A stretch of 64,000 bases of DNA from Desulfovibrionaceae bacterium (GTDB lineage Bacteria > Desulfobacterota > Desulfovibrionia > Desulfovibrionales > Desulfovibrionaceae). A program made the translations under genes and the position numbers. Location of the stretch: contig CAXXDH010000003.1 in the NCBI GenBank assembly GCA_963677785.2, forward strand, positions 2,255,534-2,319,533, read 5' to 3'. The notes beneath the pieces were generated by a model, which worked only from the letters and a program-made list of their open reading frames with translations, was not told where the DNA came from and ran no database searches. Positions 1 through 64,000 of this stretch are shown here, piece after piece (the first letter of the stretch is position 1; every line of letters starts with the position of its first letter).

Positions 1-2
1 AC

Positions 3-1349
3 GTATACGAGGCTATTCCTTACAGTGACTTTAAAACGAAAGTACTACGCTCCGGCCCCTATACGACGCGGATAGTTGTTCGACGCCCAATCGACATGAA
101 AGAGTGGTCAGGAGTGGTTGCCGTTGAAATTATCAATATGTCGGCGGGCTACGATTGGACTGCCAATTGGGGGGCGCTCTGGGAGAGCATTATCAATCGT
201 AAAGATGTTTATGTCGGGATTACGGCCAAGCCGAATGTCTTTCCTGGAATGGTAAAGTTTGACGCCAAACGATATGGCCGGCTTTCGATGGCAAATCCAT
301 TGCCGCCCGAGGAACAATCTTGCGGGACACTTCCGGGGGATAAAGACTATGATCCCAATCTTTCTAAACTGTATGAGAATGGATTGGCATACGACATTAT
401 TTCCCAGGTCGGGGCATTGTTCAAAAGCCCGGAGACTTCAAACCCACTTGGCAGACCTGCGGACCGGGCTTACCTGATGGGCGAATCGCAAAGCGGCAGA
501 TATATCAAATCCTATTATTCGTGGATTCGGCCATTAGCAACAATGGCCAATGGAAAAAGGGTTTACGACGGCTATTTGATCGAAGATATTCCCCTCGGAC
601 GCTCCAAATTCAAACCTCTGAATCAATGCGCGCAAGATTTTTCCGAAGATGATCCTCAATACAAACACTTTAAGGCCGGCAGTGATCCTCTTGTTGTAGT
701 TAATTCGGAGTGGTTCTGGCATCATGATAGTCCCCCGAATAGCAATACGCCGGATAACAAACTCTGGATCTGGATGGTCGCAGGAGCGAGCCATGGCTGG
801 ACCTGGCAGTATGATTACAGCGACGCTGCGTATGATGATCTCCTGGCTACGGACATGTTTGATCCAAAATGGCCCCATTTTATTTGTAGTGCCATGCAGC
901 CTGAGATTAATCTCTACATGTTTGAAAAAGCCATGTATGAGCATCTTGATAACTGGGTTTTAACTGATACGCCGCCGCCTGCAGCTCCAAAGCCCGAATT
1001 GAAGAATACAGAAAAGCCGGTTAAAAATGCTTGGGGAACATACATAGGACATGGAGAGTTTGTGCGGGATTCCTATGGAAATATTCGCGGTGGGCTTCGT
1101 ATGCCCGAAATGGATGTGCCCATTGCTACATATATCGGATTCGGAGCTTTAGACCCCGATTGTAGTAATGCCATCAAGCCATTTGATTCGAAGACTCTTG
1201 CAAAACTGTATGAGAGTAATCAGGATTACTATCACAAGTACCGCACCGCTACTATGGAACTTGTCAAAAAAGGTTTTCTTTTGAAAGAAGATGCCGCGAA
1301 GCTGCTTACATCCGCCGCTTCCCGGCCTATTGTGGCGCCCAAAAAATAA
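3..1349 (+). CDS. alpha/beta-hydrolase-like protein, 5' end probably outside the window
   Basis: ORF-track ORF 96..1349. The same frame stays open back to nt 3, so the listed Met is probably internal. Nucleophile-elbow-like motif LMGESQSGRY (G-x-S-x-G). No closer family recognised. Confidence 0.55.
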   Translation, partial: VYEAIPYSDFKTKVLRSGPYTTRIVVRRPIDMKEWSGVVAVEIINMSAGYDWTANWGALWESIINRKDVYVGITAKPNVFPGMVKFDAKRYGRLSMANPLPPEEQSCGTLPGDKDYDPNLSKLYENGLAYDIISQVGALFKSPETSNPLGRPADRAYLMGESQSGRYIKSYYSWIRPLATMANGKRVYDGYLIEDIPLGRSKFKPLNQCAQDFSEDDPQYKHFKAGSDPLVVVNSEWFWHHDSPPNSNTPDNKLWIWMVAGASHGWTWQYDYSDAAYDDLLATDMFDPKWPHFICSAMQPEINLYMFEKAMYEHLDNWVLTDTPPPAAPKPELKNTEKPVKNAWGTYIGHGEFVRDSYGNIRGGLRMPEMDVPIATYIGFGALDPDCSNAIKPFDSKTLAKLYESNQDYYHKYRTATMELVKKGFLLKEDAAKLLTSAASRPIVAPKK

Positions 1350-1443
1350 GATTCTGGTGTTTACGGAAAGAATTGGGGTATCATGAAATAACGCATTGGT
1401 GCCCCAAAGAATCACCAAATTCTGGAGAGAACGGACAAAGAAG

Positions 1444-1480
1444 ACAAGGGCCGGCGCATTATCGCCGGCCCTTGTTGGTT
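1444..1480 (+). terminator. GC-rich hairpin downstream of the hydrolase gene
   Basis: acaagggccggcg (1444-1456) pairs perfectly with cgccggcccttgt (1463-1475) across a 6-nt loop, followed by tggttt. Confidence 0.45.
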
Positions 1481-1575
1481 TGGCCTGGCAGGTCAGATTT
1501 GGTCTTTCCACCGGTACGTCGTCAATTCGCGCTTTGCGCCGGCTCTTTGTGGGTTCGGTCCATCTTGACATAATT

Positions 1576-1590
1576 CTTTAGCTGCTATAG
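1576..1590. promoter_or_regulatory. candidate MarR operator, one-mismatch copy of a 15-bp palindrome
   Basis: ctttagctgctatag lies 11 nt upstream of the marR-like start. The perfect palindrome copy is at 2086-2100. Confidence 0.35.
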
Positions 1591-1600
1591 CATTTTTCTT

Positions 1601-2068
1601 GTGGAAAAAAACGCCTATATTCAAGATTTTACAGATACTTTTCTGCGTATAGTAAACAAGTTCAAGATGTTGGAAAAGATTCCCATCGACCATGGGACCG
1701 GGCATCTGTTGTATGCGTCTGAAATGAACACCTTGGATGTCATTGGAAAATGTTCAGGAATCAATCTCACCCAATTGGCCGAAAAGAGATGTGTTACGAT
1801 AGGGGCGGTATCACAAGTTGTCGCTAAGCTGGAAAATAAACAACTTGTCCAAAAAAATTACGTACCTGAGAATAAGAAGGAAGTGTCCCTACAGGTGACG
1901 GACCTGGGAGCCGTTGCTTTGCAGAATCATGAAAAATTTCATGCAAAATATGATCAGCCAATGATTGACAGAATTTTCGAGATGAATACTGAACAACTGC
2001 AAACCATACGTGAAGTCTTTCAATTGCTTGAGAAGACGATTGATAGTTATTTGCGAGAGTTGAAGTAA
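1601..2068 (+). CDS. MarR-family transcriptional regulator
   Basis: 155 aa. Winged-helix-like segment INLTQLAEKRCVTIGAVSQVVAKLENKQLVQK, with size and layout typical of MarR. GTG start as given by the ORF track. Confidence 0.8.
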   Translation: MEKNAYIQDFTDTFLRIVNKFKMLEKIPIDHGTGHLLYASEMNTLDVIGKCSGINLTQLAEKRCVTIGAVSQVVAKLENKQLVQKNYVPENKKEVSLQVTDLGAVALQNHEKFHAKYDQPMIDRIFEMNTEQLQTIREVFQLLEKTIDSYLRELK

Positions 2069-2085
2069 ATTTTTTTTGTCCCATA

Positions 2086-2100
2086 CTTTAGCTGCTAAAG
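2086..2100. promoter_or_regulatory. candidate MarR operator, perfect palindrome CTTTAGC-N1-GCTAAAG
   Basis: ctttagctgctaaag lies between the marR-like stop (2068) and the Lnt-like start (2118). Confidence 0.35.
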
Positions 2101-2117
2101 AATCCGGAGAGGGCTGG

Positions 2118-3599
2118 ATGAACATGAATTTCCACAAGCAATGGGCTTACGCCTGGCTCGTTATCGGATCTGTTCTGATGTATTTTTCCAACTGGAACTG
2201 GGCGATACCGCCGGCTACATGGCTATACGCCGTGTTTCTGCTCCGTTATACGCGCACTCAGAAAGCATTTTCAGGCCTGCTTGTCCTCTGTACGGTCAGT
2301 ATGATTGTCGGTGTGGTCTCAATGTGGAAACTTCTGGGGATCGATGCCATTTCCCCAGGGGTACGCGTTGTCTCTGGGATAGCGCTGGGAGTCATCTTTG
2401 CGCTTCCGTTTATACTTGACCGCCTTCTCGTTGCCAGAGTCCCTCGAGTTGCGGCAACGCTGATTTTCCCCTGTGCCTGGACAGCCTGCGAATACGTCAA
2501 ATCATTGGGCGGCGGGAGTTGGGGGGCGATTGCGTACACCCAATACGGCAACCTGCAGTTCATGCAGCTGGCTTCAATCACAGGCATTTGGGGACTGTCT
2601 TTTATTGTCGCATGGTTTGCATCAATTGTTAATTACGCCTGGGAAAAGGGCTTCCGCTGGCGCGGATTCAGAAAAACAGCCATAGCATACGGCATAATTC
2701 TTATCTGTGTTTTCGGGTACGGCTTTATTCGCCTTGCCTCATCGCACGTACCGAGTGGCGAGGTTTGCATAGCATCCATAACAAACCCGAGAGTTTTTTT
2801 TTCACGGTTTTATCTTCCGGATTGGACAGATAGAAAATCATCATATGAAAGTACGAACAAGGATCTTGCATATTTTCTTGAGGCTTCCGCACGTTCCGTT
2901 CGATCCGGCGCAAAGGTAGTAGTATGGCAGGAATATTCCATCGCCGTCATGGAGGAACAGCGACAAGAATTTATCGACCGTGCAACGGCATTTGCCAATG
3001 CGAACAATATCTACCTCGCTATGGCAATCGCAGTGTTTCCTTTGAACTATCCGGATCAGCCATGGCAAAACAAACTGCTGTGGGTTGGTCCTGATGGTAC
3101 GATACTTGCCGAGTACTTGAAATCAAAACCGGCGCAAGCTCTTGAGCCCATTATTCCAGGGAGAGATGCGATTCCAATTCTGGATACTCCTTACGGAAAG
3201 ATTGCTTCGGTTATATGTGCGGACCTGGATTATCCCAGTCTGCTTCACCAAGGTCAGGTATATGCTGCGGATATACTGTTGATTCCAGCCCAGGATTGGG
3301 CGGCGGCGGACCCCTTGCACACACATATGAGCGTTTTCAGAGCTATTGAAAATGGGGTGTACATGGTCAAAAGCACCGGCGGCGGGTTGTCGATCGCGGT
3401 GGACCCTTATGGCAGAACAATCAATGCCTCCGATTTTTTTACCGCAGACCATAATTCGATGCTTGCCTGTTTCCCGACCAAAGGAGTTGAGACAATCTAT
3501 TCACGTATTGGAGACACGTTCGCCTGGTTATGCATTCTGGGAATCATCATAATGAGCCTCTGGGGAATTATTGGAAAAACAAGAGCAGGCAGCAACTAA
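2118..3599 (+). CDS. apolipoprotein N-acyltransferase-like membrane CN-hydrolase
   Basis: ORF 2076..3599. ATG at 2118 is preferred because of the GGAGAG 6 nt upstream. Multi-TM N-terminal half plus a C-terminal nitrilase/CN-hydrolase half with VVVWQEYS (Glu) and VICADLDYP (Cys) motifs, as in Lnt. Confidence 0.75.
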   Translation: MNMNFHKQWAYAWLVIGSVLMYFSNWNWAIPPATWLYAVFLLRYTRTQKAFSGLLVLCTVSMIVGVVSMWKLLGIDAISPGVRVVSGIALGVIFALPFILDRLLVARVPRVAATLIFPCAWTACEYVKSLGGGSWGAIAYTQYGNLQFMQLASITGIWGLSFIVAWFASIVNYAWEKGFRWRGFRKTAIAYGIILICVFGYGFIRLASSHVPSGEVCIASITNPRVFFSRFYLPDWTDRKSSYESTNKDLAYFLEASARSVRSGAKVVVWQEYSIAVMEEQRQEFIDRATAFANANNIYLAMAIAVFPLNYPDQPWQNKLLWVGPDGTILAEYLKSKPAQALEPIIPGRDAIPILDTPYGKIASVICADLDYPSLLHQGQVYAADILLIPAQDWAAADPLHTHMSVFRAIENGVYMVKSTGGGLSIAVDPYGRTINASDFFTADHNSMLACFPTKGVETIYSRIGDTFAWLCILGIIIMSLWGIIGKTRAGSN

Positions 3600-4643
3600 A
3601 AGGTGTTCCGCATCGTACGCGGCCCGCTTGCCGGGCATGCGTGGAGGAGAAGTGGCTCAGGTTATTCGGACCACCGAGCGGCATTTTTAAGGTGGACAAA
3701 TTGACATATCATGCCGCCCTGGAACGGACTTAAGGAAGTAATTCCCCAGGCATAAAACCATTTTGGCGTATGTTATACGGGTATTGTAGATGCGAACCAG
3801 CGGGCGTTTTCTGGGGCGGTTCACTCGTCCCGTTTCTCCTGTTTTTGCATTGACACTACTTTTGGAAGTTTGTAAAAAAACTAAAAGGAAAGAATATACG
3901 TTATATAAACGTTAATTCTGAAATGGAAAGTGGATTACGGCTTTTCTTTTTTTTGGGCGATAGAAACTAACTATTCAGTACTCTTTTTGCATTAGCAATA
4001 TATTTTTTGGGGTTTTCGGATGTTATACTATCCAAGTTGTAATTCGTTTTCCTTCGAATTCTATTTGTCATGGCAGAGGACAGTTGTTTGGACGAGTTTT
4101 GTTTTGTTTTTGTTTTTCATTTTACCTCCATTATTCGTCCCCACATCGTAAATATGCTTGTGATTAGCTCCCGGAAATATTTGCATCGCTGTCAGTGCTT
4201 TTATCCTGCGTATTGTTATAGAATTTTTGGATACCACATTGAACTCGCTGGTCATTGTGGGTGTTTGACTGTTGTTTTTTTAACTTGTTTGACTAGTGGC
4301 GATTACGTTTCCAGTACTATTGGTACGAGCTTAAACAACGAATTGGATATTGGATTAGCCACAGACGTTAGGGCTGAGGTTATTAATTTTCAATCTGAAA
4401 ATAATAATGTAAAATGGATATTAGCGGCTGATATACTTTGGATGGGAACAAGTTGTCATATGGTTTTGTTAAGTTTGATCCCCTGATGAAATAAGGAATT
4501 TGCAGGATTTGCTCTACTGAACTCTGGATAAGTAGATTTGATAATGCATTGTTTAATTTTAGTGCATAATTGTGGCTTGATGGCGAATGTGATGTTTATT
4601 CTATAACGTATGGGTGTTTATTTATGACTAGTAAAAAAATTGT

Positions 4644-5729
4644 ATGGCTATTTTTTTGTTTTTATTTGTATTTCACATGTTTTCAATAATTGCGTTGGCC
4701 GATGAAACTGTTTCCTTGATTAAAGTAAAAGCCAACGGGATGGGTGTAACAGAGGATGCGGCATTAAAAAATGCTTATTCAAACGCAGTTGAACAGGCTA
4801 TTGGCCTTTTTGTAGATGCTGAAACTATAGTAAAAAATGATGCAATTATTGATGATAAAATTTTAACGCACTCAAGAGGATACATTGAGCATGTTGATAT
4901 ACTGAAAAAGAATATACAGGATGGAATCTATTCCGTTTCAATCCTGGCAAAAGTTAGAAAAGAACCTCTTGTTGATGTTGTCAAATCAAATATTTCTTAT
5001 GAAAATAAAATTGATGCGCAAAGTCTCCACGCTATGGCTGTGTCAAAACAAAAAGAGTCAAATGACGCAAAGTCTCTATTAAAAAGAGCAATAAAAAAGT
5101 TTATTGATTCAAAATATTACCACGTTTATGTTGATGGTAAATTAACTCTCAATAAAACTAGCGACGGGTTAATCGTGCCAATTGCTATTGAAGCAGATTT
5201 AAAAAAATATAATGCTGCTATTAATCCACTTATAAAAATATATGACGAAATTGCGACATCTAAGGAGAATATAACCAAGGCCAATACATCTTTCAGTAAG
5301 TCTGATTACTATTACAGGGTTAACGATGCAACAGCAGATTGCAAGCGCGGAGCTAAAGATATAATAATAAATACATGGCATAGCTCGAATTACTCACAAT
5401 ATAAATATATAAAATATAGTGTGCCAGAAGAGGTCGGCAAAAAATTATGGGAGGATATGGAAAAGAAGGCAAGGTACAATATCGAAATAGGATTCTTTGA
5501 CACTAACGATAATCTCATTGCCACAAAAACTTTACGTTCAAAAGAACATGACTTTAATGCTGATATGTTTCGTATCTCGTGCTGTGTGTTTTTGAGGTCC
5601 TACGTTGGCTGTCCCTATTTTGGTACACCACAGTGCCCAATAAAAGGCCCTTATCATACTGATGTTGAAGTTAAAATTACTCCTGATGAAATTCAAAAAA
5701 TTGACCACGTAAAGATTTCATTCAATTAA
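4644..5729 (+). CDS. secreted hypothetical protein with an LPP20/FlgP-like N-terminal module (A/T-rich island gene 1)
   Basis: 361 aa with a hydrophobic N-terminus ...FSIIALA/DE. Module ANGMGVTEDAALKNAYSNAVEQAIGLFV. A/T-rich codon usage unlike the flanks. An upstream ATG at 4624 is out of frame by one T in a T7 run. Confidence 0.6.
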   Translation: MAIFLFLFVFHMFSIIALADETVSLIKVKANGMGVTEDAALKNAYSNAVEQAIGLFVDAETIVKNDAIIDDKILTHSRGYIEHVDILKKNIQDGIYSVSILAKVRKEPLVDVVKSNISYENKIDAQSLHAMAVSKQKESNDAKSLLKRAIKKFIDSKYYHVYVDGKLTLNKTSDGLIVPIAIEADLKKYNAAINPLIKIYDEIATSKENITKANTSFSKSDYYYRVNDATADCKRGAKDIIINTWHSSNYSQYKYIKYSVPEEVGKKLWEDMEKKARYNIEIGFFDTNDNLIATKTLRSKEHDFNADMFRISCCVFLRSYVGCPYFGTPQCPIKGPYHTDVEVKITPDEIQKIDHVKISFN

Positions 5730-5744
5730 AAGGAAGGACATGTC

Positions 5745-7097
5745 ATGCACCCATTACGCATTCTCGCTTTGTGTTTGTTCTTGCTTTTTTTGCCTGTTGT
5801 ATCTCTACAATCTCATGCGGCCATGCCCTCCGTTGATAATTTTATTGCACCTGTTCAGAACGATGAAACAAAAGGTATTATGGCGCCTACTTCTGTTCAA
5901 AAACCTGAGAAACTGCAAATTGAACGTATTACTTCAACGGATGGTGAATCAATACCCGTTGTGCAAGCCGCCAGCACACAAGATGCCATCATCGCATCTC
6001 TGGATGAGTTAAAAAAGTTACAAAAAGACGTTTGCGAAATTAAAGTCGGTAGTGGAATTGGGCTGGTTGCTACAGGGATTGCCAATTATTCCACGTTTCC
6101 TAATCGAAATGCGAGCTTGATTGATAAAAGACAAGCGTATGTGAAAGCCTTGCTCAAAGCAAAGGCCAATCTTGCAAGTTTCCTCTATGGTCTCTCGTCC
6201 GAAGGAAAACAGGAGTTGGTTGAATCCCTTGACACCTATGACAATTCCCAAAAATCTTTAGCCAACATTACCGGCAGATCTCAGGAAAGTATCGATCAAC
6301 GTGTTGCAGGACTTTTACGAGGGTACGTTATATATTCTGTGAATGACGACACCGAGGGGCAGGAAGTTTCGGTCGCGATTGTCACTACACCCAAGACGCG
6401 TGGTGAAACAATGCGACTCTCCCAATCTTCCATTGAAGCCGCTGATGTTGCGTCCGGTATGAAAGAAGTATTTGCAGAGCTGAAAACAGGTGTGGTGCCT
6501 GTTTCCGGCGGACGTCTTATTACGACTCCAAATGATGATGGAACTCGTGAATTCTTTTTTATCGGTTTTGGATCTGCTATTAATAAAACTTCGTCAAACC
6601 CTACAATAAATCGACAACTGAAGTTAAATATGCTCAAAGTAGCAAAAGCTCGAGCTGCGAGTAACTTGTGCGGTATGATAGTTGGCGACGATGTTATGTG
6701 GAATTTGGGGATCAATGCTGCTACAAGTAATGAAAATAAAATGTTTGATGCAGTATTTTCCAAGGAGAATCCGACTAAGGAACCAGCTGTTAAACAATTA
6801 GACACGATCAAGACATCTTTTGTAAACAGGATGAAGACAACCGAAGTGTTTTCATCAGCAAGACATGGTGTTTTGCCTCCAGGCTTGGAAGCCATCACCT
6901 GGGAGAGTTTGGATAATGACTGGGTGTATGCTGCATATATTTACAACCCTGCGAGAAGTCTCCAGGCAAAAGCCGCAGCCCAATCAATGACCCAGGGAAG
7001 TATCCTTGGCCGACAAAAGCCTCATCTAAATTCCAAACAAGATCATCCTGTTCCCCAAGGCCCGACTGGCCAGGTTTCTAAAGATGAAAATCTTTAA
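5745..7097 (+). CDS. secreted hypothetical protein with two LPP20-like modules (island gene 2)
   Basis: 450 aa with signal peptide MHPLRILALCLFLLFLPVVSLQSHA. Modules VGSGIGLVATG...RQAYVKALLKAKANLASFLYG and GFGSAINK...LKVAKARAASNLCGMIVG. Starts 15 nt after gene 1. Confidence 0.65.
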   Translation: MHPLRILALCLFLLFLPVVSLQSHAAMPSVDNFIAPVQNDETKGIMAPTSVQKPEKLQIERITSTDGESIPVVQAASTQDAIIASLDELKKLQKDVCEIKVGSGIGLVATGIANYSTFPNRNASLIDKRQAYVKALLKAKANLASFLYGLSSEGKQELVESLDTYDNSQKSLANITGRSQESIDQRVAGLLRGYVIYSVNDDTEGQEVSVAIVTTPKTRGETMRLSQSSIEAADVASGMKEVFAELKTGVVPVSGGRLITTPNDDGTREFFFIGFGSAINKTSSNPTINRQLKLNMLKVAKARAASNLCGMIVGDDVMWNLGINAATSNENKMFDAVFSKENPTKEPAVKQLDTIKTSFVNRMKTTEVFSSARHGVLPPGLEAITWESLDNDWVYAAYIYNPARSLQAKAAAQSMTQGSILGRQKPHLNSKQDHPVPQGPTGQVSKDENL

Positions 7098-7986
7098 AAC
7101 TGTCAGCAGTATTTGTGTCGTTTTTTTAGGGCTTGGTCTTAGTCAGTATGCAAATGCTTCTCAAAAAAATGTTATCACAGCTTTTCAACAAGCTATAGGC
7201 TTACTATCGTTACAGGAAAATACCAGACAAGATCTTCTAGAGACAGTTTCTGTCTCTAGAAGTAGCGCAATTGCAGTTTCTACAAACGCTAGTAGTTGTT
7301 TTGGAGTGGCTGTCGCGCCAAAAAGAAAGTCAATTCCTCAGTCCAATATGAGAAGTCAGCTTTCAGCAAGGATTGTTTCTCAATGTGTCAAAAATGTTGC
7401 ATTACAATCAATTGATATTGAAAGCTATTTTTCTGATTTTAACTATGCTCAATTGCTTGTAGAGTATGCCCAAACGAAATTAATTGCAAAGGTTGCAAGC
7501 GAGATAGTCGTTTCGAAAACAACAAAGAATTTTTATACAACTAATAATTTTATATGTTTTGCGTGTACTATTCCATTGGATAGCATAAAATTGAAAGCCA
7601 TCGAAATTGCTGCAGATAAAGATACCATTCCATATTACGTACTCGCACTTACTGCATCGGCTGAAAAGGCTCTTCAAGGTGGAGAATATGAAAAGGCTGC
7701 TCATTTTTTGTTAGAAATTCAGAACTTCCACAAACTTAGTTCTGATCTCTTTATTGATTTGTATAAATGCTACATGCTCACGAAAAATTTTGATCAAGCA
7801 AAGATTCTATGGAACTACCTGGATCATACGTGCGCAAAAGATTTTTCATATCATCAATATCTGACTCTTGCTGAGATCGCTTCCCAGTTGGATCAAAAAG
7901 AGATGGAAACGATTTTCATCTCCAGGGCAAAGAGGGTAGTATCCAAAGGACTATCAGTAGATATGTTGTTAGAAAAAGAAAATTGA
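7084..7986 (+). CDS. secreted hypothetical protein with a TPR-like helical C-terminus (island gene 3)
   Basis: 300 aa with signal peptide ...GLGLSQYANA/SQ. Overlaps gene 2 by 14 nt. C-terminal helical repeats (GEYEKAAHFLLEI..., NFDQAKILWNYL...). Confidence 0.6.
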   Translation: MKIFKTVSSICVVFLGLGLSQYANASQKNVITAFQQAIGLLSLQENTRQDLLETVSVSRSSAIAVSTNASSCFGVAVAPKRKSIPQSNMRSQLSARIVSQCVKNVALQSIDIESYFSDFNYAQLLVEYAQTKLIAKVASEIVVSKTTKNFYTTNNFICFACTIPLDSIKLKAIEIAADKDTIPYYVLALTASAEKALQGGEYEKAAHFLLEIQNFHKLSSDLFIDLYKCYMLTKNFDQAKILWNYLDHTCAKDFSYHQYLTLAEIASQLDQKEMETIFISRAKRVVSKGLSVDMLLEKEN

Positions 7987-8006
7987 TGCATCCCCATCAA
8001 CGTTTT

Positions 8007-8060
8007 CCTCCTGGAAATCGCCTGCATTATGCCGCTACCCACGGCCCCCCCGGAAGGGGC
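8007..8060 (-). mobile_element. solo inverted copy of the ISL3 left end (IS remnant)
   Basis: The reverse complement of 8007-8060 matches the left end of the intact IS (8167-8220) except for about 9 substitutions. Weaker similarity continues to about 7990. No transposase ORF follows. Confidence 0.55.
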
Positions 8061-8166
8061 AAAAAGGTATTTCCAAGTCCATGACATCAGTTGATAGGCT
8101 GGTCCGAAAAAACCGAGCCAATTCCTGGCTGTCACAGTCGGCATTCACATGCGATTTATATTTGTT

Positions 8167-9498
8167 GGTCCTTCCGGGTTTGTCGTGGGTAGCGGCATAA
8201 TGTAGGCGATTTCCAGGAGGAGATCGCCGATGAGAGATGTTGATCTTTACGGACAGATTTTGGGTGTCAAGAGCCCTTGGTTTGTAGACAAAGTTGACTT
8301 GAAAACGTCTGAAGGCCGTGTGGATATTTGGCTCGAGCATAAGAGCAAGGTGCTTTGGACTTGTCCGGAATGCGGCAAGGAACTGACTTGCCGGGATCAT
8401 GTGGAAGAAAGGATTTGGCGGCATTTGGATACGTGCCAGTTCAAAACCTTCATCCATGCAAGGATCCCCCGAGTGAATTGCCCCGAGCATGGCGTCAAGC
8501 AGGTCAAGGTCTTTTGGGCGGAGCCTGGTTCGCGTTTTACCTTGCTCATGGAAAGGTTGATCATCGATGTTCTGAAAGAATGCTCGACTGTCGAAGGCGC
8601 CCGCAAACTGATGCGTATCTCATGGGATCAGGCTTGGGGCGTTATGGAAAGAGCTGTCCGACGAGGCATGGCACGAAAGGAACAGCGCAAAATCAGCTAC
8701 ATCGGAGTCGACGAAAAGGCTTTCCGGAAAGGACATAGCTATATGACGGTTGTCTGCGACTTGCTGCGAGGTACGGTTGAATATGTTGCCGAGGAACGCA
8801 AAAAGGCAAGCCTTGAAGAATATTACAAACAGTTGAACGACGAACAGCTCAAGGCAATCAAGGCTGTATCAATGGACATGTGGCCGGCATACTTCCTGGC
8901 CACCAAGGAAAACGTACCCGATGCAGCAGGTAAAATCGTATTCGACCGTTTCCACATCATGCAGCATGTAGGGGAAGCCGTGGATAAAGTACGCCGCCAG
9001 GAACATAAGGCGCTGATGGCTGAAGCAAACGAAATTTTGAAAGGCAGCAGATACTTGTGGTTATACGCTGAGGAGAACCTCTCGGACTCCCAACGACCGC
9101 GCCTGGAGGAACTCAAGAAATCGAATCTGAAGACGGGCAAAGCCTGGGCCATGAAAGAGAGTCTTCGCGGACTGTGGGACTATCTGTCTGTTGGGTGGGC
9201 CAAGCGTTTTCTGAAGAAATGGTGTTCTTGGGCCAAACGCTCGAAGCTCGAGCCTATGGGCAAAGTGGCGAACATGCTCATGGATCACATGGACAACATC
9301 GTGACCTTTTGTCGGCATCGCGTGACAAACGCTGTTGCGGAGGGGCTGAACAGCAAGATCATGTCCATCAAACGCCGAGCTTGTGGCTACAGCAATAAGG
9401 AGCATTTCAAAACAGCGATTTACTTCTTTTGTGGCGGGCTAAAACTCTACCCGGAGATTAGCAAGACTGGGGCCACCCACTGAGTTTCCGGAAGGACC
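8167..9498 (+). mobile_element. intact ISL3-family insertion sequence (1332 bp)
   Basis: Terminal inverted repeats GGTCCTTCCGG...GTGGGT.GC at 8167 and, reverse-complemented, at 9498. Flanked by a perfect 8-bp direct repeat TATTTGTT (8159-8166 and 9499-9506), as expected for ISL3. One transposase ORF. Confidence 0.85.
8230..9483 (+). CDS. ISL3-family transposase
   Basis: 417 aa. N-terminal zinc-ribbon-like CPECG...CRDH, then IGVDEKAFRKGHSYMTVVCDL... and DMWPAY...FDRFHI motifs typical of ISL3/IS1167-type transposases. Confidence 0.9.
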   Translation: MRDVDLYGQILGVKSPWFVDKVDLKTSEGRVDIWLEHKSKVLWTCPECGKELTCRDHVEERIWRHLDTCQFKTFIHARIPRVNCPEHGVKQVKVFWAEPGSRFTLLMERLIIDVLKECSTVEGARKLMRISWDQAWGVMERAVRRGMARKEQRKISYIGVDEKAFRKGHSYMTVVCDLLRGTVEYVAEERKKASLEEYYKQLNDEQLKAIKAVSMDMWPAYFLATKENVPDAAGKIVFDRFHIMQHVGEAVDKVRRQEHKALMAEANEILKGSRYLWLYAEENLSDSQRPRLEELKKSNLKTGKAWAMKESLRGLWDYLSVGWAKRFLKKWCSWAKRSKLEPMGKVANMLMDHMDNIVTFCRHRVTNAVAEGLNSKIMSIKRRACGYSNKEHFKTAIYFFCGGLKLYPEISKTGATH

Positions 9499-9558
9499 TA
9501 TTTGTTTAAGAAATAGTATTGGGTCAGAAACGTACGCTGGCGGCAGACATTTTTTTCA

Positions 9559-10524
9559 ATGGCAAATATACCCACTACGGAAAAACTGGGTGTTTTTTCA
9601 CGCCTTGAAACCGTGAGCATGCATGCAATGGCTTCCACGAGTATCTTTGGGGAAAAGGAACGGACCATCGCGATACGTCCGGGGCTGGAGATTCTGTTCG
9701 GGGATTTTCGGTTGGTGGAGCCGCGTCAATTTCATTTCAAGACCAGCGGGGATACATGCCACTTCGCCTTTGTCCTGTCCGGCATGATCGTAAATCGATT
9801 GTCCTGTCTGGCTGAGGATATCGTGGTGACGCCAAGGCAGGCTGCTTTCTGGCTTACCCCGGAGGTATACGCGGTTCATGATTGCAATGCTGATGAGGAC
9901 ATCCGGTTCATCTGCATCCGCATGCGGCGCAGCATGCTTGCGGAGATTGTCAGAGACGATCTGGACAGGCTGCCTGCGCAGGTTCGCGTTCTTCTGGAAC
10001 AACGTGATGACGGCATCTATTACAGTTGTTCAACCATGAGCGACCAGATGCTGCACGTGGCGCAGGAGTTCTTCGAGTGCCCCTATCAGGGGGCCACGGA
10101 AAAGCTGTTTCTGGAGGCAAAGGCGCTGGAATTGGCGTCCCACTTTATGGCCGGCATCCTGAATCCGGACTGGAGCGCGGACGCATGCAAGGAGCGGTCT
10201 GGAGATGAACGTATACAGCATGCGCAGCGCATTTTGCTGGATTCCATGGCGCAGCCTCCTTCTCTGTCCGAACTGGCCAGAATGACTGGGCTGAGTGAAG
10301 CGAGCCTGACTCGAGGGTTCCGCAAGGCCACAGGCATGTCGCCCTTTGCCTTTCTCAGGATTCAACGGCTGGAAAAAGCCCGGACGCTCCTCGAATCCAC
10401 TACCATGAACATCACTGAAGTCGCTTATTTTGTAGGTTTTTCCAACCCCAGCCACCTCACTCGCCTGTTCAACGAACGTTTCAAGATGACCCCTGGCGCT
10501 TACCGCCAGGCGCATCACTCCTAG
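9559..10524 (+). CDS. AraC-family transcriptional regulator
   Basis: 321 aa. C-terminal double HTH (SLSELARMTGLSEASLTRGFRKATGMSPFAFLRIQRLEKAR...GFSNPSHLTRLFNERFKMTPGAYR). Confidence 0.85.
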   Translation: MANIPTTEKLGVFSRLETVSMHAMASTSIFGEKERTIAIRPGLEILFGDFRLVEPRQFHFKTSGDTCHFAFVLSGMIVNRLSCLAEDIVVTPRQAAFWLTPEVYAVHDCNADEDIRFICIRMRRSMLAEIVRDDLDRLPAQVRVLLEQRDDGIYYSCSTMSDQMLHVAQEFFECPYQGATEKLFLEAKALELASHFMAGILNPDWSADACKERSGDERIQHAQRILLDSMAQPPSLSELARMTGLSEASLTRGFRKATGMSPFAFLRIQRLEKARTLLESTTMNITEVAYFVGFSNPSHLTRLFNERFKMTPGAYRQAHHS

Positions 10525-10744
10525 CATCACCCTCATTTTCGCCTTTTCCAATTAAGCGTTTACTTTTTTCACACCGTCTATTTGAGCGGCAGATGCAAAA
10601 GAATGAACGGGAGGTATTAGCATAAATCCGCTCCCCGATGCAGGCTTTGTTCGCACCCGCGCAGTGTTTCGCGAATTCCTTGTTCCGAATTGGGCATGAG
10701 GCGAAAGCGAGCGGGCACGTTTATCGTTTGAAAGGAGAGCAAAA

Positions 10745-11842
10745 ATGAGCACGAACAATACGGATGAAAGAACAATGAGACGGCGGAGTTTCATGCGACA
10801 TCTGCTTGGAGCATCCGGGCTGGTGGTCGGAAGTGGCGCCTGGAACCTGGCTAACGGCTTCGAATGTGATTCCAGATGTGAAATAGGCGAAGTTCGCAGC
10901 GTCAAAGTCACCTGCGTCTCGGAAACGGGATGGTTTGATACCAGCATACTCTGGGATGATGTTCAGCGTGCGGGCGGTCTCCAAACCAATCAGTATGACA
11001 TCCCGTACGCGGAAGACAACCTTGGGGGATTCTGCGCCCTTATCGACGTGGAAGCCCTTGATGGCGAGCATACGCTGTATTTGCTGGATAGCGGATGGAG
11101 CGTCGCCTGGATGGACCACGCCTTTGAAAAGGCTGGAGTGGACGCCTTGCTGCGATCAGGCGCCATCAAGACCTTGATTGTCTCGCATGATCACAACGAC
11201 CATTTTTTTGGCATTGAGAGCACGCTGAAACGTGCGCCGGACATTACCATCTACCATCCTGAGACGATACAGAAAAAGAGTTTGCAAGTCCTGGACGGGG
11301 TGGATTTTTCTGCTCCTCCGGGGTGCCCGAAAAACAGAATCCCGCACCTGGGAACACGTATCCCCACACGCTTTGGCGAATTGTACGTCCCGCAGCCAGG
11401 GATGGCCGTGACACCCTTCGACGTGAAGATGCCGCTCGGCGTACGCGGCGAAAACGTCATGTATCTCAACGTGAAAGACAAAGGCTTCGTTGTTATCACC
11501 GGGTGCGGGCATCCTGGTCTTTCCCGCATCCTGGCCTATCCCGTCACCCATTTTAAGGATGGAGAAAAATTATACGGTTGCTATGGCGGTCTGCACATTG
11601 CTCCGCTGGAAAAATGGGAGTCGCGTATGCAGGAAAGCATCACGCTGCTGCAACAGGCGGGGTTGCAAAAAATCGCCTGCAACCATTGCACGGGCAGAGT
11701 GTGGGGAGAACACGCGGCGAAGCAAGGGCTGTCGGTGGTACGGGGAACCGAAAACTATCGTTCCTATACGAAAGTCGCAGCGCTGGGCAAGGATGCCGAC
11801 GCGACGTTGTATATCGGGAATGGCGATTCAGTCCGCTTTTAG
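10745..11842 (+). CDS. Tat-exported metallo-beta-lactamase-fold hydrolase
   Basis: 365 aa. Twin-arginine signal MRRRSFMRHLLGASGLVVGSGA, H-x-H-x-D-H motif VSHDHNDHF, and a GGAG-type RBS upstream. Confidence 0.8.
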   Translation: MSTNNTDERTMRRRSFMRHLLGASGLVVGSGAWNLANGFECDSRCEIGEVRSVKVTCVSETGWFDTSILWDDVQRAGGLQTNQYDIPYAEDNLGGFCALIDVEALDGEHTLYLLDSGWSVAWMDHAFEKAGVDALLRSGAIKTLIVSHDHNDHFFGIESTLKRAPDITIYHPETIQKKSLQVLDGVDFSAPPGCPKNRIPHLGTRIPTRFGELYVPQPGMAVTPFDVKMPLGVRGENVMYLNVKDKGFVVITGCGHPGLSRILAYPVTHFKDGEKLYGCYGGLHIAPLEKWESRMQESITLLQQAGLQKIACNHCTGRVWGEHAAKQGLSVVRGTENYRSYTKVAALGKDADATLYIGNGDSVRF

Positions 11843-11877
11843 CGCGTGTTTCCTGTGAAGACAGACAAGGAGTAGAT

Positions 11878-13086
11878 ATGTCTCGGCAAAAAATCATCGT
11901 CGGCTTTGCTTCGCTGGTGCAGTTTGTCAACATGGTGGATTTTATGATGGTGATGCCGCTCGGGCCCGATATTGCGCGGGCGCTACCGGTAAGCAACTCT
12001 GACATTGGGACGATCTGCGGGTGCTATACGCTTGCCATTGCCGTGTCGGGTTTTCTTCTGGCAGGCTTTCTGGACAGGTTTGATCGCAAGAACGTGGCCA
12101 TTGCCTCGGTTGCCGGCTTGAGCCTTGCCACGCTTGCCGCGGCATTTTGCACCGGGCTATACAGCTTGATCGGCGCCCGCGTGCTGGCCGGCGCGTTTGG
12201 CGGGCCTGCGGCGGCCATTGCCCTGACCATGGCCACGGAAGCCGTTTCCAGCGAACACAGGGGCAAGGCTGTGGCCGCGGTCATGGGCGCTTTTTCGGTC
12301 TCGTCCGTGGTGGCCGTTCCTTTTGGGCTGGAACTCGCGCGTATCGGGGACTGGAGATCCCCTTTTTTCGCAATTTCCGGTTTGGGAGCAGCCGTCGTAG
12401 CGGGCATCATCCTGTTCACCCCGCCCATGAGGGCGCACCTTTCAGATCCAAAGCATCCGCCGATTACGTCCTCGCCCGTGAAGACCCTCTGGCTCGTGCT
12501 TGGGGAAAAAAGGAAACGGATGGCTTTGTTGATGATGGGCTCCTCAATGTTTTCCTCTTTTTTGATCATCCCCGCCATAGCCGCATTCTTTCAGTACAAC
12601 AGGAACTTCCCCAGGGCGGATCTGGGGCTTTTGTACATGGTTGGCGGCGTTATCAGCCTGGTGATGATTCAATTGGGAGGACGGCTTTCAGACCGCATCG
12701 GGCCCGTATCCATCAACATTGCGGGTACGGCGCTGCTGATCGTTTTTACCGCCGACGGCTTCATGCATCCCAATACGAGTCCGCTGGTCGTCGTCTTCGT
12801 CATGTTTATGGGTATGGCGTGCCTGCGCAATGTGTCCGCCACATCCGAGGCGGCGAAGATACCCGCACGGCACGAACGCGCTGCCTTCATGTCGCTTCTT
12901 TCCTCGGTGCAGCATATGGGCAATGGCCTGGGAGGGGTCGTGTCCTCATGCATCCTGGCCACCACCGCCGGCGGAGCCTTGGTCGGAATGGAACTGGTTG
13001 CGGGGCTATCCATTCTGGCCGCCCTGGTGCAACCGTATCTTTTGATGTATTTGTTCAGAAGCGCCCCAAAGGTGGTTGCTGCTTAA
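11878..13086 (+). CDS. MFS transporter
   Basis: ORF 11578..13086 trimmed to the ATG at 11878 (MSRQKIIVGFASLVQ...). The first 100 codons overlap the MBL gene. About 12 hydrophobic segments. Confidence 0.8.
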   Translation: MSRQKIIVGFASLVQFVNMVDFMMVMPLGPDIARALPVSNSDIGTICGCYTLAIAVSGFLLAGFLDRFDRKNVAIASVAGLSLATLAAAFCTGLYSLIGARVLAGAFGGPAAAIALTMATEAVSSEHRGKAVAAVMGAFSVSSVVAVPFGLELARIGDWRSPFFAISGLGAAVVAGIILFTPPMRAHLSDPKHPPITSSPVKTLWLVLGEKRKRMALLMMGSSMFSSFLIIPAIAAFFQYNRNFPRADLGLLYMVGGVISLVMIQLGGRLSDRIGPVSINIAGTALLIVFTADGFMHPNTSPLVVVFVMFMGMACLRNVSATSEAAKIPARHERAAFMSLLSSVQHMGNGLGGVVSSCILATTAGGALVGMELVAGLSILAALVQPYLLMYLFRSAPKVVAA

Positions 13087-13227
13087 TAAAAGAGGAAGAA
13101 GGCCACGTTCTCTCATCAGAAAGCGTGGCCTCCCTTTGCAAATTTTTACACGACTTGGAAAAGCTGGTGTTGCTGGGTGGGATCTCCGTCGACCATAGGA
13201 CCATTCAGCACTGGATGCAGAGAGATG

Positions 13228-14856
13228 CTAGGGCTTGTCACGCTTGGCATTTTGCATTTTCAACAGGTTGGTCATGTTTTGCCAATTTTGTCGCGCTTCC
13301 GTGTTTTTGGGATCCAATTCCAGAGTATAGGCAAATTCCTTGAGAGCCTCCCGCACACGGCCCATTTTATATAAAAGAAAGCCGTTCAAATTTCGAAGTT
13401 CGGAATCCTCGGGGAATTTTTCAAGAGCCAGGGCCATTGCTTTTGCCGCCGCATCGTATTCGCCCATAGTTATATGCATCTTGATCACGTGCCAATGATT
13501 GATAGCTTTTCCGGGGTGATCGTCGAGCACGATACCGTACTGTTCCATGGCCTTATTATACAACCCAACCTTGGTATAAGCCTTGGCCAGTATTTTTCTG
13601 GCAATAAAGTTGTCTTCCATCACACTGGCGGAGTGCTGGAACAGGATGAATGTGTTTCGCCAGAGAATTACCTGGTGGCGCGTAAGCAACGTCAGACAAA
13701 ATAATGGCACAATGAGCAAGATTATTGCCGCGAAATTACGTCGGGAAACATCTGTGATTTTCTGTAGCAAGTCGCCTGCCCCCCAAACCAGGGCCACATA
13801 TACCCCTATGAACGGCAGGTAGGCATAGCGATCGGCCATTGACTGCGAGCCGACTTGTACGATGCCGATCATGGGCAGCATGGCCACTAAATACCAGAAC
13901 CAGCCTACGATGAGATACCTGGCCCTGCGTTTTAAAATAAGCACGCCTGTGCTTATACCACCGAGTACCACCAGTGCCCCAATCGGTTTCCACAAAGGGA
14001 GATTCAGCTTAAGCGGATAAATAGGTGCGAGCCCCAAAGGGACCACAAGTTTCCAAAGATAGAGGACATACGAAGACAGCACGTTTGCCAGGCGCATGCT
14101 AGGATCATAGTTTTCAAGGTTCGCCATGGCGCCTTCCACGTGCTGGGCCACCATGGTCAAAATGCATGAGCCAAAAACCATAAGAAAAAAAGGGAGTTTT
14201 TCCCAAAAAAGCCGTTTGTTTTCTCTGAAAAAGCATCCCGGCGTCGACAGGTGTATCCGGTCGAGGGGCCAATAATCCAACAACAGCATGAGCAGCGGCA
14301 GGGATACCAGCAGGGGTTTGCTCATCAAGCCCGAAAGCAGCAATGCCAGGGCGGCTACATACCATCCAATGCCGCCTTTTTTTGTATAAAGTACGTACGC
14401 TTGCAGAGTCAGCAATCCGAAGAACATGCTCAGAACGTCTTTGCGTTCCGCGATCCAGGCCACAGATTCCACATGCAAGGGGTGCACGGCGAAGAACGCG
14501 GCCACGGCGAAAGCACGTATGGGGGCGCCGGTCATGGAGCAAAGCAAACCAAAAAGCAGCAATACATTGGCCGTGTGCAATAGCAAATTCACAAAATGAT
14601 GCCAGATTGGGTCTAGATTGCCGAATTCAACCACTGCCATATGCGAAAGCCAGGTCAGAGGAATCCAGTTGGCATCTTCGAAATTGGAAAAGGCCCAGTA
14701 CATGCTCTCAAGAGATAATCCGTTGCGTACGTAAGCGTTGTCTGAAATATACAGGTGGTCATCGTACATGACATAATCATTAAAGATCACGCCACCATGG
14801 GCCAGCAGTACGAGAACCAGGAGGCAGAGCAGGAGTAAAAATTTCTTTTGCGTCAT
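13228..14856 (-). CDS. membrane glycosyltransferase-39/PMT-like protein with C-terminal TPR repeats
   Basis: ORF 13228..14919. The ATG at 14856 (MTQKKFLLLLCLL...) is preferred over the TTG at 14919. Multi-TM N-terminal two-thirds and TPR-like C-terminus (KAYTKVGLYNKAMEQYG..., MGRVREALKEFAYTLELDPKN). Confidence 0.7.
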   Translation of the reverse strand: MTQKKFLLLLCLLVLVLLAHGGVIFNDYVMYDDHLYISDNAYVRNGLSLESMYWAFSNFEDANWIPLTWLSHMAVVEFGNLDPIWHHFVNLLLHTANVLLLFGLLCSMTGAPIRAFAVAAFFAVHPLHVESVAWIAERKDVLSMFFGLLTLQAYVLYTKKGGIGWYVAALALLLSGLMSKPLLVSLPLLMLLLDYWPLDRIHLSTPGCFFRENKRLFWEKLPFFLMVFGSCILTMVAQHVEGAMANLENYDPSMRLANVLSSYVLYLWKLVVPLGLAPIYPLKLNLPLWKPIGALVVLGGISTGVLILKRRARYLIVGWFWYLVAMLPMIGIVQVGSQSMADRYAYLPFIGVYVALVWGAGDLLQKITDVSRRNFAAIILLIVPLFCLTLLTRHQVILWRNTFILFQHSASVMEDNFIARKILAKAYTKVGLYNKAMEQYGIVLDDHPGKAINHWHVIKMHITMGEYDAAAKAMALALEKFPEDSELRNLNGFLLYKMGRVREALKEFAYTLELDPKNTEARQNWQNMTNLLKMQNAKRDKP

Positions 14857-15371
14857 AGGAGTATTATTGTCAGTTAAAGGAATAGACCGCAACAGGGGAT
14901 TTATCCGATTCTGTTGCAAAGATTACCGGGAACACGAAGTCTTTAACATTTCGCTGGTCCCGTCAGCCATAAGAACGACCACGCCACAGACGGGGGTAAG
15001 TGATGATAGCCGCGTTGGAGCGGGCTGGTAAGGTTTTTCCGTTCCATCAGTAACAGGAAGTCACTTCGATACATGTCGCATTCGCCCTTATTCTACCCAA
15101 GTTAGGCAGCCAAGCTTCGGTCTTCATGCCTCAGAAAGACAGAGTATAGCAAGTTTCGGATACTTGCAGCAGCCCCTTCCCGGACCTGTCACTTTGCCGG
15201 CCGGCCAAAAACAGATGTGACACCCTGAGTGACTGGTATGGTTGCAGCATTGTGTAAAATTACGTAACTCTGCATTATCATTTGCTTTTTACGGGGGCAG
15301 ATTATATTCGGGCAAGAGGGATTTTGCCATTGAAATGCCCTGGGGAGAGTGCTGCGTAAGGGAAAGGGATA

Positions 15372-17995
15372 GTGGAAGAAAAACCGGATACTCCTCAAAA
15401 AGTCCTGCTCATTGGTTGGGACGGCGCTGACTGGAATATCATTGCTCCACTGCTCAACGCGGGCAAATTGCCCCACCTGGCCGGTTTGCTGCAGAACGGG
15501 GTTAGGGGAAACATTGCCACCTTGTATCCCGCACTTTCGCCCATGTTGTGGACCTCCGTCGCCACGGCCAGCGTCCTTTCCGTCACGGCGTGCTCGGGTT
15601 CAAAGAGCCTGACCGAAATACGGGCTTTGTCCGGCCGGTTTCCGTGCTGTCCCGCAAAACAAAGGCCGTCTGGAACATTCTGAACCAGAATGACAAAAAA
15701 TCCGTGGTAGTGGGCTGGTGGGCTACGCATCCGGCCGAGCCCGTCAACGGTGTGATGGTCTCGGACCGTTACTCCCATGCGCACGCGCCTTTGGGCCAAC
15801 CCTGGCCCATGCGTCCGGGCACCGTGCATCCGCGAAGGCTGGCCAGCAAGCTGCTGCGGCTGCGGCAGCATCCGCAGCAGGTCGATCCTGGGCTGATGCA
15901 GGAGTTTGTCGGGCAGCAGGCGATTGACCATGATGAGGATCAGCGCGTTGGGATTCTGGCCAGGATCATTTTCGAGTGTACGTTCATCTGCAATGTGGCC
16001 CAGGACCTTCTCCATCATAAACCCTGGGATTTTGCGGCCGTAATTTTTGACTCTCTCGACCATTTCAGCCATTGCTTCATGTAATATTATCCGTACCGGC
16101 TTTCCTGGGTCAATGCTGCGGAATTCGGTCGTTTCAACAAGGTCATCGACAATACCTACATCTATCACGACAGGTTGCTCGGTCGCCTGTTGGCTGAAAT
16201 CGACGCGGATACCACGGTTATCCTGGTTGCCGACCACGGTTTTCATTCCGGGCCACTGCGGCCGCAATACTTGCCCAGCGAGCCGGCCGGACCTGTGCAG
16301 CAGCAACGTCATTTCGGCATTTTCACGGCTAAGGGACCGGACATCAAAAAAGCACGAAATCATCTCCGGCGTCAGCCTGCTGGATGTTTGTCCGACCATT
16401 TTGACGCTCTATGGATTGCCTGTGGCCGAGGATATGGACGGCAAACCCCTGTTGGATATTTTTTAGGAACCTCCCGAGCTGCGTACCATTCCTTCCTGGG
16501 AGGAGGTTCCCGGCGATGACGGCAGTCATTCCGCAGATACGCGTGTGGATTCCGTGGGAGCTGTCGAGGTTCTGCGCCAGCTCGTGGCCTTGGGCTACAT
16601 TGAGGTCCTCCCGGCGGACAGGCAAAAAGCCCTTGACGATACGGTCGACGAGTTGACCTGCAATCTGGCCTGTTCCTACATGGACGCCTTGCGTTATGCC
16701 GAGGCCGTGCCTTATCTGGAAAAACTCTGCGCCCGGAATCCTGAAAATTATCAATTTGCTCACGCCCTGGCCGACTGCTGCTTTGCCCTGGGCCGGATCA
16801 CATGGGCCAGACAGCTGGTGGACAAGCTCATTGAAGCCCGGACGCAAAACCGCATCAGGGCCGAAAAGAAATGGAAAAACTGCAAGACCAACACAGAGAC
16901 GGCCTGAAGCAGACGGACGTTGGTGAGCACGAACGCTTGCAAGCGCGAATGCGTATGCTGCGCTATGGAATAACCATGCACACCTATGCGTTCGAATATC
17001 TGACGGGCTGCATCTGTCATGAAGAAGGTCGGCACGAACAGGCTCTGGAGCACCTGTTAAAGGCCGGTAATGCGGATAATATGCAGGTTTTTCTTTTTCT
17101 GAAACTGTGGGAAGTGCATCTGCGTATCGGGCATGACACCGAAGCCCGGCAGGCCTTTGAGCAGATTTTGGAACTGGATCTTGACAATGCTTAGGCCTGG
17201 CATGGCCTGGCGCGCGTATATTTGCGCAGCAGGCAAAATCAGGAGGCGGCCGCAGCCGCGGATCATTCCGTAGGTTTGATTTTTCTCAATCCCAGCGCCC
17301 ACTTACCCCTGGCCCGTGCGCGTATCCGGCTGGGCGAGATTTCCAGGGCCGTAGATGCTTTGAAGCTGGCCACGGCGCAGACTCCCGACTATACGCGAGC
17401 CTGGTCTCTGCTGGCTTTATTGTACAGAAAATTTCTCAACGATCCGGCGCGAGCTATGGAATGCCGGCAACGCGCACGGGAAGCCGCAAAACGGGTCAAG
17501 GCCATCCGAAACAACGATTGCTGGAGTGAAGACCAAAACGAACTGCAGGAAAGCGCGACACCTACCCCGGAGTCATCCCGTGACGCCTCTCTGGCCGAAG
17601 CCCTTTTTTCCGGCAGCCTTGATGCTCCCATTGACGCTCCCCCCGACGTTTCTATTGATCTGCAACAAACGGCCGTGATTGTATCAGGGCTGCCCCGTTC
17701 GGGGACGTCCATGATGATGCAGACTCTCGAAGCCGGAGGGCTGCCGGTGCTCAGCGACAAGCAGCGCCTGCCGGATACGTCCTATCGCGTCATTCTCATG
17801 CAACGCGCGTTGGATGAGGTGCTTGCTTCACAACAGGCCATGCTGCGGCAAGAACAAAAAAAGGGAGCCGCTCTTTCGGACAAGGAGCTGGCGGCGGTCT
17901 ACCGCAGGCAGATGCAGCAGGGCAAAAACAGCTCGTTGACCAAAGAAGTCCTTTTCTCATCGTCAACTATAATCACACCGGACGCGATCCCGTGA
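15372..17995 (+). pseudogene. decayed phosphodiesterase/alkaline-phosphatase-family - TPR - sulfotransferase multidomain gene
   Basis: Six consecutive ORF pieces read as one protein. They are interrupted by three frame changes (near 15580 in a G run, 16345-16350 in an A6 run, and about 16870 in an A run). There are also three in-frame stops (TAA 16082-16084, TAG 16464-16466, TAG 17192-17194). N-terminal [14 protein letters not shown]..., middle TPR repeats, C-terminal P-loop-like VSGLPRSGTSMM of sulfotransferases. Confidence 0.7.
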
Positions 17996-18186
17996 CTACG
18001 GCGAAAAGAGTCAGCGTGTTCCTGGGGAACGCACTCGATGTGCTACAGGCCGCTTCCATGGTGGATGCCGCATTGTACAGACAGCGCAAACAGGGACTGG
18101 TTTGAAAAAAGAGCCCCCCAGTTCAATGCAAGGACGCGGCTACGGACCTTCTGTTGGCTTCAGTACACTTTTGATAAGGTATTTTC

Positions 18187-18825
18187 CTAAGAAAAGGGCG
18201 AAAAACACCCGCCGCAGCGATCACACCACTGGACTCCAGTCCGCTTATCGTGAATATGCTTGTCAATGAGATCAGCAGTCTTCTCAGGGGCGTCTTCCAT
18301 AGTAAAAACAGCACCAAAGGTTTCACTCTGTATCTGATGGCGGCCTGGTGCAATTGCGGCAGCAGGTAAATCCACTGCTTCCACTGCAGCCCGTTGTGCC
18401 AGGTCGTTGTAGAATTCGAGGATATCGGGATTGTCCAGAGTGCTGTCAATATATAAAACCGGCTGTATGCCTATGAAATCGCAGAATTCGGCAAGTCCGT
18501 CGCCCGCTTTTTTAAAGACATTCGCTCCGGTCATTTCAGCTTTGCTTAAATTTTCGGTCTCAGAGCGGAATATTGTCACCAGGATGTCACGATTGATCAG
18601 TTCCTGAGTCAATTGTATATGCGCGGAATCGTCCTTGCTTCCGGAGTTCGGAGGATCCACAATGCTAACTACGCCGCGGACTCTTCCAAACTTGAGCAGT
18701 TTGACGAACATATCTATGGAGTCGTTTAGGGTCTCCCAGGAAGTCGTATCCAATACGTTCGGGGTCGTATTGGGAGACAGTCCGCTATTTTCAGTGGAAA
18801 GGGCTGTTTGTACATTTTTGTTCAT
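18187..18825 (-). CDS. hypothetical protein
   Basis: ORF 18187..18891 trimmed to the ATG at 18825 (MNKNVQT...), which has AGGAGA 6 nt upstream. No family recognised. Lower GC than its neighbours. Confidence 0.5.
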   Translation of the reverse strand: MNKNVQTALSTENSGLSPNTTPNVLDTTSWETLNDSIDMFVKLLKFGRVRGVVSIVDPPNSGSKDDSAHIQLTQELINRDILVTIFRSETENLSKAEMTGANVFKKAGDGLAEFCDFIGIQPVLYIDSTLDNPDILEFYNDLAQRAAVEAVDLPAAAIAPGRHQIQSETFGAVFTMEDAPEKTADLIDKHIHDKRTGVQWCDRCGGCFSPFS

Positions 18826-19084
18826 AGCTTTCTCCTGATGGTTCCAACGTATTGTCGATCTATTGTAGTATACGTGTTGGAAACGTATCAATAAGATACT
18901 AAAGAGGTCCTGATCCGTCTGTCAGCTGGCTGACAAAAAAGAGAACTGCTGCAGCGTATGGATAATTGCAAGCATAATATGCTGGCATCATGAAATAAGC
19001 TGATTTTACAGGGTTCTCCAGTTAAAAACTGCTTCCTCTCACGACTTTCCGTGATTTGTCAATTTTGTTTATTTTGAAAGGGCT

Positions 19085-19385
19085 ATGTTCAGAAAGTTCT
19101 CCATCACGAGTCAGATGATTTTTCTTGTGGCGTTTATTGCCGTGTTCTCTCTTGGAATAGGCATTGCCTTTTCCTTGTGCTAGCGGTCGAGAAGGAAGCG
19201 TTCAAGGAACTTGAGGAGGTAATGAACCGGGGGTACGAGCGCTCTCTCAAACTTGGGGTGGAATCCTTCGCCTCGCAGCTCAGCAAAGTGTACGAAGAGG
19301 CCAAGGCCAACGGCGAAGATGCCGAGCTTGCCGAAAAAACCATTTGCGCCACCATTGATGGCGCAAATGGCCAAATTGAGCGACC
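19085..19385 (+). pseudogene. chemoreceptor-like N-terminal gene fragment (copy 1)
   Basis: MFRKFSITSQMIFLVAFIAVFSLGIGIAFSLC then a stop. The reading continues in another frame as LAVEKEAFKELEEVMNRGYERSLKLGVESFASQL... This is a TM helix plus the start of a periplasmic sensor, with no HAMP or signalling domain after it. Confidence 0.4.
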
Positions 19386-19632
19386 TTATCCGGGATTTGA
19401 AGTCGGCAAACTGAAATACCGTATTGCCGGCCGCGCAGATCATTCGTCCGGAGCGCCGTCGTCCGTCTGTCAGCTGGCTGACAAAAAAGAGAACTGCTGC
19501 AGCGTATGGATAATTGCAAGCATAATATGCTGGCATCATGAAATAAGCTGATTTTACAGGGTTCTCCAGTTAAAAACTGCTTCCTCTCACGGCTTTCCGT
19601 GATTTGTCAATTTTGTTTATTTTGAAAGGGCT

Positions 19633-19922
19633 ATGTTCAGAAAGTTCTCCATCACGAGTCAGATGATTTTTCTTGTGGCGTTTATTGCCGTGTTCTCTCT
19701 TGGAATAGGCATTGCCTTTTCCTTGTGCTAGCGGTCGTGAAGGAAGCGTTCAAGGAACTTGAGGGGGTAAGGAACAAAGGGTACGAGTGGTCGCTTAAGC
19801 TTGGCATCGAATCCTTCGCCTCGCAGCTCTGCAAAGTGTACGAAGAGGCCAAGGCCAACGGCGAAGATGCCGAGCTTGCCGAAAAAACCATTTGCGCCGC
19901 CATTGATGGCGCAAATGGCTAA
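19633..19922 (+). pseudogene. chemoreceptor-like N-terminal gene fragment (copy 2)
   Basis: Same fragment 548 bp downstream with the same frameshift, and a TAA at 19920-19922 where copy 1 has CAA. Confidence 0.4.
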
Positions 19923-19987
19923 ATTGAGCGACCTTATCCGGGATTTGAAGTCGGCAAACTGAAATACCGTATTGCCGGCCGCGCAGA

Positions 19988-21430
19988 TCATTCGTCCGGA
20001 GCGCCGTCGTCCGCTTTTTGCAGTTTCCTGAACACGGTGCTTCGGTTGACCCCCAGGGCCTTTGCCGCCTTGGGGATTGATCCGTAGGCGGATATGGCAT
20101 TTTTGAGGATTTGCACCTCGTAATGCTTCATGATTTCCTTGAAGCTTTGTCCCTTGAATTTTTCGATATCCAGCGTCTCTTCGTTGCAGGAGCATTCCGT
20201 CTCGGTGCTTTTGCCCGAAATGGAGCAGGGCAGGTCTTCCATCTGAATGATGTTGTTGTCGCAGGTGACCACAAGGCTGTGGATCAGGTTTTCCAGTTCA
20301 CGCAAGTTTCCGGGCCACTCGTAATTGAGCATGATTTCTTCGGCCATGGCGGAAAAACGAATGCTCCTTTTGTAGCGGTTGTTGAACTGCTGAATGAAAA
20401 AATGGATCAGCTCCAGCAGATCTTCCACGCGTTCGCGCAATGGCGGGATATGCACCACGGCCACCATCAGTCGGTAATACAGATCGCGTCTGAAATTTCC
20501 TTTCTCCACCTCGTCGGCCAGATCGCGGTTGGTGGCGGCCACAACCCGGACATTTATTTTTTTTGCGGTGGTTGCGCCGATACGTTGAATTTCTCCGTCT
20601 TGCAGAACCCGTAACAGCTTGCCCTGCAACAGCAAGGGAAGTTCCCCGATTTCGTCCAGAAACAAGGTGCCCTTGTCCGCGGCTTCGAAAAGCCCGCGTT
20701 TGCCTTTGGGGTCGGCGCCGGAAAAGGCGCCCGGCGCGTAGCCGAACAATTCGGACTCAATAAGATTTTCCGGGATGCAGGTGCAATCGACCTTGATCAA
20801 AGGGTTTTTCTGGCGGGCGCTGTGCTTGTGCAGCTCCTTGGCCATGACATCTTTGCCCACGCCGGTCTCTCCCAGGCAAAGCACTGTGGCGTCGGTTTTG
20901 GCGATACGCCGTACCTGCTGAAAAAGCTCCTGCATGATTTTGCTTTTGGGGGTCAGATAGAGGGAGGCCGCTGTTTGGGTGACGCCCTGCCGGAAGGATT
21001 CGATGAGTTGCAGCTGCGTGGAAACCTGGTTCTTGAGGTGCGACATCAGCTCTATGTCGCGTACGTAGGTGACGACCATTTCAACGTCGTTGTCATAATC
21101 GAAAATCGGGTTGGCAACCAGCAGCACCTTGCGTCCCTTGTGAATGACCTGGACCGCGGTGACGGTTTTTTTCGTCTGTACCACTTCGCTATTCAAGGCG
21201 ACGCTGAAAATACCGTTCTTCACAAGCTCGGAAACGTTTTTGCCGAGCAAATCCGAGGCACTCAAGCCGGTGAGATTTTCATACATTGCATTGACGGCGA
21301 TGGTGACGCCATTTTTGTCCGTAATATACAAGCCGTCGTTCAGACTATCGAAGACGTGGCACAGGTGGCTTGCAATCAAATCCTTTCGCGCCTGCAGAAT
21401 ATGCTGCTGATGCAGTATGGAAAAGCTCAT
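19988..21430 (-). CDS. sigma-54-dependent transcriptional activator (PAS - AAA+ - HTH)
   Basis: ORF 19988..21790 trimmed to the ATG at 21430 (MSFSILHQQ...). The upstream part overlaps tauE in another frame. PAS-like N-terminus, Walker A GETGVGKD, GAFSGA motif, and C-terminal Fis-type HTH AAKALGVNRSTVFRKL. Confidence 0.9.
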   Translation of the reverse strand: MSFSILHQQHILQARKDLIASHLCHVFDSLNDGLYITDKNGVTIAVNAMYENLTGLSASDLLGKNVSELVKNGIFSVALNSEVVQTKKTVTAVQVIHKGRKVLLVANPIFDYDNDVEMVVTYVRDIELMSHLKNQVSTQLQLIESFRQGVTQTAASLYLTPKSKIMQELFQQVRRIAKTDATVLCLGETGVGKDVMAKELHKHSARQKNPLIKVDCTCIPENLIESELFGYAPGAFSGADPKGKRGLFEAADKGTLFLDEIGELPLLLQGKLLRVLQDGEIQRIGATTAKKINVRVVAATNRDLADEVEKGNFRRDLYYRLMVAVVHIPPLRERVEDLLELIHFFIQQFNNRYKRSIRFSAMAEEIMLNYEWPGNLRELENLIHSLVVTCDNNIIQMEDLPCSISGKSTETECSCNEETLDIEKFKGQSFKEIMKHYEVQILKNAISAYGSIPKAAKALGVNRSTVFRKLQKADDGAPDE

Positions 21431-22161
21431 TAAAACTCCTGAAACACTGGAATAATTTGAGACAACCCGGCAAAAAGCAAGACACAGAGCAACAGGGTAC
21501 GGTTTGACTTCGGGGCAAAATGTCTGGAGAACTTGATGCCGATAAAACCACCCAGCAATGCCGCCGGGCCGGCCATGGCGAAATAGGTTATTGTCTGCGC
21601 GTTCTGAAGTCCAGCCAAGAACTGGCCGCCGAGAATGGCGGAGCCGCTGATAATGAACGAAGCCCCGAGAATTCCCTTGGCCTCGTCCGCACTCCAGCCC
21701 GACATGGTGACGAACATGCCCAGCGGCGGACCATTGAAACCAAATGCCGCACCCAGAAAGGTCGAACAGATTCCGGCGGGCACGCCCCACAGCGGGCGAA
21801 TTCCTTTGGGAGCCTTTTTTTCAAGGAACAGGGCGTAGAGCGAATACAGAATAAGAAAAATTCCCATCAGGATTTTCAAGATTCCGTTGTCCAGCATACG
21901 GATGCAGTAGATTCCGGCAAATACTCCGAGTACGCAGCCTGCGACTATGTAGATCAAATGAGCCCAGCGTATGCTTTGCCTGTAGCTCCAGGCCAGCTGC
22001 AGGTTCAGCAGCAGTACGATCAGGGTGGAGCTGGGCACGGCAAGATTCAATGGAACAAAGTGCGCCACAATGGGCATGGCTACCATGGCCGCACCCAATC
22101 CAACGACATGATTGATAAATCCGGCCAGGCACCAGGAAAAAGTAAAAACGGCTAAGGTCAT
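21430..22161 (-). CDS. tauE: TauE/SafE-family sulfite/sulfonate exporter-like permease
   Basis: 243 aa, multi-TM, DUF81/TauE-like sequence. GAGGAG RBS. Its stop overlaps the EBP start by 1 nt (TAATG). Confidence 0.8.
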   Translation of the reverse strand: MTLAVFTFSWCLAGFINHVVGLGAAMVAMPIVAHFVPLNLAVPSSTLIVLLLNLQLAWSYRQSIRWAHLIYIVAGCVLGVFAGIYCIRMLDNGILKILMGIFLILYSLYALFLEKKAPKGIRPLWGVPAGICSTFLGAAFGFNGPPLGMFVTMSGWSADEAKGILGASFIISGSAILGGQFLAGLQNAQTITYFAMAGPAALLGGFIGIKFSRHFAPKSNRTLLLCVLLFAGLSQIIPVFQEF

Positions 22162-22197
22162 GGTCTCCTCACAAACCCGTATTTTGCGTCAAAGGGA

Positions 22198-22251
22198 GAA
22201 AGCAAAAAGCAAGCCGAAAAGGATCCTTTTGTTGGCTTGCTTTTTGCTTTC
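22198..22251. promoter_or_regulatory. 54-bp palindromic element containing two divergent sigma-54-type -24/-12 boxes
   Basis: 18-bp perfect inverted repeat (22198-22215 / 22234-22251) around the palindrome aaaaggatcctttt. The + strand reads TGGCTTGCTTTTTGC (22233-22247). The - strand reads CGGCTTGCTTTTTGC. Both have GG-N10-GC spacing and sit 40-50 nt from the two divergent start codons. Confidence 0.5.
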
Positions 22252-22294
22252 GGGCCTTTTGACCCGGAGATGTAAATTTTAAAGGAGACTTTTA

Positions 22295-23131
22295 ATGAAT
22301 GTAATTGATTTCAGGTTCAGACCCCATACTCCCGAAGTGGTAAACGGCATAGCCACAAGCGCCATGTTCAAAGACCTCTGCGCTGCCACCAATTTTGATA
22401 AATGCCGGCCCGAGCCCTTTGATGCCATCATCAAGGGCCTGGAGGAAAATAACGTGGTCAAGGCGGTCATTACGGGGCGCGATTGCGAGAGCACGTACGC
22501 TTCCATGGCCAACGGCAACGGCAGCCTCCTGGAGTTTTGCCGGAAAGCTCCGGACACATTCATCGGCTATTGGGGTGTGGATCCGCACAAGGGCATGGCC
22601 GCGATTCGCGATCTGGAACAAGCGGTGCGGAACAATGAAACCATTCGGGGCGCGGCCATTGATCCCTACCTGGCCAAGATTTACCCCCATGACGCCAAGT
22701 ATTATCCGGTTTACGCCAAGTGCTGCGAGCTCGACGTGCCGATTATCATGACAACCGGAACGGCAAGCTTTGTGCCCGGCGCCGTGATCGACCACGTGGC
22801 TCCCCGTTATATCGACTACGTCGCCCGTGATTTTCCCGAACTCAAGATTATCATGAGCCACGGCGGTTACCCCTGGGTGGCGGAAGCCATCATCGTCACG
22901 CAGCGCAACAAGAACGTTTTTATTGAAATGTCCGAATACGAGCTGTGGCCCCATGCCGACGTCTACACCAAGGCGACCAATGAGCTCATTTCCGACAAGA
23001 TGCTCTTTGCCTCCGCCCATCCGTTTGTGGATTATCGCGAGCAACTCGAAAAGTACGCCGCATTACCGTTTGAAAAGGAAGTCTACGAAAAAGTCATGTA
23101 CAAAAATGCTGCGCGTGTGCTTGGGCTTTAG
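22295..23131 (+). CDS. amidohydrolase-2-family (TIM-barrel metal-dependent hydrolase/decarboxylase-like) protein
   Basis: 278 aa. IDFRFRPHT... N-terminus, ...IIMSHGGYPW..., ...FASAHPF... motifs typical of the Amidohydro_2 family. AGGAGA RBS. Confidence 0.75.
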   Translation: MNVIDFRFRPHTPEVVNGIATSAMFKDLCAATNFDKCRPEPFDAIIKGLEENNVVKAVITGRDCESTYASMANGNGSLLEFCRKAPDTFIGYWGVDPHKGMAAIRDLEQAVRNNETIRGAAIDPYLAKIYPHDAKYYPVYAKCCELDVPIIMTTGTASFVPGAVIDHVAPRYIDYVARDFPELKIIMSHGGYPWVAEAIIVTQRNKNVFIEMSEYELWPHADVYTKATNELISDKMLFASAHPFVDYREQLEKYAALPFEKEVYEKVMYKNAARVLGL

Positions 23132-23216
23132 CCTATGATCGAGTAAAAACAGAATCCTTAGGATAAATTTTTGGGGATTTTGTTTGAAATAAGCGTGTTA
23201 CGGATGAGTCTCATTT

Positions 23217-23322
23217 TTGCAACATGTTGCAAAAATGCACCATTCTCGGACTGATAGGGGGAACATCCATCATACCGGAATGTTGCGGAAGTATTGAGGA
23301 GAGCATGGTGCAAAATTGCACC
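23217..23322. promoter_or_regulatory. candidate enhancer (UAS) palindromes upstream of the TRAP operon
   Basis: Perfect 16-bp palindrome ttgcaacatgttgcaa (23217-23232) and inverted repeat GGTGCA-N4-TGCACC (23307-23322), with further TGCACC half-sites. They lie 110-210 nt upstream of a sigma-54-type promoter. Confidence 0.4.
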
Positions 23323-23428
23323 ATTTGTTGCACCTGCAATGGCTGAAATGGTGATTCCGAATCGCATGGCACAGGAAAATCCGACATAATTGCACGTAGC
23401 GGTTGTCTTTGCATAGCAAAACAAAACA

Positions 23429-23443
23429 TGGAATGCTCTTTGC
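23429..23443 (+). promoter_or_regulatory. sigma-54-type promoter (-24/-12) of the TRAP transporter genes
   Basis: TGGAATGCTCTTTGC has GG-N10-GC spacing and a TTGC -12 box, 57 nt upstream of the dctP-like ATG. A pattern this short also occurs by chance. Confidence 0.5.
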
Positions 23444-23500
23444 TTTTGATGTGAAAAAAAGACCAAACCTTTAACTTTTTTCAACAACATGGAGTGACTG

Positions 23501-24523
23501 ATGGCAAAATTTTTATCCAGAATCGGACTGTTCGTGGGACTGGCCTCTATCTGCATGCTTTTCGTGGTTTGCGCCCATCCCGGTGTGTCCCACGCGCGTG
23601 CGTTGAAAATCCGCCTGGCCCACCCCATGGCTCCAGGCAATAACGTGACCCTGGGGTATGAAAAGTTCAAGGAAGTCCTGGAGAAGATTTCGGGCGGAAA
23701 AATCAAGGTGCAGCTCTTTCCCAACTGCACCATGGGCTCTGACCGCGACGGCATGGAAGCGGCTCAGCGCGGTTCCATTGAAATGGCTTCCAGCTCCTCT
23801 CCCAACATGGCCAATTTTTCCAAAAAATTTCTTATTTTCGACCTTCCGTACGTCACCAACGTAAAATACCAGAAAAATTTGTATAAAGCCCTGGATGAAG
23901 GCGATCTGGGCAAATACTTCGACGACCTGGCCGAAGAAATCAATCTGCGCCCCATCATGTTCAGCGAATACGGCTACCGTAATTTCGTCACCTCCGACAA
24001 ACCCATTGCCAAGGCTGCCGACCTCGCCAAGCTGAAGGTACGTACCACGGCTTCGCCGGTTGAAGTGGAAACCGCCAAGGCTCTGGGCATGAACCCCACC
24101 CCCATTGCCTGGGGCGAAGTGTACACCGCCATGCAGCAGGGCACCGTGGATGCCGAAGGCAACACCTTCTCCCTGCTCTGCGACGCCAAACATGACGAAG
24201 TTATCAAATACGCCATTGATTCGCGCCACAACTACAGCATGCATATGCTGATGTGCAACAACAAGTGGTGGAAAGGGCTGACCCCCGAGCAGCAGAATTG
24301 GATCAAGCAGGCCGCACATGAAGCGCTCGTCTACCAGCGCGGCATCACGGCCGAACTGGAAGCCAAGGCCACCAAGAAAATGCTCGACGAAGGCATCAAG
24401 ATCCACAATCTCAGCGAAGCGGAACTCAACGAATTCAAGACCCTGACTCTCCCTGTCTGGGACCAGTTCCGCAAGGACATCCCCGCCGAACTGTTCGAGA
24501 TGATTTCCGCCACACAAAAATAG
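23501..24523 (+). CDS. dctP: TRAP transporter substrate-binding protein (DctP family)
   Basis: 340 aa. Signal peptide, then LRLAHPMAPGNNVTLGYEKFKE..., ...GSDRDGMEAAQRGSIEMA... typical of DctP-type binding proteins. Confidence 0.9.
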   Translation: MAKFLSRIGLFVGLASICMLFVVCAHPGVSHARALKIRLAHPMAPGNNVTLGYEKFKEVLEKISGGKIKVQLFPNCTMGSDRDGMEAAQRGSIEMASSSSPNMANFSKKFLIFDLPYVTNVKYQKNLYKALDEGDLGKYFDDLAEEINLRPIMFSEYGYRNFVTSDKPIAKAADLAKLKVRTTASPVEVETAKALGMNPTPIAWGEVYTAMQQGTVDAEGNTFSLLCDAKHDEVIKYAIDSRHNYSMHMLMCNNKWWKGLTPEQQNWIKQAAHEALVYQRGITAELEAKATKKMLDEGIKIHNLSEAELNEFKTLTLPVWDQFRKDIPAELFEMISATQK

Positions 24524-24605
24524 TCCACTTTATCGAAACCACATTCCCTGTTCGCGGCGGCCCTTTACATCAGGGCCGCTGCGTACGGGCTAGAAGGATC
24601 TCATA

Positions 24606-26507
24606 ATGACCACGCCCCAAAGTGCTCCCAATAAAAAGGGCTTTCTGGCCTGGCTGGATGAGAATGCGGAAAAGCCGTTTTTGTGTCTCGGGCTTCTGGC
24701 GATCATTTTGATTATCACATTCCAGACAGCCTATCGCTACATAATCGTAAATTTTTCGGATACTGCCAGTGCCGCCGTTTGGACAGAAGAGCTTTCCCGC
24801 TTCATTTTTATCTGGATTTCTTATCTTGCCGTGCCCTTGGCCATTAAACATCGCGAGAATATTCGTGTTAATATTCTCTACGATAAATTCAGTCCCAGAT
24901 GGCAAAGCATTTTCTGGGTAGTCAACGACCTTTGTTTTCTTTTTCTGGGCGTCTATGTGACCTGCCTGGGCGTGCACATGATCGGAGAAGGCATGCGCTA
25001 TCCCCAGATGGCGCCGGCCATGCAGATCCCGTACTATATTCCTTACTGCATCGTCCCCCTTGGCTTTGCGTTGATCAGTTTTCGACTCATTCAAGATATT
25101 TATCGCGAATTCAAGGTGTGTGGCCTCAAGGATTTTTTCAAAGCGGCCGTCATCACGGCCGTCATCATCGCCCCTGCCTATATCCTCTGGTATCTGCCGG
25201 AATTTGAAGCCTTTGAAAATTTCGAGCCTTCCGCTTCGCTCATCCTTTTCGGCTATTTTCTTCTGGTGCTGGTCATCGGCGTGCCCATCGGCATCGGCCT
25301 GGGCCTGGCGTCGCTTCTGACTATCCTGGCGACCGGAACCATCGACCTCGGATACATTGCCCAGATCAGCTTCACCTCCATCGACAGCTTCCCCATCATG
25401 GCTATTCCCTTTTTCGTGGCCGCGGGCATTTTTATGGGGGAGGGCGGTCTCTCGGAGAGGTTGCTGGCTCTGGCGGATGAAATGCTGGGGGCGCTTCCCG
25501 GCGGCCTGGCCATCGCGTCCGTGGCGACCTGCATGTTCTTTGCCGCCATTTCGGGTTCCGGACCGGCCACAGTGGCCGCCATCGGCTCGTTGACCATTCC
25601 GGCCATGATAAAACGCGGATACAATACCTACTTCGCCTGCGCTATCGTCGCGGCCGGCGGCGCCATCGGCGTTATGATTCCTCCGAGCAACCCATTCGTC
25701 ATTTACGGCGTGTCGGCCCAGACCTCCATCGGCGACCTGTTTCTTGCCGGTATCGTCCCCGGCGTGCTGACCGGTCTGGTGCTCATGGGCTACAGCTACT
25801 GGTACTCCAAGAAAAACGGCTGGATGGGCGAGCCCAGAAAGCGAAGCCTGGGCACCTTTGCCAGGGCCGCATGGGACGCCAAGCTGGCTCTCATGGTTCC
25901 CGTCATCGTGCTCGGCGGCATCTACAGCGGGCTGATGACCCCGACCGAAGCCGCCGCGGTGTCCGCCTTTTATGGCCTGATCGTGGGCATGTTCGTCTAC
26001 AGGGGTTTGAACCGGCACAATATCGTCCGTACGCTGGTGGAAATTTGCTCCACGTCGGCGATCATTATCATTCTGATGGCCATGGCCAAGGTTTTCGGCC
26101 AGATCATGACCGTGGAAGCCATTCCCGCGCAGATCGCCTCGTACATTCTCGGACTGACCAGCAACAAGATCCTGATCCTGCTACTCTTCAACATCTTCCT
26201 GCTGTTTATCGGAACCTTCATGGAAGCCCTGGCCGCCATTGTCATTCTGGTGCCCATTCTGCTGCCCATCGCAGTGAAGGTCGGCGTCGACCCGATCCAT
26301 TTCGGCATCGTCATGGTCGTCAACCTGGCCATCGGTTTCATTACCCCGCCGGTCGGAGTCAACCTCTTTGTCGCTGCGGGCGTGGCCAAGGTGAAACTGG
26401 ATGATATCAGCAAGCACATTGCGCCGATCCTCATCCTGATGATCCTTGTCTTGTTGGCAATTACCTACGTGCCGGAATTGTCCCTGTGGGTTCTCGGTGA
26501 CAAATAA
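24606..26507 (+). CDS. TRAP transporter fused small/large permease (DctQ-DctM)
   Basis: 633 aa. The N-terminal ~170 aa are DctQ-like with 4 TM segments. The remainder is DctM-like (FVAAGIFMGEGGLSERL, ISGSGPATVAAIG). Confidence 0.9.
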   Translation: MTTPQSAPNKKGFLAWLDENAEKPFLCLGLLAIILIITFQTAYRYIIVNFSDTASAAVWTEELSRFIFIWISYLAVPLAIKHRENIRVNILYDKFSPRWQSIFWVVNDLCFLFLGVYVTCLGVHMIGEGMRYPQMAPAMQIPYYIPYCIVPLGFALISFRLIQDIYREFKVCGLKDFFKAAVITAVIIAPAYILWYLPEFEAFENFEPSASLILFGYFLLVLVIGVPIGIGLGLASLLTILATGTIDLGYIAQISFTSIDSFPIMAIPFFVAAGIFMGEGGLSERLLALADEMLGALPGGLAIASVATCMFFAAISGSGPATVAAIGSLTIPAMIKRGYNTYFACAIVAAGGAIGVMIPPSNPFVIYGVSAQTSIGDLFLAGIVPGVLTGLVLMGYSYWYSKKNGWMGEPRKRSLGTFARAAWDAKLALMVPVIVLGGIYSGLMTPTEAAAVSAFYGLIVGMFVYRGLNRHNIVRTLVEICSTSAIIIILMAMAKVFGQIMTVEAIPAQIASYILGLTSNKILILLLFNIFLLFIGTFMEALAAIVILVPILLPIAVKVGVDPIHFGIVMVVNLAIGFITPPVGVNLFVAAGVAKVKLDDISKHIAPILILMILVLLAITYVPELSLWVLGDK

Positions 26508-26521
26508 CTGATGCATTTGAA

Positions 26522-26556
26522 CAAAGCCCTGCAATTTCTTGCAGGGCTTTGTTTCC
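26522..26556 (+). terminator. hairpin terminator after the TRAP permease gene
   Basis: caaagccctgcaa (26522-26534) pairs with ttgcagggctttg (26539-26551) across a 4-nt loop, followed by tttcc. Confidence 0.6.
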
Positions 26557-26646
26557 AAGGCGCGATTCGTGTTTTCTAACCTGGATTATCTTTATTTTCT
26601 AAGAATTGTTATTGACTAAAAGGAATAGAAACATTCCAGGAACCAT

Positions 26647-26662
26647 GTTGCCGTTTTGCAAC
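26647..26662. promoter_or_regulatory. candidate enhancer site GTTGC-N6-GCAAC upstream of the glycyl radical enzyme gene
   Basis: gttgccgttttgcaac lies about 190 nt upstream of the 26843 promoter. It shares the GTTGC/GCAAC half-sites with the palindrome at 23217. Confidence 0.3.
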
Positions 26663-26842
26663 GAACGTATTCACAGGATGCCAAAACGCAACTTCCCCTT
26701 ATCCTGCTTGGTTATTGGATAAAAACAAACGTTTTGAAAAAATGATGCAGGTTTGCACCAGGGGAATACGGCTCCAGGCAAGACAGACGGAATAAATATA
26801 AAAAAATATTATATTTCAACTGGTTGTTTTTGTTTCTTTCGT

Positions 26843-26857
26843 TGGCACAGACTATGC
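26843..26857 (+). promoter_or_regulatory. sigma-54-type promoter of the glycyl radical enzyme operon
   Basis: TGGCACAGACTATGC has a perfect TGGCAC -24 box and GG-N10-GC spacing, 75 nt upstream of the ATG at 26932. Confidence 0.55.
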
Positions 26858-26931
26858 TTAACCCAAAACGGGTTCGTTCATAATTTAAAAAATTTGAAAA
26901 GTCGCAAAACACTTTATAGGAGAACAGACAG

Positions 26932-29412
26932 ATGGAATGCTGCCTCTCGCATCAGGAACAAATGCTGGAAAACAAAATCAAGGGTCTTGATAATCCGCAT
27001 CGCGAAACACACAAGCGCGTCTTCAAGATTCTCGACAGGATCGAAGGGCTCACCCCTTCCATCGACATTCAACGCGCCTTGTATTTTACGCAGTCCATGC
27101 AGGAGACGGAAGGCCAGCACCTGACCTTGCGCTGGGCAAAAGCGCTGTACAATATCGCCGAGAAAATCGATGTGTTCATCGATGAAGACAGCCTGATCTG
27201 CGGCCGTGCCGGCGCCGAAGGCCGCTACGGCATCCTGTATCCGGAGCTGGACGGCGATTTTCTGGATCTGGCGGTCAAAGAGCTGCCCACCCGTGAGAGC
27301 TCTCCCTTCACCATCACCCAGGAAGACGCCGACACGGTTGTCAACGAGATCGCTCCGTACTGGAAGGGCAAAACCTATCATGAAGCCTTGAACAAGGCCT
27401 TCAATTCCGAACTGCACGCGCTGACCTACGATGATCCCGACGGACTGCACTCCCGCTACATCGTCAACGAGACTTCCTCGTTTCGTTCCTGCCTGCAGTG
27501 GGTGCACGACTATGAAGTGATCCTGAAACGGGGCTTCGGCGGCATCCGGCGGGAAATGCAGGAAAAGCTCTACGCCCTGGATCCGTTTTCCCCCATCGAC
27601 AATGTCGAAAAGAAGCCCTTCATCGAAGCCATTATTCTGGTTTGCGACGCCATCACGCTTTGGGCCAACCGTCATGCCGATCTGGCCGAAGAACTGGCCG
27701 CCCAAGAGCAGGATGAAACCCGCAAGGCCGAACTGCTCGAAATGGCCAGAATGTGCCGCAAGGTTCCCGAGCATCCGGCCGAGACCTTTCATGAAGCCGT
27801 GCAGTCCCAGTGGATGACGCAGATGTTTTCCCGTCTGGAGCAGAAGACCGGTACGATTGTCTCCAACGGCAGAATGGACCAGTACCTGTACCCCTATTAC
27901 AAGAAAGACGTGGAAGAAGGCCGCCTGGACGACCTCAAGGCCATGGAACTTATCGAATGCATGTTCGTGGGCATGGCGCAGTTCATCGACCTCTACATCT
28001 CGCCCCAGGGCGGTGATTTCAACGAAGGCTACGCCCACTGGGAAGCCGTCACCGTCGGCGGACAGACCAAGGAGGGCCTGGACGCCACCAACGAACTTTC
28101 TTATCTGTTTCTGCGGTCCAAGCGTGAGTTCCCGCACCATTACCCAGACCTGGCCGCCCGTATTCACGCGCGCGCGCCGCAACGTTTCCTGGCCGAGGTC
28201 GCCGAAACCATCAAGGAAGGCTCCGGATTCCCGAAACTCATCAACGATGAGGAAGTCATTCCCCTGCACCTTTCCAAGGGCGCCACGTTCGAGGAAATCT
28301 ACGACTACGCCATCTCCGGTTGCGCGGAAATCCGTATGCCCAATCGCGATACGTACACTTCCGGCAACCCCTACATCAACTTTGCCGCGGCCATTGAAAT
28401 GGTTTTGTACAACGGCAAAATGCTGAAGTACGGCGACGAACAGCTCGGCCCCGTCACCGGCGATCCCTGCGAATTCAAGAGCTTTGACGAATTCCTCAAC
28501 GCCTACACCGTGCATCACAGGAACCTGCTCCGGAACGCCTTTACCCAGCAGGCCCATGTCATCAACCTGCGCAAGGATCATTTCGCGGCTCCGCTGGCCG
28601 ACGCCATGCATGCGCTTTGCCGTAAATACTACGTTGACATCCATCAGCCCGACGTGCCCGAAGGCATCGACCTCGGCTACTTCGAAGTCATCGGCTACGG
28701 TACGGTCATTGATTCGCTGGCCGCCGTCAAGAAGCTGGTGTTCGAAGACAAGAAGCTGACCATGAAACAGGTCATCGACGCGTGCAAAGCCAACTTTGAG
28801 GGCTACGAAGACGTCAAGGCGCTGCTCAAGACCGCTCCCTGCTACGGCAACAACGACGAATACGCCGACAAGCTCGGCAAATATGTGGACGCCCTGAGCG
28901 TAGAATACGCGGAAGCCTACCAGATGGAACTGGGCGTGCACCTGGACGTACGCTACGTACCGTTCACTTCGCATGTTCCGTTCGGACGCGTGGTCTCCGC
29001 CACTCCCAACGGCCGCGTGGCCTGGTACCCGCTCTCCGACGGTTCGTCCGCCTCGCACGGTGCGGACAAGAACGGCCCCACCGCCATTCTGATGTCCAAC
29101 TACACCACGAAAAACTTCAGCCACCGCGAGCGCGCCGCCCGCCTGGTCAACATCAAGTTCACTCCCAAATGCGTCGAGGGCGAGGAAGGGACGCAAAAGC
29201 TGGTCGACCTGATCCGGGCCTACTGCGACCTGCGCCTGTGGCACATTCAGTTCAACGTTATCAACGCGGATACCCTGATCAAGGCCCAGAAGAATCCCGA
29301 GCATTACCGCAACCTGATCGTACGTATCGCGGGTTACTCGGCCTACTTCTGCGACCTGTCCAAGGATCTTCAGGATGATTTGATCGCACGTACCGCACAC
29401 GAAGTCCTGTAA
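26932..29412 (+). CDS. islA: glycyl radical enzyme of the 1,2-eliminase class, probably isethionate sulfite-lyase
   Basis: 826 aa. C-terminal glycyl-radical motif [10 protein letters not shown] (G801) and Cys loop SGCAEI (C464, E466). R185, Q189 and R674 sit where I recall the sulfonate-binding residues of IslA, at a constant -4 offset. Adjacent activase, TRAP transporter and TauE. The family call is secure. The substrate call is recollection plus context. Confidence 0.85.
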
Positions 29413-29425
29413 CGCCGCAAGGACT

Positions 29426-29466
29426 AAAAGGGGCAGGGGACGGCTCTGCCCCTTTTGTTCGTTTTC
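29426..29466 (+). terminator. intercistronic hairpin between the radical enzyme and its activase (possible attenuator)
   Basis: aaaaggggcag (29426-29436) pairs with ctgcccctttt (29446-29456), followed by gttcgtttt. Confidence 0.45.
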
Positions 29467-29489
29467 GCAGAACCCAACAAGGAAAACCG

Positions 29490-30416
29490 ATGAGCTCGAT
29501 TATGGACAAGAAAATCAAGGGAACCGTTTTCAGTGTACAGAAATATTCCGTACATGATGGTCCCGGCATCAGAACCATTGTGTTCATGAAGGGCTGCTCA
29601 CTGCACTGCACCTGGTGTTCGAATCCCGAATCCCAGGAGTTCAAACCGCAAATCGCCTATAATCGAAACAATTGCATCGGCGTTGAGAACTGTACGCATT
29701 GTATGAAGCATTGTGCGGGCGGCGGCATAAGCGCCGGTGCGGACGGCAAGGTCGACGTCGACCATGGCAAAATCAAAGACGAACTTTTGCTGGCGGACGT
29801 CTGTCCGGGCAATGCCATCATCGTTTATGGCGAAGAGCAGAGCGTGGATACGATTCTGAAGCGGGTGGAGGAGGACGAGCGCTTCTACGCCCGTTCCGGC
29901 GGCGGCATGACGCTTTCCGGCGGCGAGCCCTTTGCCCAGCCCGAATTTGCGCTTGCGCTGCTGCGCGAAGCCAAGGTCCGGCGTATCAATACGGCTGTGG
30001 AAACCTGCGGACAGGCTCCCTGGGAGGTCATTGAATCCTGCCTGCCGTACGTGGACTATATCCTGTACGACATCAAGTCCATGGATGATGCGAAGCACAA
30101 GGAACATACCGGGCGTACCGGAGCGCATATCCGGGAAAATCTCGTCAAAATCAAAGAAAAATTTCCTAAAATCAAGATTCGGGTCCGTACGCCGGTTATC
30201 CCCGGTTTCAACGACAGCGTAGAGGACATCCAGGCGATTATCGACTTTGTGAAATCCTTGCCCGGTGAAAAGTGCGAATACGAGGCGCTGCCTTTCCACC
30301 GTATGGGGCAGCCCAAATACATTAATCTTGGAAGAGACTACGCCTATGCGGACATCGTCAAACTGGATGATACGCTCGTTGCCGCAATCAAGAATCTGGA
30401 AGAAGAATATAAATAA
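29490..30416 (+). CDS. islB: glycyl-radical enzyme activating protein (radical SAM)
   Basis: 308 aa. CSLHCTWCSNPE radical-SAM cluster motif plus an additional Cys-rich ferredoxin-like insert (CIGVENCTHCMKHC...). Immediately downstream of the radical enzyme. Confidence 0.85.
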   Translation: MSSIMDKKIKGTVFSVQKYSVHDGPGIRTIVFMKGCSLHCTWCSNPESQEFKPQIAYNRNNCIGVENCTHCMKHCAGGGISAGADGKVDVDHGKIKDELLLADVCPGNAIIVYGEEQSVDTILKRVEEDERFYARSGGGMTLSGGEPFAQPEFALALLREAKVRRINTAVETCGQAPWEVIESCLPYVDYILYDIKSMDDAKHKEHTGRTGAHIRENLVKIKEKFPKIKIRVRTPVIPGFNDSVEDIQAIIDFVKSLPGEKCEYEALPFHRMGQPKYINLGRDYAYADIVKLDDTLVAAIKNLEEEYK

Positions 30417-30482
30417 AAATAGCTAGTTATGCTGGTCATGGAGTTGCTTTTTCCTTGGCCAACAAGAAAATGTTCAGCCAAA

Positions 30483-30520
30483 GGGCTGGTTGTCCGAGCG
30501 GGATAACCGGCCCTTTTTTT
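30483..30520 (+). terminator. rho-independent terminator after the activase gene
   Basis: gggctggtt (30483-30491) pairs with aaccggccc (30505-30513, one G-U pair), followed by T7 (30514-30520). Confidence 0.6.
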
Positions 30521-30679
30521 CATTCCCCTTTCAGCGACAAATGTACGGACCGAAAAATCCTGGCTAGTGGGTCTATTGACGAACAGTACCAAAAAAGGCA
30601 TCAATAATTTTGATCGTATTTATTGATTATTAAATTATGAAGCGATACTCAGCAGTCACTGCACCAGCCAGGAGGGACC

Positions 30680-33400
30680 ATGTCAGCCAGCAAGGCGTAT
30701 GAGTTTGCGTTCACCGTGGATAATGAAAAGCCGGACGATACGTTTACCGTCGTCAGTTTCAAGGGGCACGAGTATGTTTCCAAACCCTATCGTTTTGAAA
30801 TCGTGCTGGCCGCGGACGATCCCAATCTCAAGGCCGAGGATTTTGTCCATCAAACCTGTCACCTGAAAATTACCGGACATGATAAAGACGCTCCGCGGAT
30901 CATTTCCGGGGTTGTCTTTCTGTTTCGCCATATCCGGCGCCTGAATGGCAAATACGTCTACCAGGTCGTGCTGATGCCCCGTTTGCAGCTGCTGACGTTG
31001 AACACCCGGACCCGGGTGTTTCTGAAGCAGAGCTGCCTGACCATGATTGAAAACATCCTCAAAGATGCGGACATCGAATACAAGATCCGTATCGCCGGAA
31101 ATCAGAGCTACCCGCAACGGGAGTACTCCTGCCAGTTCGAGGAAACGGATTTCGCCTTTGTCAGCCGTTGGCTGGAAAAGCAGGGCATTGTTTATTTTTT
31201 TGAAGAGCGTGAGGATGGAAAGGCTGATATTCTGGTGCTGGCCGACGCCAATGACGCACAGGCGCCCTGCCGTAAAGACAACAAGGCCATGCGTTATACG
31301 CCCGCTTCGGGCATGCATGCCGGAAGGCGTGAAGACGTGGTGCAAACCTTTGTTTCCGAACATGGCAGCACCCCGAAGTACATTCACTTGCGTGATTACA
31401 GCTATGAAGGCCAGCCGGCCGATCCCAGGGCCTCGGCCGAAGTGCAGAACAAGACAGCCATGGGCGTTGTCTGGCAGTACGGCAATACCTTTTTGTCCGA
31501 ACACTACGGCGTGGGCGGGGAAACCATTCTGGCCCAGCAACTGGAAAGTACGGAAGCCGCCTACCAGGGTGAATCCTTTTGCCCTGACCTGCGCGCCGGC
31601 ACCACCATGAAGCTGGAAAAGCATTACCGCGACGAATACAACGATGAGTTCTATCTCTACCATGTCACACATGAGGGCGTGAACAAGAAGTTCGTGTCGC
31701 ATCCCCCCGAAAGTGGTGCTCATGAACATCATCCAGGTCATGATCCGCGCCAGCCCGATAGAGGTTCCCATGAGCACCATCCCAATCACGATCCGCACCA
31801 TCCCGACCAGGGGCAAATGTACTCAAACGTATTCAATGCCGCACCTGCCAAAGTCCATTACCGTCCGCGCATGCTGACGCCGGTGCCGCGTTTCACAGGC
31901 ATGCTCACCGCCTTTATCCATGCCGAAGGCGACATGGATCTTTTCGCGCAAATGGACGACAAGGGGCGCTACAAAGTGCGTATGCCGTTCGACCTCTGGG
32001 AACCGAAAAAACAAAGTGCGGAACCCGATGCGAAAGGCAAGGCGTCCCATTGGATCCGGCTGACAGAACCCTTTGCAGGCAATGCGTTGGGAGAAAAAGC
32101 GTACGGCATGCATTTTCCATTGTACCAGGGCACGGAAGTGCTGCTCAGCTTTGTTGAAGGCGACATCGACCGCCCTGTGATCGTGGGGGCGCTCTACAAC
32201 CAATCCCACGACAATCCGGTCAACAATGCCGACCCCTACCGGAATGTTATCCGAACCAAGAACGGATGCAAACTGGAAATGTACGACAAGCCAGGGCACG
32301 AATCCATTGCCATGGCCTGTCCGAACAATGAATCCCTGGTGGTCTGCAATCCGCAAGGCGTTACCGTGGGGGCCAAGGAAAATGCCTATTCATTCAAAGT
32401 GAGCGACAGCTTCGACGTGAAAGTAGGTTCGGACGTTTCCTTCTCGGCCGGTTCCAGCACCAGCGCCTTCGGCGGGACCAAAGCCAGCCTGACCGTTGGT
32501 TTCCACACCAGTATGACTGTAGGGATGTCTGTTTCCGCGGATTTGGGCGGCAAGGTGGATATCGGCGGGAAGAAAAACCTGGTCCATTCGGATTTCAGCG
32601 GTTCAGCAGAAGATACGCTGTCCTTGAAAGGCGGCATGAACGTGGCGCTGAAAAAATATTACAAGGCCATCAAATATGCGCTGGGTATCGGAGGCCTGGG
32701 ATCGATCCCAACCGGGTTGGGCAGCTGGGCGGCTGTTGCCGGAGCAACGCACCAGAACAAGGATATCCACGACACGGCGGCGATCATCGGGGGATCTGTC
32801 TCTACAAGCCTCGGGCTGCTGGTCGAAACCTTCGGCAGGACCATCGGCATAGGAACCTATAAGGCGGTGAGTTCGAAAAAGAAGGACGCCATGTATACGG
32901 GCATCCTGAATCTGGGCAAGGACGGCGCCGGACTGCTTGTGAACAGTCCGGTGGGGAGCAGCGGGAAATGCAGCATCAGTGTCACCAATCTTCTGGGTAA
33001 AACGTCGGAGTTTTCCATCAGTCCCCAGGGGAAGCACATGTCGCTGACGAACTGCGAAGATGCCGTTATGATGTTCAGCGAGGGGAAGTCTATAGAATTG
33101 TATACTTTTAATCGGAGTTCTGTATCAGGCATGGTCAATCTGGTAGAACTTAAGCAGGCTTCGTTGTCGTTGAAACATAAAGCCAACAGTGCATTGAGCC
33201 TGGAAGACAATTTGATTACCTTGGAAACCAAGCCAAGCAAGATAGGAATGGATCCAAAGGGGCTTTTACTCAAAGCCGATGATTCCAATTTCATCGACAT
33301 CGGGAGCACCGGCATTCAGATGAAATTCACTAAACCCACCAAAATCAGCAGTTCAAGCAGTTTGAAGCTAAACTCAGAAGGCATGGTCATGCTGGGTTGA
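30680..33400 (+). CDS. vgrG: type VI secretion spike protein VgrG (paralogue 1, with a His-rich insert and a long C-terminal extension)
   Basis: 906 aa. gp27-like N-terminus (YRFEIVLA..., QFEETDFAFVSRWLEKQGIVYFFE) and gp5 OB-fold (GTEVLLSFVEGDIDRPVIVGALYN), then about 340 aa of beta-helix-like extension. AGGAGG RBS. Confidence 0.9.
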   Translation: MSASKAYEFAFTVDNEKPDDTFTVVSFKGHEYVSKPYRFEIVLAADDPNLKAEDFVHQTCHLKITGHDKDAPRIISGVVFLFRHIRRLNGKYVYQVVLMPRLQLLTLNTRTRVFLKQSCLTMIENILKDADIEYKIRIAGNQSYPQREYSCQFEETDFAFVSRWLEKQGIVYFFEEREDGKADILVLADANDAQAPCRKDNKAMRYTPASGMHAGRREDVVQTFVSEHGSTPKYIHLRDYSYEGQPADPRASAEVQNKTAMGVVWQYGNTFLSEHYGVGGETILAQQLESTEAAYQGESFCPDLRAGTTMKLEKHYRDEYNDEFYLYHVTHEGVNKKFVSHPPESGAHEHHPGHDPRQPDRGSHEHHPNHDPHHPDQGQMYSNVFNAAPAKVHYRPRMLTPVPRFTGMLTAFIHAEGDMDLFAQMDDKGRYKVRMPFDLWEPKKQSAEPDAKGKASHWIRLTEPFAGNALGEKAYGMHFPLYQGTEVLLSFVEGDIDRPVIVGALYNQSHDNPVNNADPYRNVIRTKNGCKLEMYDKPGHESIAMACPNNESLVVCNPQGVTVGAKENAYSFKVSDSFDVKVGSDVSFSAGSSTSAFGGTKASLTVGFHTSMTVGMSVSADLGGKVDIGGKKNLVHSDFSGSAEDTLSLKGGMNVALKKYYKAIKYALGIGGLGSIPTGLGSWAAVAGATHQNKDIHDTAAIIGGSVSTSLGLLVETFGRTIGIGTYKAVSSKKKDAMYTGILNLGKDGAGLLVNSPVGSSGKCSISVTNLLGKTSEFSISPQGKHMSLTNCEDAVMMFSEGKSIELYTFNRSSVSGMVNLVELKQASLSLKHKANSALSLEDNLITLETKPSKIGMDPKGLLLKADDSNFIDIGSTGIQMKFTKPTKISSSSSLKLNSEGMVMLG

Positions 33401-33572
33401 ACCTGTATCCGCCGTTCCCTTTGCTTTGCCAGCAGCCAGGTTCGGAGCTTGTGCTTCTGGCCGGGTGGTTTTTTCTTTTTTGATCCTGTATAAATTTACC
33501 CGCATTTACTGTATACTGAGAAAAGTATAGATAGTGTAGGGAGCTGCATAGGGATCTATCCAAGGAGGGCGT

Positions 33573-36185
33573 ATGGCGGAGAAACATCCATTTGCATTCG
33601 CGTTCAGCGTGGAAGGCCTGGACTCGGATACCTTTTCCGTGGTCAGTTTCAAAGGGTACGAGCATCTTTCCAGGCCGTACCGTTTTGAAATTGTGCTGGC
33701 ATCCGCCGAATCCGAACTGGATTTCGCGAAGATCCTATACAAACCCTGCACACTGGAAATACGCGGCAAGGGCGAGCCGAGGATTTTCAGCGGCCTGGCG
33801 TACCTGTTCCGCCATGTCCGGCAGGCGGGCAAACGCTACATCTACCAGCTGCTGCTTATGCCCAGGCTGCAGCAGCTGTCCATTGGCGCCAACGCGCGGG
33901 TGTTTCTGGACAAGAGCTGCATCAGCGTCATCGAAGAGGTGTTCAAGCAGGCGCACGTGCCTTATCAAAACCGGATGCAGAGCAACAGCGCCTATCCCAA
34001 GCGCGAGTATATCTGCCAGTTCAACGAATCCGATTTCAATTTCGTCAGTCGCTGGCTCGAAGCCCAGGGAATTCACTACTTTTTCGAACAGCAGCAGAAC
34101 TCCGAACTGCTGGTGCTGAGCGACACCAGCCTGGCCCATGTTCCCTGCCGCGAGAAGGACGCGCCCATGGTCTACGCGCCGCCTTCGGGCCTGGACCATT
34201 TGCAGCGTGAAGACGTGGTCCATTCGTTTATCTCCGAACATTGCTGTCTGCCCGAGTCCGTCAGTTTCAAGGATTACAACTACGAGCTGTCCAAGGCCGA
34301 AGTGACGGCAACGCAACAGGTCGACTCCAACGGACAGCATACGGAGTACCACTACGGCGACAATTTTCTCGGTCAGGGCTACGGCACCAGTCCGGCCCAG
34401 GTGCTCGCCCAGCAGTATGGAAGCCTGGAGGGCGTTTTCCATGGCAAGAGTTATTGTCCGGATCTGCGTACGGGGACGACTTTTGCGCTCAAGGATCATT
34501 ACTACACGAAATACAACGCCAATTACCTGCTGTACAGCGTCGAGCATGAAGGTACGGACCTGAGATTTATGAAACAGGAGCTCTCCGGGCCGGACCGCAG
34601 CGAAACTCAGCTCTACGAAAACACTTTTCGCGCGCTCCGGGCCGATGTCACCTACCGGCCGCGTCGTACGACCACCGTGCCCCGCTATACGGGCTTGCTG
34701 ACCGCGGTTATCGACGCTGAAGGACAGGGGCAGTACGCCGAACTCGACTCCAAAGGGCGCTATAAGGTCCGCCTGCCTTTTGATTCGGAGGACAAAGCCC
34801 AAGGCAAGGCCTCGCACTGGATCCGTCTGTCCGAACCCTACGCGGGCAACGCGGCTCAGGAACAGGCCTTCGGCATGCATTTTCCGCTGCTCAAAGGCAC
34901 GGAGGTCTTGCTCAGCTACGTGGAAGGGGACATTGACCGCCCCATCATCGTCGGTGCCGTATACAACGCCAACAATGAAAATCCGGTCAACAGCGGCAAC
35001 AAGGTCCAGAACGTCATCAAAACCAAGGGCGGCAACCGCATTGTGCTGGATGACACGGAGGGAAAGGAATCCATCTCGATGGCCACAGCCGGAGGCAAGT
35101 CCATGCTGGTCATCAATGCGGACGGCGTGAATCCCGGCATCACCGAAGCGACCACGGAAAAATGCGTCAAGGCCAGCTGGAACGACAGCGTGGAAGCCAA
35201 ATGCGGCTCCAGCATGGATTTTACCGCGGGTTCTTCGCTGGGGGCTTTCGGCGGCACCAAGTCCGAGATCACCGTGGGATTCAGCTCGGGCGTATCGGTC
35301 GGCGCGTCTCTGGAAGCGGCGCTTGGCGGCAAGGTGGAACTGGGCGAGACCAGCAGCTGGATCAGCTCCGAATCCTCCTCGTCAGCGGACGAGAACGTCA
35401 GCCTGCAGGGGGGCATGAACACCGTGGTCAAGGGGTATTACAAAGCCATCAAGGCTTCCATGATCGTGGCTTCGGTGAGTTCGCTGGCCACGGGCGTGGG
35501 CTCCTGGGCCGCCATTGCCGGGGCCAATGAAGACAACCTGGGCATCAACCGCAAGGCCGCGGTCATTGCCGGGTCCATCGTGGGCAGCATCGGCCTCATC
35601 GGCCAGATTGCCGGCACGGCCTTTGCCATGGGCTGCTACCTGAAGATGAAGTCCAAAAAGAGCAATTCCTTTTATACGACCACAATGGATCTGGGCAAGG
35701 ACGGCGCCGCACTCACGGTACGCAGTTCGCTCCTGCACAACGTGGGCTGCGATATCATGGTCGTGGACGGGCAGAACGCCAATCCGCTCAAGAGCAACGC
35801 GTCCGTGCTGTCCATCGCGCCCAAGGGCGCGTCCATTACCCTGGCCAATAAGGCCAAAGCCAAGATTACCCTGGACAAAGGCCAGAAAATTACTCTGGAC
35901 CTGAACAACGGCAGCAAAAAAATTGAAATGAGTTCCTCAGGTATTTCCATGGCCAGCCAGGGCGTTGCCGCGGTCAAGATAACAACGAGCCAGCTCATTC
36001 TGCAAAAGGACAACGCCGCGAACATCAAACTCGGTTCGGGTGGCGCGTTCATCAAGGGCGACGGCACCGGCCAGAACTACATCAACGTGACCAGCTCCGG
36101 CGTACGCATGCAGTTTGCCAACGGCCAGCTCACGAGCAAAGGCATGCTCAGGGCCAACGCCAACGGCATGATCATGCTGGGCTAG
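33573..36185 (+). CDS. vgrG: type VI secretion spike protein VgrG (paralogue 2)
   Basis: 870 aa, collinear with paralogue 1 (YRFEIVLA, QFNESDFNFVSRWLEAQGIHYFFE, GTEVLLSYVEGDIDRPIIVGAVYN). It has the same C-terminal architecture and tail ...GMIMLG. Confidence 0.9.
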   Translation: MAEKHPFAFAFSVEGLDSDTFSVVSFKGYEHLSRPYRFEIVLASAESELDFAKILYKPCTLEIRGKGEPRIFSGLAYLFRHVRQAGKRYIYQLLLMPRLQQLSIGANARVFLDKSCISVIEEVFKQAHVPYQNRMQSNSAYPKREYICQFNESDFNFVSRWLEAQGIHYFFEQQQNSELLVLSDTSLAHVPCREKDAPMVYAPPSGLDHLQREDVVHSFISEHCCLPESVSFKDYNYELSKAEVTATQQVDSNGQHTEYHYGDNFLGQGYGTSPAQVLAQQYGSLEGVFHGKSYCPDLRTGTTFALKDHYYTKYNANYLLYSVEHEGTDLRFMKQELSGPDRSETQLYENTFRALRADVTYRPRRTTTVPRYTGLLTAVIDAEGQGQYAELDSKGRYKVRLPFDSEDKAQGKASHWIRLSEPYAGNAAQEQAFGMHFPLLKGTEVLLSYVEGDIDRPIIVGAVYNANNENPVNSGNKVQNVIKTKGGNRIVLDDTEGKESISMATAGGKSMLVINADGVNPGITEATTEKCVKASWNDSVEAKCGSSMDFTAGSSLGAFGGTKSEITVGFSSGVSVGASLEAALGGKVELGETSSWISSESSSSADENVSLQGGMNTVVKGYYKAIKASMIVASVSSLATGVGSWAAIAGANEDNLGINRKAAVIAGSIVGSIGLIGQIAGTAFAMGCYLKMKSKKSNSFYTTTMDLGKDGAALTVRSSLLHNVGCDIMVVDGQNANPLKSNASVLSIAPKGASITLANKAKAKITLDKGQKITLDLNNGSKKIEMSSSGISMASQGVAAVKITTSQLILQKDNAANIKLGSGGAFIKGDGTGQNYINVTSSGVRMQFANGQLTSKGMLRANANGMIMLG

Positions 36186-36190
36186 CCGGT

Positions 36191-36241
36191 ATATCGCACG
36201 AACGCCCCTGAAAATCTTTTTCAGGGGCGTTCGTGCGATAT
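36191..36241. repeat. 51-bp perfect palindrome (24-bp stem, 3-nt loop) directly after vgrG2
   Basis: atatcgcacgaacgcccctgaaaa (36191-36214) and ttttcaggggcgttcgtgcgatat (36218-36241). No U-tract follows. Confidence 0.8.
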
Positions 36242-36247
36242 GCGGGT

Positions 36248-36428
36248 TAGGGGCTGTCTCTAAATTATTGTCTGCTACGTTTGGCTAGAATTCCATCATG
36301 CTGCGTTTTCAGAAAAAAATGCCCCTTGACGTAGCAACACTACGCCTGCGGCCCATTTTCTTCTTCAGCCTTGCCTGTTGAAATTCTTGCTCAAACTCGC
36401 GACGAAAATAATTTAGAGACAGCCCCTA
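36248..36428. mobile_element. MITE-like element: 181 bp bounded by 22-bp perfect terminal inverted repeats ending in TA
   Basis: taggggctgtctctaaattatt (36248-36269) and aataatttagagacagccccta (36407-36428). There is no ORF inside. The right repeat supplies the last ~12 codons and the stop of the ORF 36391..36861. Confidence 0.4.
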
Positions 36429-36861
36429 GTATAATCTCATACGAATACCGAGCCCAGTCACATCTCACAATAACATCAAGTTCCGGCCTATAACACTCAC
36501 ATCGGACCGATAAACTATAGCGTATTCTCTGTTGCGGTAAAATAGATAGATTTAAAGCGATTGCTTTTTTGCCAGATTTATTTGTTTTTGCAGTGACTGT
36601 CCCATAATTACTGCTTTTGTAAACTTCAATTGTTCCGACTGGAATTTTGACATTCGTTATTACGATTTTATTTTTTGTTGCATTATATATTGAGAATTCA
36701 ACATCATATCCCGTTTCTGTGGACGTATACTTTTCTAGACTGACAGTAGGAATACCGTCTATACGTTTACGCCACCAAACAACCAAGGAAAGAACTGCGA
36801 GCAAGCCGCCACATACTAACGATAAAAGGTTTGCCCACCATCCAAACGACATAGTTTCCAT
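36391..36861 (-). CDS. hypothetical membrane-anchored protein in an A/T-rich patch
   Basis: 156 aa. One N-terminal TM helix (WWANLLSLVCGGLLAVLSLVVWW) followed by a beta-rich region. Composition is very different from the flanking vgrG and rpe genes. Confidence 0.45.
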   Translation of the reverse strand: METMSFGWWANLLSLVCGGLLAVLSLVVWWRKRIDGIPTVSLEKYTSTETGYDVEFSIYNATKNKIVITNVKIPVGTIEVYKSSNYGTVTAKTNKSGKKAIALNLSILPQQRIRYSLSVRCECYRPELDVIVRCDWARYSYEIILGAVSKLFSSRV

Positions 36862-37652
36862 TTCTAACAGCTATCTCGGTTAAAATTATTAGTATCATTT
36901 CGGGTTACGTTGATTTTCGTCAAAATGTACGACAACCTCAAGTAGATTGTCGATTAAAAATGGGCAGCAGAAATACTGTCGTTATATCCGACGGCATTGC
37001 CCGCCTTTGCAGTTCGGAATCAAGCAGCACTTTTTTTCTCAGAAGCGAGATAAATCCAGGTATACGCTTCGCTCAAATCTGAGCAAAACCTCCGACGGGA
37101 GTGGTGCAAGCCAAGGCAATACTATTTGTACGCTCATCCGGCCGAGGCTTGTGGTCTGCCTCGCCCGGAACGGTCATGCGGCCTTGATTTTTGCGGTCAT
37201 AATGATCTCCTTTGTTGAGCGAAAACGGCATCAGCACGGGATCCGCCGGTTGAGCAGGCTTCCAACAGCGAGGGACAAACCGAAGTGATAGCGCCCATCC
37301 GCAAAAAGAAGAGATCAAGGCCGCATTTGCCGATTTTCCCGGACTCTGCAACGGTTTCAGGAAAACAAGCGCTTGTGCTTCCCCGCTGGATGCGGGAAAG
37401 GACTACCTGGAGTTTTCAAAAGCCTATGAAGAAGATCCGGACGTGGCCGTTGCGGAATATCAGGATCTTTTTGACGGACTTCTCAAAAAGCAGCGCGACT
37501 ATTCCATGACAATAACGTAAAGCTGAGCTGTTTCCGGGCGTCTCCGCCGGGAAAGGGCAGGGCGGAAGGGACTCAGGGCGGCAAAGAAATGCCTCTTGAC
37601 TTGAGCTTCAAAACAATGCAGCCCTGGGCTATTACATTTTGTAGGAGTTGCC

Positions 37653-38330
37653 ATGTCTGCCGAATCGCGCGTCATATTGACGCCATCGTTGCTGTCGTCT
37701 GATTTTTCCCGTATCGGGGAGGAGTTGAAAGCCCTGGAGCAGGCCGGATTGTCCTGGGTGCACTGGGACGTGATGGATGGTCGTTTCGTCCCCAACATCA
37801 CCTTCGGCCCGCCCGTGATCAAGGCCTGCCGCAAGTGCTGCGGGTTGTTTTTCGACGTCCATCTGATGATCAAGGAACCCGACCGCTATCTGCAGGATTT
37901 TGCCGATGCCGGCGCCGACCTGCTTTGCGTGCACGCGGAAGCCTGCGTGCATCTCGAACGTACGGTCAGTGAAATCGCACGGCTGGGCGTCAAGCCCGCC
38001 GTGGCCCTGAACCCGCATACGCCTCTGGAATTCGTTGAATACCTGCTGCCGCAGCTCCATATGGTGCTGATCATGAGTGTGAACCCCGGGTTCGGCGGCC
38101 AGAGCTTCATCCCCTTCAGCATGGCGAAAATCCGCCGCCTGCGCCGGATGATCGACGAGCAGAAAGCCGATACGCTGATTCAGGTGGACGGCGGCGTCTC
38201 ACCGGGCAACATCCGCGAACTGGTTGAATTCGGAGCCAATGTCTTTGTCTCGGGCTCGGCCTTTTTCAACCATCCGCCCTACGATACGCGCTACAAGACA
38301 TTCATGGAGGCCGCTTTGCCCGACGGTTAG
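37653..38330 (+). CDS. rpe: ribulose-phosphate 3-epimerase
   Basis: 225 aa. LTPSLLSSDF, HWDVMDGRFVPNITFG, FDVHLMI, MSVNPGFGGQSF, QVDGG motifs. AGGAG RBS. Confidence 0.95.
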   Translation: MSAESRVILTPSLLSSDFSRIGEELKALEQAGLSWVHWDVMDGRFVPNITFGPPVIKACRKCCGLFFDVHLMIKEPDRYLQDFADAGADLLCVHAEACVHLERTVSEIARLGVKPAVALNPHTPLEFVEYLLPQLHMVLIMSVNPGFGGQSFIPFSMAKIRRLRRMIDEQKADTLIQVDGGVSPGNIRELVEFGANVFVSGSAFFNHPPYDTRYKTFMEAALPDG

Positions 38331-38361
38331 GCAGCGCGGAGAGTTTGCGGCCCGGTTGGGA

Positions 38362-38760
38362 TCACGAGTTGACCATGACTTTGACCTGGCTGGGCGCGAT
38401 GCAGGAGCCCACGATATTGCCGTTGTTGTGCTGGGTCACATCCCCCATACGCACGGCAAAGGCGCCTTCCAGCTTGACCTTGTTGCTGCTCATGGAGAAT
38501 TCGGTCTTCTGCATAAAGGTTGAAGATTTGACTCCTCCGGCCACGCCCGGGTTGTCCCCGTTGGTCACCGGGATCTTGGAGGATTTGTTCAGGGCGGGCA
38601 TGCCGCATACAACCACTTTTTTGGTCACGGGCTGGGCCATGGAGGGCACGGCCAGATTGGGGTAGGGCACTGGCGTGGGCTGGCCCGTGGGCGGCAGGGG
38701 GGTCTTGCAAAGGTCGGGCGTACCCTGTGCCAGGCCGCCTTGGGTGGTGCAACACTGCAT
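38362..38760 (-). CDS. PAAR-like DUF4150 protein (T6SS spike tip), with no toxin extension
   Basis: 132 aa. PTPVPYPNLA..., ...KKVVVCGMPALNKSSKIPVTNGDNPGVAGGVKS... pattern of DUF4150 PAAR-like domains. Last gene of the convergent operon. AGGAG RBS. Confidence 0.8.
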   Translation of the reverse strand: MQCCTTQGGLAQGTPDLCKTPLPPTGQPTPVPYPNLAVPSMAQPVTKKVVVCGMPALNKSSKIPVTNGDNPGVAGGVKSSTFMQKTEFSMSSNKVKLEGAFAVRMGDVTQHNNGNIVGSCIAPSQVKVMVNS

Positions 38761-38806
38761 GGAATGCTCCTGAGTTTCAGTTTTCTGGTTTCAAGGCGAA
38801 AATGAG

Positions 38807-39475
38807 TTATCCCAAATGGATCCGTTCGCCGTCGATGCTGACGTCTTCATCGGCCAGCACTTTTGCCTTGCCCGCTTTCAGGTGATAGCTTTCATCCACC
38901 CGGGTCCGCATCCGTTTGGCTTCCACGGTGTCCAGATTCGAGACCCGGCGCAGGCTGTCCCGGATGTTCTGCACCACCAGGCGCACCGTGCTGCGCATGC
39001 TGTCCAGCAAAATAGTGGCCTTGTGCGCGCGGGTTTCCACCCGAAAGGCCGAGAGGCCGAAATCAACAAAATGGGCGCTGCCCGAGACACCGCGCAGGCT
39101 GATGTCCGGGCTGTTCAGGGCCAGTCCCTGCTGCGCTTCGATTTCCACTTTGCCGGGCAGGGAAAGCGTACTGCTGTCGGGAGTGCTTTTTTCCAGCACG
39201 TTGAGAATATAGCCCGAGCCGTTGCCCGCCACAAAAGCCAGCACCAGATCGCCGGGTTCGGGCAGCAGCAGGCAGCCGGCGGCCCGGCGTGCGCGGAGCA
39301 GCGAGCCGTTTTCAAGAGCCAAGGAAAAAAAGCCTGCTTCCCCGGCGTCGCCCGCTTCCCGGTTATCCCCGGCCAAAACATTGCCCTGCAGCAGCTCTCC
39401 CGGCATTCCAGGGGCGGAATGGTCGCCGGGTTTGGATTTCATGGGTTTGAAAGAAAGCACTTTCATCTCTTTCAT
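38807..39475 (-). CDS. DUF3540-like protein
   Basis: ORF 38807..39646 trimmed to the ATG at 39475 (MKEMKVLSF...), which has AGGAGA upstream and lies just after the upstream stop at 39495. The size, the position between the pentapeptide protein and the PAAR-like gene, and the tail ...DGERIHLG fit DUF3540 as I recall it. Confidence 0.6.
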   Translation of the reverse strand: MKEMKVLSFKPMKSKPGDHSAPGMPGELLQGNVLAGDNREAGDAGEAGFFSLALENGSLLRARRAAGCLLLPEPGDLVLAFVAGNGSGYILNVLEKSTPDSSTLSLPGKVEIEAQQGLALNSPDISLRGVSGSAHFVDFGLSAFRVETRAHKATILLDSMRSTVRLVVQNIRDSLRRVSNLDTVEAKRMRTRVDESYHLKAGKAKVLADEDVSIDGERIHLG

Positions 39476-39494
39476 TCGTTTTTCTCCTGAGGCG

Positions 39495-40499
39495 TTATTG
39501 GCCGAAATGGTGCGCCGGCTGCCAGTCTTCGGCCTCGGCCAGGTCTTTGTCCGTACCGCGTACGGTGCCGGTGTCGGTCTGAGTGAATGTTGCGTTTTCA
39601 ATGTCCGCGCGGTGCATGTTGGTATGCAGCAACACGGCCTTGTCAAAGCGGGCCTCTTGCAACCTGGCGTGGGAGAAGTTCACATAGGCCAAGCGCGCTC
39701 CGGAAAAGTCCGTGCTGGCGCAGTGGGCTTTGACGAACAGCGATTCGTTCAACGTGGCTCCGGAAAAGGACGCGCCCGTGAGCATGGCCTGGCTGAAATC
39801 GCTTTGCCGCAGGGTGCTGTTTGAAAAGTCCGCCTCCAGGGCCTGGGCTTTGGCGAAACGGACGTAGGCGCCCTTGCAATTCGTAATGCGCGCGTTGTTC
39901 AGCTTGGCCTCCTCAAACGAGACTTTGGTGAGATCCTGGCTGTCGAATACGGCGTTGGACAGGCTGGAGCCATTGAACTGCGCCATCTTCAGAATGCAGT
40001 CCGGAAAACTCTGGTCGTTCAGGTTGGCTTGGTACAGCAGAATTTTTTCCAGCCTGGTCCCTGCAAAAGTGACCGTACGCAGGTCCAGCTCCGGCAGGTA
40101 GGCACGGAACATGTCTGCGCCTGTGCAGTTGACGCGCGTGAGGTCGCAGCGCTGGAGCATGGCCTGCTCCAGGGTGGCCTGGCTGCAGTCCGCGTCTTTC
40201 AAGGAAACCTGTTCGAACTGGCTGTGGGACAGGTCTGCCTGGACAAGAACGGCCTTGTCGAGCAGGCAAGCCGAAAATTGCGCTTCAACCAGATTCGCTT
40301 TGTTCAGGTTTACTTCGCTCAGGTCGCATTCCTGAAGCGCGCAGCCCTGCAGCACGGCCTTGGAAAGGTTCGCACCGCCCAGCCGGACGCGTTCCAGGGC
40401 AGCTCCCTGAAAATCAAAGCCCGCGAGGTTCGCTCCGCTCAGGTCCAGGTCGCGCAGGGCGCCGTTTTGGCGTATCTGGTCCGCAAGATCTTGTATCAT
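39495..40499 (-). CDS. pentapeptide-repeat protein
   Basis: 334 aa, almost entirely A(D/N)LxX pentapeptide repeats (ANLAGFDFQGAALERVRLGGANLSKAVLQGCALQECDLSEVNL...). Confidence 0.9.
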   Translation of the reverse strand: MIQDLADQIRQNGALRDLDLSGANLAGFDFQGAALERVRLGGANLSKAVLQGCALQECDLSEVNLNKANLVEAQFSACLLDKAVLVQADLSHSQFEQVSLKDADCSQATLEQAMLQRCDLTRVNCTGADMFRAYLPELDLRTVTFAGTRLEKILLYQANLNDQSFPDCILKMAQFNGSSLSNAVFDSQDLTKVSFEEAKLNNARITNCKGAYVRFAKAQALEADFSNSTLRQSDFSQAMLTGASFSGATLNESLFVKAHCASTDFSGARLAYVNFSHARLQEARFDKAVLLHTNMHRADIENATFTQTDTGTVRGTDKDLAEAEDWQPAHHFGQ

Positions 40500-40519
40500 T
40501 AGTATTGTCCTTGCTGCGG

Positions 40520-43054
40520 TTAGTCCTCAAACAGCGCCGGATCCAGGAGCGTTCGCTTCAGGTTCAGCTCGGTCATTTTGGTCTCTCCCCGCCGGATTTT
40601 AAACAGATCCGCGCCGAACAGGTTGGAGTGTCCCAGTCTGGCGCCGACCAGGCTTGCTTTGCGCAGCGAGGCGAAAAACAGATTGCAGTGTTGCAGGTGC
40701 GCTCCCTCCAACAGGGCCTTGCTGAAATCCGCCTGCCGGGCAATCACGCCATTGAAAGTCGCGCCGCATAAATCCGCCCCTGCAAAGTCGGCGCGATCCA
40801 TTGCGGTATGAATGCATCTGGCGTTGGGCAAGCGGGCGCCGCCCCATTTCGCATCGTCCAGCAGCGCATGACTGAAATTCGGCTCCACCAATTCCGTGGT
40901 CGCATCGGCCCGCGAGTCGGTCAGGTCCGCGCTTTCAAAACGGACTTCTTCACCCTGGGCGCCGAAAAAGCGGGATTCTCGCGCTTTGGCTCTGCTGAAC
41001 AGCACGGAGCCGATTTTGGCGTTGCTGAAATCCGCGGCCTCGAGTCCGGCTTCGCTGAAATCCGAACCAGTGAGATCCGCGCCGGAAAATTCGGCCATGG
41101 TTGCCGTGGCCTTGTCCGCGGCGATATGCCACATCAGGGCGTTCTGGAACAGGGCCTCGGAGAGTTCGGCCTCGCGCAGCTTGGCGTCGGTAAAATCGCA
41201 GTCCGTGAAATCTCCGCCCGAAAGCACGGCCTGGCGCAGGTTGGCTGCTTTGAAGCAGGCCTTTGGCGCCGTGGCCTGGGAAAAAATCGCGTATTCGCAA
41301 CGGGCATTGGAAAAGTCCGCTTCGTCGAGCAGCGCATTGCTGAAATCAGCCCGCGCGCAGTCCGCGCCGCTGAAGTTGCAGCCCGAAAGCACGGCTTTGC
41401 TGAAATCAGTATCCCGCAGATCCTGTCCGGAAAAGTCCTGCCCGGAAAGGTCCTGCCCGGCGTAGCCCTGTGCTTCGGGTTCCGGTTCTTTCTGCGGGGC
41501 CACATCCGCGGCTGTTTCAGCAGCAGCCTCCGTGGCGGCCAGCTCGGCTTCTGCCGCGGCCAGGGCCTGTTCCGCTTCCGCAAAGGCGGTCAATGCCGCA
41601 CTGATTTTGCTCTTGGCCTCGGCGGGCAGCTTGTCGTTATCCAGCGTCTGTTTCATGAGCGTCTTCAGGTCCGGGACCTGGTCCATTCCCGAGCGTTCCC
41701 TGGCCATACGCTCCACGTCGGCCATGGTCAGCCCTTTTTCCTGCAACAGCTTTTGGGTTTCCGCCTCGATCTGGGCCGTGGCTTTTTGCAGCTCGGCCTC
41801 GGTCAGCGGCTTTTCGTCCACGGGGCTTTTGGGCGGCAGGTGTTTCTCCAGTTCCGCGTCGCTGATGCCGTGCTTTTTCTGCAGGGCTTTGGTTTCCGCT
41901 TCGATTTTGGCGGTTTCCGCCCTGAGGGCGGCCAGCTCCGGATCCTCGGCTTCCGGTTTTTCGGGTTCGGGAGCTTCGGCGGCTGTTTCTTCCGGCCGGG
42001 CCGCGGCTTCAGGTTCTTCCGCTGCTTCGGCTTCAGCGGTCAGACCTTGCTCCTCGGCCAGCTGTTGCTGCAGAAACGTCTGGTAGTACGCGCTGGTCCG
42101 CGGAGTTTCCTCCTGCATTTCCCAGACGGCCAGCAGATGGGTGACGTCCGAGGCCTCGTCATCCAGAACAGGGAGTTGCGCGCGGTAGCAGAGGATGGCC
42201 AGCTCGCTTTCCGGCAGCAGCCAGAGCGTATCCGGCCGCGCTTCTCCCTCTACGAATGTTTCCGGCCCTTCACCTTGTTTTTGGGCGAAAATACGGGCCC
42301 GCAGACCCGGCAGCGTGGTTTCCTGAAAGCGCTTTTGCGGATGCATTCCTTCCACATATACGGGCGCATCACCGTGCAAAAACTCTTTGAAACGCTGGTC
42401 TTCCGGGGCGGTCATGAAAAATTCCGGATTGGTGTCCGTGGGCAGGGAGGGCCAGGTATCCCGCAGCCAGTTTTTGTCGAACGTACCGTAGTGCTGCGAA
42501 CGCCGGGGCGAATCCGGAGGATAGGCCGTCAGTCCGGCGGGCTTGTGCGACGCGTCCTGCGGGACGGCGGTTTTGCTCGGGGCCAGAATGTTGGGGAGCT
42601 CGGTGCTGCCGTCTTCTTTGACGGCAAAGCCCTTGCCGAGGGGGTTGATGGCGTGGCCGGGGCCGCCGTAGGCGTATTGCCAGCAGATCCGCAACGGATC
42701 CAGTATTTCCGGATCGTTCTGCACGCCCATCTGCAAGGAACGGTTGCCGTAGATTTCCAGGGTCTTTTCCAGGCCGTCCACGCGCAGCCTGATACGCGCG
42801 GCCCGGGCGTTGTCTTTGGGGTGGCAGCGGCCGTACACGAGATATTCCGCCCGTGGCTTGGGTTCGCCCGTGTCGAAAATTTCAGCCTCCAGCAGTGTTT
42901 TTTCCAGGGTTTCCCACATGGAGCTTTCTTCCAGCAGCTCGCGCGGGCTCTCAAAGGAAAAAAACGCGTAGGCTGAAACGCACAACCTGTTCTTTCCGGC
43001 AAAAGTGAAAGGCCGCGGCAACAGGCCGAGATTCGTGGGTTTGACTATTTTCAT
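40520..43054 (-). CDS. DUF2169 (T6SS adaptor family) - acidic coiled-coil linker - pentapeptide-repeat fusion protein
   Basis: ORF 40520..43090. The ATG at 43054 (MKIVKPTNLGLL...) is preferred because of the GAGGAG upstream. The N-terminal ~330 aa show DUF2169 hallmarks (GTFDKNWLRDTWPSLPTDTNPEFFMTAPEDQRF). The middle is a Glu/Ala/Pro-rich helical region. The C-terminal ~300 aa are pentapeptide repeats. Confidence 0.8.
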   Translation of the reverse strand: MKIVKPTNLGLLPRPFTFAGKNRLCVSAYAFFSFESPRELLEESSMWETLEKTLLEAEIFDTGEPKPRAEYLVYGRCHPKDNARAARIRLRVDGLEKTLEIYGNRSLQMGVQNDPEILDPLRICWQYAYGGPGHAINPLGKGFAVKEDGSTELPNILAPSKTAVPQDASHKPAGLTAYPPDSPRRSQHYGTFDKNWLRDTWPSLPTDTNPEFFMTAPEDQRFKEFLHGDAPVYVEGMHPQKRFQETTLPGLRARIFAQKQGEGPETFVEGEARPDTLWLLPESELAILCYRAQLPVLDDEASDVTHLLAVWEMQEETPRTSAYYQTFLQQQLAEEQGLTAEAEAAEEPEAAARPEETAAEAPEPEKPEAEDPELAALRAETAKIEAETKALQKKHGISDAELEKHLPPKSPVDEKPLTEAELQKATAQIEAETQKLLQEKGLTMADVERMARERSGMDQVPDLKTLMKQTLDNDKLPAEAKSKISAALTAFAEAEQALAAAEAELAATEAAAETAADVAPQKEPEPEAQGYAGQDLSGQDFSGQDLRDTDFSKAVLSGCNFSGADCARADFSNALLDEADFSNARCEYAIFSQATAPKACFKAANLRQAVLSGGDFTDCDFTDAKLREAELSEALFQNALMWHIAADKATATMAEFSGADLTGSDFSEAGLEAADFSNAKIGSVLFSRAKARESRFFGAQGEEVRFESADLTDSRADATTELVEPNFSHALLDDAKWGGARLPNARCIHTAMDRADFAGADLCGATFNGVIARQADFSKALLEGAHLQHCNLFFASLRKASLVGARLGHSNLFGADLFKIRRGETKMTELNLKRTLLDPALFED

Positions 43055-43323
43055 GGGCTCCTCAATACGCCGTGTGGAGTGTTTATTCACCCTGAACGTA
43101 TCTTATGCGCTGGCAAGCAAAAAAAAGCAACCGGCCGGTGTTGTGGAGCGGCATTCTTCCCAACGCCGCCCCTTTGCCGCCGGGCTTCTTTTGATACGAT
43201 CAATAGTGAATGTCTATATGCTTTTTGGGGTTTTATCAATGAACGAACACTGGTTGGAGCCTGTAAAGAGGTCTTTTGCAATTGGTTGACAGGCTGTCCC
43301 GCCGCAACTATAGCGAACAATAC

Positions 43324-43484
43324 GTTCAGGTTTCACATCCGTGAATGAAAAGAGAATCCGGTGAAAATCCGGAACGGGCCCGCCGCTGTAACCGGGGACC
43401 AACGCCGCAGCAAAGCCACTGGCGCCATGCGCCGGGAAGGCGCGGCAAGTAGGATGAACCGGAAGTCAGAAGACCTGCCTGAAC
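43324..43484 (+). promoter_or_regulatory. cobalamin (B12) riboswitch aptamer
   Basis: Conserved core aagagaatccggtgaaaatccggaacgggcccgccgctgtaa and B12 box agtcagaagacctgcc (43464-43479). P1 pairing is gttcagg (43324-43330) with cctgaac (43478-43484). Located upstream of the DUF4198 gene. Confidence 0.8.
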
Positions 43485-43691
43485 CCCTGGCTGGCATTCT
43501 CGCGGAGTACGATGCCATGGCTAAGCTGCGCGGATTACAGAGCATCCCCGGGTCGTTTGCGGTCGGGGATGTAGTGTTTTTTGCGGCACCAGCGACGCGG
43601 AATGCACAGGTATGCTCTCTGGGCCGTTGCATCCGGCTTTTACCGGCGGATGCGCCTGCTCATCATAAACGACAAACCCATGGAGAGACGT

Positions 43692-44546
43692 ATGAAACGC
43701 TTTGTATCGGTCTGTGCCGTGCTTGTCTGCGCCGTTGCGGTGTTGTTTTCCGCCCCGCCGGGGGCCAAAGCCCATTCCCTGTTTATCCAGGTCGGGCGCT
43801 ACACGGTTTCGCAGGGGAAGAACTCGCCCTTTTTCTTTCTTTACGGACACCATTTCCCCGTGGACGATGCCATTCGCAGGAAAAAACTCGATTACGTACG
43901 TATCCTGTCGCCGGACGGAAAGACCACGGATGTGGCCCTGCGGGATGAAAAATGCCTGCATTCCTACATGGTGGACTACAACCAGCCCGGCACCTGGGCT
44001 TTGTACGCGGCCACGACTCCGGGATACTTCACCACCTGGATTGATAAGAAAGACCACACGCGCCACACCATGCGCCCCATGAACACGATCATGGACAAGG
44101 CGAAGTCCGTCAAGACCGCGCTCAAAAGCAGCCAGTGGGCCAAGACCTATGTGACCTGCGTGGAGCCTTCCAAGGATTTTCCGGCCAAGATCGGAATGCC
44201 TCTCGAACTGGTGCCCGGGCAGGATCCCTCCACCCTCAAGCAAGGGGACACGCTCGAATTGACGGTCTATTCCGAGGGCAAGCCCTATGAGGAATCGGGC
44301 TTTTGGGACGCCACCTACATGGGGTTCTCCACCGAAGCCGAAGACATGTACATCCAGCGTACGGAGATTAAGGACGGCAAGATCAGCCTGCCGCTGGACG
44401 TAACGGGCCGCTGGTTTGTCCGTTTTTTCGTCAAACTGCCCGCACCCGAGGCCGATAAGGGCGAGTATCTGCAGCGCAAGCTGACCACCACCCTGACCTT
44501 TGAGATTCCCAACGAACGGAAACGGCCCAAGCTCGACGGCCATTGA
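43692..44546 (+). CDS. DUF4198-family periplasmic protein (nickel/cobalt-uptake associated)
   Basis: ORF 43581..44546 trimmed to the ATG at 43692 (MKRFVSVCAVLVCAVAVLFSAPPGAKAHSLFI...). Signal peptide followed by AHS, typical of the DUF4198 N-terminus. GGAGAG RBS. B12 riboswitch upstream. Confidence 0.7.
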   Translation: MKRFVSVCAVLVCAVAVLFSAPPGAKAHSLFIQVGRYTVSQGKNSPFFFLYGHHFPVDDAIRRKKLDYVRILSPDGKTTDVALRDEKCLHSYMVDYNQPGTWALYAATTPGYFTTWIDKKDHTRHTMRPMNTIMDKAKSVKTALKSSQWAKTYVTCVEPSKDFPAKIGMPLELVPGQDPSTLKQGDTLELTVYSEGKPYEESGFWDATYMGFSTEAEDMYIQRTEIKDGKISLPLDVTGRWFVRFFVKLPAPEADKGEYLQRKLTTTLTFEIPNERKRPKLDGH

Positions 44547-44732
44547 TCTAATGCCGCGCAGAGCGGATGCGTGTCCGAGCGCGTTCGCTCAGCCCGAATC
44601 CCATCCGAATTCCATGATCCCCTCGTGTCGCGGAGCGCCACAAAAGCGCTTGCCCCTGCCTGATCGAGCAGCTATCCTGCATTGAACAACGCCGTCTAGC
44701 CGACGTCAATGGTTCAAAAGGAGGCTCTCGCC

Positions 44733-45254
44733 ATGTCCGAACAGACCAATCCGGTGCTGGCCGCACTGCACGAGCGGCGCAGCATCCGCAAATATACCGG
44801 CGACCCCGTGTCCGGGGAAAACCTGCTGCAGATTCTGGATGCCGGTCGCTGGGCGCCCAGCGGCAAAAACAACCAACCCTGGAAGTTCGCGGCGCTTCTG
44901 GCCGGAGATCCGCGCCAGGAACAGCTCTCCGGGCTGACCAAATACCAGCCCCTGATTCAGGGCGGTAAAGCCTTCGTGGCCGTGTTTCTGGAAAAAAGCC
45001 GGATGTATGACCCGGTCAAGGACCACCAGGCAGCCGGGGCCTGTATCCAGAACATGCTGCTGGCCGCGCACGCGCTCGGCCTGGGCGGCGTCTGGGTCGG
45101 CGAGATACTCAAAAGCACGCCCCAGGTGCTCGAATTGTTTCACCTCAGCCCGGAAGAGTACGAGTTCATGGCTCTGCTCGTCTTCGGGCATCCGGCCGCC
45201 GAGGGCGCCAGCTCACGGCGCGAACTTTCTGAATTTCTTGTGGAGGCTCTTTAG
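44733..45254 (+). CDS. nitroreductase-family protein
   Basis: ORF 44709..45254 trimmed to MSEQTNPVLAALHERRSIRKYTGDPV... (classic nitroreductase N-terminus). ...APSGKNNQPWKF. GGAGG RBS. Confidence 0.85.
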   Translation: MSEQTNPVLAALHERRSIRKYTGDPVSGENLLQILDAGRWAPSGKNNQPWKFAALLAGDPRQEQLSGLTKYQPLIQGGKAFVAVFLEKSRMYDPVKDHQAAGACIQNMLLAAHALGLGGVWVGEILKSTPQVLELFHLSPEEYEFMALLVFGHPAAEGASSRRELSEFLVEAL

Positions 45255-45881
45255 ATGCAAGTGTTGACTTTTCCCATCGGACCGCTGGAAACCAACTGCT
45301 ACCTGGCCATGGAAGGCGATCAGGCCGTGGCCGTGGATCCGGGCGGCGATCCCGCCCGTGTCGTCGACTATCTCCAGGAAGCCAAGCTCGAACTGACGCA
45401 TATTCTGCTGACGCACCTGCACTGCGACCATCTTTACGGCGTCAAAGCCCTGGCCGAGGCCACGGGCGCCAAAGCCTACGCCAACGAGGAAGACGCCTTT
45501 CTGCTGGGCACCGAAATCGGCAAAGGCGGCCTCATGGGACTGCCCCTGGTGCCGGATTTCAGCTACGAACCCCTGGCCCCCGGCGCGTTCCAGGCCCTCG
45601 GGCAGACCTGCAAAGCCTTTTCCACGCCCGGACATACGCCCGGCAGCCTGAGCTTTTATTTCCCTGACGCGGGCGTGCTCTTCGCCGGCGACGTGATCTT
45701 CAACCGTTCGGTCGGGCGTAGCGACTTCCCCGGCGGCAGCCACGAAATACTGCTGCAATCCATCAGTACGCAGATATTCAGCCTGCCGGACGATACCGTG
45801 ATCTACGCCGGACACGGCAACCCCACCACCGTGGGCGATGAAAAAATGCACAACCCCTTTCTTACCGCATTCAGGCGGTAG
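45255..45881 (+). CDS. MBL-fold hydrolase (hydroxyacylglutathione-hydrolase-like)
   Basis: 208 aa. THLHCDHLYG motif, ...TPGHTPGS..., ...GDVIF...GR.D.PGG. Abuts the nitroreductase stop. Confidence 0.85.
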   Translation: MQVLTFPIGPLETNCYLAMEGDQAVAVDPGGDPARVVDYLQEAKLELTHILLTHLHCDHLYGVKALAEATGAKAYANEEDAFLLGTEIGKGGLMGLPLVPDFSYEPLAPGAFQALGQTCKAFSTPGHTPGSLSFYFPDAGVLFAGDVIFNRSVGRSDFPGGSHEILLQSISTQIFSLPDDTVIYAGHGNPTTVGDEKMHNPFLTAFRR

Positions 45882-46140
45882 GCCTTTTATGCTGTCTGAA
45901 GAAATAGATTTGCGTTCGGTGTGTTGACGTCTGGGCGTGGAGATAGGTTGGTATCTCCGTTTCGGCAAACGCGACGCGTTTGTGTTTTTGCTGCGTCCGG
46001 ACCAGCTGGACGAGGCGAGGGACGTCTGTTTTATTGAGACCGACTGGCGGGTGGCTGCCGTTGAATTGCTCGATGAATCACCTGGCGAACCGTCTGAGGA
46101 AGGCCGCCGCGTACGGTTTGTGAAAAAATAGGAGAAAATC

Positions 46141-46734
46141 GTGGCAGAACCCGTGGCCTTTGCCTGCAGTCCGCGTCCCGGCGGCAACAGCGATACGGCC
46201 GTGGAGCGTTTTTGCCGCGGCGTGGCCCAGGCCGGGGGCGCGTGCCGGGTCATTCGGCTGCGGGAGCATGCGCTGCGTCCGTGCACCGGCTGCGGCGGCT
46301 GCGCAAAACTGGCGCGTTGCGTCTTGCCCGACGCGGATCAGGCCGAGGAGCTGTTCGCTTTGCTGCGTACGGCGCCGTTCGTGTTTTTTGCCTCGCCCAT
46401 TTATTTCTACCACCTGCCTGCAGGCTTCAAAGCCTTTATCGACCGCGCCCAGGCCCCGTACGAGCAGTATCTGCAGAAGGAGGGGACCACCGAACCGGCA
46501 GCCCAGCGTCCGGCGTACGTCTCGCTGGTGGCCGGACGCCCCACCGGGCAGCGCCTTTTTGAAGGCAGCCTGCTGACCCTGCATTATTTTCTGCATCCCT
46601 TTGGGCTTGGGCTTAGAAGTCCGCTGCTGTTCAAGGGCACGGACCGTATCGGCGATCTGGCCGCGGACGGCGACGCCCTGCGTCAGCTCGAGGCCTGCGG
46701 ACGCGCTGCCTGGGATAACCATTGCTCCCCCTGA
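46141..46734 (+). CDS. flavodoxin-fold NAD(P)H-dependent FMN reductase / iron-sulfur flavoprotein-like protein
   Basis: 197 aa. GTG start with AGGAG 7 nt upstream. ACSPRPGGNSD..., Cys cluster CTGCGGC, ...FASPIYFYH... Confidence 0.7.
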   Translation: MAEPVAFACSPRPGGNSDTAVERFCRGVAQAGGACRVIRLREHALRPCTGCGGCAKLARCVLPDADQAEELFALLRTAPFVFFASPIYFYHLPAGFKAFIDRAQAPYEQYLQKEGTTEPAAQRPAYVSLVAGRPTGQRLFEGSLLTLHYFLHPFGLGLRSPLLFKGTDRIGDLAADGDALRQLEACGRAAWDNHCSP

Positions 46735-47504
46735 AGTCCCTGCCCGACAGGCTGCGGACGTTTTTCAGGATTCTGGGGCTGGACGAAAGGCGTTGCGCGG
46801 TCTGCCTGACGCCGTTTTCACCGAAAAATTCATCGGATCTGCTCTGCGCGGAATGCGCCGAACAGCTGCGTCCGCGCCTGGGCGGCTATTGTCCGCAGTG
46901 CGGCGCTGTTTTTCCCCTGGAAACGGGCGAACCCCACCTCTGCGCCGAGTGTCTTCGCCGGCGCGCGGGGGCGGAGCATACGCGCCCCTGGGAGCGGGTG
47001 CTGTTCTACGGCGCGTACGACGGCTTGCTGCGGCGGCTGCTGCTGGATTTCAAATATAAGGACCGGCTTTCTCATCAGCGTCTGCTGCGGACTCTGGCCC
47101 GCCGGGCGCTGGAATTGCGTTTGCCCGTAATGCGACCCGAGCAGCGCCAATGGGATCTGATCGTCCCCGTGCCCCTGCACGTACGCAGACTGCGTACGCG
47201 GGGGTTTAATCAGAGTCTGGTGCTGGCCCGTGCTGTGTCCCGGATGTTGTCCTGCCCGCTGCGTCCCAGCGCTTTGCAGCGGCTGCGGGATACGCGTCCG
47301 CAGTTCAATCTGCCTCCTGGCGAACGGGTCAGCAACATCAAAAACGCCTTTGCCGCAGATGCCGCACAAGTTCGCGGAGCAGCCGTATTGCTGGTGGATG
47401 ACATCATGACCACGGGCGCCACAGTGAACGAGGCCGCCCGCTGTCTGCGCCGGGCCGGAGCCCGGCGCGTGGATGTGTTCGTGCTGGCCCGGGCCGCAGA
47501 ATGA
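46722..47504 (+). CDS. comF: ComF-family phosphoribosyltransferase-domain protein
   Basis: 260 aa. N-terminal double zinc ribbon (CAVC...CAEC, CPQC...CAEC) and PRTase motif VLLVDDIMTTGAT. The TTG start per the ORF track overlaps the preceding gene. Confidence 0.8.
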   Translation: MLPLKSLPDRLRTFFRILGLDERRCAVCLTPFSPKNSSDLLCAECAEQLRPRLGGYCPQCGAVFPLETGEPHLCAECLRRRAGAEHTRPWERVLFYGAYDGLLRRLLLDFKYKDRLSHQRLLRTLARRALELRLPVMRPEQRQWDLIVPVPLHVRRLRTRGFNQSLVLARAVSRMLSCPLRPSALQRLRDTRPQFNLPPGERVSNIKNAFAADAAQVRGAAVLLVDDIMTTGATVNEAARCLRRAGARRVDVFVLARAAE

Positions 47505-47505
47505 C

Positions 47506-48021
47506 TTAGTCTTCTTCCTGCTCCGGTTCAGGCAGGCGGACCACCAGTACGGGCACGGTGCTTTGGCGGACGACCCGTTCGGCCACGCTGCCCATCAGGC
47601 GGCCCAGAAAACCGCTCTTGCCGTGCGTACCCATAACGATAAGGTCATAGCCTGCGGACTGTTCGAGTATCCGCCTGGCCGGATCGCCGGGCTCCACCAG
47701 GATTTCCGCCGGGGCGAACCCGGGTTCGCCAAAACTCTCCGCGGCTATGGCCCTGGCTGTTTCCGTAATCCGCGCGTGCAGTTCCTTGCGCGCCTTTTCC
47801 AACGCGGCCTGGCGGAAATCCTCCAGTTGCCGGCTATCGAAATGGGTCTCCAGATCCAGCCCGGCCGCCTCGCTCATATCGCCGAGCACGTCGGGCAATA
47901 CGGTCAGAACAGTGACCTCGGCCTTATGCGCGCGCCCCATGGCCACCGCGTACCCTATGGCGTGCCGCGCACACTCGGAAAGATCCGTCGCATACAATAT
48001 CTTCTTGATCATAGGAAGCAT
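47506..48021 (-). CDS. universal stress protein (UspA family)
   Basis: 171 aa. [11 protein letters not shown]..., ...[34 protein letters not shown]. Confidence 0.85.
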
Positions 48022-48070
48022 CGCTGTCCTCCTTTTGTTGTTGCTAATTATAGTAAAAGTTTTTGGGGAT

Positions 48071-48104
48071 GCTTAAACCCCTTTTCCCAAAAAGGGGTTT
48101 AAGC
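48071..48104. terminator. perfect 15-bp-stem hairpin between the permease and usp genes
   Basis: gcttaaacccctttt (48071-48085) and aaaaggggtttaagc (48090-48104) with a 4-nt loop. There is no clear external U-tract, so its terminator function is uncertain. Confidence 0.4.
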
Positions 48105-48117
48105 CGCCGGAGGCCTT

Positions 48118-49119
48118 TTAAGCCGCCTGTCCGGCTTTTGCCGGTTGCGGCGCAGGGGTGGGCGCGCCGAAGAGGCGGTCGGTGAAGCGGACGTACCAGG
48201 CCGCGGACTGCACCTGAATGATGTAGGCCATGGCGACAACCAGTGCAGCGTCCGAGCCTTCGGCGCCGAAGGCGTTGATGGCGATGGCCAGGGCGATGGA
48301 CAGGTTGCGCATCACGGATCCGTAGACCATGGCCACTGCGTCGTCTCTGGGCAGCAGTTTCTTGCCCACTATGGTGCTCAGGGTGAAGTTGACGGCGTAG
48401 AGCAGGGCCAGGGGCAGCAGGATACGGGCCAGGAGCTCGGGCGCGGCAGCGATGGTTCCGGCTTTCAGGGCCAGGGCCACGAACACGATGCCCAGCACGC
48501 CCAGGGTGGACAAGGGCATGAAGCGCGGTCCGATACGCTGCTGGAATTCCTTTTGACCATAGGCCTTGAGCAGCGCGCGCTGGGTGGCGTAACCCAGGAT
48601 CATGGGCAAAAAGACGATCAAAAAGATCTGGCGCAGCACTGCGACCATGTTCACGTCGATGGCCGCGCCCATCAGCGCTTTGACGTAAAAGGGCGTGGCC
48701 AGCGAACCCGCCACAAGACCGATGACTGTCATCTTGACGGCTGCGGCCAGGTTGCCCTTGGCAAAACCCGTCCAGGATATGGTCATGCCGCTGGTGGGAA
48801 CGAGCCCGGCCAGCAGCAGGCCCAGGGCCATATAGGGCCGGTCGCCGAAAAAGAGCGTCCCCACTCCGTAGGCCAGAAAGGGAATGATCAGAAAATTGAT
48901 GGCCTGGGCGATGAGCTGGGCCTTGGTGTCGCCGCCTTCAAAGACCTTTTTGATTTTCAGCGTGACCATCATGGGGTAGACCATCAGAAAGGTGAAGGGC
49001 AGAATGAGGTTTTTCAGCCAGGCCGGGTCCGCCAGCAGCCCGTAGGCGAATCCGAGCACCATCATCACCGGAATGGCGATGATCAGATTTTTGGTGATTT
49101 TTTGCAGTATAAGCCACAT
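48118..49119 (-). CDS. bile acid:Na+ symporter / ACR3-superfamily permease
   Basis: 333 aa, about 10 TM segments. Sequence pattern (...LMVYPMMVTLK..., ...GLVPTSGMT...) is typical of the BASS/ACR3 fold family. Substrate not assignable. Confidence 0.75.
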   Translation of the reverse strand: MWLILQKITKNLIIAIPVMMVLGFAYGLLADPAWLKNLILPFTFLMVYPMMVTLKIKKVFEGGDTKAQLIAQAINFLIIPFLAYGVGTLFFGDRPYMALGLLLAGLVPTSGMTISWTGFAKGNLAAAVKMTVIGLVAGSLATPFYVKALMGAAIDVNMVAVLRQIFLIVFLPMILGYATQRALLKAYGQKEFQQRIGPRFMPLSTLGVLGIVFVALALKAGTIAAAPELLARILLPLALLYAVNFTLSTIVGKKLLPRDDAVAMVYGSVMRNLSIALAIAINAFGAEGSDAALVVAMAYIIQVQSAAWYVRFTDRLFGAPTPAPQPAKAGQAA

Positions 49120-49284
49120 AGCGATTCCTCCATAGTTGTTGTCGTCAAATGACAGGGTATCCGTTTTGTGAAGGCATCATAGGCCTCGCAGTCTTTCGGG
49201 GAGTTGATACGCGTCAACACGGAAGGAAAAACGGCATTTTTTTTGTCGAAAAAGGGTGTTCACTGAAAATAAGGAGCAGGACGG

Positions 49285-49797
49285 ATGCTTACGGTCTACT
49301 GGATTCACGGCAAGGACGCCGCGCCCATGGGCATGAAAAGCACGGCCATTGCGGCCATGGTACGGGAACGCGGCCTGGGGTTCGAGGCGCCGGACTTTCG
49401 CGCCATCGATACGCCGGACGGACGCTTGAACCATTTTCTGGTTATTTTGGCGCAGCAGCAGGAACCGCCCGTGGTGGTGGGCTCCAGCCTGGGCGGTTAC
49501 GTGGCCGCGGCGGCAGCGTTGCAATACGAGCTCCGGGCCGTGCTGCTGTTGTGTCCGGCCCTGTATCTGCCCGGTTGCAGCGTACGGGATTATTCCTCGT
49601 TGCGTTGCCCTGCGACTCTTATCCACGGCTGGCGGGACGTCCTGATTCCGCCGGAGGATTCTTTTCGCTTCGCGCAGGAGCACAAGGCCACGCTGCACCT
49701 GGTGGACGCGGACCATCAGTTGAACGGCCAGGTGCCGTTTGTCTGCGCGGTGCTCGGCAGGATTCTGGATGCTCTGGAGAACGCTCCGCAGGCTTGA
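49285..49797 (+). CDS. small alpha/beta hydrolase (YqiA-like esterase)
   Basis: 170 aa. YWIHGKD..., nucleophile motif VVGSSLGGY, ...LIHGWRDVLIP..., ...DADHQL. Confidence 0.7.
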   Translation: MLTVYWIHGKDAAPMGMKSTAIAAMVRERGLGFEAPDFRAIDTPDGRLNHFLVILAQQQEPPVVVGSSLGGYVAAAAALQYELRAVLLLCPALYLPGCSVRDYSSLRCPATLIHGWRDVLIPPEDSFRFAQEHKATLHLVDADHQLNGQVPFVCAVLGRILDALENAPQA

Positions 49798-49829
49798 CAG
49801 CGGCTCCGGTTTGCCCCACTGCTAGCTCT

Positions 49830-50585
49830 ATGAGTACGACAAAACAACAATCCGGTGGGCAGGGGCTCCAGAATTCCCAGAATTCCATGCTGCGTACGCT
49901 CTCTTCCACGCTGCTGTTCGAGGGGCTCAAGCAGGAACAACTGGAATATCTGGCGCAGCATGCGCGTCTGCAGCACTATGCGGCGGGTGACATCATCGTA
50001 CGCGAAACAGACGTGGCCAGGGGCTTTTATATGGTGGTCAAGGGCCGGGTAAAGGTTTTCAAGATTTCGCCGGACGGACGCGACCAGACCATCTACCACT
50101 TCGGACCGAGCGAGCCCTTTTGCCTCTGCGCGTTGTTCGAGAACCGTTCGTTTCTGGCCAACGCCGCGGCCCTGGAAGAGAGCGAGGTGCTGTTCATCCC
50201 GGCCGAAAGCCTGGACCGCATGGCCACGGACGAACCCTCGCTGCTGTTCAATCTGCTTTTTCATCTGGCCAGGCGTTTGAAAGAGGCCCTGGATCTGGTG
50301 GAGACCCTCACGGTACGCACCTTGAACGAACGGGTGGCCCTGTTTCTGGTCAAGCTCGTCCACTCGCAGGAGGCGGAGCAGGGCGCGTCCGCTGATGGCG
50401 CAGTGTCCGTGCATCTGCCCATGACCCACCGCGAACTTGCCAAGATCATCGGCTCCAGCCACGAGGCCCTGTCGCGCGCTTTCCGGGCTTTGTCCCAGCA
50501 GGGGGTGCTTACGCTGCACGGCCGGGATGTGGAAATCCATGATCCGGAAACCCTGGAAAAGATAGCGGTGGCCGCGCGTCTGTAA
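49830..50585 (+). CDS. Crp/Fnr-family transcriptional regulator
   Basis: The C-terminal 251 codons of ORF 49149..50585, starting at MSTTKQQ. cNMP-binding-like domain (GDIIVRETDVARGFYMVVKGRVKV) and HTH (MTHRELAKIIGSSHEALSRAFRAL). Confidence 0.85.
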   Translation: MSTTKQQSGGQGLQNSQNSMLRTLSSTLLFEGLKQEQLEYLAQHARLQHYAAGDIIVRETDVARGFYMVVKGRVKVFKISPDGRDQTIYHFGPSEPFCLCALFENRSFLANAAALEESEVLFIPAESLDRMATDEPSLLFNLLFHLARRLKEALDLVETLTVRTLNERVALFLVKLVHSQEAEQGASADGAVSVHLPMTHRELAKIIGSSHEALSRAFRALSQQGVLTLHGRDVEIHDPETLEKIAVAARL

Positions 50586-50733
50586 TCGGATTTTCAGTTT
50601 ACCGGAGCGGCCAAGTATTGCGCCTGGGCTGAAAGTTGGTAGAATAGGGTGAAAAAAACAGGTCGGTTTGAGCGGGCCGTACGCCCTGGAGCCGGATATT
50701 TTTGCAAACACCAGCCGACACAGGTGGCGATTC

Positions 50734-51705
50734 ATGAGGCAACCGGTTGTATATAAAACGTTTCTTTTCAGCTTAGTTCTTTCCTCCATTTTTCTGCTGC
50801 TGGCGCCGGCACTGTTCCTGCCGCCCCTGGCACAGGCACGGGCGCGGCGGCCGGACGTGTCCATGATCGATCCGCGTTTCCAGATTCTGATGACCCGTTT
50901 GCAACGAGATGGATTTCCCCGCGAGTGGCTGGACACAGTTTTTTCCAACAAAAACGTTCATTACGACCCGGCCTTCATGGGCAAAAAAATGCGCGTATTG
51001 TACCGAGCTAAATACGATATTCCCGCGCCGCCCAGGAAAAAGGCTGTGGATAAACCGCGCTGGAAATATCTTTATGAGCCGCATCTGACGCCCGAGGTGC
51101 GGGCCGAACTGAAGCAATTCAATAAAACGCACGCCAGCGAGCTGCGTAATGCGGCCAAGAAGTACAAGGTGCAGAAAGAGGTTATCCTGGCCCTGCTGGT
51201 GGTGGAAACCAAATTGGGCAATTTTCTGGGCGACCAGGACGCGCTTTCGGTGCTCGCGTCCATGGCGGTGACGCGCAAATACGCCGACGTGTCTTCGTTT
51301 TTCAGCGCCCATCCGGCCCAGAAATGGCAGATTCCCTGGATAGAAGAGCGGATGCGGAAGAAATCCGAGTGGGCCTATCGCCAGCTCAAGGCTTTGCTGT
51401 CGTTCAGCCGCGTGAACAATCTGCAGCCGGGCGACATGCCCAGCTCCATCTACGGAGCCATCGGCATCTGCCAGTTCATGCCCAGCAGCGCGCTGCATTA
51501 CGGACGGGACGGCGACGACGACGGAGTGGTGGATCTTTACGACCCGTGCGACGCCGTGGCCAGCGTGGCCTACTACATGCGCAAGGCCGGCTGGCGCAAC
51601 AACCATAGCCGCAAACGCAAGATCAAGGCCTTGAAACGCTACAACAACGATACCTTCTACGCCCGTACCGTGTTATCCGTGGCCGGAGAGATCAGCGGGA
51701 AGTGA
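50734..51705 (+). CDS. lytic murein transglycosylase (MltB/SLT_2-like)
   Basis: ORF 50668..51705 trimmed to MRQPVVYKTFLFSLVLSS... (signal peptide). ...LLVVETKLGNF..., ...GAIGICQFMPSS..., ...DLYDPCDAVASVAYYM... Confidence 0.8.
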   Translation: MRQPVVYKTFLFSLVLSSIFLLLAPALFLPPLAQARARRPDVSMIDPRFQILMTRLQRDGFPREWLDTVFSNKNVHYDPAFMGKKMRVLYRAKYDIPAPPRKKAVDKPRWKYLYEPHLTPEVRAELKQFNKTHASELRNAAKKYKVQKEVILALLVVETKLGNFLGDQDALSVLASMAVTRKYADVSSFFSAHPAQKWQIPWIEERMRKKSEWAYRQLKALLSFSRVNNLQPGDMPSSIYGAIGICQFMPSSALHYGRDGDDDGVVDLYDPCDAVASVAYYMRKAGWRNNHSRKRKIKALKRYNNDTFYARTVLSVAGEISGK

Positions 51706-51913
51706 GATGTGAGAATGCCTCCGGCGGCCAGAGAACCTTTTTGCAAAAAAGTTCTCTGGACTCTCTCAAAACTTTTAACTGGCTAGGTGCTGGATCGGTT
51801 GCGTACGGTTAGAGTAATACTATTTTGAGGGTCCAGGGGAATCATTTCCCTGGCGGGGGTTGGGGCAGCGGCCCAATTATATTTCCCCCTTCCTTTCTCT
51901 TTTTTTCAAAGCT

Positions 51914-53287
51914 ATGGCCTCTGATTATTATGAAGCGATTTTAGAGAGCATTTCGGACGGGGTGTTCACGGTGGACGCGGACTGGCGGGTGGTGTCTTTC
52001 AACCGCGCGGCCGAGGAAATCACGGGCATTGACCGGGAGGAAGCTCTGGGACGGCGCTGCTGGGAAGTGTTTCGTTCGAACATGTGCGAGAGCCGCTGCG
52101 CCTTGAGGGAAACCCTGCGTACGGGCGCACCGGTCATCGGGCGTACGGGCTATATCATCGACGCGGCGGGCAGCAGGATCCCCATCAGCCTTTCCACCGC
52201 GGTGTTGCGCGACAGCGAAGGCGCGGTAATCGGCGGGGCCGAGACTTTTCGGGACCTGAGCGAGGTCCAGGCCCTGCGCCGGGAACTGGAAGGACGCGTA
52301 CGTCTTGGAGATCTGGTCAGCCGCAGTCCACGTATGCAGGAAATTTTCGATTCATTGGAAGCCATAGCGGCCAGTCCGAGCACGGTGCTGGTGCTCGGGG
52401 AAACCGGTACGGGCAAAGATCTGGTGGCCCGGACGATTCATAGCCTGAGCGCGCGTAAAGACGGGCCTTTTGTGGCGGTCAACTGCGGCGCTTTGCCGGA
52501 AAATCTGCTTGAATCCGAACTGTTCGGCTACAAGGCCGGGGCGTTTACGGGCGCGCAAAAGGACAAACCCGGACGCTTTGCCCTGGCCAAAGGCGGGGTG
52601 CTGTTTCTGGATGAGATAGGCGAGATCAGCCCGGCCATGCAGGTCCGGCTGCTGCGCGTGCTGCAGGAGCGGAGCTACGAGCCGCTGGGAGCGGTCCGCT
52701 CGGAGCAGGCCGACGTACGCGTGATAGCCGCCACCCACCGGGACCTGGCCGAACTGGTGCGGCAGGGCGTTTTCCGCGAAGATTTCTTTTACCGGATCAA
52801 TGTGGCCCGCATCGAACTTCCTCCCCTGCGCGAGCGGATGGAGGATATCCCGCTGCTGTGCGATTTGTTCGTGGAGCATTTCAACGCCCTGCAGAACAAG
52901 CATGTGGAGGGTCTCAGTTCTGAGACTCTTTCCCTGCTGATGCTTCATGACTGGCCGGGCAACATCCGCGAATTGCGCAATGCCATTGAGCGGGCATTTA
53001 TTCTCTGCAGCGATGGTCTTCTGGAACCGCGCCATCTTCCGGACGAACTGCGGGCTGGACTCATGCCGGACTCTTTGGGGGGGGCGCATGCGGCTGCCGC
53101 AGGATCAGGTCTTCGAGATACGCGCCAGAACGCTGAAGCGTTGCGGATTCTGGACGCACTCGAGCGCGCCAATTACAACCGCCTGGAAGCTGCCAGGGCT
53201 CTGGGAATCCATAAAAGCACCCTGTTCCGCAAAATCCATCAGCTTGGCCTGGCCCTGCCCAAACAGGACGGCCGTTCATCCAAATAG
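51914..53287 (+). CDS. sigma-54-dependent transcriptional activator (PAS - AAA+ - HTH)
   Basis: ORF 51860..53287 trimmed to MASDYYEAILESISDGVFTVD... (PAS). GETGTGKD Walker A, GAFTGA motif, C-terminal AARALGIHKSTLFRKI. Confidence 0.9.
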   Translation: MASDYYEAILESISDGVFTVDADWRVVSFNRAAEEITGIDREEALGRRCWEVFRSNMCESRCALRETLRTGAPVIGRTGYIIDAAGSRIPISLSTAVLRDSEGAVIGGAETFRDLSEVQALRRELEGRVRLGDLVSRSPRMQEIFDSLEAIAASPSTVLVLGETGTGKDLVARTIHSLSARKDGPFVAVNCGALPENLLESELFGYKAGAFTGAQKDKPGRFALAKGGVLFLDEIGEISPAMQVRLLRVLQERSYEPLGAVRSEQADVRVIAATHRDLAELVRQGVFREDFFYRINVARIELPPLRERMEDIPLLCDLFVEHFNALQNKHVEGLSSETLSLLMLHDWPGNIRELRNAIERAFILCSDGLLEPRHLPDELRAGLMPDSLGGAHAAAAGSGLRDTRQNAEALRILDALERANYNRLEAARALGIHKSTLFRKIHQLGLALPKQDGRSSK

Positions 53288-53419
53288 GCGCAGTTTGGCT
53301 ACTCTTTTGGCCGGTAGTGTTGCACTTTAGCTACTCTATAGCTGACAAGCCTGTTTAAAGAAAAAAATTTATATTCAATATTTCAGGCTATTAAAGGTAA
53401 GAAAAGCAAAGTTGCTGTT

Positions 53420-53434
53420 TGGCATGGAAACTGC
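53420..53434 (+). promoter_or_regulatory. sigma-54-type promoter of the NifX-like/DUF5320/IscU-like/CGGC genes
   Basis: TGGCATGGAAACTGC has GG-N10-GC spacing, 22 nt upstream of the AGAGGAG RBS and the ATG at 53457. It lies directly downstream of an EBP gene. Confidence 0.6.
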
Positions 53435-53456
53435 TTTTCATTTTCAAGAGGAGCTT

Positions 53457-54020
53457 ATGAAAGGACAAAACAAAGCCGCTTTTGCCTTTTGGGAAGGCCG
53501 AATGGCCCCGGTGTTCGATGTGGCACGCCAGGTGTTGCTGGTGGAGCACACGCCGGACAGGTCCGGTACGCATCCCGAACAGCGGTCGGTGCTGGCTCTG
53601 CCCGAGGCCCCGGCTCTCAAGGCCGGAATGCTGGTGGAGCAGCGGGTGTCCACTCTGGTGTGCGGAGCCATTTCGCGGCCTCTGCAGGAGAGCATTGCTC
53701 GCCAGGGCATTCGGGTGCTGCCGTTCATGATGGGCGAAGTGGAGGAGCTGATCAGGGCCTGGCGTACGGATCAGCTCGAACAGGACGGGTTCCTCATGCC
53801 TGGTTGCCGGGGGCGCCGTATGGGACGTGCGGGCGGTCGCCGGGGCCAGGGCAAAGGTGGTGGTTATCAGGGCGGCAGAATGCGCGCGCAGGGTGTCGCG
53901 GACACGGAACAGATTTGCGTCTGCCCCGGCTGCGGCTACAGAACCCCGCACACGCAAGGAACCCCCTGCGTACAGCTTAGATGCCCGCACTGCAGAACAC
54001 TGCTCGTACGGGCCAGATGA
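53457..54020 (+). CDS. NifB/NifX-family (dinitrogenase FeMo-cofactor-binding fold) protein with a Gly/Arg-rich linker and C-terminal zinc ribbon
   Basis: ORF 53412..54020 trimmed to MKGQNKAAFAFWEGRMAPVFD... NifX-like core (...VSTLVCGAISRPLQESIARQGIRVL...). The tail is CVCPGCGYRT...CPHCRT. Confidence 0.7.
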   Translation: MKGQNKAAFAFWEGRMAPVFDVARQVLLVEHTPDRSGTHPEQRSVLALPEAPALKAGMLVEQRVSTLVCGAISRPLQESIARQGIRVLPFMMGEVEELIRAWRTDQLEQDGFLMPGCRGRRMGRAGGRRGQGKGGGYQGGRMRAQGVADTEQICVCPGCGYRTPHTQGTPCVQLRCPHCRTLLVRAR

Positions 54021-54044
54021 AAAAGAGAATGAAAGGAGGTTGCC

Positions 54045-54422
54045 ATGCCAAGAGGTGACAAAAGCGGACCCATGGGAATGGGCGCACGTACAGGCAGAGG
54101 ACTCGGATATTGCAGCGGCGCCAACGCGCCCGGATTTACCAATCCGGCCCCCGGATACGGAATGGGCATGCGCCGCGGCGGCGGAATGGGCCGTGGCGGC
54201 GGCATGGGACGCGGCGGCGGCATGGGACGCGGCATGGGCGGCGGACGCGGCCGTGGAGTCTGGGGTGCTGCCCCGGCCTACCAGCCCGGACCGGCGGCCC
54301 CGGTTCAGACCGGGGTTCCGGAGCAGCAGTACCTGCAGCAGCAGGCGGACATGCTCCAGACCGAGCTGGAATCCATAAAACAACGCCTGGCCGAATTGGA
54401 AGTACCTGGAAGCGCCAAGTAG
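54045..54422 (+). CDS. DUF5320-family protein (Gly/Arg/Met-rich with a C-terminal coiled coil)
   Basis: 125 aa. MPRGDKSGPMGMGARTGRGLGYCSG N-terminus characteristic of DUF5320, GRGGGM x3, and C-terminal LQQQADMLQTELESIKQRLAELE. Confidence 0.75.
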   Translation: MPRGDKSGPMGMGARTGRGLGYCSGANAPGFTNPAPGYGMGMRRGGGMGRGGGMGRGGGMGRGMGGGRGRGVWGAAPAYQPGPAAPVQTGVPEQQYLQQQADMLQTELESIKQRLAELEVPGSAK

Positions 54423-54571
54423 GCGGTTGGAAAAAAAGGCGCGGCGGCGGCCGAACAGGCTGCCGCCGCGTTTTAATTATGTCGGCAATACCCCGCAAAA
54501 CGCTTGCGCAATCAGGGGCTGCGGGAGCATACTCGGGCCGCCCATCCAACTTTATACGGCGCGAGGAGCCC

Positions 54572-55021
54572 ATGAGCAACGATTTCGATGATTTCGTCAA
54601 TGGTTTGCAGAGCCAGATTCTGGAGGAAACCCAGGAATCCTACGGCAAGGTCGCCTATGATCTTTGGCGCGAACTCAAACATTTCGGACCGCTTGACGAC
54701 GCCAACGGCGTCGGCGCGATGACCGGGAGCTGCGGCGACACCATCCGGATGTTTCTGCGTATCGAGGATGATGTGGTGCGCAAGGCCGGATTCACCACGG
54801 ACGGCTGCGGATCGAGCCAGGTGTGCGGCTCCATGGCCGCGGATCTGGCCCTGGGCAAACCCTGCGATGCTCTGGCGGAAATCAGCGGCGAATTGATTCT
54901 TGAAAAGCTGGGCGGTCTGCCGGACGAAGACCACCATTGTGCCTGGCTTGCGGCCAACGCGCTGCACGAAGCCCTGGGCGGCTATTACAAAAGCCGGAAA
55001 AAATATACTGCCGAAGATTGA
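54572..55021 (+). CDS. IscU/NifU-N-like iron-sulfur cluster scaffold protein
   Basis: The last 149 codons of ORF 54110..55021, starting at MSNDFDDF with GAGGAG upstream. Conserved Cys pattern GSCGD..., ...DGCGSS..., ...HHCAWLAANALHEA. Confidence 0.8.
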   Translation: MSNDFDDFVNGLQSQILEETQESYGKVAYDLWRELKHFGPLDDANGVGAMTGSCGDTIRMFLRIEDDVVRKAGFTTDGCGSSQVCGSMAADLALGKPCDALAEISGELILEKLGGLPDEDHHCAWLAANALHEALGGYYKSRKKYTAED

Positions 55022-55075
55022 ACCCGTGATTGTTGCGCTTCCCTGTTGTCCCCCCGTTACAAAAGGAGAAAGGCT

Positions 55076-55453
55076 ATGACCAAAGTGGGAATCATTCGCT
55101 GTGAAAAAAATGAGAACAAGTGCCCGTTGACCAAATGTTTCAGCTGCCTTGACGAGTGTACGCAGGGCTACGCCAGGTATGAGGATGCCAAGCTCGCCGG
55201 TGTGTTCACCTGCCGTTGCCCCGGCGACAATCTTCCGGCCCTGGCCAAGATTCTCAAGGCCAAGGGAGCGGAAACCCTGCATTTCGCCACCTGTATTTTC
55301 GCCAACCACAAATCCGACGGCTGGTCCCTGGAAGGCGGCGGGTTTTGCAACGACACCAGATTGAACGCCCTGATGGAACAGATCACCGCCGAAACCGGCC
55401 TGCCTTGTTTCAAAGGCACGGCCCATCTGCCCAAGGGCTTTGTCGTGGACTGA
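55076..55453 (+). CDS. CGGC-domain protein
   Basis: ORF 55046..55453 trimmed to MTKVGIIRCEKNENKCPLTKCF... Cys-rich pattern including FTCRCPGD and ...LHFATCIF... typical of CGGC-domain proteins. AGGAGA RBS. Confidence 0.7.
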   Translation: MTKVGIIRCEKNENKCPLTKCFSCLDECTQGYARYEDAKLAGVFTCRCPGDNLPALAKILKAKGAETLHFATCIFANHKSDGWSLEGGGFCNDTRLNALMEQITAETGLPCFKGTAHLPKGFVVD

Positions 55454-55486
55454 CCCGGAAAGCCGTCCGCAAAGCATTTCGCATAC

Positions 55487-55526
55487 AACCAGCAAAACAG
55501 GGGCTCCCGGTTTTGCTGGTTTTTTG
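55487..55526 (+). terminator. rho-independent terminator after the CGGC gene
   Basis: aaccagcaaaac (55487-55498) pairs with gttttgctggtt (55510-55521), followed by a T run. Confidence 0.7.
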
Positions 55527-55684
55527 GTGTTCAGGGTGCAATGCGGAACAGGTTGAGTATGCGTTCGGCATCGGCAATCGCACCATCCCCGCCTTATTCT
55601 GATCTGTAATTCCTTACCGTTCTTGCCCAAAAAAAGCGCAATGCCTGAGTTGGACTTGAAAGGTGTCCGGGAAACATACCGGCA

Positions 55685-55718
55685 GAAAAAAAGACCGGTC
55701 GATTTCATCGGCCGGCCT
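55685..55718 (-). terminator. rho-independent terminator after pssA
   Basis: On the minus strand, the hairpin aggccggccgat/atcgaccggtct (one mismatch) is followed by T7. It lies about 30 nt after the pssA stop. Confidence 0.5.
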
Positions 55719-55749
55719 TGAAAAGATCGAAACGAGTGCTTTGCTGTGC

Positions 55750-56556
55750 TTATTCGCTTTCCTTTTCCCGCAACGCGTTGTTTTCATCCCTGGCGCTGGC
55801 GCGTTGTTGGGCCGTACGCCGGAGTTTGGGCTTGCGGCGCAGCAGGACAAAGAAGGTGATGACCGGGCCGGAAATGATGTAGGCCATAAACAGCGGAAAA
55901 CCGAGCAGGCGCGGCTGCGAGGCCACCAGGACGAAGATCAGGATCACCGTGACCATGGAACTGAACGGATGGGCGCGCAGTCCGCTGTATTCCTTGAAGG
56001 ACGCATAGCGAACGCGGCTGACCATCAGAAAGGAGAGCGCGTATGCCAGGATCAGGCAGAACCAGGCCAGGAATTTGCCCGACAAGGCTTCCGGCAGAAA
56101 GGGCAGAAACAGCACCAGAGTGGCAAGGATGCATCCGGCCGCCGGAATGGGCAGGCCCACGAAGTATTTTTTGGATGAGACCGCGGCCTGGACGTTGAAA
56201 CGCGCCAGGCGCAGAGCGCCGCACGCGGCGAACAGGAAGCAGGCCATCAGGCCGAGCCGTCCGAAGGGCTGCAGCTGCCAGTGATAGAGCAGCATGCTCG
56301 GGGCCAGGCCAAAGGCAATGAGGTCGGACAGCGAATCGAACTGTACGCCGAACTCACTGGTGGTACGGGTCAGGCGGGCGACTTTGCCGTCCAGACCATC
56401 AAAAACCGCGCTGACCAGAATGGCAAGCGCGCAGTTTTCGAACTGGTGGGAAGAAGCCCAGATTATGGCCAGGAAGCCCGAAAATAAACTTGCTGTAGTG
56501 AATAAATTAGGAAGTAAATATACACCTTTGCGGAAAGAAGGGGGAGTCTGCACCAA
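55750..56556 (-). CDS. pssA: CDP-diacylglycerol--serine O-phosphatidyltransferase
   Basis: 268 aa. CDP-alcohol phosphatidyltransferase motif DGLDGKVARLTRTTSEFGVQFDSLSDLIAFG. Downstream of psd. Confidence 0.9.
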   Translation of the reverse strand: MVQTPPSFRKGVYLLPNLFTTASLFSGFLAIIWASSHQFENCALAILVSAVFDGLDGKVARLTRTTSEFGVQFDSLSDLIAFGLAPSMLLYHWQLQPFGRLGLMACFLFAACGALRLARFNVQAAVSSKKYFVGLPIPAAGCILATLVLFLPFLPEALSGKFLAWFCLILAYALSFLMVSRVRYASFKEYSGLRAHPFSSMVTVILIFVLVASQPRLLGFPLFMAYIISGPVITFFVLLRRKPKLRRTAQQRASARDENNALREKESE

Positions 56557-56581
56557 GATAATCGTCCATTACTGCTTATTA

Positions 56582-57238
56582 TTATTGTTGGGCCGTGCGT
56601 TTTCGTGCCAGGACGGATTCGCCGGCAATCACTTTGTCACCTTTATGTAACACTACCGCAAAGCCCTCGGGTATGTAAAGGTCCAGGCGCGAGCCGAACA
56701 TGATCAGGCCGAAGCGCTCGCCGCGTATCAGTTTGTCCCCCAGCTGCGCGTGGCAGACGATGCGTCGGGCGATCAGTCCGGCGATCTGCACCACTGTCCA
56801 GGGCTGGTCGTTGTCGTCCACCAGACGAATGGCCAACCGTTCGTTGTGTTCGGAGGCCTTGTCGAACGAGGCGTTGATGAATTTGCCCGGATGATAATGC
56901 AGGGCTTCCACCACGCCGTCCACGGGCGTACGGTTTACGTGTACGTTGAAGACATTCATGAATACGCAGATCCTGGTCCGCGTGACGTACGGGTCGAAAG
57001 GATCGGGCGCGGGGCCGATTTTGATGATTTTTCCATCCGCGGGCGAGACAATGTCGTCCGGATTTTCCGGGACGTAGCGTACGGGGTCGCGGAAGAAATA
57101 GAGGCTGAAGAGGGTGGCGAGGAAGAAGATAATCGCGCCCGTAACACAGCTCAGGGTTGCGAGAAACAGAGCGCAGAAGGCAAAGGCGCCCACATAGTAC
57201 AAGCCTTCAGAGGCCATGCCGAATCCTGGTTTACGCAT
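56582..57238 (-). CDS. psd: phosphatidylserine decarboxylase proenzyme (short form)
   Basis: 218 aa. ...VSPADGKI..., ...FMNVFNVHVNRTP..., self-cleavage region FGLIMFGSRLDLY. Confidence 0.9.
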   Translation of the reverse strand: MRKPGFGMASEGLYYVGAFAFCALFLATLSCVTGAIIFFLATLFSLYFFRDPVRYVPENPDDIVSPADGKIIKIGPAPDPFDPYVTRTRICVFMNVFNVHVNRTPVDGVVEALHYHPGKFINASFDKASEHNERLAIRLVDDNDQPWTVVQIAGLIARRIVCHAQLGDKLIRGERFGLIMFGSRLDLYIPEGFAVVLHKGDKVIAGESVLARKRTAQQ

Positions 57239-57256
57239 GATGGCTTTCCGTGTGTT

Positions 57257-57910
57257 TTAGATGTTGGCCGGCAATTGCGGCAGGTCGGGGATCCATTGGT
57301 ACAATTCGGTTTCAAATTGTTCCGGGTGGTCAAAGTGGATGGAGCGGATTCCGAGCGATCGGGCCACTTCAACGTTACGGGTGGCGTCGTCGACGAACAG
57401 GCTGGTGTTCGCGGCGCTGCCGGATTTTTGCAAGGCGTTTTCAAAGCAGCGAGGGTCCCGCTTGTGCAAGCGCTCGTGCCAGGAGTTGAAGACGATATCG
57501 AATTTTCCGAAAAACTGGTAGCGTTCGTTGAGTTCGTCCAGCCAGTTGGTCTGATCGCTGAGGATGCAGACTTTGCGCCCGGATTTCTGGAGCAGTTCAA
57601 CAAAAGCGAGCATCCGGGGCCGGATATGGAATCCGTCGAACATCACGTTGCGCATCTGCACGTCTTCGCCCTGCAGGCCGGTACGCTGGCGTACGGTTTG
57701 CCAGAAGGTTTTTTCATCAATGTCCTGAACGAGATAGCCGTCGTCATAGGCCACGTTCACGGCTTCCTGCAGCACCTGCCGGGGGTCGAGCCCCTGGGCC
57801 GTGGCCACGGACATGAAGACATTCAGAAATCCTTCTTCGGCAATGACGCCGCCGAAGTCGAAAAAAACAGTATCGATGGGTGTTGTGTTGTTTTGATTCA
57901 TGAGATTCAT
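57257..57910 (-). CDS. HAD-superfamily hydrolase
   Basis: 217 aa. Motif I FFDFGGVI and motif IV-like LFVDDATRNVEVA. Confidence 0.8.
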   Translation of the reverse strand: MNLMNQNNTTPIDTVFFDFGGVIAEEGFLNVFMSVATAQGLDPRQVLQEAVNVAYDDGYLVQDIDEKTFWQTVRQRTGLQGEDVQMRNVMFDGFHIRPRMLAFVELLQKSGRKVCILSDQTNWLDELNERYQFFGKFDIVFNSWHERLHKRDPRCFENALQKSGSAANTSLFVDDATRNVEVARSLGIRSIHFDHPEQFETELYQWIPDLPQLPANI

Positions 57911-57923
57911 TGAGTTTACGGTG

Positions 57924-58421
57924 TTATTTTAATGCATTGTCAATGGCATCGAGGAATTGCTGCATGCCTTGTTTCAGGAAAGTCTTGGTCTTCCAGTTCA
58001 GCATCTCCGTATAGGAAGGAAAGCCGAGAAAGAGCATTTCCTTGGAAACAGGGGCCTCTTTGGGCTCGCCGGGGACGCATACCAGGGTTTTGCCCGAATC
58101 GTTTTGGTCCGCGTAAAACAATGTGGCTTTATTCAGAAATTTGGCCTGGTCATTGGCTATGCACAACAGCAAATGCTGTTCGCCGGAGGCGTTGTTTTCA
58201 ACTTTTTGTATTTTGCCGATGGGCAGTCCTTGAATCGTGATGCTCGTATCAATGGGCAGCTCTGTTTTACCGAGCATCCGGACCGTGGCTTTGGTATACG
58301 AAAAGGGATTGCACCCGCCGAAAAAGTCGCAGCCGGGCAGGCATGGTAAGACCACAAGGGCCAGAGCCAGGATCAGCCCCTTGAAAAAGCGGCGCCTGGC
58401 AGCGGTGTTGGGATGACTCAT
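57924..58421 (-). CDS. hypothetical lipoprotein
   Basis: 165 aa. Signal peptide with lipobox LPGC (…LALVVLPCLPGCDF). No family recognised. Confidence 0.6.
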   Translation of the reverse strand: MSHPNTAARRRFFKGLILALALVVLPCLPGCDFFGGCNPFSYTKATVRMLGKTELPIDTSITIQGLPIGKIQKVENNASGEQHLLLCIANDQAKFLNKATLFYADQNDSGKTLVCVPGEPKEAPVSKEMLFLGFPSYTEMLNWKTKTFLKQGMQQFLDAIDNALK

Positions 58422-58675
58422 ATCTCGACCTCCAGTGATTCTTTCCTGTTCTTACCCCAGTTCGGTGTAACAGGCCAGACCAGGAATAAGGCGGATTATA
58501 ACGTAATTTGTCAAGGAAAAAGTCAGGTTTTGCTTGCTATAAATGTGCAACTCATATAACTTATTACATAAAGCGTGAGTGCTTTGTTTTTCTCAGGACT
58601 GTGTATCGTTCAAACCTGCTGATCCAGAAAAAATGTTCGATTCACGAACTCGACCGGCTGTTATTGGGGGCGACC

Positions 58676-58951
58676 ATGAACAAGAGCGAACTCGTAAAAA
58701 CCTTATCCGAAGAACTCGACATGCCGATCACGGAAGCAAGTCTTTATGTTGAGACCTTCTTTGACTGCGTAAGTGAGGCATTGCTGGAAGATGCGCGTGT
58801 TGAGATCCGGGGATTCGGGTCTTTTAAAATCAAAGAATACGACGGATATCAGGGCAGAAATCCCAAATCCGGTATTTCCGTTGAGGTTCCTCCCAAAAGG
58901 CTGCCCGTATTCCGTACCGGAAAAGAACTCAAGGACCTTTTGAACGATTAA
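58676..58951 (+). CDS. HU/IHF-family DNA-binding protein (IHF-like)
   Basis: The last 91 codons of ORF 58508..58951, starting at MNKSELVKTLSEEL. ...RVEIRGFGSFKIKEYDGYQGRNPKSGISVEVPPKRLPVFRTGKELK. Confidence 0.85.
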   Translation: MNKSELVKTLSEELDMPITEASLYVETFFDCVSEALLEDARVEIRGFGSFKIKEYDGYQGRNPKSGISVEVPPKRLPVFRTGKELKDLLND

Positions 58952-58985
58952 CAATCAATAACGGCGCCATCAATGGGGCAATGCT

Positions 58986-59933
58986 ATGAAGCAGACCGAG
59001 ATCCTTCTGGAAGCTGGGACCAACGAACTTGAAGTTATCGAGTTCTTTATTGATGAAGAAGATTCGGACACGGGTGAAACCATACGCTGTTATTTTGGGG
59101 TGAATGTGGCCAAAGTTCTTGAAGTCATCGAGAGCCCCGCCCTTTCACATCAAAAATCCGCTGCGCACCCCTGTTTCCTGGGCACTATTCCTTTGCGGGA
59201 CATCGTTCTACCGGTGCTCGATCTGAGCGTCTGGCTGGATATGAAAAAAGTCCCCAATGAATTCGAGGTTATTCTGGTAACGGAATTCAATAAGACCATA
59301 GCCGGATTTCTTGTCTCGGGCGTGACGCAGATTCACCGTGTCACCTGGAAAGACGTCAAGCCGCCGAATTCGTATCTGTCGAGTATGAAGAATATGTGCA
59401 TCACCAGCATGGTGGAACTGGAAGACCATTTCGCCCTGTTGCTGGATCTGGAAAAAATTTTAACGGAACTTGATCCTGACTACGGCAAGGAAGTCGTACC
59501 CGAGTCTGTTGTAGGCAAGAGAGAGTACAATGCGCTGGTTGTTGACGATTCCACCACATTGCGCGTGCTTGTCAAAGACCGGTTGGAAGAAGCCCATTTT
59601 ACGGTGGAAACCCGCAACGACGGCGCTGCGGCCTGGGACTATATCACAGAATTGAAAGAGCGCGGCAGATCCGAGGGAAAACGGATAACGGATTATATCG
59701 ACATCCTCATCTCGGATATTGAAATGCCGCGACTGGACGGCTACACATTGACAAAATATGTCAAGGACGATCCTGATCTGAATGATCTCCCCATCATTTT
59801 GTTTTCATCGTTGATCACCAACGAATTGCGCCACCGCGGTGAGTCCGTGGGGGCGGATGATCAGATTTCCAAACCCGAATTCGTCATGCTGGCCCAACGG
59901 GCGATCAATCTGATTGAAAAAGAACCCTCTTGA
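58986..59933 (+). CDS. cheV: chemotaxis protein CheV (CheW-like domain + receiver)
   Basis: 315 aa. CheW-like N-terminal half and a receiver domain (ALVVDDSTTLR..., DILISDIEMPRLDGYTL...). Confidence 0.9.
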   Translation: MKQTEILLEAGTNELEVIEFFIDEEDSDTGETIRCYFGVNVAKVLEVIESPALSHQKSAAHPCFLGTIPLRDIVLPVLDLSVWLDMKKVPNEFEVILVTEFNKTIAGFLVSGVTQIHRVTWKDVKPPNSYLSSMKNMCITSMVELEDHFALLLDLEKILTELDPDYGKEVVPESVVGKREYNALVVDDSTTLRVLVKDRLEEAHFTVETRNDGAAAWDYITELKERGRSEGKRITDYIDILISDIEMPRLDGYTLTKYVKDDPDLNDLPIILFSSLITNELRHRGESVGADDQISKPEFVMLAQRAINLIEKEPS

Positions 59934-60020
59934 CGTCCGTTCGACGCGAGACTAATTCCAGAGAAACCGTAAGGGCAGCGGTTGCGCTGTCCTTTTCTGT
60001 GCTCTGGGAGAATGGTACAC

Positions 60021-60602
60021 ATGGAAAGATCCTTAAAGAACTTCATCAATGAAGATTTGGAAGTAAAACATCTCAAAATCGGCGAGTGCATTTTTACGAA
60101 TTCGCCCATGGTCATCAGCACGGTTCTCGGATCCTGCGTCAGCGTTTCGTTTTATCACAGAAGAACCGGTTACTCCGGAATTTTTCACGCCATTTTGCCG
60201 CTGTCCAGTGAGGTCAAGTCCGAATTCGGGGCCTGTCGTTTTGTGGACTACTCCATCGACAGCATGGTGCAGAAATTTCGCAGAGTGGACATCAGGCTCA
60301 AGGAACTGGAAATCAAACTGTTCGGCGGGGCGTTCACTTCGGAACGGAGTTCTCGTGAGGACGTGCTCCGTATCGTGGACGTGGGTGCGAAAAATGTGGC
60401 CGTTGCCCGTGAAGGACTCCGCAAACACGGATTGCGGATCATGAACGAGAGCGTACAGGGCGACAGAGGCCGCAAACTGTATTTCTGCACCAACACGGGT
60501 GAAGTTTGGGTGAAATATTTGCGTAAAATGCAGCTGCTCGACCAGAAACGCTTTCAGGCAAGCTGTTACAACTGTGAATCCTCCCGAGCCCAAGCGTCGT
60601 AA
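60021..60602 (+). CDS. cheD: chemoreceptor glutamine deamidase CheD
   Basis: ORF 59982..60602. ATG at 60021 (MERSLKN...) is preferred, with 60012 as an alternative. ...ISTVLGSCVSVSFYH...GIFHAILP... contains the CheD catalytic Cys/His region. Confidence 0.85.
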   Translation: MERSLKNFINEDLEVKHLKIGECIFTNSPMVISTVLGSCVSVSFYHRRTGYSGIFHAILPLSSEVKSEFGACRFVDYSIDSMVQKFRRVDIRLKELEIKLFGGAFTSERSSREDVLRIVDVGAKNVAVAREGLRKHGLRIMNESVQGDRGRKLYFCTNTGEVWVKYLRKMQLLDQKRFQASCYNCESSRAQAS

Positions 60603-60603
60603 G

Positions 60604-62820
60604 CTACTGCAACACTTCCGCCAGGCGCCAGTTGCTGTTCAGCGTCAGACTGTCGGAGACGAATCCCCAGCCGCTGTCCTGGGTGGTATTCTGCAGCTTG
60701 CAGGAGGCCGTGAGCTTCCAATAAGCCACCTTGCCGTTACTTTGCTTCTGCCAGATCAATACGGGCAGGCTGTCAATTTCGGCGACGCCGCCAAGAGTCC
60801 AGGCGCTGTCCAGGGTCAATTCATCGGAAACAAATCCCCAGCCGTCATCCTGCGTATCGTTGGTGAGCTTTCCGTCGTCTCCCAGCTTCCACCAGGCCAC
60901 CTTGCCGTTGCTGGTCTTTTGCCAAAGCATGTACTTCTGTGAACTGATGGTTGTGATCGCGGCCAGCCGCCAGGCGCTGTTCAAGGTGATGGAATCCGAA
61001 ACATAGTCCCAACCGTCGCCCTGGGTGGTATTACGCAACGTACAGCCGTTGGTGTTCAATTGCCAGTACGCCACCTTGCCGTTGCTCTGTTGTTGCCAGA
61101 TCAGGCTTTTGTAGACTCCCAGATCGGTGATGGCCGCCAATCGCCACGCGCTGTTGAGCGTAAGCGTATCCGATACGTAGCCCCAGCCGTCGTCCCGCGT
61201 ATCGTTGGTGAGCTTTCCGTCGTCTCCCAGCTTCCACCAGGCCACCTTGCCCGAGGTCTGTTTCTGCCAGACAAGGAATTTGCCCGCGTCCATTTCCGTA
61301 ATGCCGCCAAGCTGCCAGGCGCTATTCAGGGTCAGCGTATCCGATACGAAGCCCCATCCGCTGTCCTGGGTTTCATCCTGCAGCGCGTAGCCGTCGGTGA
61401 GTTTCCAGTAGGCCACTTTTCCGTTGGTCTGTTTTTGCCAGATCAGGGCTGTGGCGCTGCCTATGGTGGTGGTGGCGCTGAGCTGCCAGGCGCTGTTCAG
61501 GGTCAGTGAATCCGAGACAAAGTCCCAGCCCGAGCCCTGAGTAGTGTCGAAGATTTTTCCGGTGGTGGCCACTTTCCACCAGGCGACTTTGCCGTTGGAG
61601 GCATTTTGCCAGATCAGCCGTGCGGCTTCGGTAAGATCCGGATCCGGTTCGGGGTCCGTTCCGCCGCTGACGGTAAAGGCCATGCCCCCCCATACGCCGT
61701 AAGTATACGACGAGCTCATGGCCTGAAAATTGTACCAGTGGACGCTGTCGTCCCAGGTGTCGTAGCAGGCGTACTGCTGCGAAGGCGAATCCCGGTAGCC
61801 GATAACCGTGATGAAATGATCGGTAGCTCCATCACCATCGCTGTCCACCAGAAAGGCCATGGGGCGGTCGGCGTCGATTTCCGTGGTCAGTACGCTCCAG
61901 GTCAGGGTGGTTCCCATGTAATACTGCGTACCGGTGACGGAATAGGCGGACGAACGATAGGGAGCGTACTCCTCGAAAGCGGGGATGATGTCGTTGGACC
62001 AGCTCCATCCGTAGCGCAGTGACTCGACACTTTGGGACGTTTTCATGAAATCCGCGATGCAGTCGTCGGAATGCTCGTCGCCTTCCGGGGCCTCGGATTT
62101 ATCGGCCAGGATGGTCGGCGTGCTTTCATCGTTGGGCAGGCAATAGTCCCTGTAGTTGCCTGGATCCGAATCGCTGCGCTGCGAAGCGATCATTTGCTGG
62201 ACCGCGTCCGTCTGGGTGGAAGCGGAGCCGTCCAGCAGGTCGCCATAGCCGTTCAGCGCGTAATAACCCGCGATCATGCCCACGGCTGTCGGACCGCATC
62301 CGTGCCGCCAGATATAGGCGGGTACGCCCACAATGGTGGCCTCGGCGCCGCCGCCGAAATCCTGGCCGCTGATTGCCTGCGATTCGGAGAACAGCGCTCT
62401 GGAGGGACGTTTCGGACCGCTCGTACTCAGGTGAGGCTCAAAATAATCGGCCGGAAGATCCGCACGGACTTTGGGTTGCGGATGGACCAACCTGGCGACA
62501 CGGGTAGTGCAGCCGTTGTCCCAGCCCCCAATGATTTTCAGGGAATAGCCGGTTTCGGGCTTGAGTTGAAAATCACCCAGATCCGTAGCCGTAGTGGTGA
62601 TTTTGATAACGTCGCTGGAGTTGTTGCTGGCGGCGGTGTTTAAAGCCTGGCGGAATTCCTCCTCATTTTGCACGCAGAATTCCGCAGCCAGGCTTTGCGT
62701 ACAACAGAATACAAGACAGACTGCCGGCAAAAGGAACGTAGCAAGAAGCCGGCTCCAAAACAGGGAAACGGTTTTTTTGCGTATAAACTTGATTGAAAAA
62801 AAACGGTCGTACGAATGCAT
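60604..62820 (-). CDS. secreted C39-like cysteine peptidase fused to a six-repeat beta-propeller-like domain
   Basis: ORF 60604..62910 trimmed to the ATG at 62820 (MHSYDRFF...), with GAGGAC upstream and a signal/TM segment. Papain-like catalytic set IWRHGCGPTAVGMIAGYY ... DHFITVIGY ... YDTWD. The C-terminus has six ~57-aa repeats (LIWQxxxNGKVAYWKL...GWGFVSDxLTLNSAW). Confidence 0.8.
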   Translation of the reverse strand: MHSYDRFFSIKFIRKKTVSLFWSRLLATFLLPAVCLVFCCTQSLAAEFCVQNEEEFRQALNTAASNNSSDVIKITTTATDLGDFQLKPETGYSLKIIGGWDNGCTTRVARLVHPQPKVRADLPADYFEPHLSTSGPKRPSRALFSESQAISGQDFGGGAEATIVGVPAYIWRHGCGPTAVGMIAGYYALNGYGDLLDGSASTQTDAVQQMIASQRSDSDPGNYRDYCLPNDESTPTILADKSEAPEGDEHSDDCIADFMKTSQSVESLRYGWSWSNDIIPAFEEYAPYRSSAYSVTGTQYYMGTTLTWSVLTTEIDADRPMAFLVDSDGDGATDHFITVIGYRDSPSQQYACYDTWDDSVHWYNFQAMSSSYTYGVWGGMAFTVSGGTDPEPDPDLTEAARLIWQNASNGKVAWWKVATTGKIFDTTQGSGWDFVSDSLTLNSAWQLSATTTIGSATALIWQKQTNGKVAYWKLTDGYALQDETQDSGWGFVSDTLTLNSAWQLGGITEMDAGKFLVWQKQTSGKVAWWKLGDDGKLTNDTRDDGWGYVSDTLTLNSAWRLAAITDLGVYKSLIWQQQSNGKVAYWQLNTNGCTLRNTTQGDGWDYVSDSITLNSAWRLAAITTISSQKYMLWQKTSNGKVAWWKLGDDGKLTNDTQDDGWGFVSDELTLDSAWTLGGVAEIDSLPVLIWQKQSNGKVAYWKLTASCKLQNTTQDSGWGFVSDSLTLNSNWRLAEVLQ
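60607..61626 (-). repeat. intragenic tandem repeat array (6 x ~171 bp) encoding the propeller blades
   Basis: The repeats are visible in the translation. Two non-adjacent units share an identical 55-bp stretch (60852-60906 and 61197-61251). Confidence 0.8.
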
Positions 62821-63101
62821 GAGAGTCCTCAAAGCGGGGCTTAACCGCTTCGTATGCGTCCACCTGAAATAAAGGTAAATTCGAACTTGCCGGGAAGCAA
62901 GTCTTAGCACCCCTGATTTATTATCGGCAAATGAGCCAGGTTGGTTAAGGAATTATTGAAATTCTTTGAGATAATGCACTAAAAAGCTGTGAAGGAACCA
63001 GCTAACTTTTTTTCGGACTAGGGTAGTGGAGATTTTTGAAGAGGGGCTTGACAAAGACGATTGATCTGAATATCTCTATATCAAGATTTAGGAATATAAC
63101 T

Positions 63102-64000
63102 ATGCAATTACTCCTGCACGCACTCAAAGCTCTGGCCGACGAGACCCGGCTCCGGTTGGTCAATGTTTTGCTGTTGTACGAACTGAACGTCGGCGAACTG
63201 GTGGAAATCCTGGAAATGGGGCAGCCCCGGATTTCACGTCACTTGAAAATTCTCAATGAAGCCGGACTGGTAACGTTTCGACGCGACGGATTGTGGGTTT
63301 TTTATGAGGCTATCCGCAAGGGCGAGTTTATCTCCCTGCTGCACGCCATACGGGCGCATTTCGGCAAAGACGCACTCTGGCTCTCGGACCAGGCCAAGGC
63401 GGAAGAGATAGTGCACGAACGTTCCAAGGCGACAACGCGATTTTTCGATTCCATAGCGCCGGACTATGACCGGATCACCGAGGATATGCTGGGTAGCTGG
63501 GACATTAAGTCCGAGCTGGCCGCACGTATGCCGGATTGCCGTGTCGCTCTCGATCTGGGATGCGGTACGGGCGATTTGTTGGGCGTGTTGCTGTCGAAAG
63601 CCCGGAACGTCATCGGAGTGGATAGCTCGCAGAATATGCTGGAAATCGCCCGGCGGCGTTACGCAGCGGAAGAACAGCGCCTGTCGTTGCGGATCGGCGC
63701 CATCGAACATCTGCCTTTGCGGGACAACGAGGCGGATTTTGTTTTGCTGTCCATGGTGTTGCACCATCTTTCGACTCCGGCCGAGGGCATCCGCGAGATT
63801 TTTCGCGTTCTGGATCGAACCGGAACCTTTTTTCTGATTGATTTTGAAAGGCATAATATGGAAACAATGCGATACCACTATGGAGACCGCTGGCTCGGCT
63901 TTGACAGAGCGGAGCTTGGGGGCTGGGTGGAAGATGCGGGCTTTGCCATAGAAAGCCGGCATCAATTCGCAACGACCAACGGACTTACCATACTGCTGCT
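63102..64000 (+). CDS. ArsR-family HTH fused to a SAM-dependent methyltransferase (3' end outside the window)
   Basis: Not in the ORF track because no stop is reached. The ATG at 63102 gives MQLLLHALKALADETRLRLVNVLLLYELNVGELVEILEMGQPRISRHLKILNEAGLV (ArsR HTH). This is followed by ...ALDLGCGTGDL... (SAM motif I) and ...LLSMVLHH... Confidence 0.8.
   Translation, partial: MQLLLHALKALADETRLRLVNVLLLYELNVGELVEILEMGQPRISRHLKILNEAGLVTFRRDGLWVFYEAIRKGEFISLLHAIRAHFGKDALWLSDQAKAEEIVHERSKATTRFFDSIAPDYDRITEDMLGSWDIKSELAARMPDCRVALDLGCGTGDLLGVLLSKARNVIGVDSSQNMLEIARRRYAAEEQRLSLRIGAIEHLPLRDNEADFVLLSMVLHHLSTPAEGIREIFRVLDRTGTFFLIDFERHNMETMRYHYGDRWLGFDRAELGGWVEDAGFAIESRHQFATTNGLTILL

What the first reader, a model, noticed from the sequence alone, without database searches (positions are those of the whole stretch)
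31700..31813. Histidine-rich tandem insert in the gp27-like head of VgrG1
VgrG1 carries HPPESGAHEHHPGHDPRQPDRGSHEHHPNHDPHHPDQG, which has 11 His in 38 residues. It is organised as two 13-aa units, HEHHPGHDPRQPD and HEHHPNHDPHHPD. Its paralogue VgrG2 has only a short ordinary loop (...QELSGPDRSETQ...) at this position. The flanking sequences align (…HEG..K.F… / …Y.N.F.A….YRP), so this is a discrete insertion. H-x-H-H-P-x-H-D repeats are typical of Zn/Ni/Cu-binding loops. A metal-binding loop displayed three times on the trimeric spike could load metal onto the spike or make firing or assembly metal-dependent. It could also link this T6SS to metal competition, which so far has been attributed to separate secreted metallophore proteins rather than to VgrG itself.
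Basis: partly seen in the sequence, partly recalled or inferred. Interest (0 to 1): 0.65.

Follow-up and report, generated by a model that had tools for sequence, protein, structure and literature searches.

The report
Histidine-rich loop insert in a VgrG spike
One of two tandem type VI secretion spike (VgrG) genes of a Desulfovibrionaceae bacterium carries a real, unique, disordered 38-residue histidine/proline-rich insert in a normally short variable loop of the spike head; it looks like a selected metal- or pH-responsive tract, but no metal role is shown and it is known from one genome only.

Summary
VgrG1 (window 30680..33400, 906 aa) has HPPESGAHEHHPGHDPRQPDRGSHEHHPNHDPHHPDQG at aa 341-378 (nt 31700..31813), with 11 His in 38 residues. 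It consists of two HEHHPxHDPxxPD units with a 16-aa/48-nt period. The insert sits at the tip of a β-hairpin of the gp27-like head. AlphaFold2 gives pLDDT 42-52 there and the stretch has no hydrophobic residue, so it is almost certainly disordered and exposed.

This loop is the length-variable loop of VgrGs: 15-50 aa, median 24, in 181 homologues. Only this protein is strongly His-rich. Its two orthologues keep a 3-His core (HRHWQPHDP; HQHGH), and 123 of 181 loops have no His. Nothing similar was found among 1.84 billion representative proteins, PDB, Pfam or JGI metagenome DNA.

The two units are nearly saturated at silent sites (pS 0.63) but conserved in protein (dN/dS about 0.13, Fisher p 0.009). 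The repeat is therefore old and probably selected, not a fresh slippage product.

Metal binding is chemically plausible but untested. No metal-uptake gene or Fur box lies nearby. At most about 12 ions per spike argues against metal transport. The position in the trimer was not determined.

Verdict: a new variant of a known kind, of modest interest.

The parts
30680..33400 (+). vgrG1, T6SS spike protein TssI/VgrG, 906 aa, carrying the insert
   Evidence: Pfam Phage_GPD aa 31-335 (1.6e-59) and Phage_base_V aa 454-506. TIGR03361 291.5 bits against cut-off 186. Foldseek 4mtk_A E 2.6e-43.
31646..31684 (+). β-strand aa 323-335 (…EFYLYHVTHEGVN), the N-terminal arm of the hairpin that bears the loop
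   Evidence: AF2 model: strand E323-335; the 10-residue pLDDT blocks covering it read 98 and 88. H331 is invariant in 114 homologues.
31700..31813 (+). His/Pro/Asp-rich insert, aa 341-378, 11 His in 38 residues, predicted disordered
   Evidence: pLDDT 42-52, no secondary structure. No hydrophobic residue; net charge about +6 at pH 5 and about -5 at pH 8.
31721..31759 (+). Repeat unit 1 core, HEHHPGHDPRQPD (aa 348-360)
31769..31807 (+). Repeat unit 2 core, HEHHPNHDPHHPD (aa 364-376)
   Evidence: Against unit 1, over the 16-codon register: 5 codons differ only synonymously and 5 change the amino acid. Nei-Gojobori Sd 6.0, Nd 6.0, dN/dS 0.13.
31814..31846 (+). β-strand aa 379-389 (QMYSNVFNAAP), the C-terminal arm of the hairpin, leading to the YRP motif and the OB-fold neck
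   Evidence: AF2 strand E379-389; the following pLDDT block is 97. Y381 is invariant; N383 and F385 are at least 90% conserved.
33573..36185 (+). vgrG2, tandem paralogue (870 aa, 42% identical) with a short 15-aa loop without His
38362..38760 (-). PAAR-like (Tox-PAAR-like/DUF4150-type) tip protein of the island
   Evidence: Pfam PF13665, 1.4e-35.
38807..39475 (-). DUF3540 protein (TvpC-like). The listed ORF runs to 39646, but the likely start is Met58 at 39475.
   Evidence: Pfam PF12059, 2.1e-35, matching aa 108-279 of the ORF. Class definition from PMC13373197.
39495..40499 (-). Pentapeptide-repeat protein (TvpB-like)
   Evidence: Pfam Pentapeptide, 3e-50.
40520..43090 (-). DUF2169 + pentapeptide-repeat protein (TvpAB-like PAAR chaperone)
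   Evidence: Pfam DUF2169 2.1e-62 plus Pentapeptide 3.2e-38. PMC13373197.

Best explanation
The insert is a lineage-specific expansion of the naturally length-variable loop at the tip of the last β-hairpin of the gp27-like head of a T6SS VgrG. An ancestral small His cluster (HxH…H-D-P), shared by the three known orthologues, was lengthened and internally duplicated (16-aa period). The result is an intrinsically disordered, hydrophobic-free tract with 11 His and 7 Asp/Glu, present three times per spike trimer.

I think it most likely acts as a selected, multidentate, low-to-moderate-affinity binding tract for divalent metals (Zn/Ni/Co/Cu). Its charge and compaction would change with metal occupancy and with pH. 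This would tune how this particular VgrG paralogue interacts with its surroundings (hub/baseplate, the first Hcp ring or a partner protein). It would not carry nutritionally meaningful amounts of metal.

Shown: existence, repeat structure, uniqueness, predicted disorder, location in the primary and secondary structure, age of the duplication, and the signal of purifying selection.

Inferred: solvent exposure, metal binding, and any effect on assembly or firing.
For: - Composition: 11 His + 4 Asp + 3 Glu + 8 Pro in 38 aa, with no hydrophobic residue.
- Structure: coil with pLDDT 42-52 between two high-confidence strands.
- Insertion-tolerant site: the loop spans 15-49 aa (median 24) in 114 aligned homologues and up to 50 aa in 181. 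Long non-His inserts arose independently in P0124, P0135, P0163, P0193 and P0209.
- His enrichment is clade-specific, not random. Loops with at least 3 His occur only in the window protein (11), its two orthologues P0002 and P0003 (3 each) and one unrelated VgrG. 123 of 181 loops have none, and the background His frequency in loops is 1.6%.
- Selection on the units: pS 0.63, dS about 1.4, dN 0.17, dN/dS 0.13, Fisher p 0.009. For comparison, the window and L001 orthologues have pS 0.45-0.52 and dN/dS 0.13 over the folded head. The duplication is therefore about as old as the species split, and the motif has been kept.
- Chemical precedent: a 35-aa His/Pro-rich HRG peptide (GHHPH repeats; 17 His, 4 Asp/Glu) binds up to six Zn2+ without a single preferred site (PMC5988744).
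- The nonapeptide HEHHPHHDP also occurs just upstream of the CxxC in a Fur/Zur-like protein in metagenome loci L039/L056. Read from the sequence only, no domain scan was run; that this region is the metal-site region rests on my own knowledge of Fur-family proteins.
Against: - There is no experimental metal data.
- Only one genome carries the full insert, so selection cannot be tested at population level.
- The dN/dS test rests on 16 codons, and the repeat was recognised because the protein sequence is similar (ascertainment bias).
- The nearest orthologue works, presumably, with one degenerate unit, and the paralogue with none. The tract is therefore not needed for basic VgrG function.
- No metal-related gene or Fur-type box lies nearby.
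- The position of the loop in the assembled trimer and baseplate was not determined.
- T6SS core genes are not in the window.
Confidence: 0.42

Rival explanations
1. Tolerated, functionally neutral low-complexity expansion. The loop accepts almost any hydrophilic insert, and this one happens to be His-rich. It would bind metal in vitro, but that has no biological consequence.
For: The loop is hypervariable in length and sequence across VgrGs, and five or more unrelated long inserts exist. The full insert occurs in one genome only. It is predicted disordered. The paralogue and orthologues lack it. There is no metal-related context.
Against: Silent sites between the units are near saturation while 11 of 16 residues, including all four core His, are kept (dN/dS 0.13, p 0.009). 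A His cluster is retained in all three orthologues down to 47% identity, whereas 68% of VgrG loops have no His.
Confidence: 0.28
2. A pH or charge switch, or a polyanion/membrane-binding tract, independent of metals. The 11 His titrate near neutrality, so the loop flips from acidic to strongly basic on mild acidification. This would change binding to an anionic surface or partner.
For: The computed net charge of the insert goes from about -5 (pH 8) through 0 (pH about 6.4) to +6 (pH 5). The HRG His/Pro-rich region, the closest compositional analogue, is regulated by Zn2+ in its interaction with heparin (PMC4309485 and PMC5372734, abstracts listed); that it also responds to pH is from my own knowledge.
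Against: Nothing indicates that this spike meets an acidic compartment. The interspersed Asp/Glu and HxHH spacing fit chelation at least as well. Untested.
Confidence: 0.1
3. A paralogue-specific docking or recognition site. The loop marks VgrG1 for a specific partner (cargo effector, adaptor or baseplate variant), possibly through a metal-bridged contact. This would distinguish it from the four other VgrG paralogues of the same genome.
For: The genome encodes at least five VgrG paralogues (P0001, P0004, P0007, P0008, P0021, all on the 4,259,066-bp contig). The VgrG1 clade also has a second private loop insertion in the OB-fold domain. Variable loops are the obvious place for paralogue discrimination.
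Against: Known VgrG-cargo and VgrG-PAAR/Tvp contacts map to the C-terminal prism and tip, not the head (PMC13373197; PMC10433429). No candidate partner with a complementary His/Cys-rich patch was found in the window.
Confidence: 0.1
4. The spike itself is a metal shuttle (a 'metallophore VgrG'). It would be loaded with metal in the cytoplasm or scavenge it outside, linking this T6SS to metal competition.
For: His density comparable to dedicated metal-binding tracts. T6SS-dependent metal acquisition exists in other bacteria (PMC4489752; PMC10433429). A sulfide-producing host would plausibly face scarce free Zn/Ni/Co/Cu (inference from general knowledge).
Against: Capacity is at most about 4 ions per loop and about 12 per fired spike, by ligand counting as. 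Known systems use separate, abundantly secreted proteins with cognate outer-membrane receptors and Zur/Fur/OxyR control. No such receptor, transporter or regulator box is present here.
Confidence: 0.06

Closest known systems
Canonical T6SS VgrG/TssI spikes (P. aeruginosa VgrG1 PA0091, PDB 4MTK/4UHV; E. coli c3393, 2P5Z)
   Same: Same gp27-like head plus gp5 OB-fold architecture. Passes TIGR03361 and TIGR01646. Foldseek E 2.6e-43 to 4mtk. The insert sits in the loop between the invariant H(331)-x-G and Y(381)-x-N-x-F strands that all VgrGs share.
   Different: Typical loops are about 24 aa and usually contain no His. Here the loop is 49 aa with 11 His. 'Specialised' VgrGs are described as carrying additional C-terminal domains (PMC10433429); this is an internal head-loop insert.
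Class III Tvp-associated VgrGs (Serratia marcescens VgrG1 with TvpAB/TvpB/TvpC/Paar1; PMC13373197)
   Same: The island encodes DUF2169+pentapeptide, pentapeptide, DUF3540 and PAAR-like proteins next to long (870-906 aa) VgrGs. The same neighbourhood is kept in relatives L002/L003; L001 keeps the vgrG pair and the downstream ORF pattern.
   Different: The tvp-paar genes here converge on the vgrG pair and are separated from it by rpe and a small ORF, rather than lying directly downstream. No His-rich head loop is described for that class.
His/Pro-rich region of vertebrate histidine-rich glycoprotein (GHHPH repeats)
   Same: Short tandem His-Pro units (HHPGH, HHPNH, HHPD compared with GHHPH), interspersed acidic residues and disorder. 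The 35-aa HRG peptide binds up to six Zn2+ at multiple non-unique sites (PMC5988744).
   Different: No homology: PDB, Pfam and word-index searches with the insert peptide found nothing, and the exhaustive 1.84-billion-protein search with aa 300-420 found no similar loop outside the two orthologues. Different protein context and kingdom. This is a resemblance of composition only.
T6SS metal-scavenging effectors (YezP, TseM, TseF, azurin, TssS)
   Same: They would share the general theme of a T6SS-exported metal-binding polypeptide (PMC4489752; PMC10433429).
   Different: Those are separate secreted proteins working with dedicated receptors or transporters under stress or metal regulators. Here the tract is part of the structural spike, and no receptor, transporter or regulator site was found.
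Iron-loaded phage spike tips (P2 gpV, phi92 gp138: HxH motifs from three chains coordinate one Fe) - from my own knowledge, not checked here
   Same: An HxH motif in a trimeric membrane-piercing spike protein.
   Different: There the HxH is in an ordered apex domain on the three-fold axis at the C-terminal tip. Here it is in a disordered loop of the N-terminal head.

Membership tests
T6SS spike protein VgrG/TssI | gp27-like hub domain (Pfam Phage_GPD) | tested here: met
   aa 31-335, E 1.6e-59
T6SS spike protein VgrG/TssI | gp5-like OB-fold domain following the hub in the same chain | tested here: met
   Phage_base_V aa 454-506, E 1.5e-07, above the cut-off
T6SS spike protein VgrG/TssI | Passes the curated T6SS VgrG models | tested here: met
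   TIGR03361 291.5 bits (cut-off 186.35); TIGR01646 231.8 bits (cut-off 121.8)
T6SS spike protein VgrG/TssI | Fold matches solved VgrG structures | tested here: met
   Foldseek: 4mtk_A E 2.6e-43, 7q5p, 4uhv; 2p5z TM(target) 0.87
T6SS spike protein VgrG/TssI | C-terminal trimeric β-helical prism | tested here: inconclusive
   The monomer AF2 model has pLDDT below 50 at aa 570-644 and 671-720, two helices at aa 655-732, and confident β-strands at aa 739-905. A trimer model is needed.
T6SS spike protein VgrG/TssI | T6SS core genes (TssA-M, Hcp, ClpV) in the same genome | not testable with these tools
   None lie in the 64-kb window. Look-ups of the paralogues from the same genome were not on record.
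Class III Tvp accessory system (PMC13373197) | DUF2169 protein with a pentapeptide-repeat extension (TvpAB) | tested here: met
   40520..43090 (-): DUF2169 2.1e-62 plus Pentapeptide 3.2e-38
Class III Tvp accessory system (PMC13373197) | Separate pentapeptide-repeat protein (TvpB), DUF3540 protein (TvpC) and DUF4150/PAAR-like protein | tested here: met
   39495..40499 (-) Pentapeptide 3e-50. 38807..39646 (-) DUF3540 2.1e-35 and 38362..38760 (-) Tox-PAAR-like 1.4e-35.
Class III Tvp accessory system (PMC13373197) | tvp-paar genes directly downstream of the cognate vgrG, same strand | tested here: not met
   They are on the opposite strand, converging on the vgrG pair, with rpe and a 156-aa ORF in between. 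The same arrangement is seen in L002/L003.
Multi-His metal-binding tracts (HRG His-rich region, His-rich loops of ZnuA/ZIP/CDF type) | High local His density with interspersed Asp/Glu in a disordered segment | tested here: met
   11 His + 7 Asp/Glu in 38 aa; pLDDT 42-52
Multi-His metal-binding tracts (HRG His-rich region, His-rich loops of ZnuA/ZIP/CDF type) | Sequence homology to a characterised tract | tested here: not met
   No hit in PDB at E up to 10, none in Pfam, none in the 5.8-billion-protein word index with the peptide, and no similar loop outside the orthologues in the exhaustive search with aa 300-420
Multi-His metal-binding tracts (HRG His-rich region, His-rich loops of ZnuA/ZIP/CDF type) | Measured metal binding | not testable with these tools
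   Needs ICP-MS, ITC or chelator competition on recombinant protein
T6SS metal-acquisition systems (YezP/TseM/TseF type) | Separate secreted metal-binding effector with a cognate receptor or transporter and metal or stress regulation | tested here: not met
   The tract is part of VgrG. No TonB-dependent receptor or metal ABC/ZIP gene is in the window. The best Fur-consensus match upstream is 11/19, equalled at 194 other places in the window.

The most novel reading that the evidence does not exclude
The VgrG head itself carries a selected multi-histidine metal-binding module. Spike assembly, hub-baseplate or Hcp docking, or partner recruitment of this paralogue would then depend on metal (or pH). 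This would be the first structural T6SS component whose use is gated by metal availability, in a sulfide-producing bacterium for which free transition metals are scarce.
Probability: 0.15. Interest if true: 0.6.

Novelty: new variant of a known kind. Interest (0 to 1): 0.35.

Why it matters
Metal-related T6SS functions are so far attributed to separate secreted effectors (YezP, TseM, TseF, azurin, TssS; PMC10433429). Modified VgrGs are known for C-terminal effector domains. A selected metal- or pH-responsive tract inside the hub-forming head would be a different way to regulate or specialise one spike paralogue among several in a genome. It would also show that the variable head loop can host functional modules.

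If the tract turns out to be only a tolerated expansion, the result is still useful. It marks this loop as an insertion-tolerant site in VgrG (15-50 aa in nature), which could serve for tagging or engineering spikes. Because the feature is known from a single uncultured Desulfovibrionaceae genome, its general importance is limited for now.

Tried and rejected
- Fur-box scan with the 19-mer consensus over the window and L001. The vgrG1 upstream region reaches only 11/19 matches, as do 194 other places in the window. No σ54-type -24/-12 promoter was seen by eye in 30400..30700.
- Peptide-only searches for the insert. The 5.8-billion-protein word index gave no candidate (one search failed on a parameter limit). 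PDB gave nothing at E up to 10. Pfam gave only a meaningless DUF7929 hit at E 0.27.
- Degenerate DNA pattern for HEHHPxHDP in JGI metagenomes. It matched 67 loci, none of them a VgrG. Most are out-of-frame matches in GC-rich DNA. Only a Fur/Zur-like protein (L039/L056) and an (HTHEHG)n protein (L024) look real.
- Locating the T6SS core cluster. Look-ups of the paralogues P0008 and P0021 were not on record. P0016 in the sister genome lies in another orphan vgrG-tvp island.
- Locating the loop in a solved VgrG trimer from the literature. The structural papers (Leiman 2009; Spínola-Amilibia 2016) are not held, and the papers that could be read do not describe this loop. The structure tool returns no coordinates, so exposure in the trimer is inferred only.
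- Literature search for His-rich or metal-binding VgrG loops found nothing relevant.
- Rejected as explanations: an assembly or frameshift artefact (the frame is continuous and both flanks align to the paralogue and orthologues), and a coding gene on the opposite strand (the 377-aa antisense ORF 30683..31816 overlaps a strongly supported VgrG frame).
Full report
**Observation.** The ORF at window 30680..33400 (+) encodes a 906-aa protein. The quoted peptide HPPESGAHEHHPGHDPRQPDRGSHEHHPNHDPHHPDQG is aa 341-378, encoded by nt 31700..31813 exactly as reported. It contains 11 His, 8 Pro, 4 Asp, 4 Gly and 3 Glu, and no V/I/L/M/F/W/C. The rest of the protein has 24 His in 868 residues. The two 13-aa cores, HEHHPGHDPRQPD (aa 348-360) and HEHHPNHDPHHPD (aa 364-376), are 16 residues apart. 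Tandem Repeats Finder reports a 48-nt period, 2.1 copies and 77% matches at 31706..31806. The tandem paralogue VgrG2 (33573..36185, 870 aa, 42% identity) has only FMKQELSGPDRSETQ there, and both flanks align. The only correction is that the repeat period is 16 aa, not 13.

**What the protein is.** VgrG1 has Pfam Phage_GPD (aa 31-335) and Phage_base_V (aa 454-506). It passes the curated T6SS spike models: TIGR03361 at 291.5 bits against a cut-off of 186, and TIGR01646 at 231.8 against 121.8. An AlphaFold2 model built on 114 homologues (mean pLDDT 76.7) matches solved VgrG spikes best: 4mtk E 2.6e-43, 7q5p, 4uhv, and 2p5z with target TM 0.87. It is a genuine VgrG/TssI.

**Where the insert sits.** It lies between two long, confidently predicted β-strands, aa 323-335 (ending in the invariant His331 of 'HEG') and aa 379-389 (the invariant/near-invariant Y-x-N-x-F). 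It is therefore at the tip of the last β-hairpin of the gp27-like head, just before the YRP motif and the OB-fold neck. The insert is modelled as coil with pLDDT 42-52. Given this and the absence of any hydrophobic residue, I infer that it is disordered and solvent-exposed. I could not determine where it lies in the trimer, relative to the Hcp-docking face or relative to the baseplate wedges. The structure tool returns no coordinates, and the primary structural papers are not in the library.

**How unusual it is.** In 114 aligned homologues the His331-Tyr381 loop is 15-49 aa long (median 24), and the window protein has the longest. Adding the hits of an exhaustive HMMER search of aa 300-420 against 1.84 billion representative proteins gives 181 loops in all. 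Of these, 123 have no His, 42 have one and 12 have two. At least three His occur only in the window protein (11), its two orthologues (3 each) and one unrelated VgrG, P0215 (AHREHDEH). Other VgrGs independently carry inserts of 38-50 aa at the same site, but these are Pro/Gly/acid-rich and not His-rich (P0124, P0135, P0163, P0193, P0209). The site is therefore an insertion-tolerant, hypervariable loop, and the His-rich content is essentially unique. The insert peptide alone finds nothing in the 5.8-billion-protein word index, in PDB or in Pfam. A degenerate DNA pattern for HEHHPxHDP found 67 metagenome loci, none in a VgrG. Most are out-of-frame matches. The real-looking exceptions are a Fur/Zur-like protein (CQHEHHPHHDPVFMVCQRCG; identified from the sequence alone, no domain scan) and an (HTHEHG)n protein.

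**Origin.** The only close relatives are two:
- P0002, 71% identical, from a Desulfovibrionaceae MAG (OY762289.1, 6.3 Mb; locus L001).
- P0003, 47% identical, from an ENA metagenome (loci L002/L003).

The window therefore most likely comes from a Desulfovibrionaceae genome; its own contig is 4.26 Mb. P0002 has one degenerate unit (HRHWQPHDPGKKD). It shares H-x-H-x-x-x-H-D-P-x-x-x-D with the window units and aligns at the DNA level on CATGATCC. P0003 has HQHGH. The most economical history is an ancestral small His cluster in this VgrG1 clade, lengthened in the common ancestor of the window and L001 lineages and duplicated in the window lineage.

**Age and selection.** Across the 16-codon register the two units differ at 5 purely synonymous codons and 5 amino-acid-changing codons. 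Nei-Gojobori gives Sd 6.0 over 9.5 synonymous sites (pS 0.63, dS about 1.4) and Nd 6.0 over 38.5 non-synonymous sites (dN 0.17). That is dN/dS 0.13, Fisher p 0.009. For scale, the window and L001 orthologous genes have pS 0.45-0.52, with dN/dS 0.13 over the folded head and 0.26 overall. The duplication is thus about as old as that species split, not a recent slippage event. The unit has evolved under constraint comparable with the folded domain. There are caveats. The test uses only 16 codons. The repeat was noticed because its protein sequence is conserved. No population data exist.

**Context.**
- vgrG1 and vgrG2 are tandem.
- Downstream lie a 156-aa ORF with a hydrophobic N-terminal stretch and no Pfam hit (36391..36861, -) and rpe (37653..38330).
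- Converging on these is a PAAR-like gene (38362..38760), DUF3540 (38807..39475), a pentapeptide-repeat gene (39495..40499) and DUF2169+pentapeptide (40520..43090).
- This gene set is the Class III Tvp accessory system described for Serratia VgrG1-Paar1 (PMC13373197), although here it is on the opposite strand.
- The arrangement is conserved in L002/L003, which have three tandem vgrGs; L001 keeps the vgrG pair and the downstream ORF pattern.
- Upstream are a glycyl-radical enzyme, its activase and a TRAP transporter.
- No T6SS core genes lie in the window, and no metal transporter, receptor or metalloregulator was found among the larger ORFs scanned.
- The best match to the Fur consensus upstream of vgrG1 is 11/19, which 194 other places in the window also reach.

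**Mechanism.** Eleven His and seven carboxylates in a flexible 38-aa tract will almost certainly bind Zn/Ni/Co/Cu. The compositionally closest studied tract is a 35-aa peptide of the HRG His/Pro-rich region (GHHPH repeats). It binds up to six Zn2+ with no single preferred site (PMC5988744). By the same ligand counting, the VgrG1 loop could hold about 4 ions, or at most about 12 per trimeric spike. That is far too few for nutritional metal transport. Known T6SS metal acquisition uses separate secreted proteins with dedicated uptake routes (PMC4489752; PMC10433429).

- *Preferred explanation (0.42).* A selected multidentate metal-binding tract whose occupancy, and hence charge and compaction, tunes how this paralogue's head interacts with its surroundings. 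The gp27-like ring is the hub for Hcp polymerisation and is surrounded by TssKFGE wedges. The step from 'binds metal' to 'modulates assembly' is inference.
- *Neutral tolerated expansion (0.28).* Favoured by the loop's variability and the singleton status; disfavoured by the selection signal and the clade-wide His core.
- *Metal-independent pH/charge switch (0.10).* The computed net charge goes from -5 at pH 8 to +6 at pH 5.
- *Paralogue-specific docking site (0.10).*

**Comparison with the known, and novelty.** The protein is a member of the VgrG family and is associated with a Class III Tvp-like module. The insert has no homologue. It resembles HRG-type and other His-rich metal tracts in composition only. 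I found no report of a His-rich or metal-binding loop in a VgrG head. I file it as a new variant of a known kind. Interest is modest (0.35). The feature is real, unique and probably selected. It is also known from one uncultured genome, sits in a loop that tolerates many inserts, and has no contextual link to metal biology.

**Limits.** There is no trimer or baseplate model. T6SS core genes were not seen. There are no expression or biochemical data. The selection test is small.

Noticed in passing
window 32642..32875 (VgrG1 aa 655-732): Two hydrophobic, Gly-rich helices (YALGIGGLGSIPTGLGSWAAVAGA and TAAIIGGSVSTSLGLLVETFGRTIGIG) lie between β-rich parts of the C-terminal prism in the AF2 model. 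The closer ~860-925-aa relatives share this C-terminal region, and most end in a similar …(I/M)(M/Q/K)(L/V)G tail (GMIMLG in the VgrG2 paralogues; GMVMLG in VgrG1). They look like glycine-zipper or membrane-active segments, which is unusual inside a VgrG prism.
   Followed up: partly
window 31994..32038 (VgrG1 aa ~439-453): A second loop insertion private to the VgrG1 clade (LWEPKKQSAEPDAKG) in the OB-fold region. It is shared with orthologues P0002 and P0003 but absent from VgrG2 and other paralogues, and has pLDDT below 50.
   Followed up: no
window 30597..30635; L001 ~5925..5965: An AT-rich element upstream of vgrG1 (GGCATCAATA…TGAT…TATTnATnATT) is shared between the window and the orthologous locus. 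It may be a regulator site. It does not match the Fur consensus (11/19).
   Followed up: partly
window 23501..30416: TRAP transporter genes (DctP, then a fused DctQ-DctM), followed by an 826-aa glycyl-radical enzyme (PFL-like) and its radical-SAM activase. This looks like a sulfonate (isethionate-type) or similar lyase operon, as found in Desulfovibrionaceae. That assignment is from my own knowledge and was not tested.
   Followed up: no
window 36391..36861 (-): A 156-aa ORF with a hydrophobic N-terminal stretch and no Pfam hit lies between vgrG2 and rpe. It could be an immunity or accessory protein of the island.
   Followed up: no
window 4001..9483: A low-GC stretch (0.35-0.40 against about 0.55 elsewhere) lies next to an ISL3-family transposase (8230..9483). 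It is probably horizontally acquired DNA.
   Followed up: no
L002 5205..13491; L003 5207..13491: The related metagenome locus has three tandem vgrG genes instead of two. In the second copy of the contig (L003) the first and third are split into fragments, so the vgrG array is evolutionarily dynamic.
   Followed up: partly
L039, L056, L024 (metagenome loci): The nonapeptide HEHHP(H/A)HDP recurs just upstream of the CxxC in a protein that reads like a Fur/Zur-family regulator (L039/L056; not scanned against any family library) and next to (HTHEHG)n repeats (L024). These are short-motif coincidences that fit a metal-ligand role.
   Followed up: partly
L071/L072 10001..16800: The sister genome has another orphan island with vgrG, DUF2169-pentapeptide, an unknown gene and a PAAR-like gene, all on one strand. 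These genomes therefore carry several vgrG-tvp islands away from any T6SS core cluster seen here.
   Followed up: no

Follow-up and report, generated by a model that had tools for sequence, protein, structure and literature searches.

Two recent studies describe T6SS accessory proteins of the kind considered here. In Serratia marcescens Db10, TvpAB, TvpB, TvpC and Paar1 are each needed for VgrG1-dependent killing and for Hcp secretion, and secretion of TvpAB and TvpB was never detected (Monlezun, Earl & Coulthurst, EMBO J 2026, PMC13373197). [quoted passage not shown] VgrG1 pull-downs recovered TvpAB, TvpB and Paar1 without TvpC, and TvpC pull-downs never recovered VgrG1; the TvpC and VgrG1 complexes exclude each other, and TvpC is needed before the VgrG1 complex can form (PMC13373197). 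The same work defines Class III by DUF3540, pentapeptide proteins and small effector-less PAARs. A grouping of DUF2169 genes by gene neighborhood places ~37% of them in synteny type C (Sachar et al., J Biol Chem 2025, PMC11883445). In Burkholderia, the sheath does not assemble without the Tag proteins. A preliminary description of the present locus had called its accessory genes essentially uncharacterised, a statement that these two papers (PMC13373197, PMC11883445) have overtaken.

We analyzed a 64-kb stretch of DNA from a Desulfovibrionaceae genome, referred to in its entirety as the window, which carries on its minus strand a four-gene operon at 38362-43054. In order of transcription the genes are tvpAB (844 aa; 40520..43054), tvpB (334 aa; 39495..40499), tvpC (222 aa from its ATG; 38807..39475) and paar (132 aa; 38362..38760). 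All four open reading frames were found, co-directional and closely packed as previously noted, with tvpB 20 nt after tvpAB and the following gaps 19 and 46 nt. GAGGAG lies 4 nt ahead of the tvpAB ATG and AGGAG lies ahead of the tvpC ATG, although the mechanical ORF of tvpC opens farther upstream at a TTG. The next gene on the plus strand, rpe (ribulose-phosphate 3-epimerase, 37653..38330; Pfam Ribul_P_3_epim, 3.1e-78), converges on paar with the two stops 31 nt apart. It is a housekeeping gene placed between the operon and a vgrG array, not a system component; it shares 97% amino-acid identity with its counterpart in the closest relative, L001 (dN/dS 0.03), and holds the same position in L001, L003 and L004. 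Beyond rpe are two vgrG genes on the plus strand, one of 870 aa (33573..36185), the probable cognate spike, and a paralogue of 906 aa (30680..33400). The vgrG genes are thus convergent with and downstream of the tvp operon, rather than upstream of and co-directional with tvpAB, and since they lie past rpe their co-regulation with the operon is not guaranteed. We read the four genes as a Class III Tvp module encoding spike-assembly chaperones for a T6SS VgrG-PAAR, and put the probability of this reading at about 85%.

This arrangement raises the question of whether the locus is a relic without activity, its vgrG genes having been uncoupled from the tvp operon by rearrangement around rpe to leave an orphan island. 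No T6SS core gene was found in the 64-kb window, because of which we infer, rather than observe, an active T6SS machine in this genome, and the gene order is non-canonical. In addition, a window-specific insert of ~1.4 kb (36186..37570, no strand assigned) adjoins vgrG in the vgrG-rpe interval, where L001 has 86 nt only. The insert bears a palindrome with 33-nt arms, a pair of 25-nt inverted repeats and a low-GC ORF of 156 aa with an apparent N-terminal membrane-spanning segment, for which searches gave no family match. However, the frames of all six T6SS genes are intact, and their dN/dS values against L001 are 0.13-0.26 at dS 0.56-0.73 (tvpAB 0.17, tvpB 0.25, tvpC 0.21, paar 0.13); the six genes are under purifying selection. 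The convergent vgrG-vgrG-rpe / paar-tvpC-tvpB-tvpAB layout is also kept in three further, related Desulfovibrionaceae genomes, at least four VgrGs with the same C-terminal module occur in the same genome, and isolated (orphan) vgrG islands are nothing unusual in T6SS. We therefore regard a relic as highly unlikely.

The domain content of the four proteins was searched with Pfam, and the matches for the operon, rpe and the VgrGs were far beyond chance. TvpAB matches DUF2169 (PF09937, 2e-62) over aa 20-291, covering profile positions 2-294 of 294, and the pentapeptide families (2.8e-38) from aa ~528 to 844; the two domains are joined by an alpha-helical linker (aa ~301-525) that is acidic, as had been proposed, with a pI of 4.4 and 50 D+E vs 23 K+R over aa 301-525. 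Residues 1-817 of the 844 align, at 27% identity (E 5e-58), to the TagAB-type protein encoded in the Burkholderia locus L037. TvpB is a stand-alone pentapeptide-repeat protein, with a match across its 334 aa to Pentapeptide (PF00805, 3e-50) and one to Pentapeptide_4 (1.4e-42), and TvpC matches DUF3540 (PF12059) at 8.7e-36. PAAR matches Tox-PAAR-like (PF13665, the family earlier named DUF4150) at 1.4e-35 over aa 12-118 of 132, contains a PVPY (PIPY) motif at aa 30-33, and is 36% identical to the TagD-type protein from the same Burkholderia locus, L037. All of the earlier domain calls, i.e. DUF2169, pentapeptide, DUF3540 and DUF4150, were upheld. The locus therefore has the DUF2169 domain, its fusion to pentapeptide repeats, a separate pentapeptide-repeat protein, a DUF3540 TvpC and a small, effector-less PIPY-type PAAR that are traits of Class III, and lacks one trait, a long vgrG directly upstream and co-directional; the association with vgrG is supported and the order is not. 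The Class III Tvp set is recently described and widespread, and the window operon is an ordinary member of it, with the convergent layout, a setting without any T6SS core gene in the window and a rare VgrG C-terminal module as its lineage-specific traits.

Neither Pfam nor NCBIfam identified a toxin or immunity domain in the four operon proteins, and PAAR ends after its fold with rpe as the next gene, so the reported lack of a toxin/immunity pair holds. The same description took the toxin-less PAAR to leave the pentapeptide-repeat proteins as the most plausible cargo. We surveyed 43 DUF3540 loci from other species, 41 of them with a PAAR gene, and found zero residues after the PAAR domain in 41/41, so that a PAAR without a toxin is no anomaly but what characterizes the DUF3540-containing class; Class III PAARs are likewise toxin-less in the literature (PMC13373197). 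Since a toxin-less PAAR is universal in Class III, no cargo is called for among its neighbors. That the pentapeptide proteins are secreted, for example as DNA-mimicking gyrase inhibitors in prey, has some appeal, in that secreted pentapeptide proteins are known elsewhere, both pentapeptide parts of the window are acidic (pI 4.8-5.0), and weak NCBIfam matches were obtained for PipB and PipB2, two T3SS effectors, as well as for Qnr and MfpA. The Qnr, MfpA and PipB matches are nevertheless far under the curated cut-offs, and any pentapeptide repeat gives such scores: the window proteins reached 59 and 78 bits with the Qnr family model (cut-off 240) and 61 and 49 bits with the MfpA model (cut-off 360), 4- to 8-fold under the family cut-offs. 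An identity as Qnr/MfpA topoisomerase-protecting proteins was rejected on these scores. One pentapeptide domain is moreover covalently joined to the PAAR chaperone domain, and the Serratia proteins, besides escaping detection among secreted products, are required for firing itself, measured as Hcp secretion, and not for one toxicity (PMC13373197). Together with the universally toxin-less PAAR, these points make secreted cargo very improbable, and we take the pentapeptide-repeat proteins most likely to be chaperones rather than toxic cargo.

The two VgrGs share 42% identity, and both match Phage_GPD and Phage_base_V in Pfam; the 870-aa protein also matches NCBIfam VgrG models, and its AF2 model matches PA0091 VgrG1 (4mtk) with an E value of 3.6e-43. 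Each carries the same C-terminal module, an extension of ~400 aa past the gp27/gp5 core in which no known toxin domain was matched. This module is rare: of 1.84 billion, just 33 representatives match the C-terminal 401 aa of the 870-aa VgrG at E<=1e-3. Within it, hydropathy and AF2 predict a hydrophobic helical hairpin at aa 617-694 (35421..35654, plus strand), with a Kyte-Doolittle 19-aa mean of 1.85 at aa 662-682 and AF2 helices at 617-651 and 661-694 (pLDDT <50), a layout kept in distant homologues. It is tempting to speculate that the module, with its predicted hairpin, is a candidate for the missing payload. In the survey, the canonical order vgrG -> DUF2169-PPR -> PPR -> DUF3540 -> PAAR was present in 28/43 loci, and in the canonical loci L007, L008, L010-L012, L019, L049, L050 and L052 VgrGs with this same C-terminal module lie directly upstream of tvpAB, which supports the pairing of vgrG and tvp across rpe.

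TvpC is confidently predicted to have an N-terminal OB fold and is expected to end in a trimeric beta-prism. In the AF2 monomer the OB-fold strands occupy aa 27-95; pLDDT is >90 across aa ~51-100, lower ahead of that stretch and <50 through most of aa 144-222, and a monomer model cannot give the prism or the trimer. Foldseek with this model returned OB folds as best matches and central spikes as weak ones, and a profile-profile comparison of the TvpC and VgrG families with hhalign gave no match. The C-terminal motif ADEDVSIDGERIHLG (aa 208-222; 38810..38854, minus strand) is the predicted PAAR- and TvpB-contacting tip. A tail pattern, [DE][DE]V.[IV]D[GA]..[IV].[LMI]G, is family-wide and holds in the 43 loci; A208 and D215 do not vary, and G222 almost never does. 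In Serratia TvpC, I208 and V210 form the PAAR interface, and D199, D204 and D206 contact TvpB and TvpAB (PMC13373197); mapping these contact residues onto the window TvpC implies a register that we infer.

TvpC ends in ...ERIHLG and the VgrGs end in ...NGMIMLG (870 aa) and ...EGMVMLG (906 aa), and this echo had been taken as a hint that the DUF3540 protein stacks on or extends the spike. The resemblance of the tails stands: TvpC and the neighboring VgrGs have in common a hydrophobic-x-hydrophobic-Gly end, and in L022 the last five residues of TvpC and VgrG are identical, KIDLG. A DUF3540 protein permanently built into the fired spike, bearing PAAR at the VgrG tip, also draws some support from the Polyangiaceae, in which the VgrG C-terminal module is a separate ORF and this distal protein must stack on a truncated VgrG, making stacked spikes conceivable. 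However, the stacking part of the proposal does not fit with Serratia, where TvpC forms a pre-complex in which VgrG replaces it and the pull-downs of VgrG1 and TvpC exclude each other (PMC13373197); the N-terminal OB fold of TvpC offers no obvious docking onto a beta-prism tip, and the VgrGs already own a PAAR-type tip. We consider a permanent spike part very improbable. Because the Serratia TvpC and VgrG complexes are mutually exclusive, the echo most likely reflects competition for one PAAR cap.

The mechanism that we propose for the chaperone module is transferred from S. marcescens Db10, a gammaproteobacterium; the identities of ~27-36% were measured against the Burkholderia homologue. The DUF3540 protein would trimerise into an OB fold and a short beta-prism and act as a VgrG surrogate, with the 132-aa PAAR-like protein capping its ...IHLG tip. 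The DUF2169 domain of TvpAB would cover the cap's hydrophobic face, while the prism of TvpC would be wrapped by the helical linker and the pentapeptide beta-helix of TvpAB, and TvpB would shut the wrap in the manner of a seat belt. The TvpC surrogate would then be swapped for the real, long VgrG, most likely either of the convergent neighbors ending in ...GM(V/I)MLG. The chaperones would remain in the cell when the spike is fired, and the payload would be VgrG itself or effectors encoded elsewhere, not the pentapeptide proteins.

Compared with known systems, the TvpAB-TvpB-TvpC-Paar1 set of S. marcescens Db10 is alike in its four proteins and their order, and both systems have an unusually long VgrG without a recognisable toxin domain. 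The likeness is by protein description rather than sequence comparison, and the host of the window belongs to a phylum other than that of Serratia. The vgrG of Serratia lies upstream, whereas those of the window are convergent, split off by rpe and present as two tandem paralogues; a Vai1-like (DUF3192) immunity gene was not detected, and where Serratia VgrG has a continuous 186-A beta-prism, the C-terminus of the VgrGs here is predicted to contain a hydrophobic helical hairpin. The tagAB/tagB/tagC/tagD genes of Burkholderia T6SS-5 (also T6SS-3 and T6SS-4) form the same gene string, and TagD is, as is the window PAAR, PAAR-like without an effector domain. Unlike the window, the tag locus lies inside a T6SS cluster, and VgrG5, which terminates in ...IEATVIFM and not in an h-x-h-G tail, bears at its C-terminus a fusogenic domain that has been characterised. 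Synteny type C, a bioinformatic category only, has the content of the window, namely a multidomain DUF2169-PRP protein followed by a pentapeptide gene, DUF3540, DUF4150 (PIPY) and a nearby vgrG (PMC11883445); the window differs in where its vgrG genes lie and in the way they point.

The P. aeruginosa vgrG1b cluster (PA0095-PA0100) had been cited as a similar string, which conflates two types, as this cluster has neither pentapeptide repeats nor DUF3540. Like the window, it encodes a DUF2169 chaperone, a PAAR domain of the DUF4150 type and an OB-fold protein that mimics VgrG, predicted as such in the window, but it has DUF6484 instead of DUF3540, the thiolase-like PRK06147 (TvpD) instead of the pentapeptide proteins, a single-domain DUF2169 protein, and a PAAR that carries the Tse7 nuclease in fusion, for which Tsi7 is the immunity gene. 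Identity of the window operon as Class II Tvp or synteny type A was rejected, given its DUF3540 TvpC, the lack of a thiolase-like gene, its PAAR without a toxin and rpe as the next gene. Finally, the Qnr/MfpA DNA mimics have in common with the window pentapeptide proteins the right-handed pentapeptide beta-helix and its acidity, but they are ~180-220 aa long, compared with proteins of 334 aa or fused in the window, where the gene neighborhood and genetic results on homologues favor a chaperone role.

The operon is a member of the known Class III Tvp (tagAB-tagD) type, and we consider it highly probable (roughly 0.85) that it supplies the neighbouring VgrGs with a PAAR cap and with the chaperones for assembling their spike. 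Its four genes lie on the minus strand: tvpAB (40520-43054; 844 aa, with GAGGAG before the ATG), tvpB (39495-40499; 334 aa), tvpC (38807-39475; 222 aa, with AGGAG before the ATG) and paar (38362-38760; 132 aa). They are separated by gaps of 20, 19 and 46 nt, and 31 nt lie between the paar stop and that of the convergent rpe (37653-38330; Pfam, 3.1e-78). Using Pfam, we found DUF2169 (2e-62) and pentapeptide repeats in TvpAB, pentapeptide repeats (3e-50) in TvpB, DUF3540 (8.7e-36) in TvpC, and the Tox-PAAR-like/DUF4150 domain (1.4e-35) over aa 12-118 of the 132 aa of the PAAR protein, in which PVPY at aa 30-33 represents the "PIPY" hallmark of DUF4150 (PMC11883445). The TvpAB linker (aa 301-525) is strongly acidic, with a pI of 4.4. 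Every domain call of the preliminary description was thus upheld at high significance, as was its claim that a toxin and immunity pair is missing, since neither Pfam nor NCBIfam detected a toxin or immunity domain in the four operon proteins. Inspection by eye upstream of tvpAB gave no basis for calling a sigma-54 promoter, the GG-GC spacing being 12 nt rather than 10, and a sigma-70 and terminator scan gave a signal no higher than the shuffled expectation.

DUF3540 loci were surveyed by scanning for the conserved TvpC motif in one genome per species, with a 7-sequence TvpC subset as the query, and were annotated with HMMs made from the window proteins. This recovered 43 distinct loci from Thermodesulfobacteriota, Myxococcota, Beta- and Gammaproteobacteria, and others. 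The co-directional order vgrG, DUF2169-PPR, PPR, DUF3540, PAAR was present in 28 of the 43, while five loci showed a Polyangiaceae layout in which a truncated vgrG and an extra ORF precede tvpAB, two from the clade of the window had the convergent layout with rpe, one had another gene order, and seven were interrupted at contig ends. Of these loci, 41 contain a PAAR-like gene, and in every one of the 41 the encoded protein has zero residues beyond the PAAR domain; therefore, a PAAR without a toxin is the norm for the DUF3540 class. The study of Serratia marcescens had suggested an effector-less PAAR rule from a smaller strain set (PMC13373197), and these 41 loci provide independent support for DUF3540 systems always pairing with small effector-less PAARs. 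Two loci, L049 (10001-16379; OY762289.1) and L050 (8001-14341; Desulfovibrio inopinatus), read vgrG-tvpAB-tvpC-paar without a stand-alone tvpB, and this DUF3540-type sub-variant is absent from the three-class scheme. The closest relative (6.3 Mb) thus has two tvp sets.

No T6SS core components were found among the approximately 45 other ORFs scanned across the 64-kb window, and the locus is therefore an orphan vgrG/tvp island. Its neighbours are housekeeping or metabolic genes, which encode a glycyl-radical enzyme and its activase, a TRAP transporter and sigma-54 activators, along with a nitroreductase, a DUF4198 protein and chemotaxis genes. The nearest relatives, which are Desulfovibrionaceae MAGs with a TvpC identity of 75-78%, share the unusual layout of tvpAB-tvpB-tvpC-paar, convergent rpe, and two or three vgrG genes. 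Against the 6.3-Mb relative, the six T6SS genes have dN/dS values of 0.13-0.26 (dS ~0.6-0.7; rpe dN/dS, 0.03), and these low values show that the genes are kept by selection. The lineage-specific features are the rearrangement, with a convergent vgrG array and rpe in between, and the orphan location. These data extend Class III Tvp, a recently defined accessory T6SS system, to the sulfate-reducer lineage Desulfovibrionaceae, and show that a tvp-paar operon can function, or at a minimum stay under selection, apart from its vgrG genes and the T6SS core. Both the extension and the uncoupling are helpful for annotation and are no surprise.

The flanks of the island were also compared. A PFL-like glycyl-radical enzyme (826 aa) and a radical-SAM activase (26932-30416) lie directly upstream of the first vgrG, and the same flank in L001, the locus of the 6.3-Mb relative, carries other genes (KduI and a short-chain dehydrogenase), so the vgrG-side boundary is not conserved. 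Farther away, a low-GC block (0.35-0.40) at 4001-9483 is probably a foreign island; it contains three ORFs (4644-5729, 5745-7097 and 7084-7986) with no Pfam or PADLOC match, adjoined by an ISL3-family transposase at 8230-9483. Between the vgrG stop and rpe, the window has about 1.4 kb of extra sequence (36186-37570) where L001 has 86 nt only. At this insert are a perfect-looking palindrome with 33-nt arms (36182-36250), a 25-nt inverted repeat pair (36248-36272 and 36404-36428) and, on the minus strand, a low-GC ORF of 156 aa (36391-36861) with an apparent N-terminal membrane-spanning segment. Neither Pfam nor NCBIfam returned a family match for this ORF, and it was rejected as a Vai1-like immunity protein, there being no match to DUF3192 or any other family.

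The preliminary description had favoured the pentapeptide proteins themselves as the cargo, possibly as gyrase mimics. NCBIfam did return matches to Qnr, MfpA and PipB2, but with scores 4- to 8-fold under the curated cut-offs, as would be seen from generic repeat similarity. In Serratia, VgrG1-dependent killing and Hcp secretion need each of TvpAB, TvpB, TvpC and Paar1, and secretion of TvpAB and TvpB was never detected (PMC13373197). Taking the NCBIfam scores together with these genetic and secretome data, which speak against a cargo role, we regard a pentapeptide payload as very improbable. [quoted passage not shown]

Proteins of the TvpC family end in a near-invariant motif, [DE][DE]V.[IV]D[GA]..[IV].[LMI]G. 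Deltaproteobacterial-type VgrGs have a similar hydrophobic-x-hydrophobic-Gly end, and in locus L022 TvpC and VgrG are identical in their last five residues; this tail is absent from Burkholderia VgrG5-type proteins. The three C-terminal tails had been quoted correctly in the preliminary description, and the echo between TvpC and VgrG that it pointed out is real and meaningful. Its reading of that echo, as a hint that TvpC stacks on or extends the spike, is improbable; the echo instead fits TvpC and VgrG offering one PAAR cap the same docking surface in turn. In Serratia, the TvpC-TvpAB-TvpB-Paar1 and VgrG1-TvpAB-TvpB-Paar1 complexes are mutually exclusive and the former is a prerequisite for the latter; I208 and V210 of TvpC form the PAAR interface, while D199, D204 and D206 contact TvpB/TvpAB (PMC13373197). 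With an offset of 11, these contacts would map to I219/L221 and E210/D215/E217 of the window protein. The published prediction for Serratia TvpC is a trimer that combines an OB fold with a beta-prism, mimicking VgrG without the gp27 domain (PMC13373197). Since neither BLASTP nor hhalign detected sequence homology between TvpC and VgrG, the term "VgrG mimic" rests on that predicted structure together with the OB fold and the tail motif. In our AF2 model, a monomer that cannot display a trimeric prism, the OB fold alone was resolved (strands at aa 27-95; pLDDT >90 over aa ~51-100), and Foldseek matched it to OB folds and weakly to central spikes.

The more interesting lead than the operon itself is a module of the two VgrGs, which lies outside the region singled out by the preliminary description. 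The 906-aa (30680-33400) and 870-aa (33573-36185) paralogues, both recognised as VgrGs by Pfam, are 42% identical and have in common a 400-aa C-terminal module that matched no Pfam family and, at E<=1, gave only sub-threshold beta-prism-type matches. A word-indexed search with the C-terminal 401 aa yielded one match, because low-complexity words crowded the candidates, and was replaced by HMMER and a profile query; the exhaustive HMMER search found the module to be rare, with 33 representative clusters at E<=1e-3 in 1.84 billion. In the source genome it is present in at least four VgrGs. The aligned members begin with Gly/Ser/Thr-rich beta repeats, an LxGGxN motif and an amphipathic helix, continue with two hydrophobic segments of ~20 residues separated by a polar loop and followed by a basic patch, and end with regular beta repeats and a GxIxLG tip. 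The second hydrophobic segment of the 870-aa VgrG has a Kyte-Doolittle mean of 1.85. The AF2 model of this protein matched PA0091 VgrG1 (E 3.6e-43) and contains helices at aa 617-651 and 661-694 (pLDDT <50), flanked by a disordered stretch and by a confident beta-repeat region (aa 703-870; pLDDT 77-90). The conserved pair of predicted hydrophobic helices (residues 617-694), which interrupts the beta-prism in both paralogues, is encoded at 35421-35654, and the homologous region of the 906-aa VgrG at about 32600-32850. The latter protein also has a His/Pro-rich insert in its hub domain, HPPESGAHEHHPGHDPRQPDRGSHEHHPNHDPHHPDQG (residues ~340-378; 31697-31813), which is missing in the paralogue and may bind metal.

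A module-bearing VgrG lies directly 5' of tvpAB in nine canonical loci (L007, L008, L010-L012, L019, L049, L050 and L052), which supports pairing the window VgrGs with the tvp operon. In the five Polyangiaceae loci the module is a separate ORF of 510-605 aa between a ~490-aa VgrG and tvpAB, and thus behaves as a separable unit. In these split spikes (L026, L028, L034, L044 and L047, from Polyangiaceae/Sorangium; for example, 1022-2497 and 3219-5006 of L028), the VgrG ends after the OB fold, and the separate ORF encodes Gly-rich beta repeats, a hydrophobic hairpin and a beta-prism, ending in NELT(I/V)(Q/G).

Serratia Class III VgrG1 has an unexplained membrane-depolarising activity and no recognisable effector domain (PMC13373197), which makes a membrane-inserting hairpin in the shaft an attractive hypothesis. 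We propose, tentatively and as a possibility short of a likely one, that the payload is built into the spike shaft, with the putative hairpin (aa ~617-694) interrupting the beta-prism and inserting into prey membranes. If it does insert, it would be a molecular candidate for the effector-less depolarisation by the Serratia protein, and would explain why Class III needs big wrap-around chaperones, namely TvpB and the linker and pentapeptide domain of TvpAB, beside toxin-less PAARs. The module could make the Class III spike payload directly testable. No conserved immunity gene is adjacent to the window locus. Right after paar, L050 (14408-15235) and L052 (15397-16215) encode a conserved protein of ~272 aa (34% mutual identity) with four TM segments, in which a TM helix at the N-terminus is followed by a beta-rich domain and then by TM helices at the C-terminus. 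This protein is a candidate immunity protein; it has no counterpart in the window and no similarity to the 156-aa ORF of the insert.

The gene content of the operon corresponds to the "synteny type C" of Sachar et al. 2025, in which a multidomain DUF2169-PRP is accompanied by a pentapeptide gene, DUF3540, DUF4150 and vgrG, and into which ~37% of DUF2169 genes fall (PMC11883445). Monlezun, Earl & Coulthurst 2026 characterised the same gene set in Serratia marcescens, with TvpAB, TvpB, TvpC and Paar1 as its products, and defined Class III by DUF3540, pentapeptide proteins and small PAARs lacking an effector domain (PMC13373197). The mechanistic steps of the window operon would follow those of these homologues, from which they are transferred. 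In Burkholderia, TagAB, TagB, TagC (DUF3540) and TagD are required for sheath assembly, and TagD is PAAR-like without an effector domain (2026 review; PMC13584744). Residues 1-817 of the 844 of the window TvpAB align at 27% identity (E 5e-58) with a TagAB-type protein of Burkholderia, and the window PAAR is 36% identical to a TagD-type protein. The analogy previously drawn with the P. aeruginosa vgrG1b cluster is wrong in kind, as that cluster belongs to Class II (PMC13373197), or synteny type A (PMC11883445); it differs from the window operon in that its DUF2169 protein has a single domain and is accompanied by DUF6484, a thiolase-like protein and the PAAR-nuclease Tse7.
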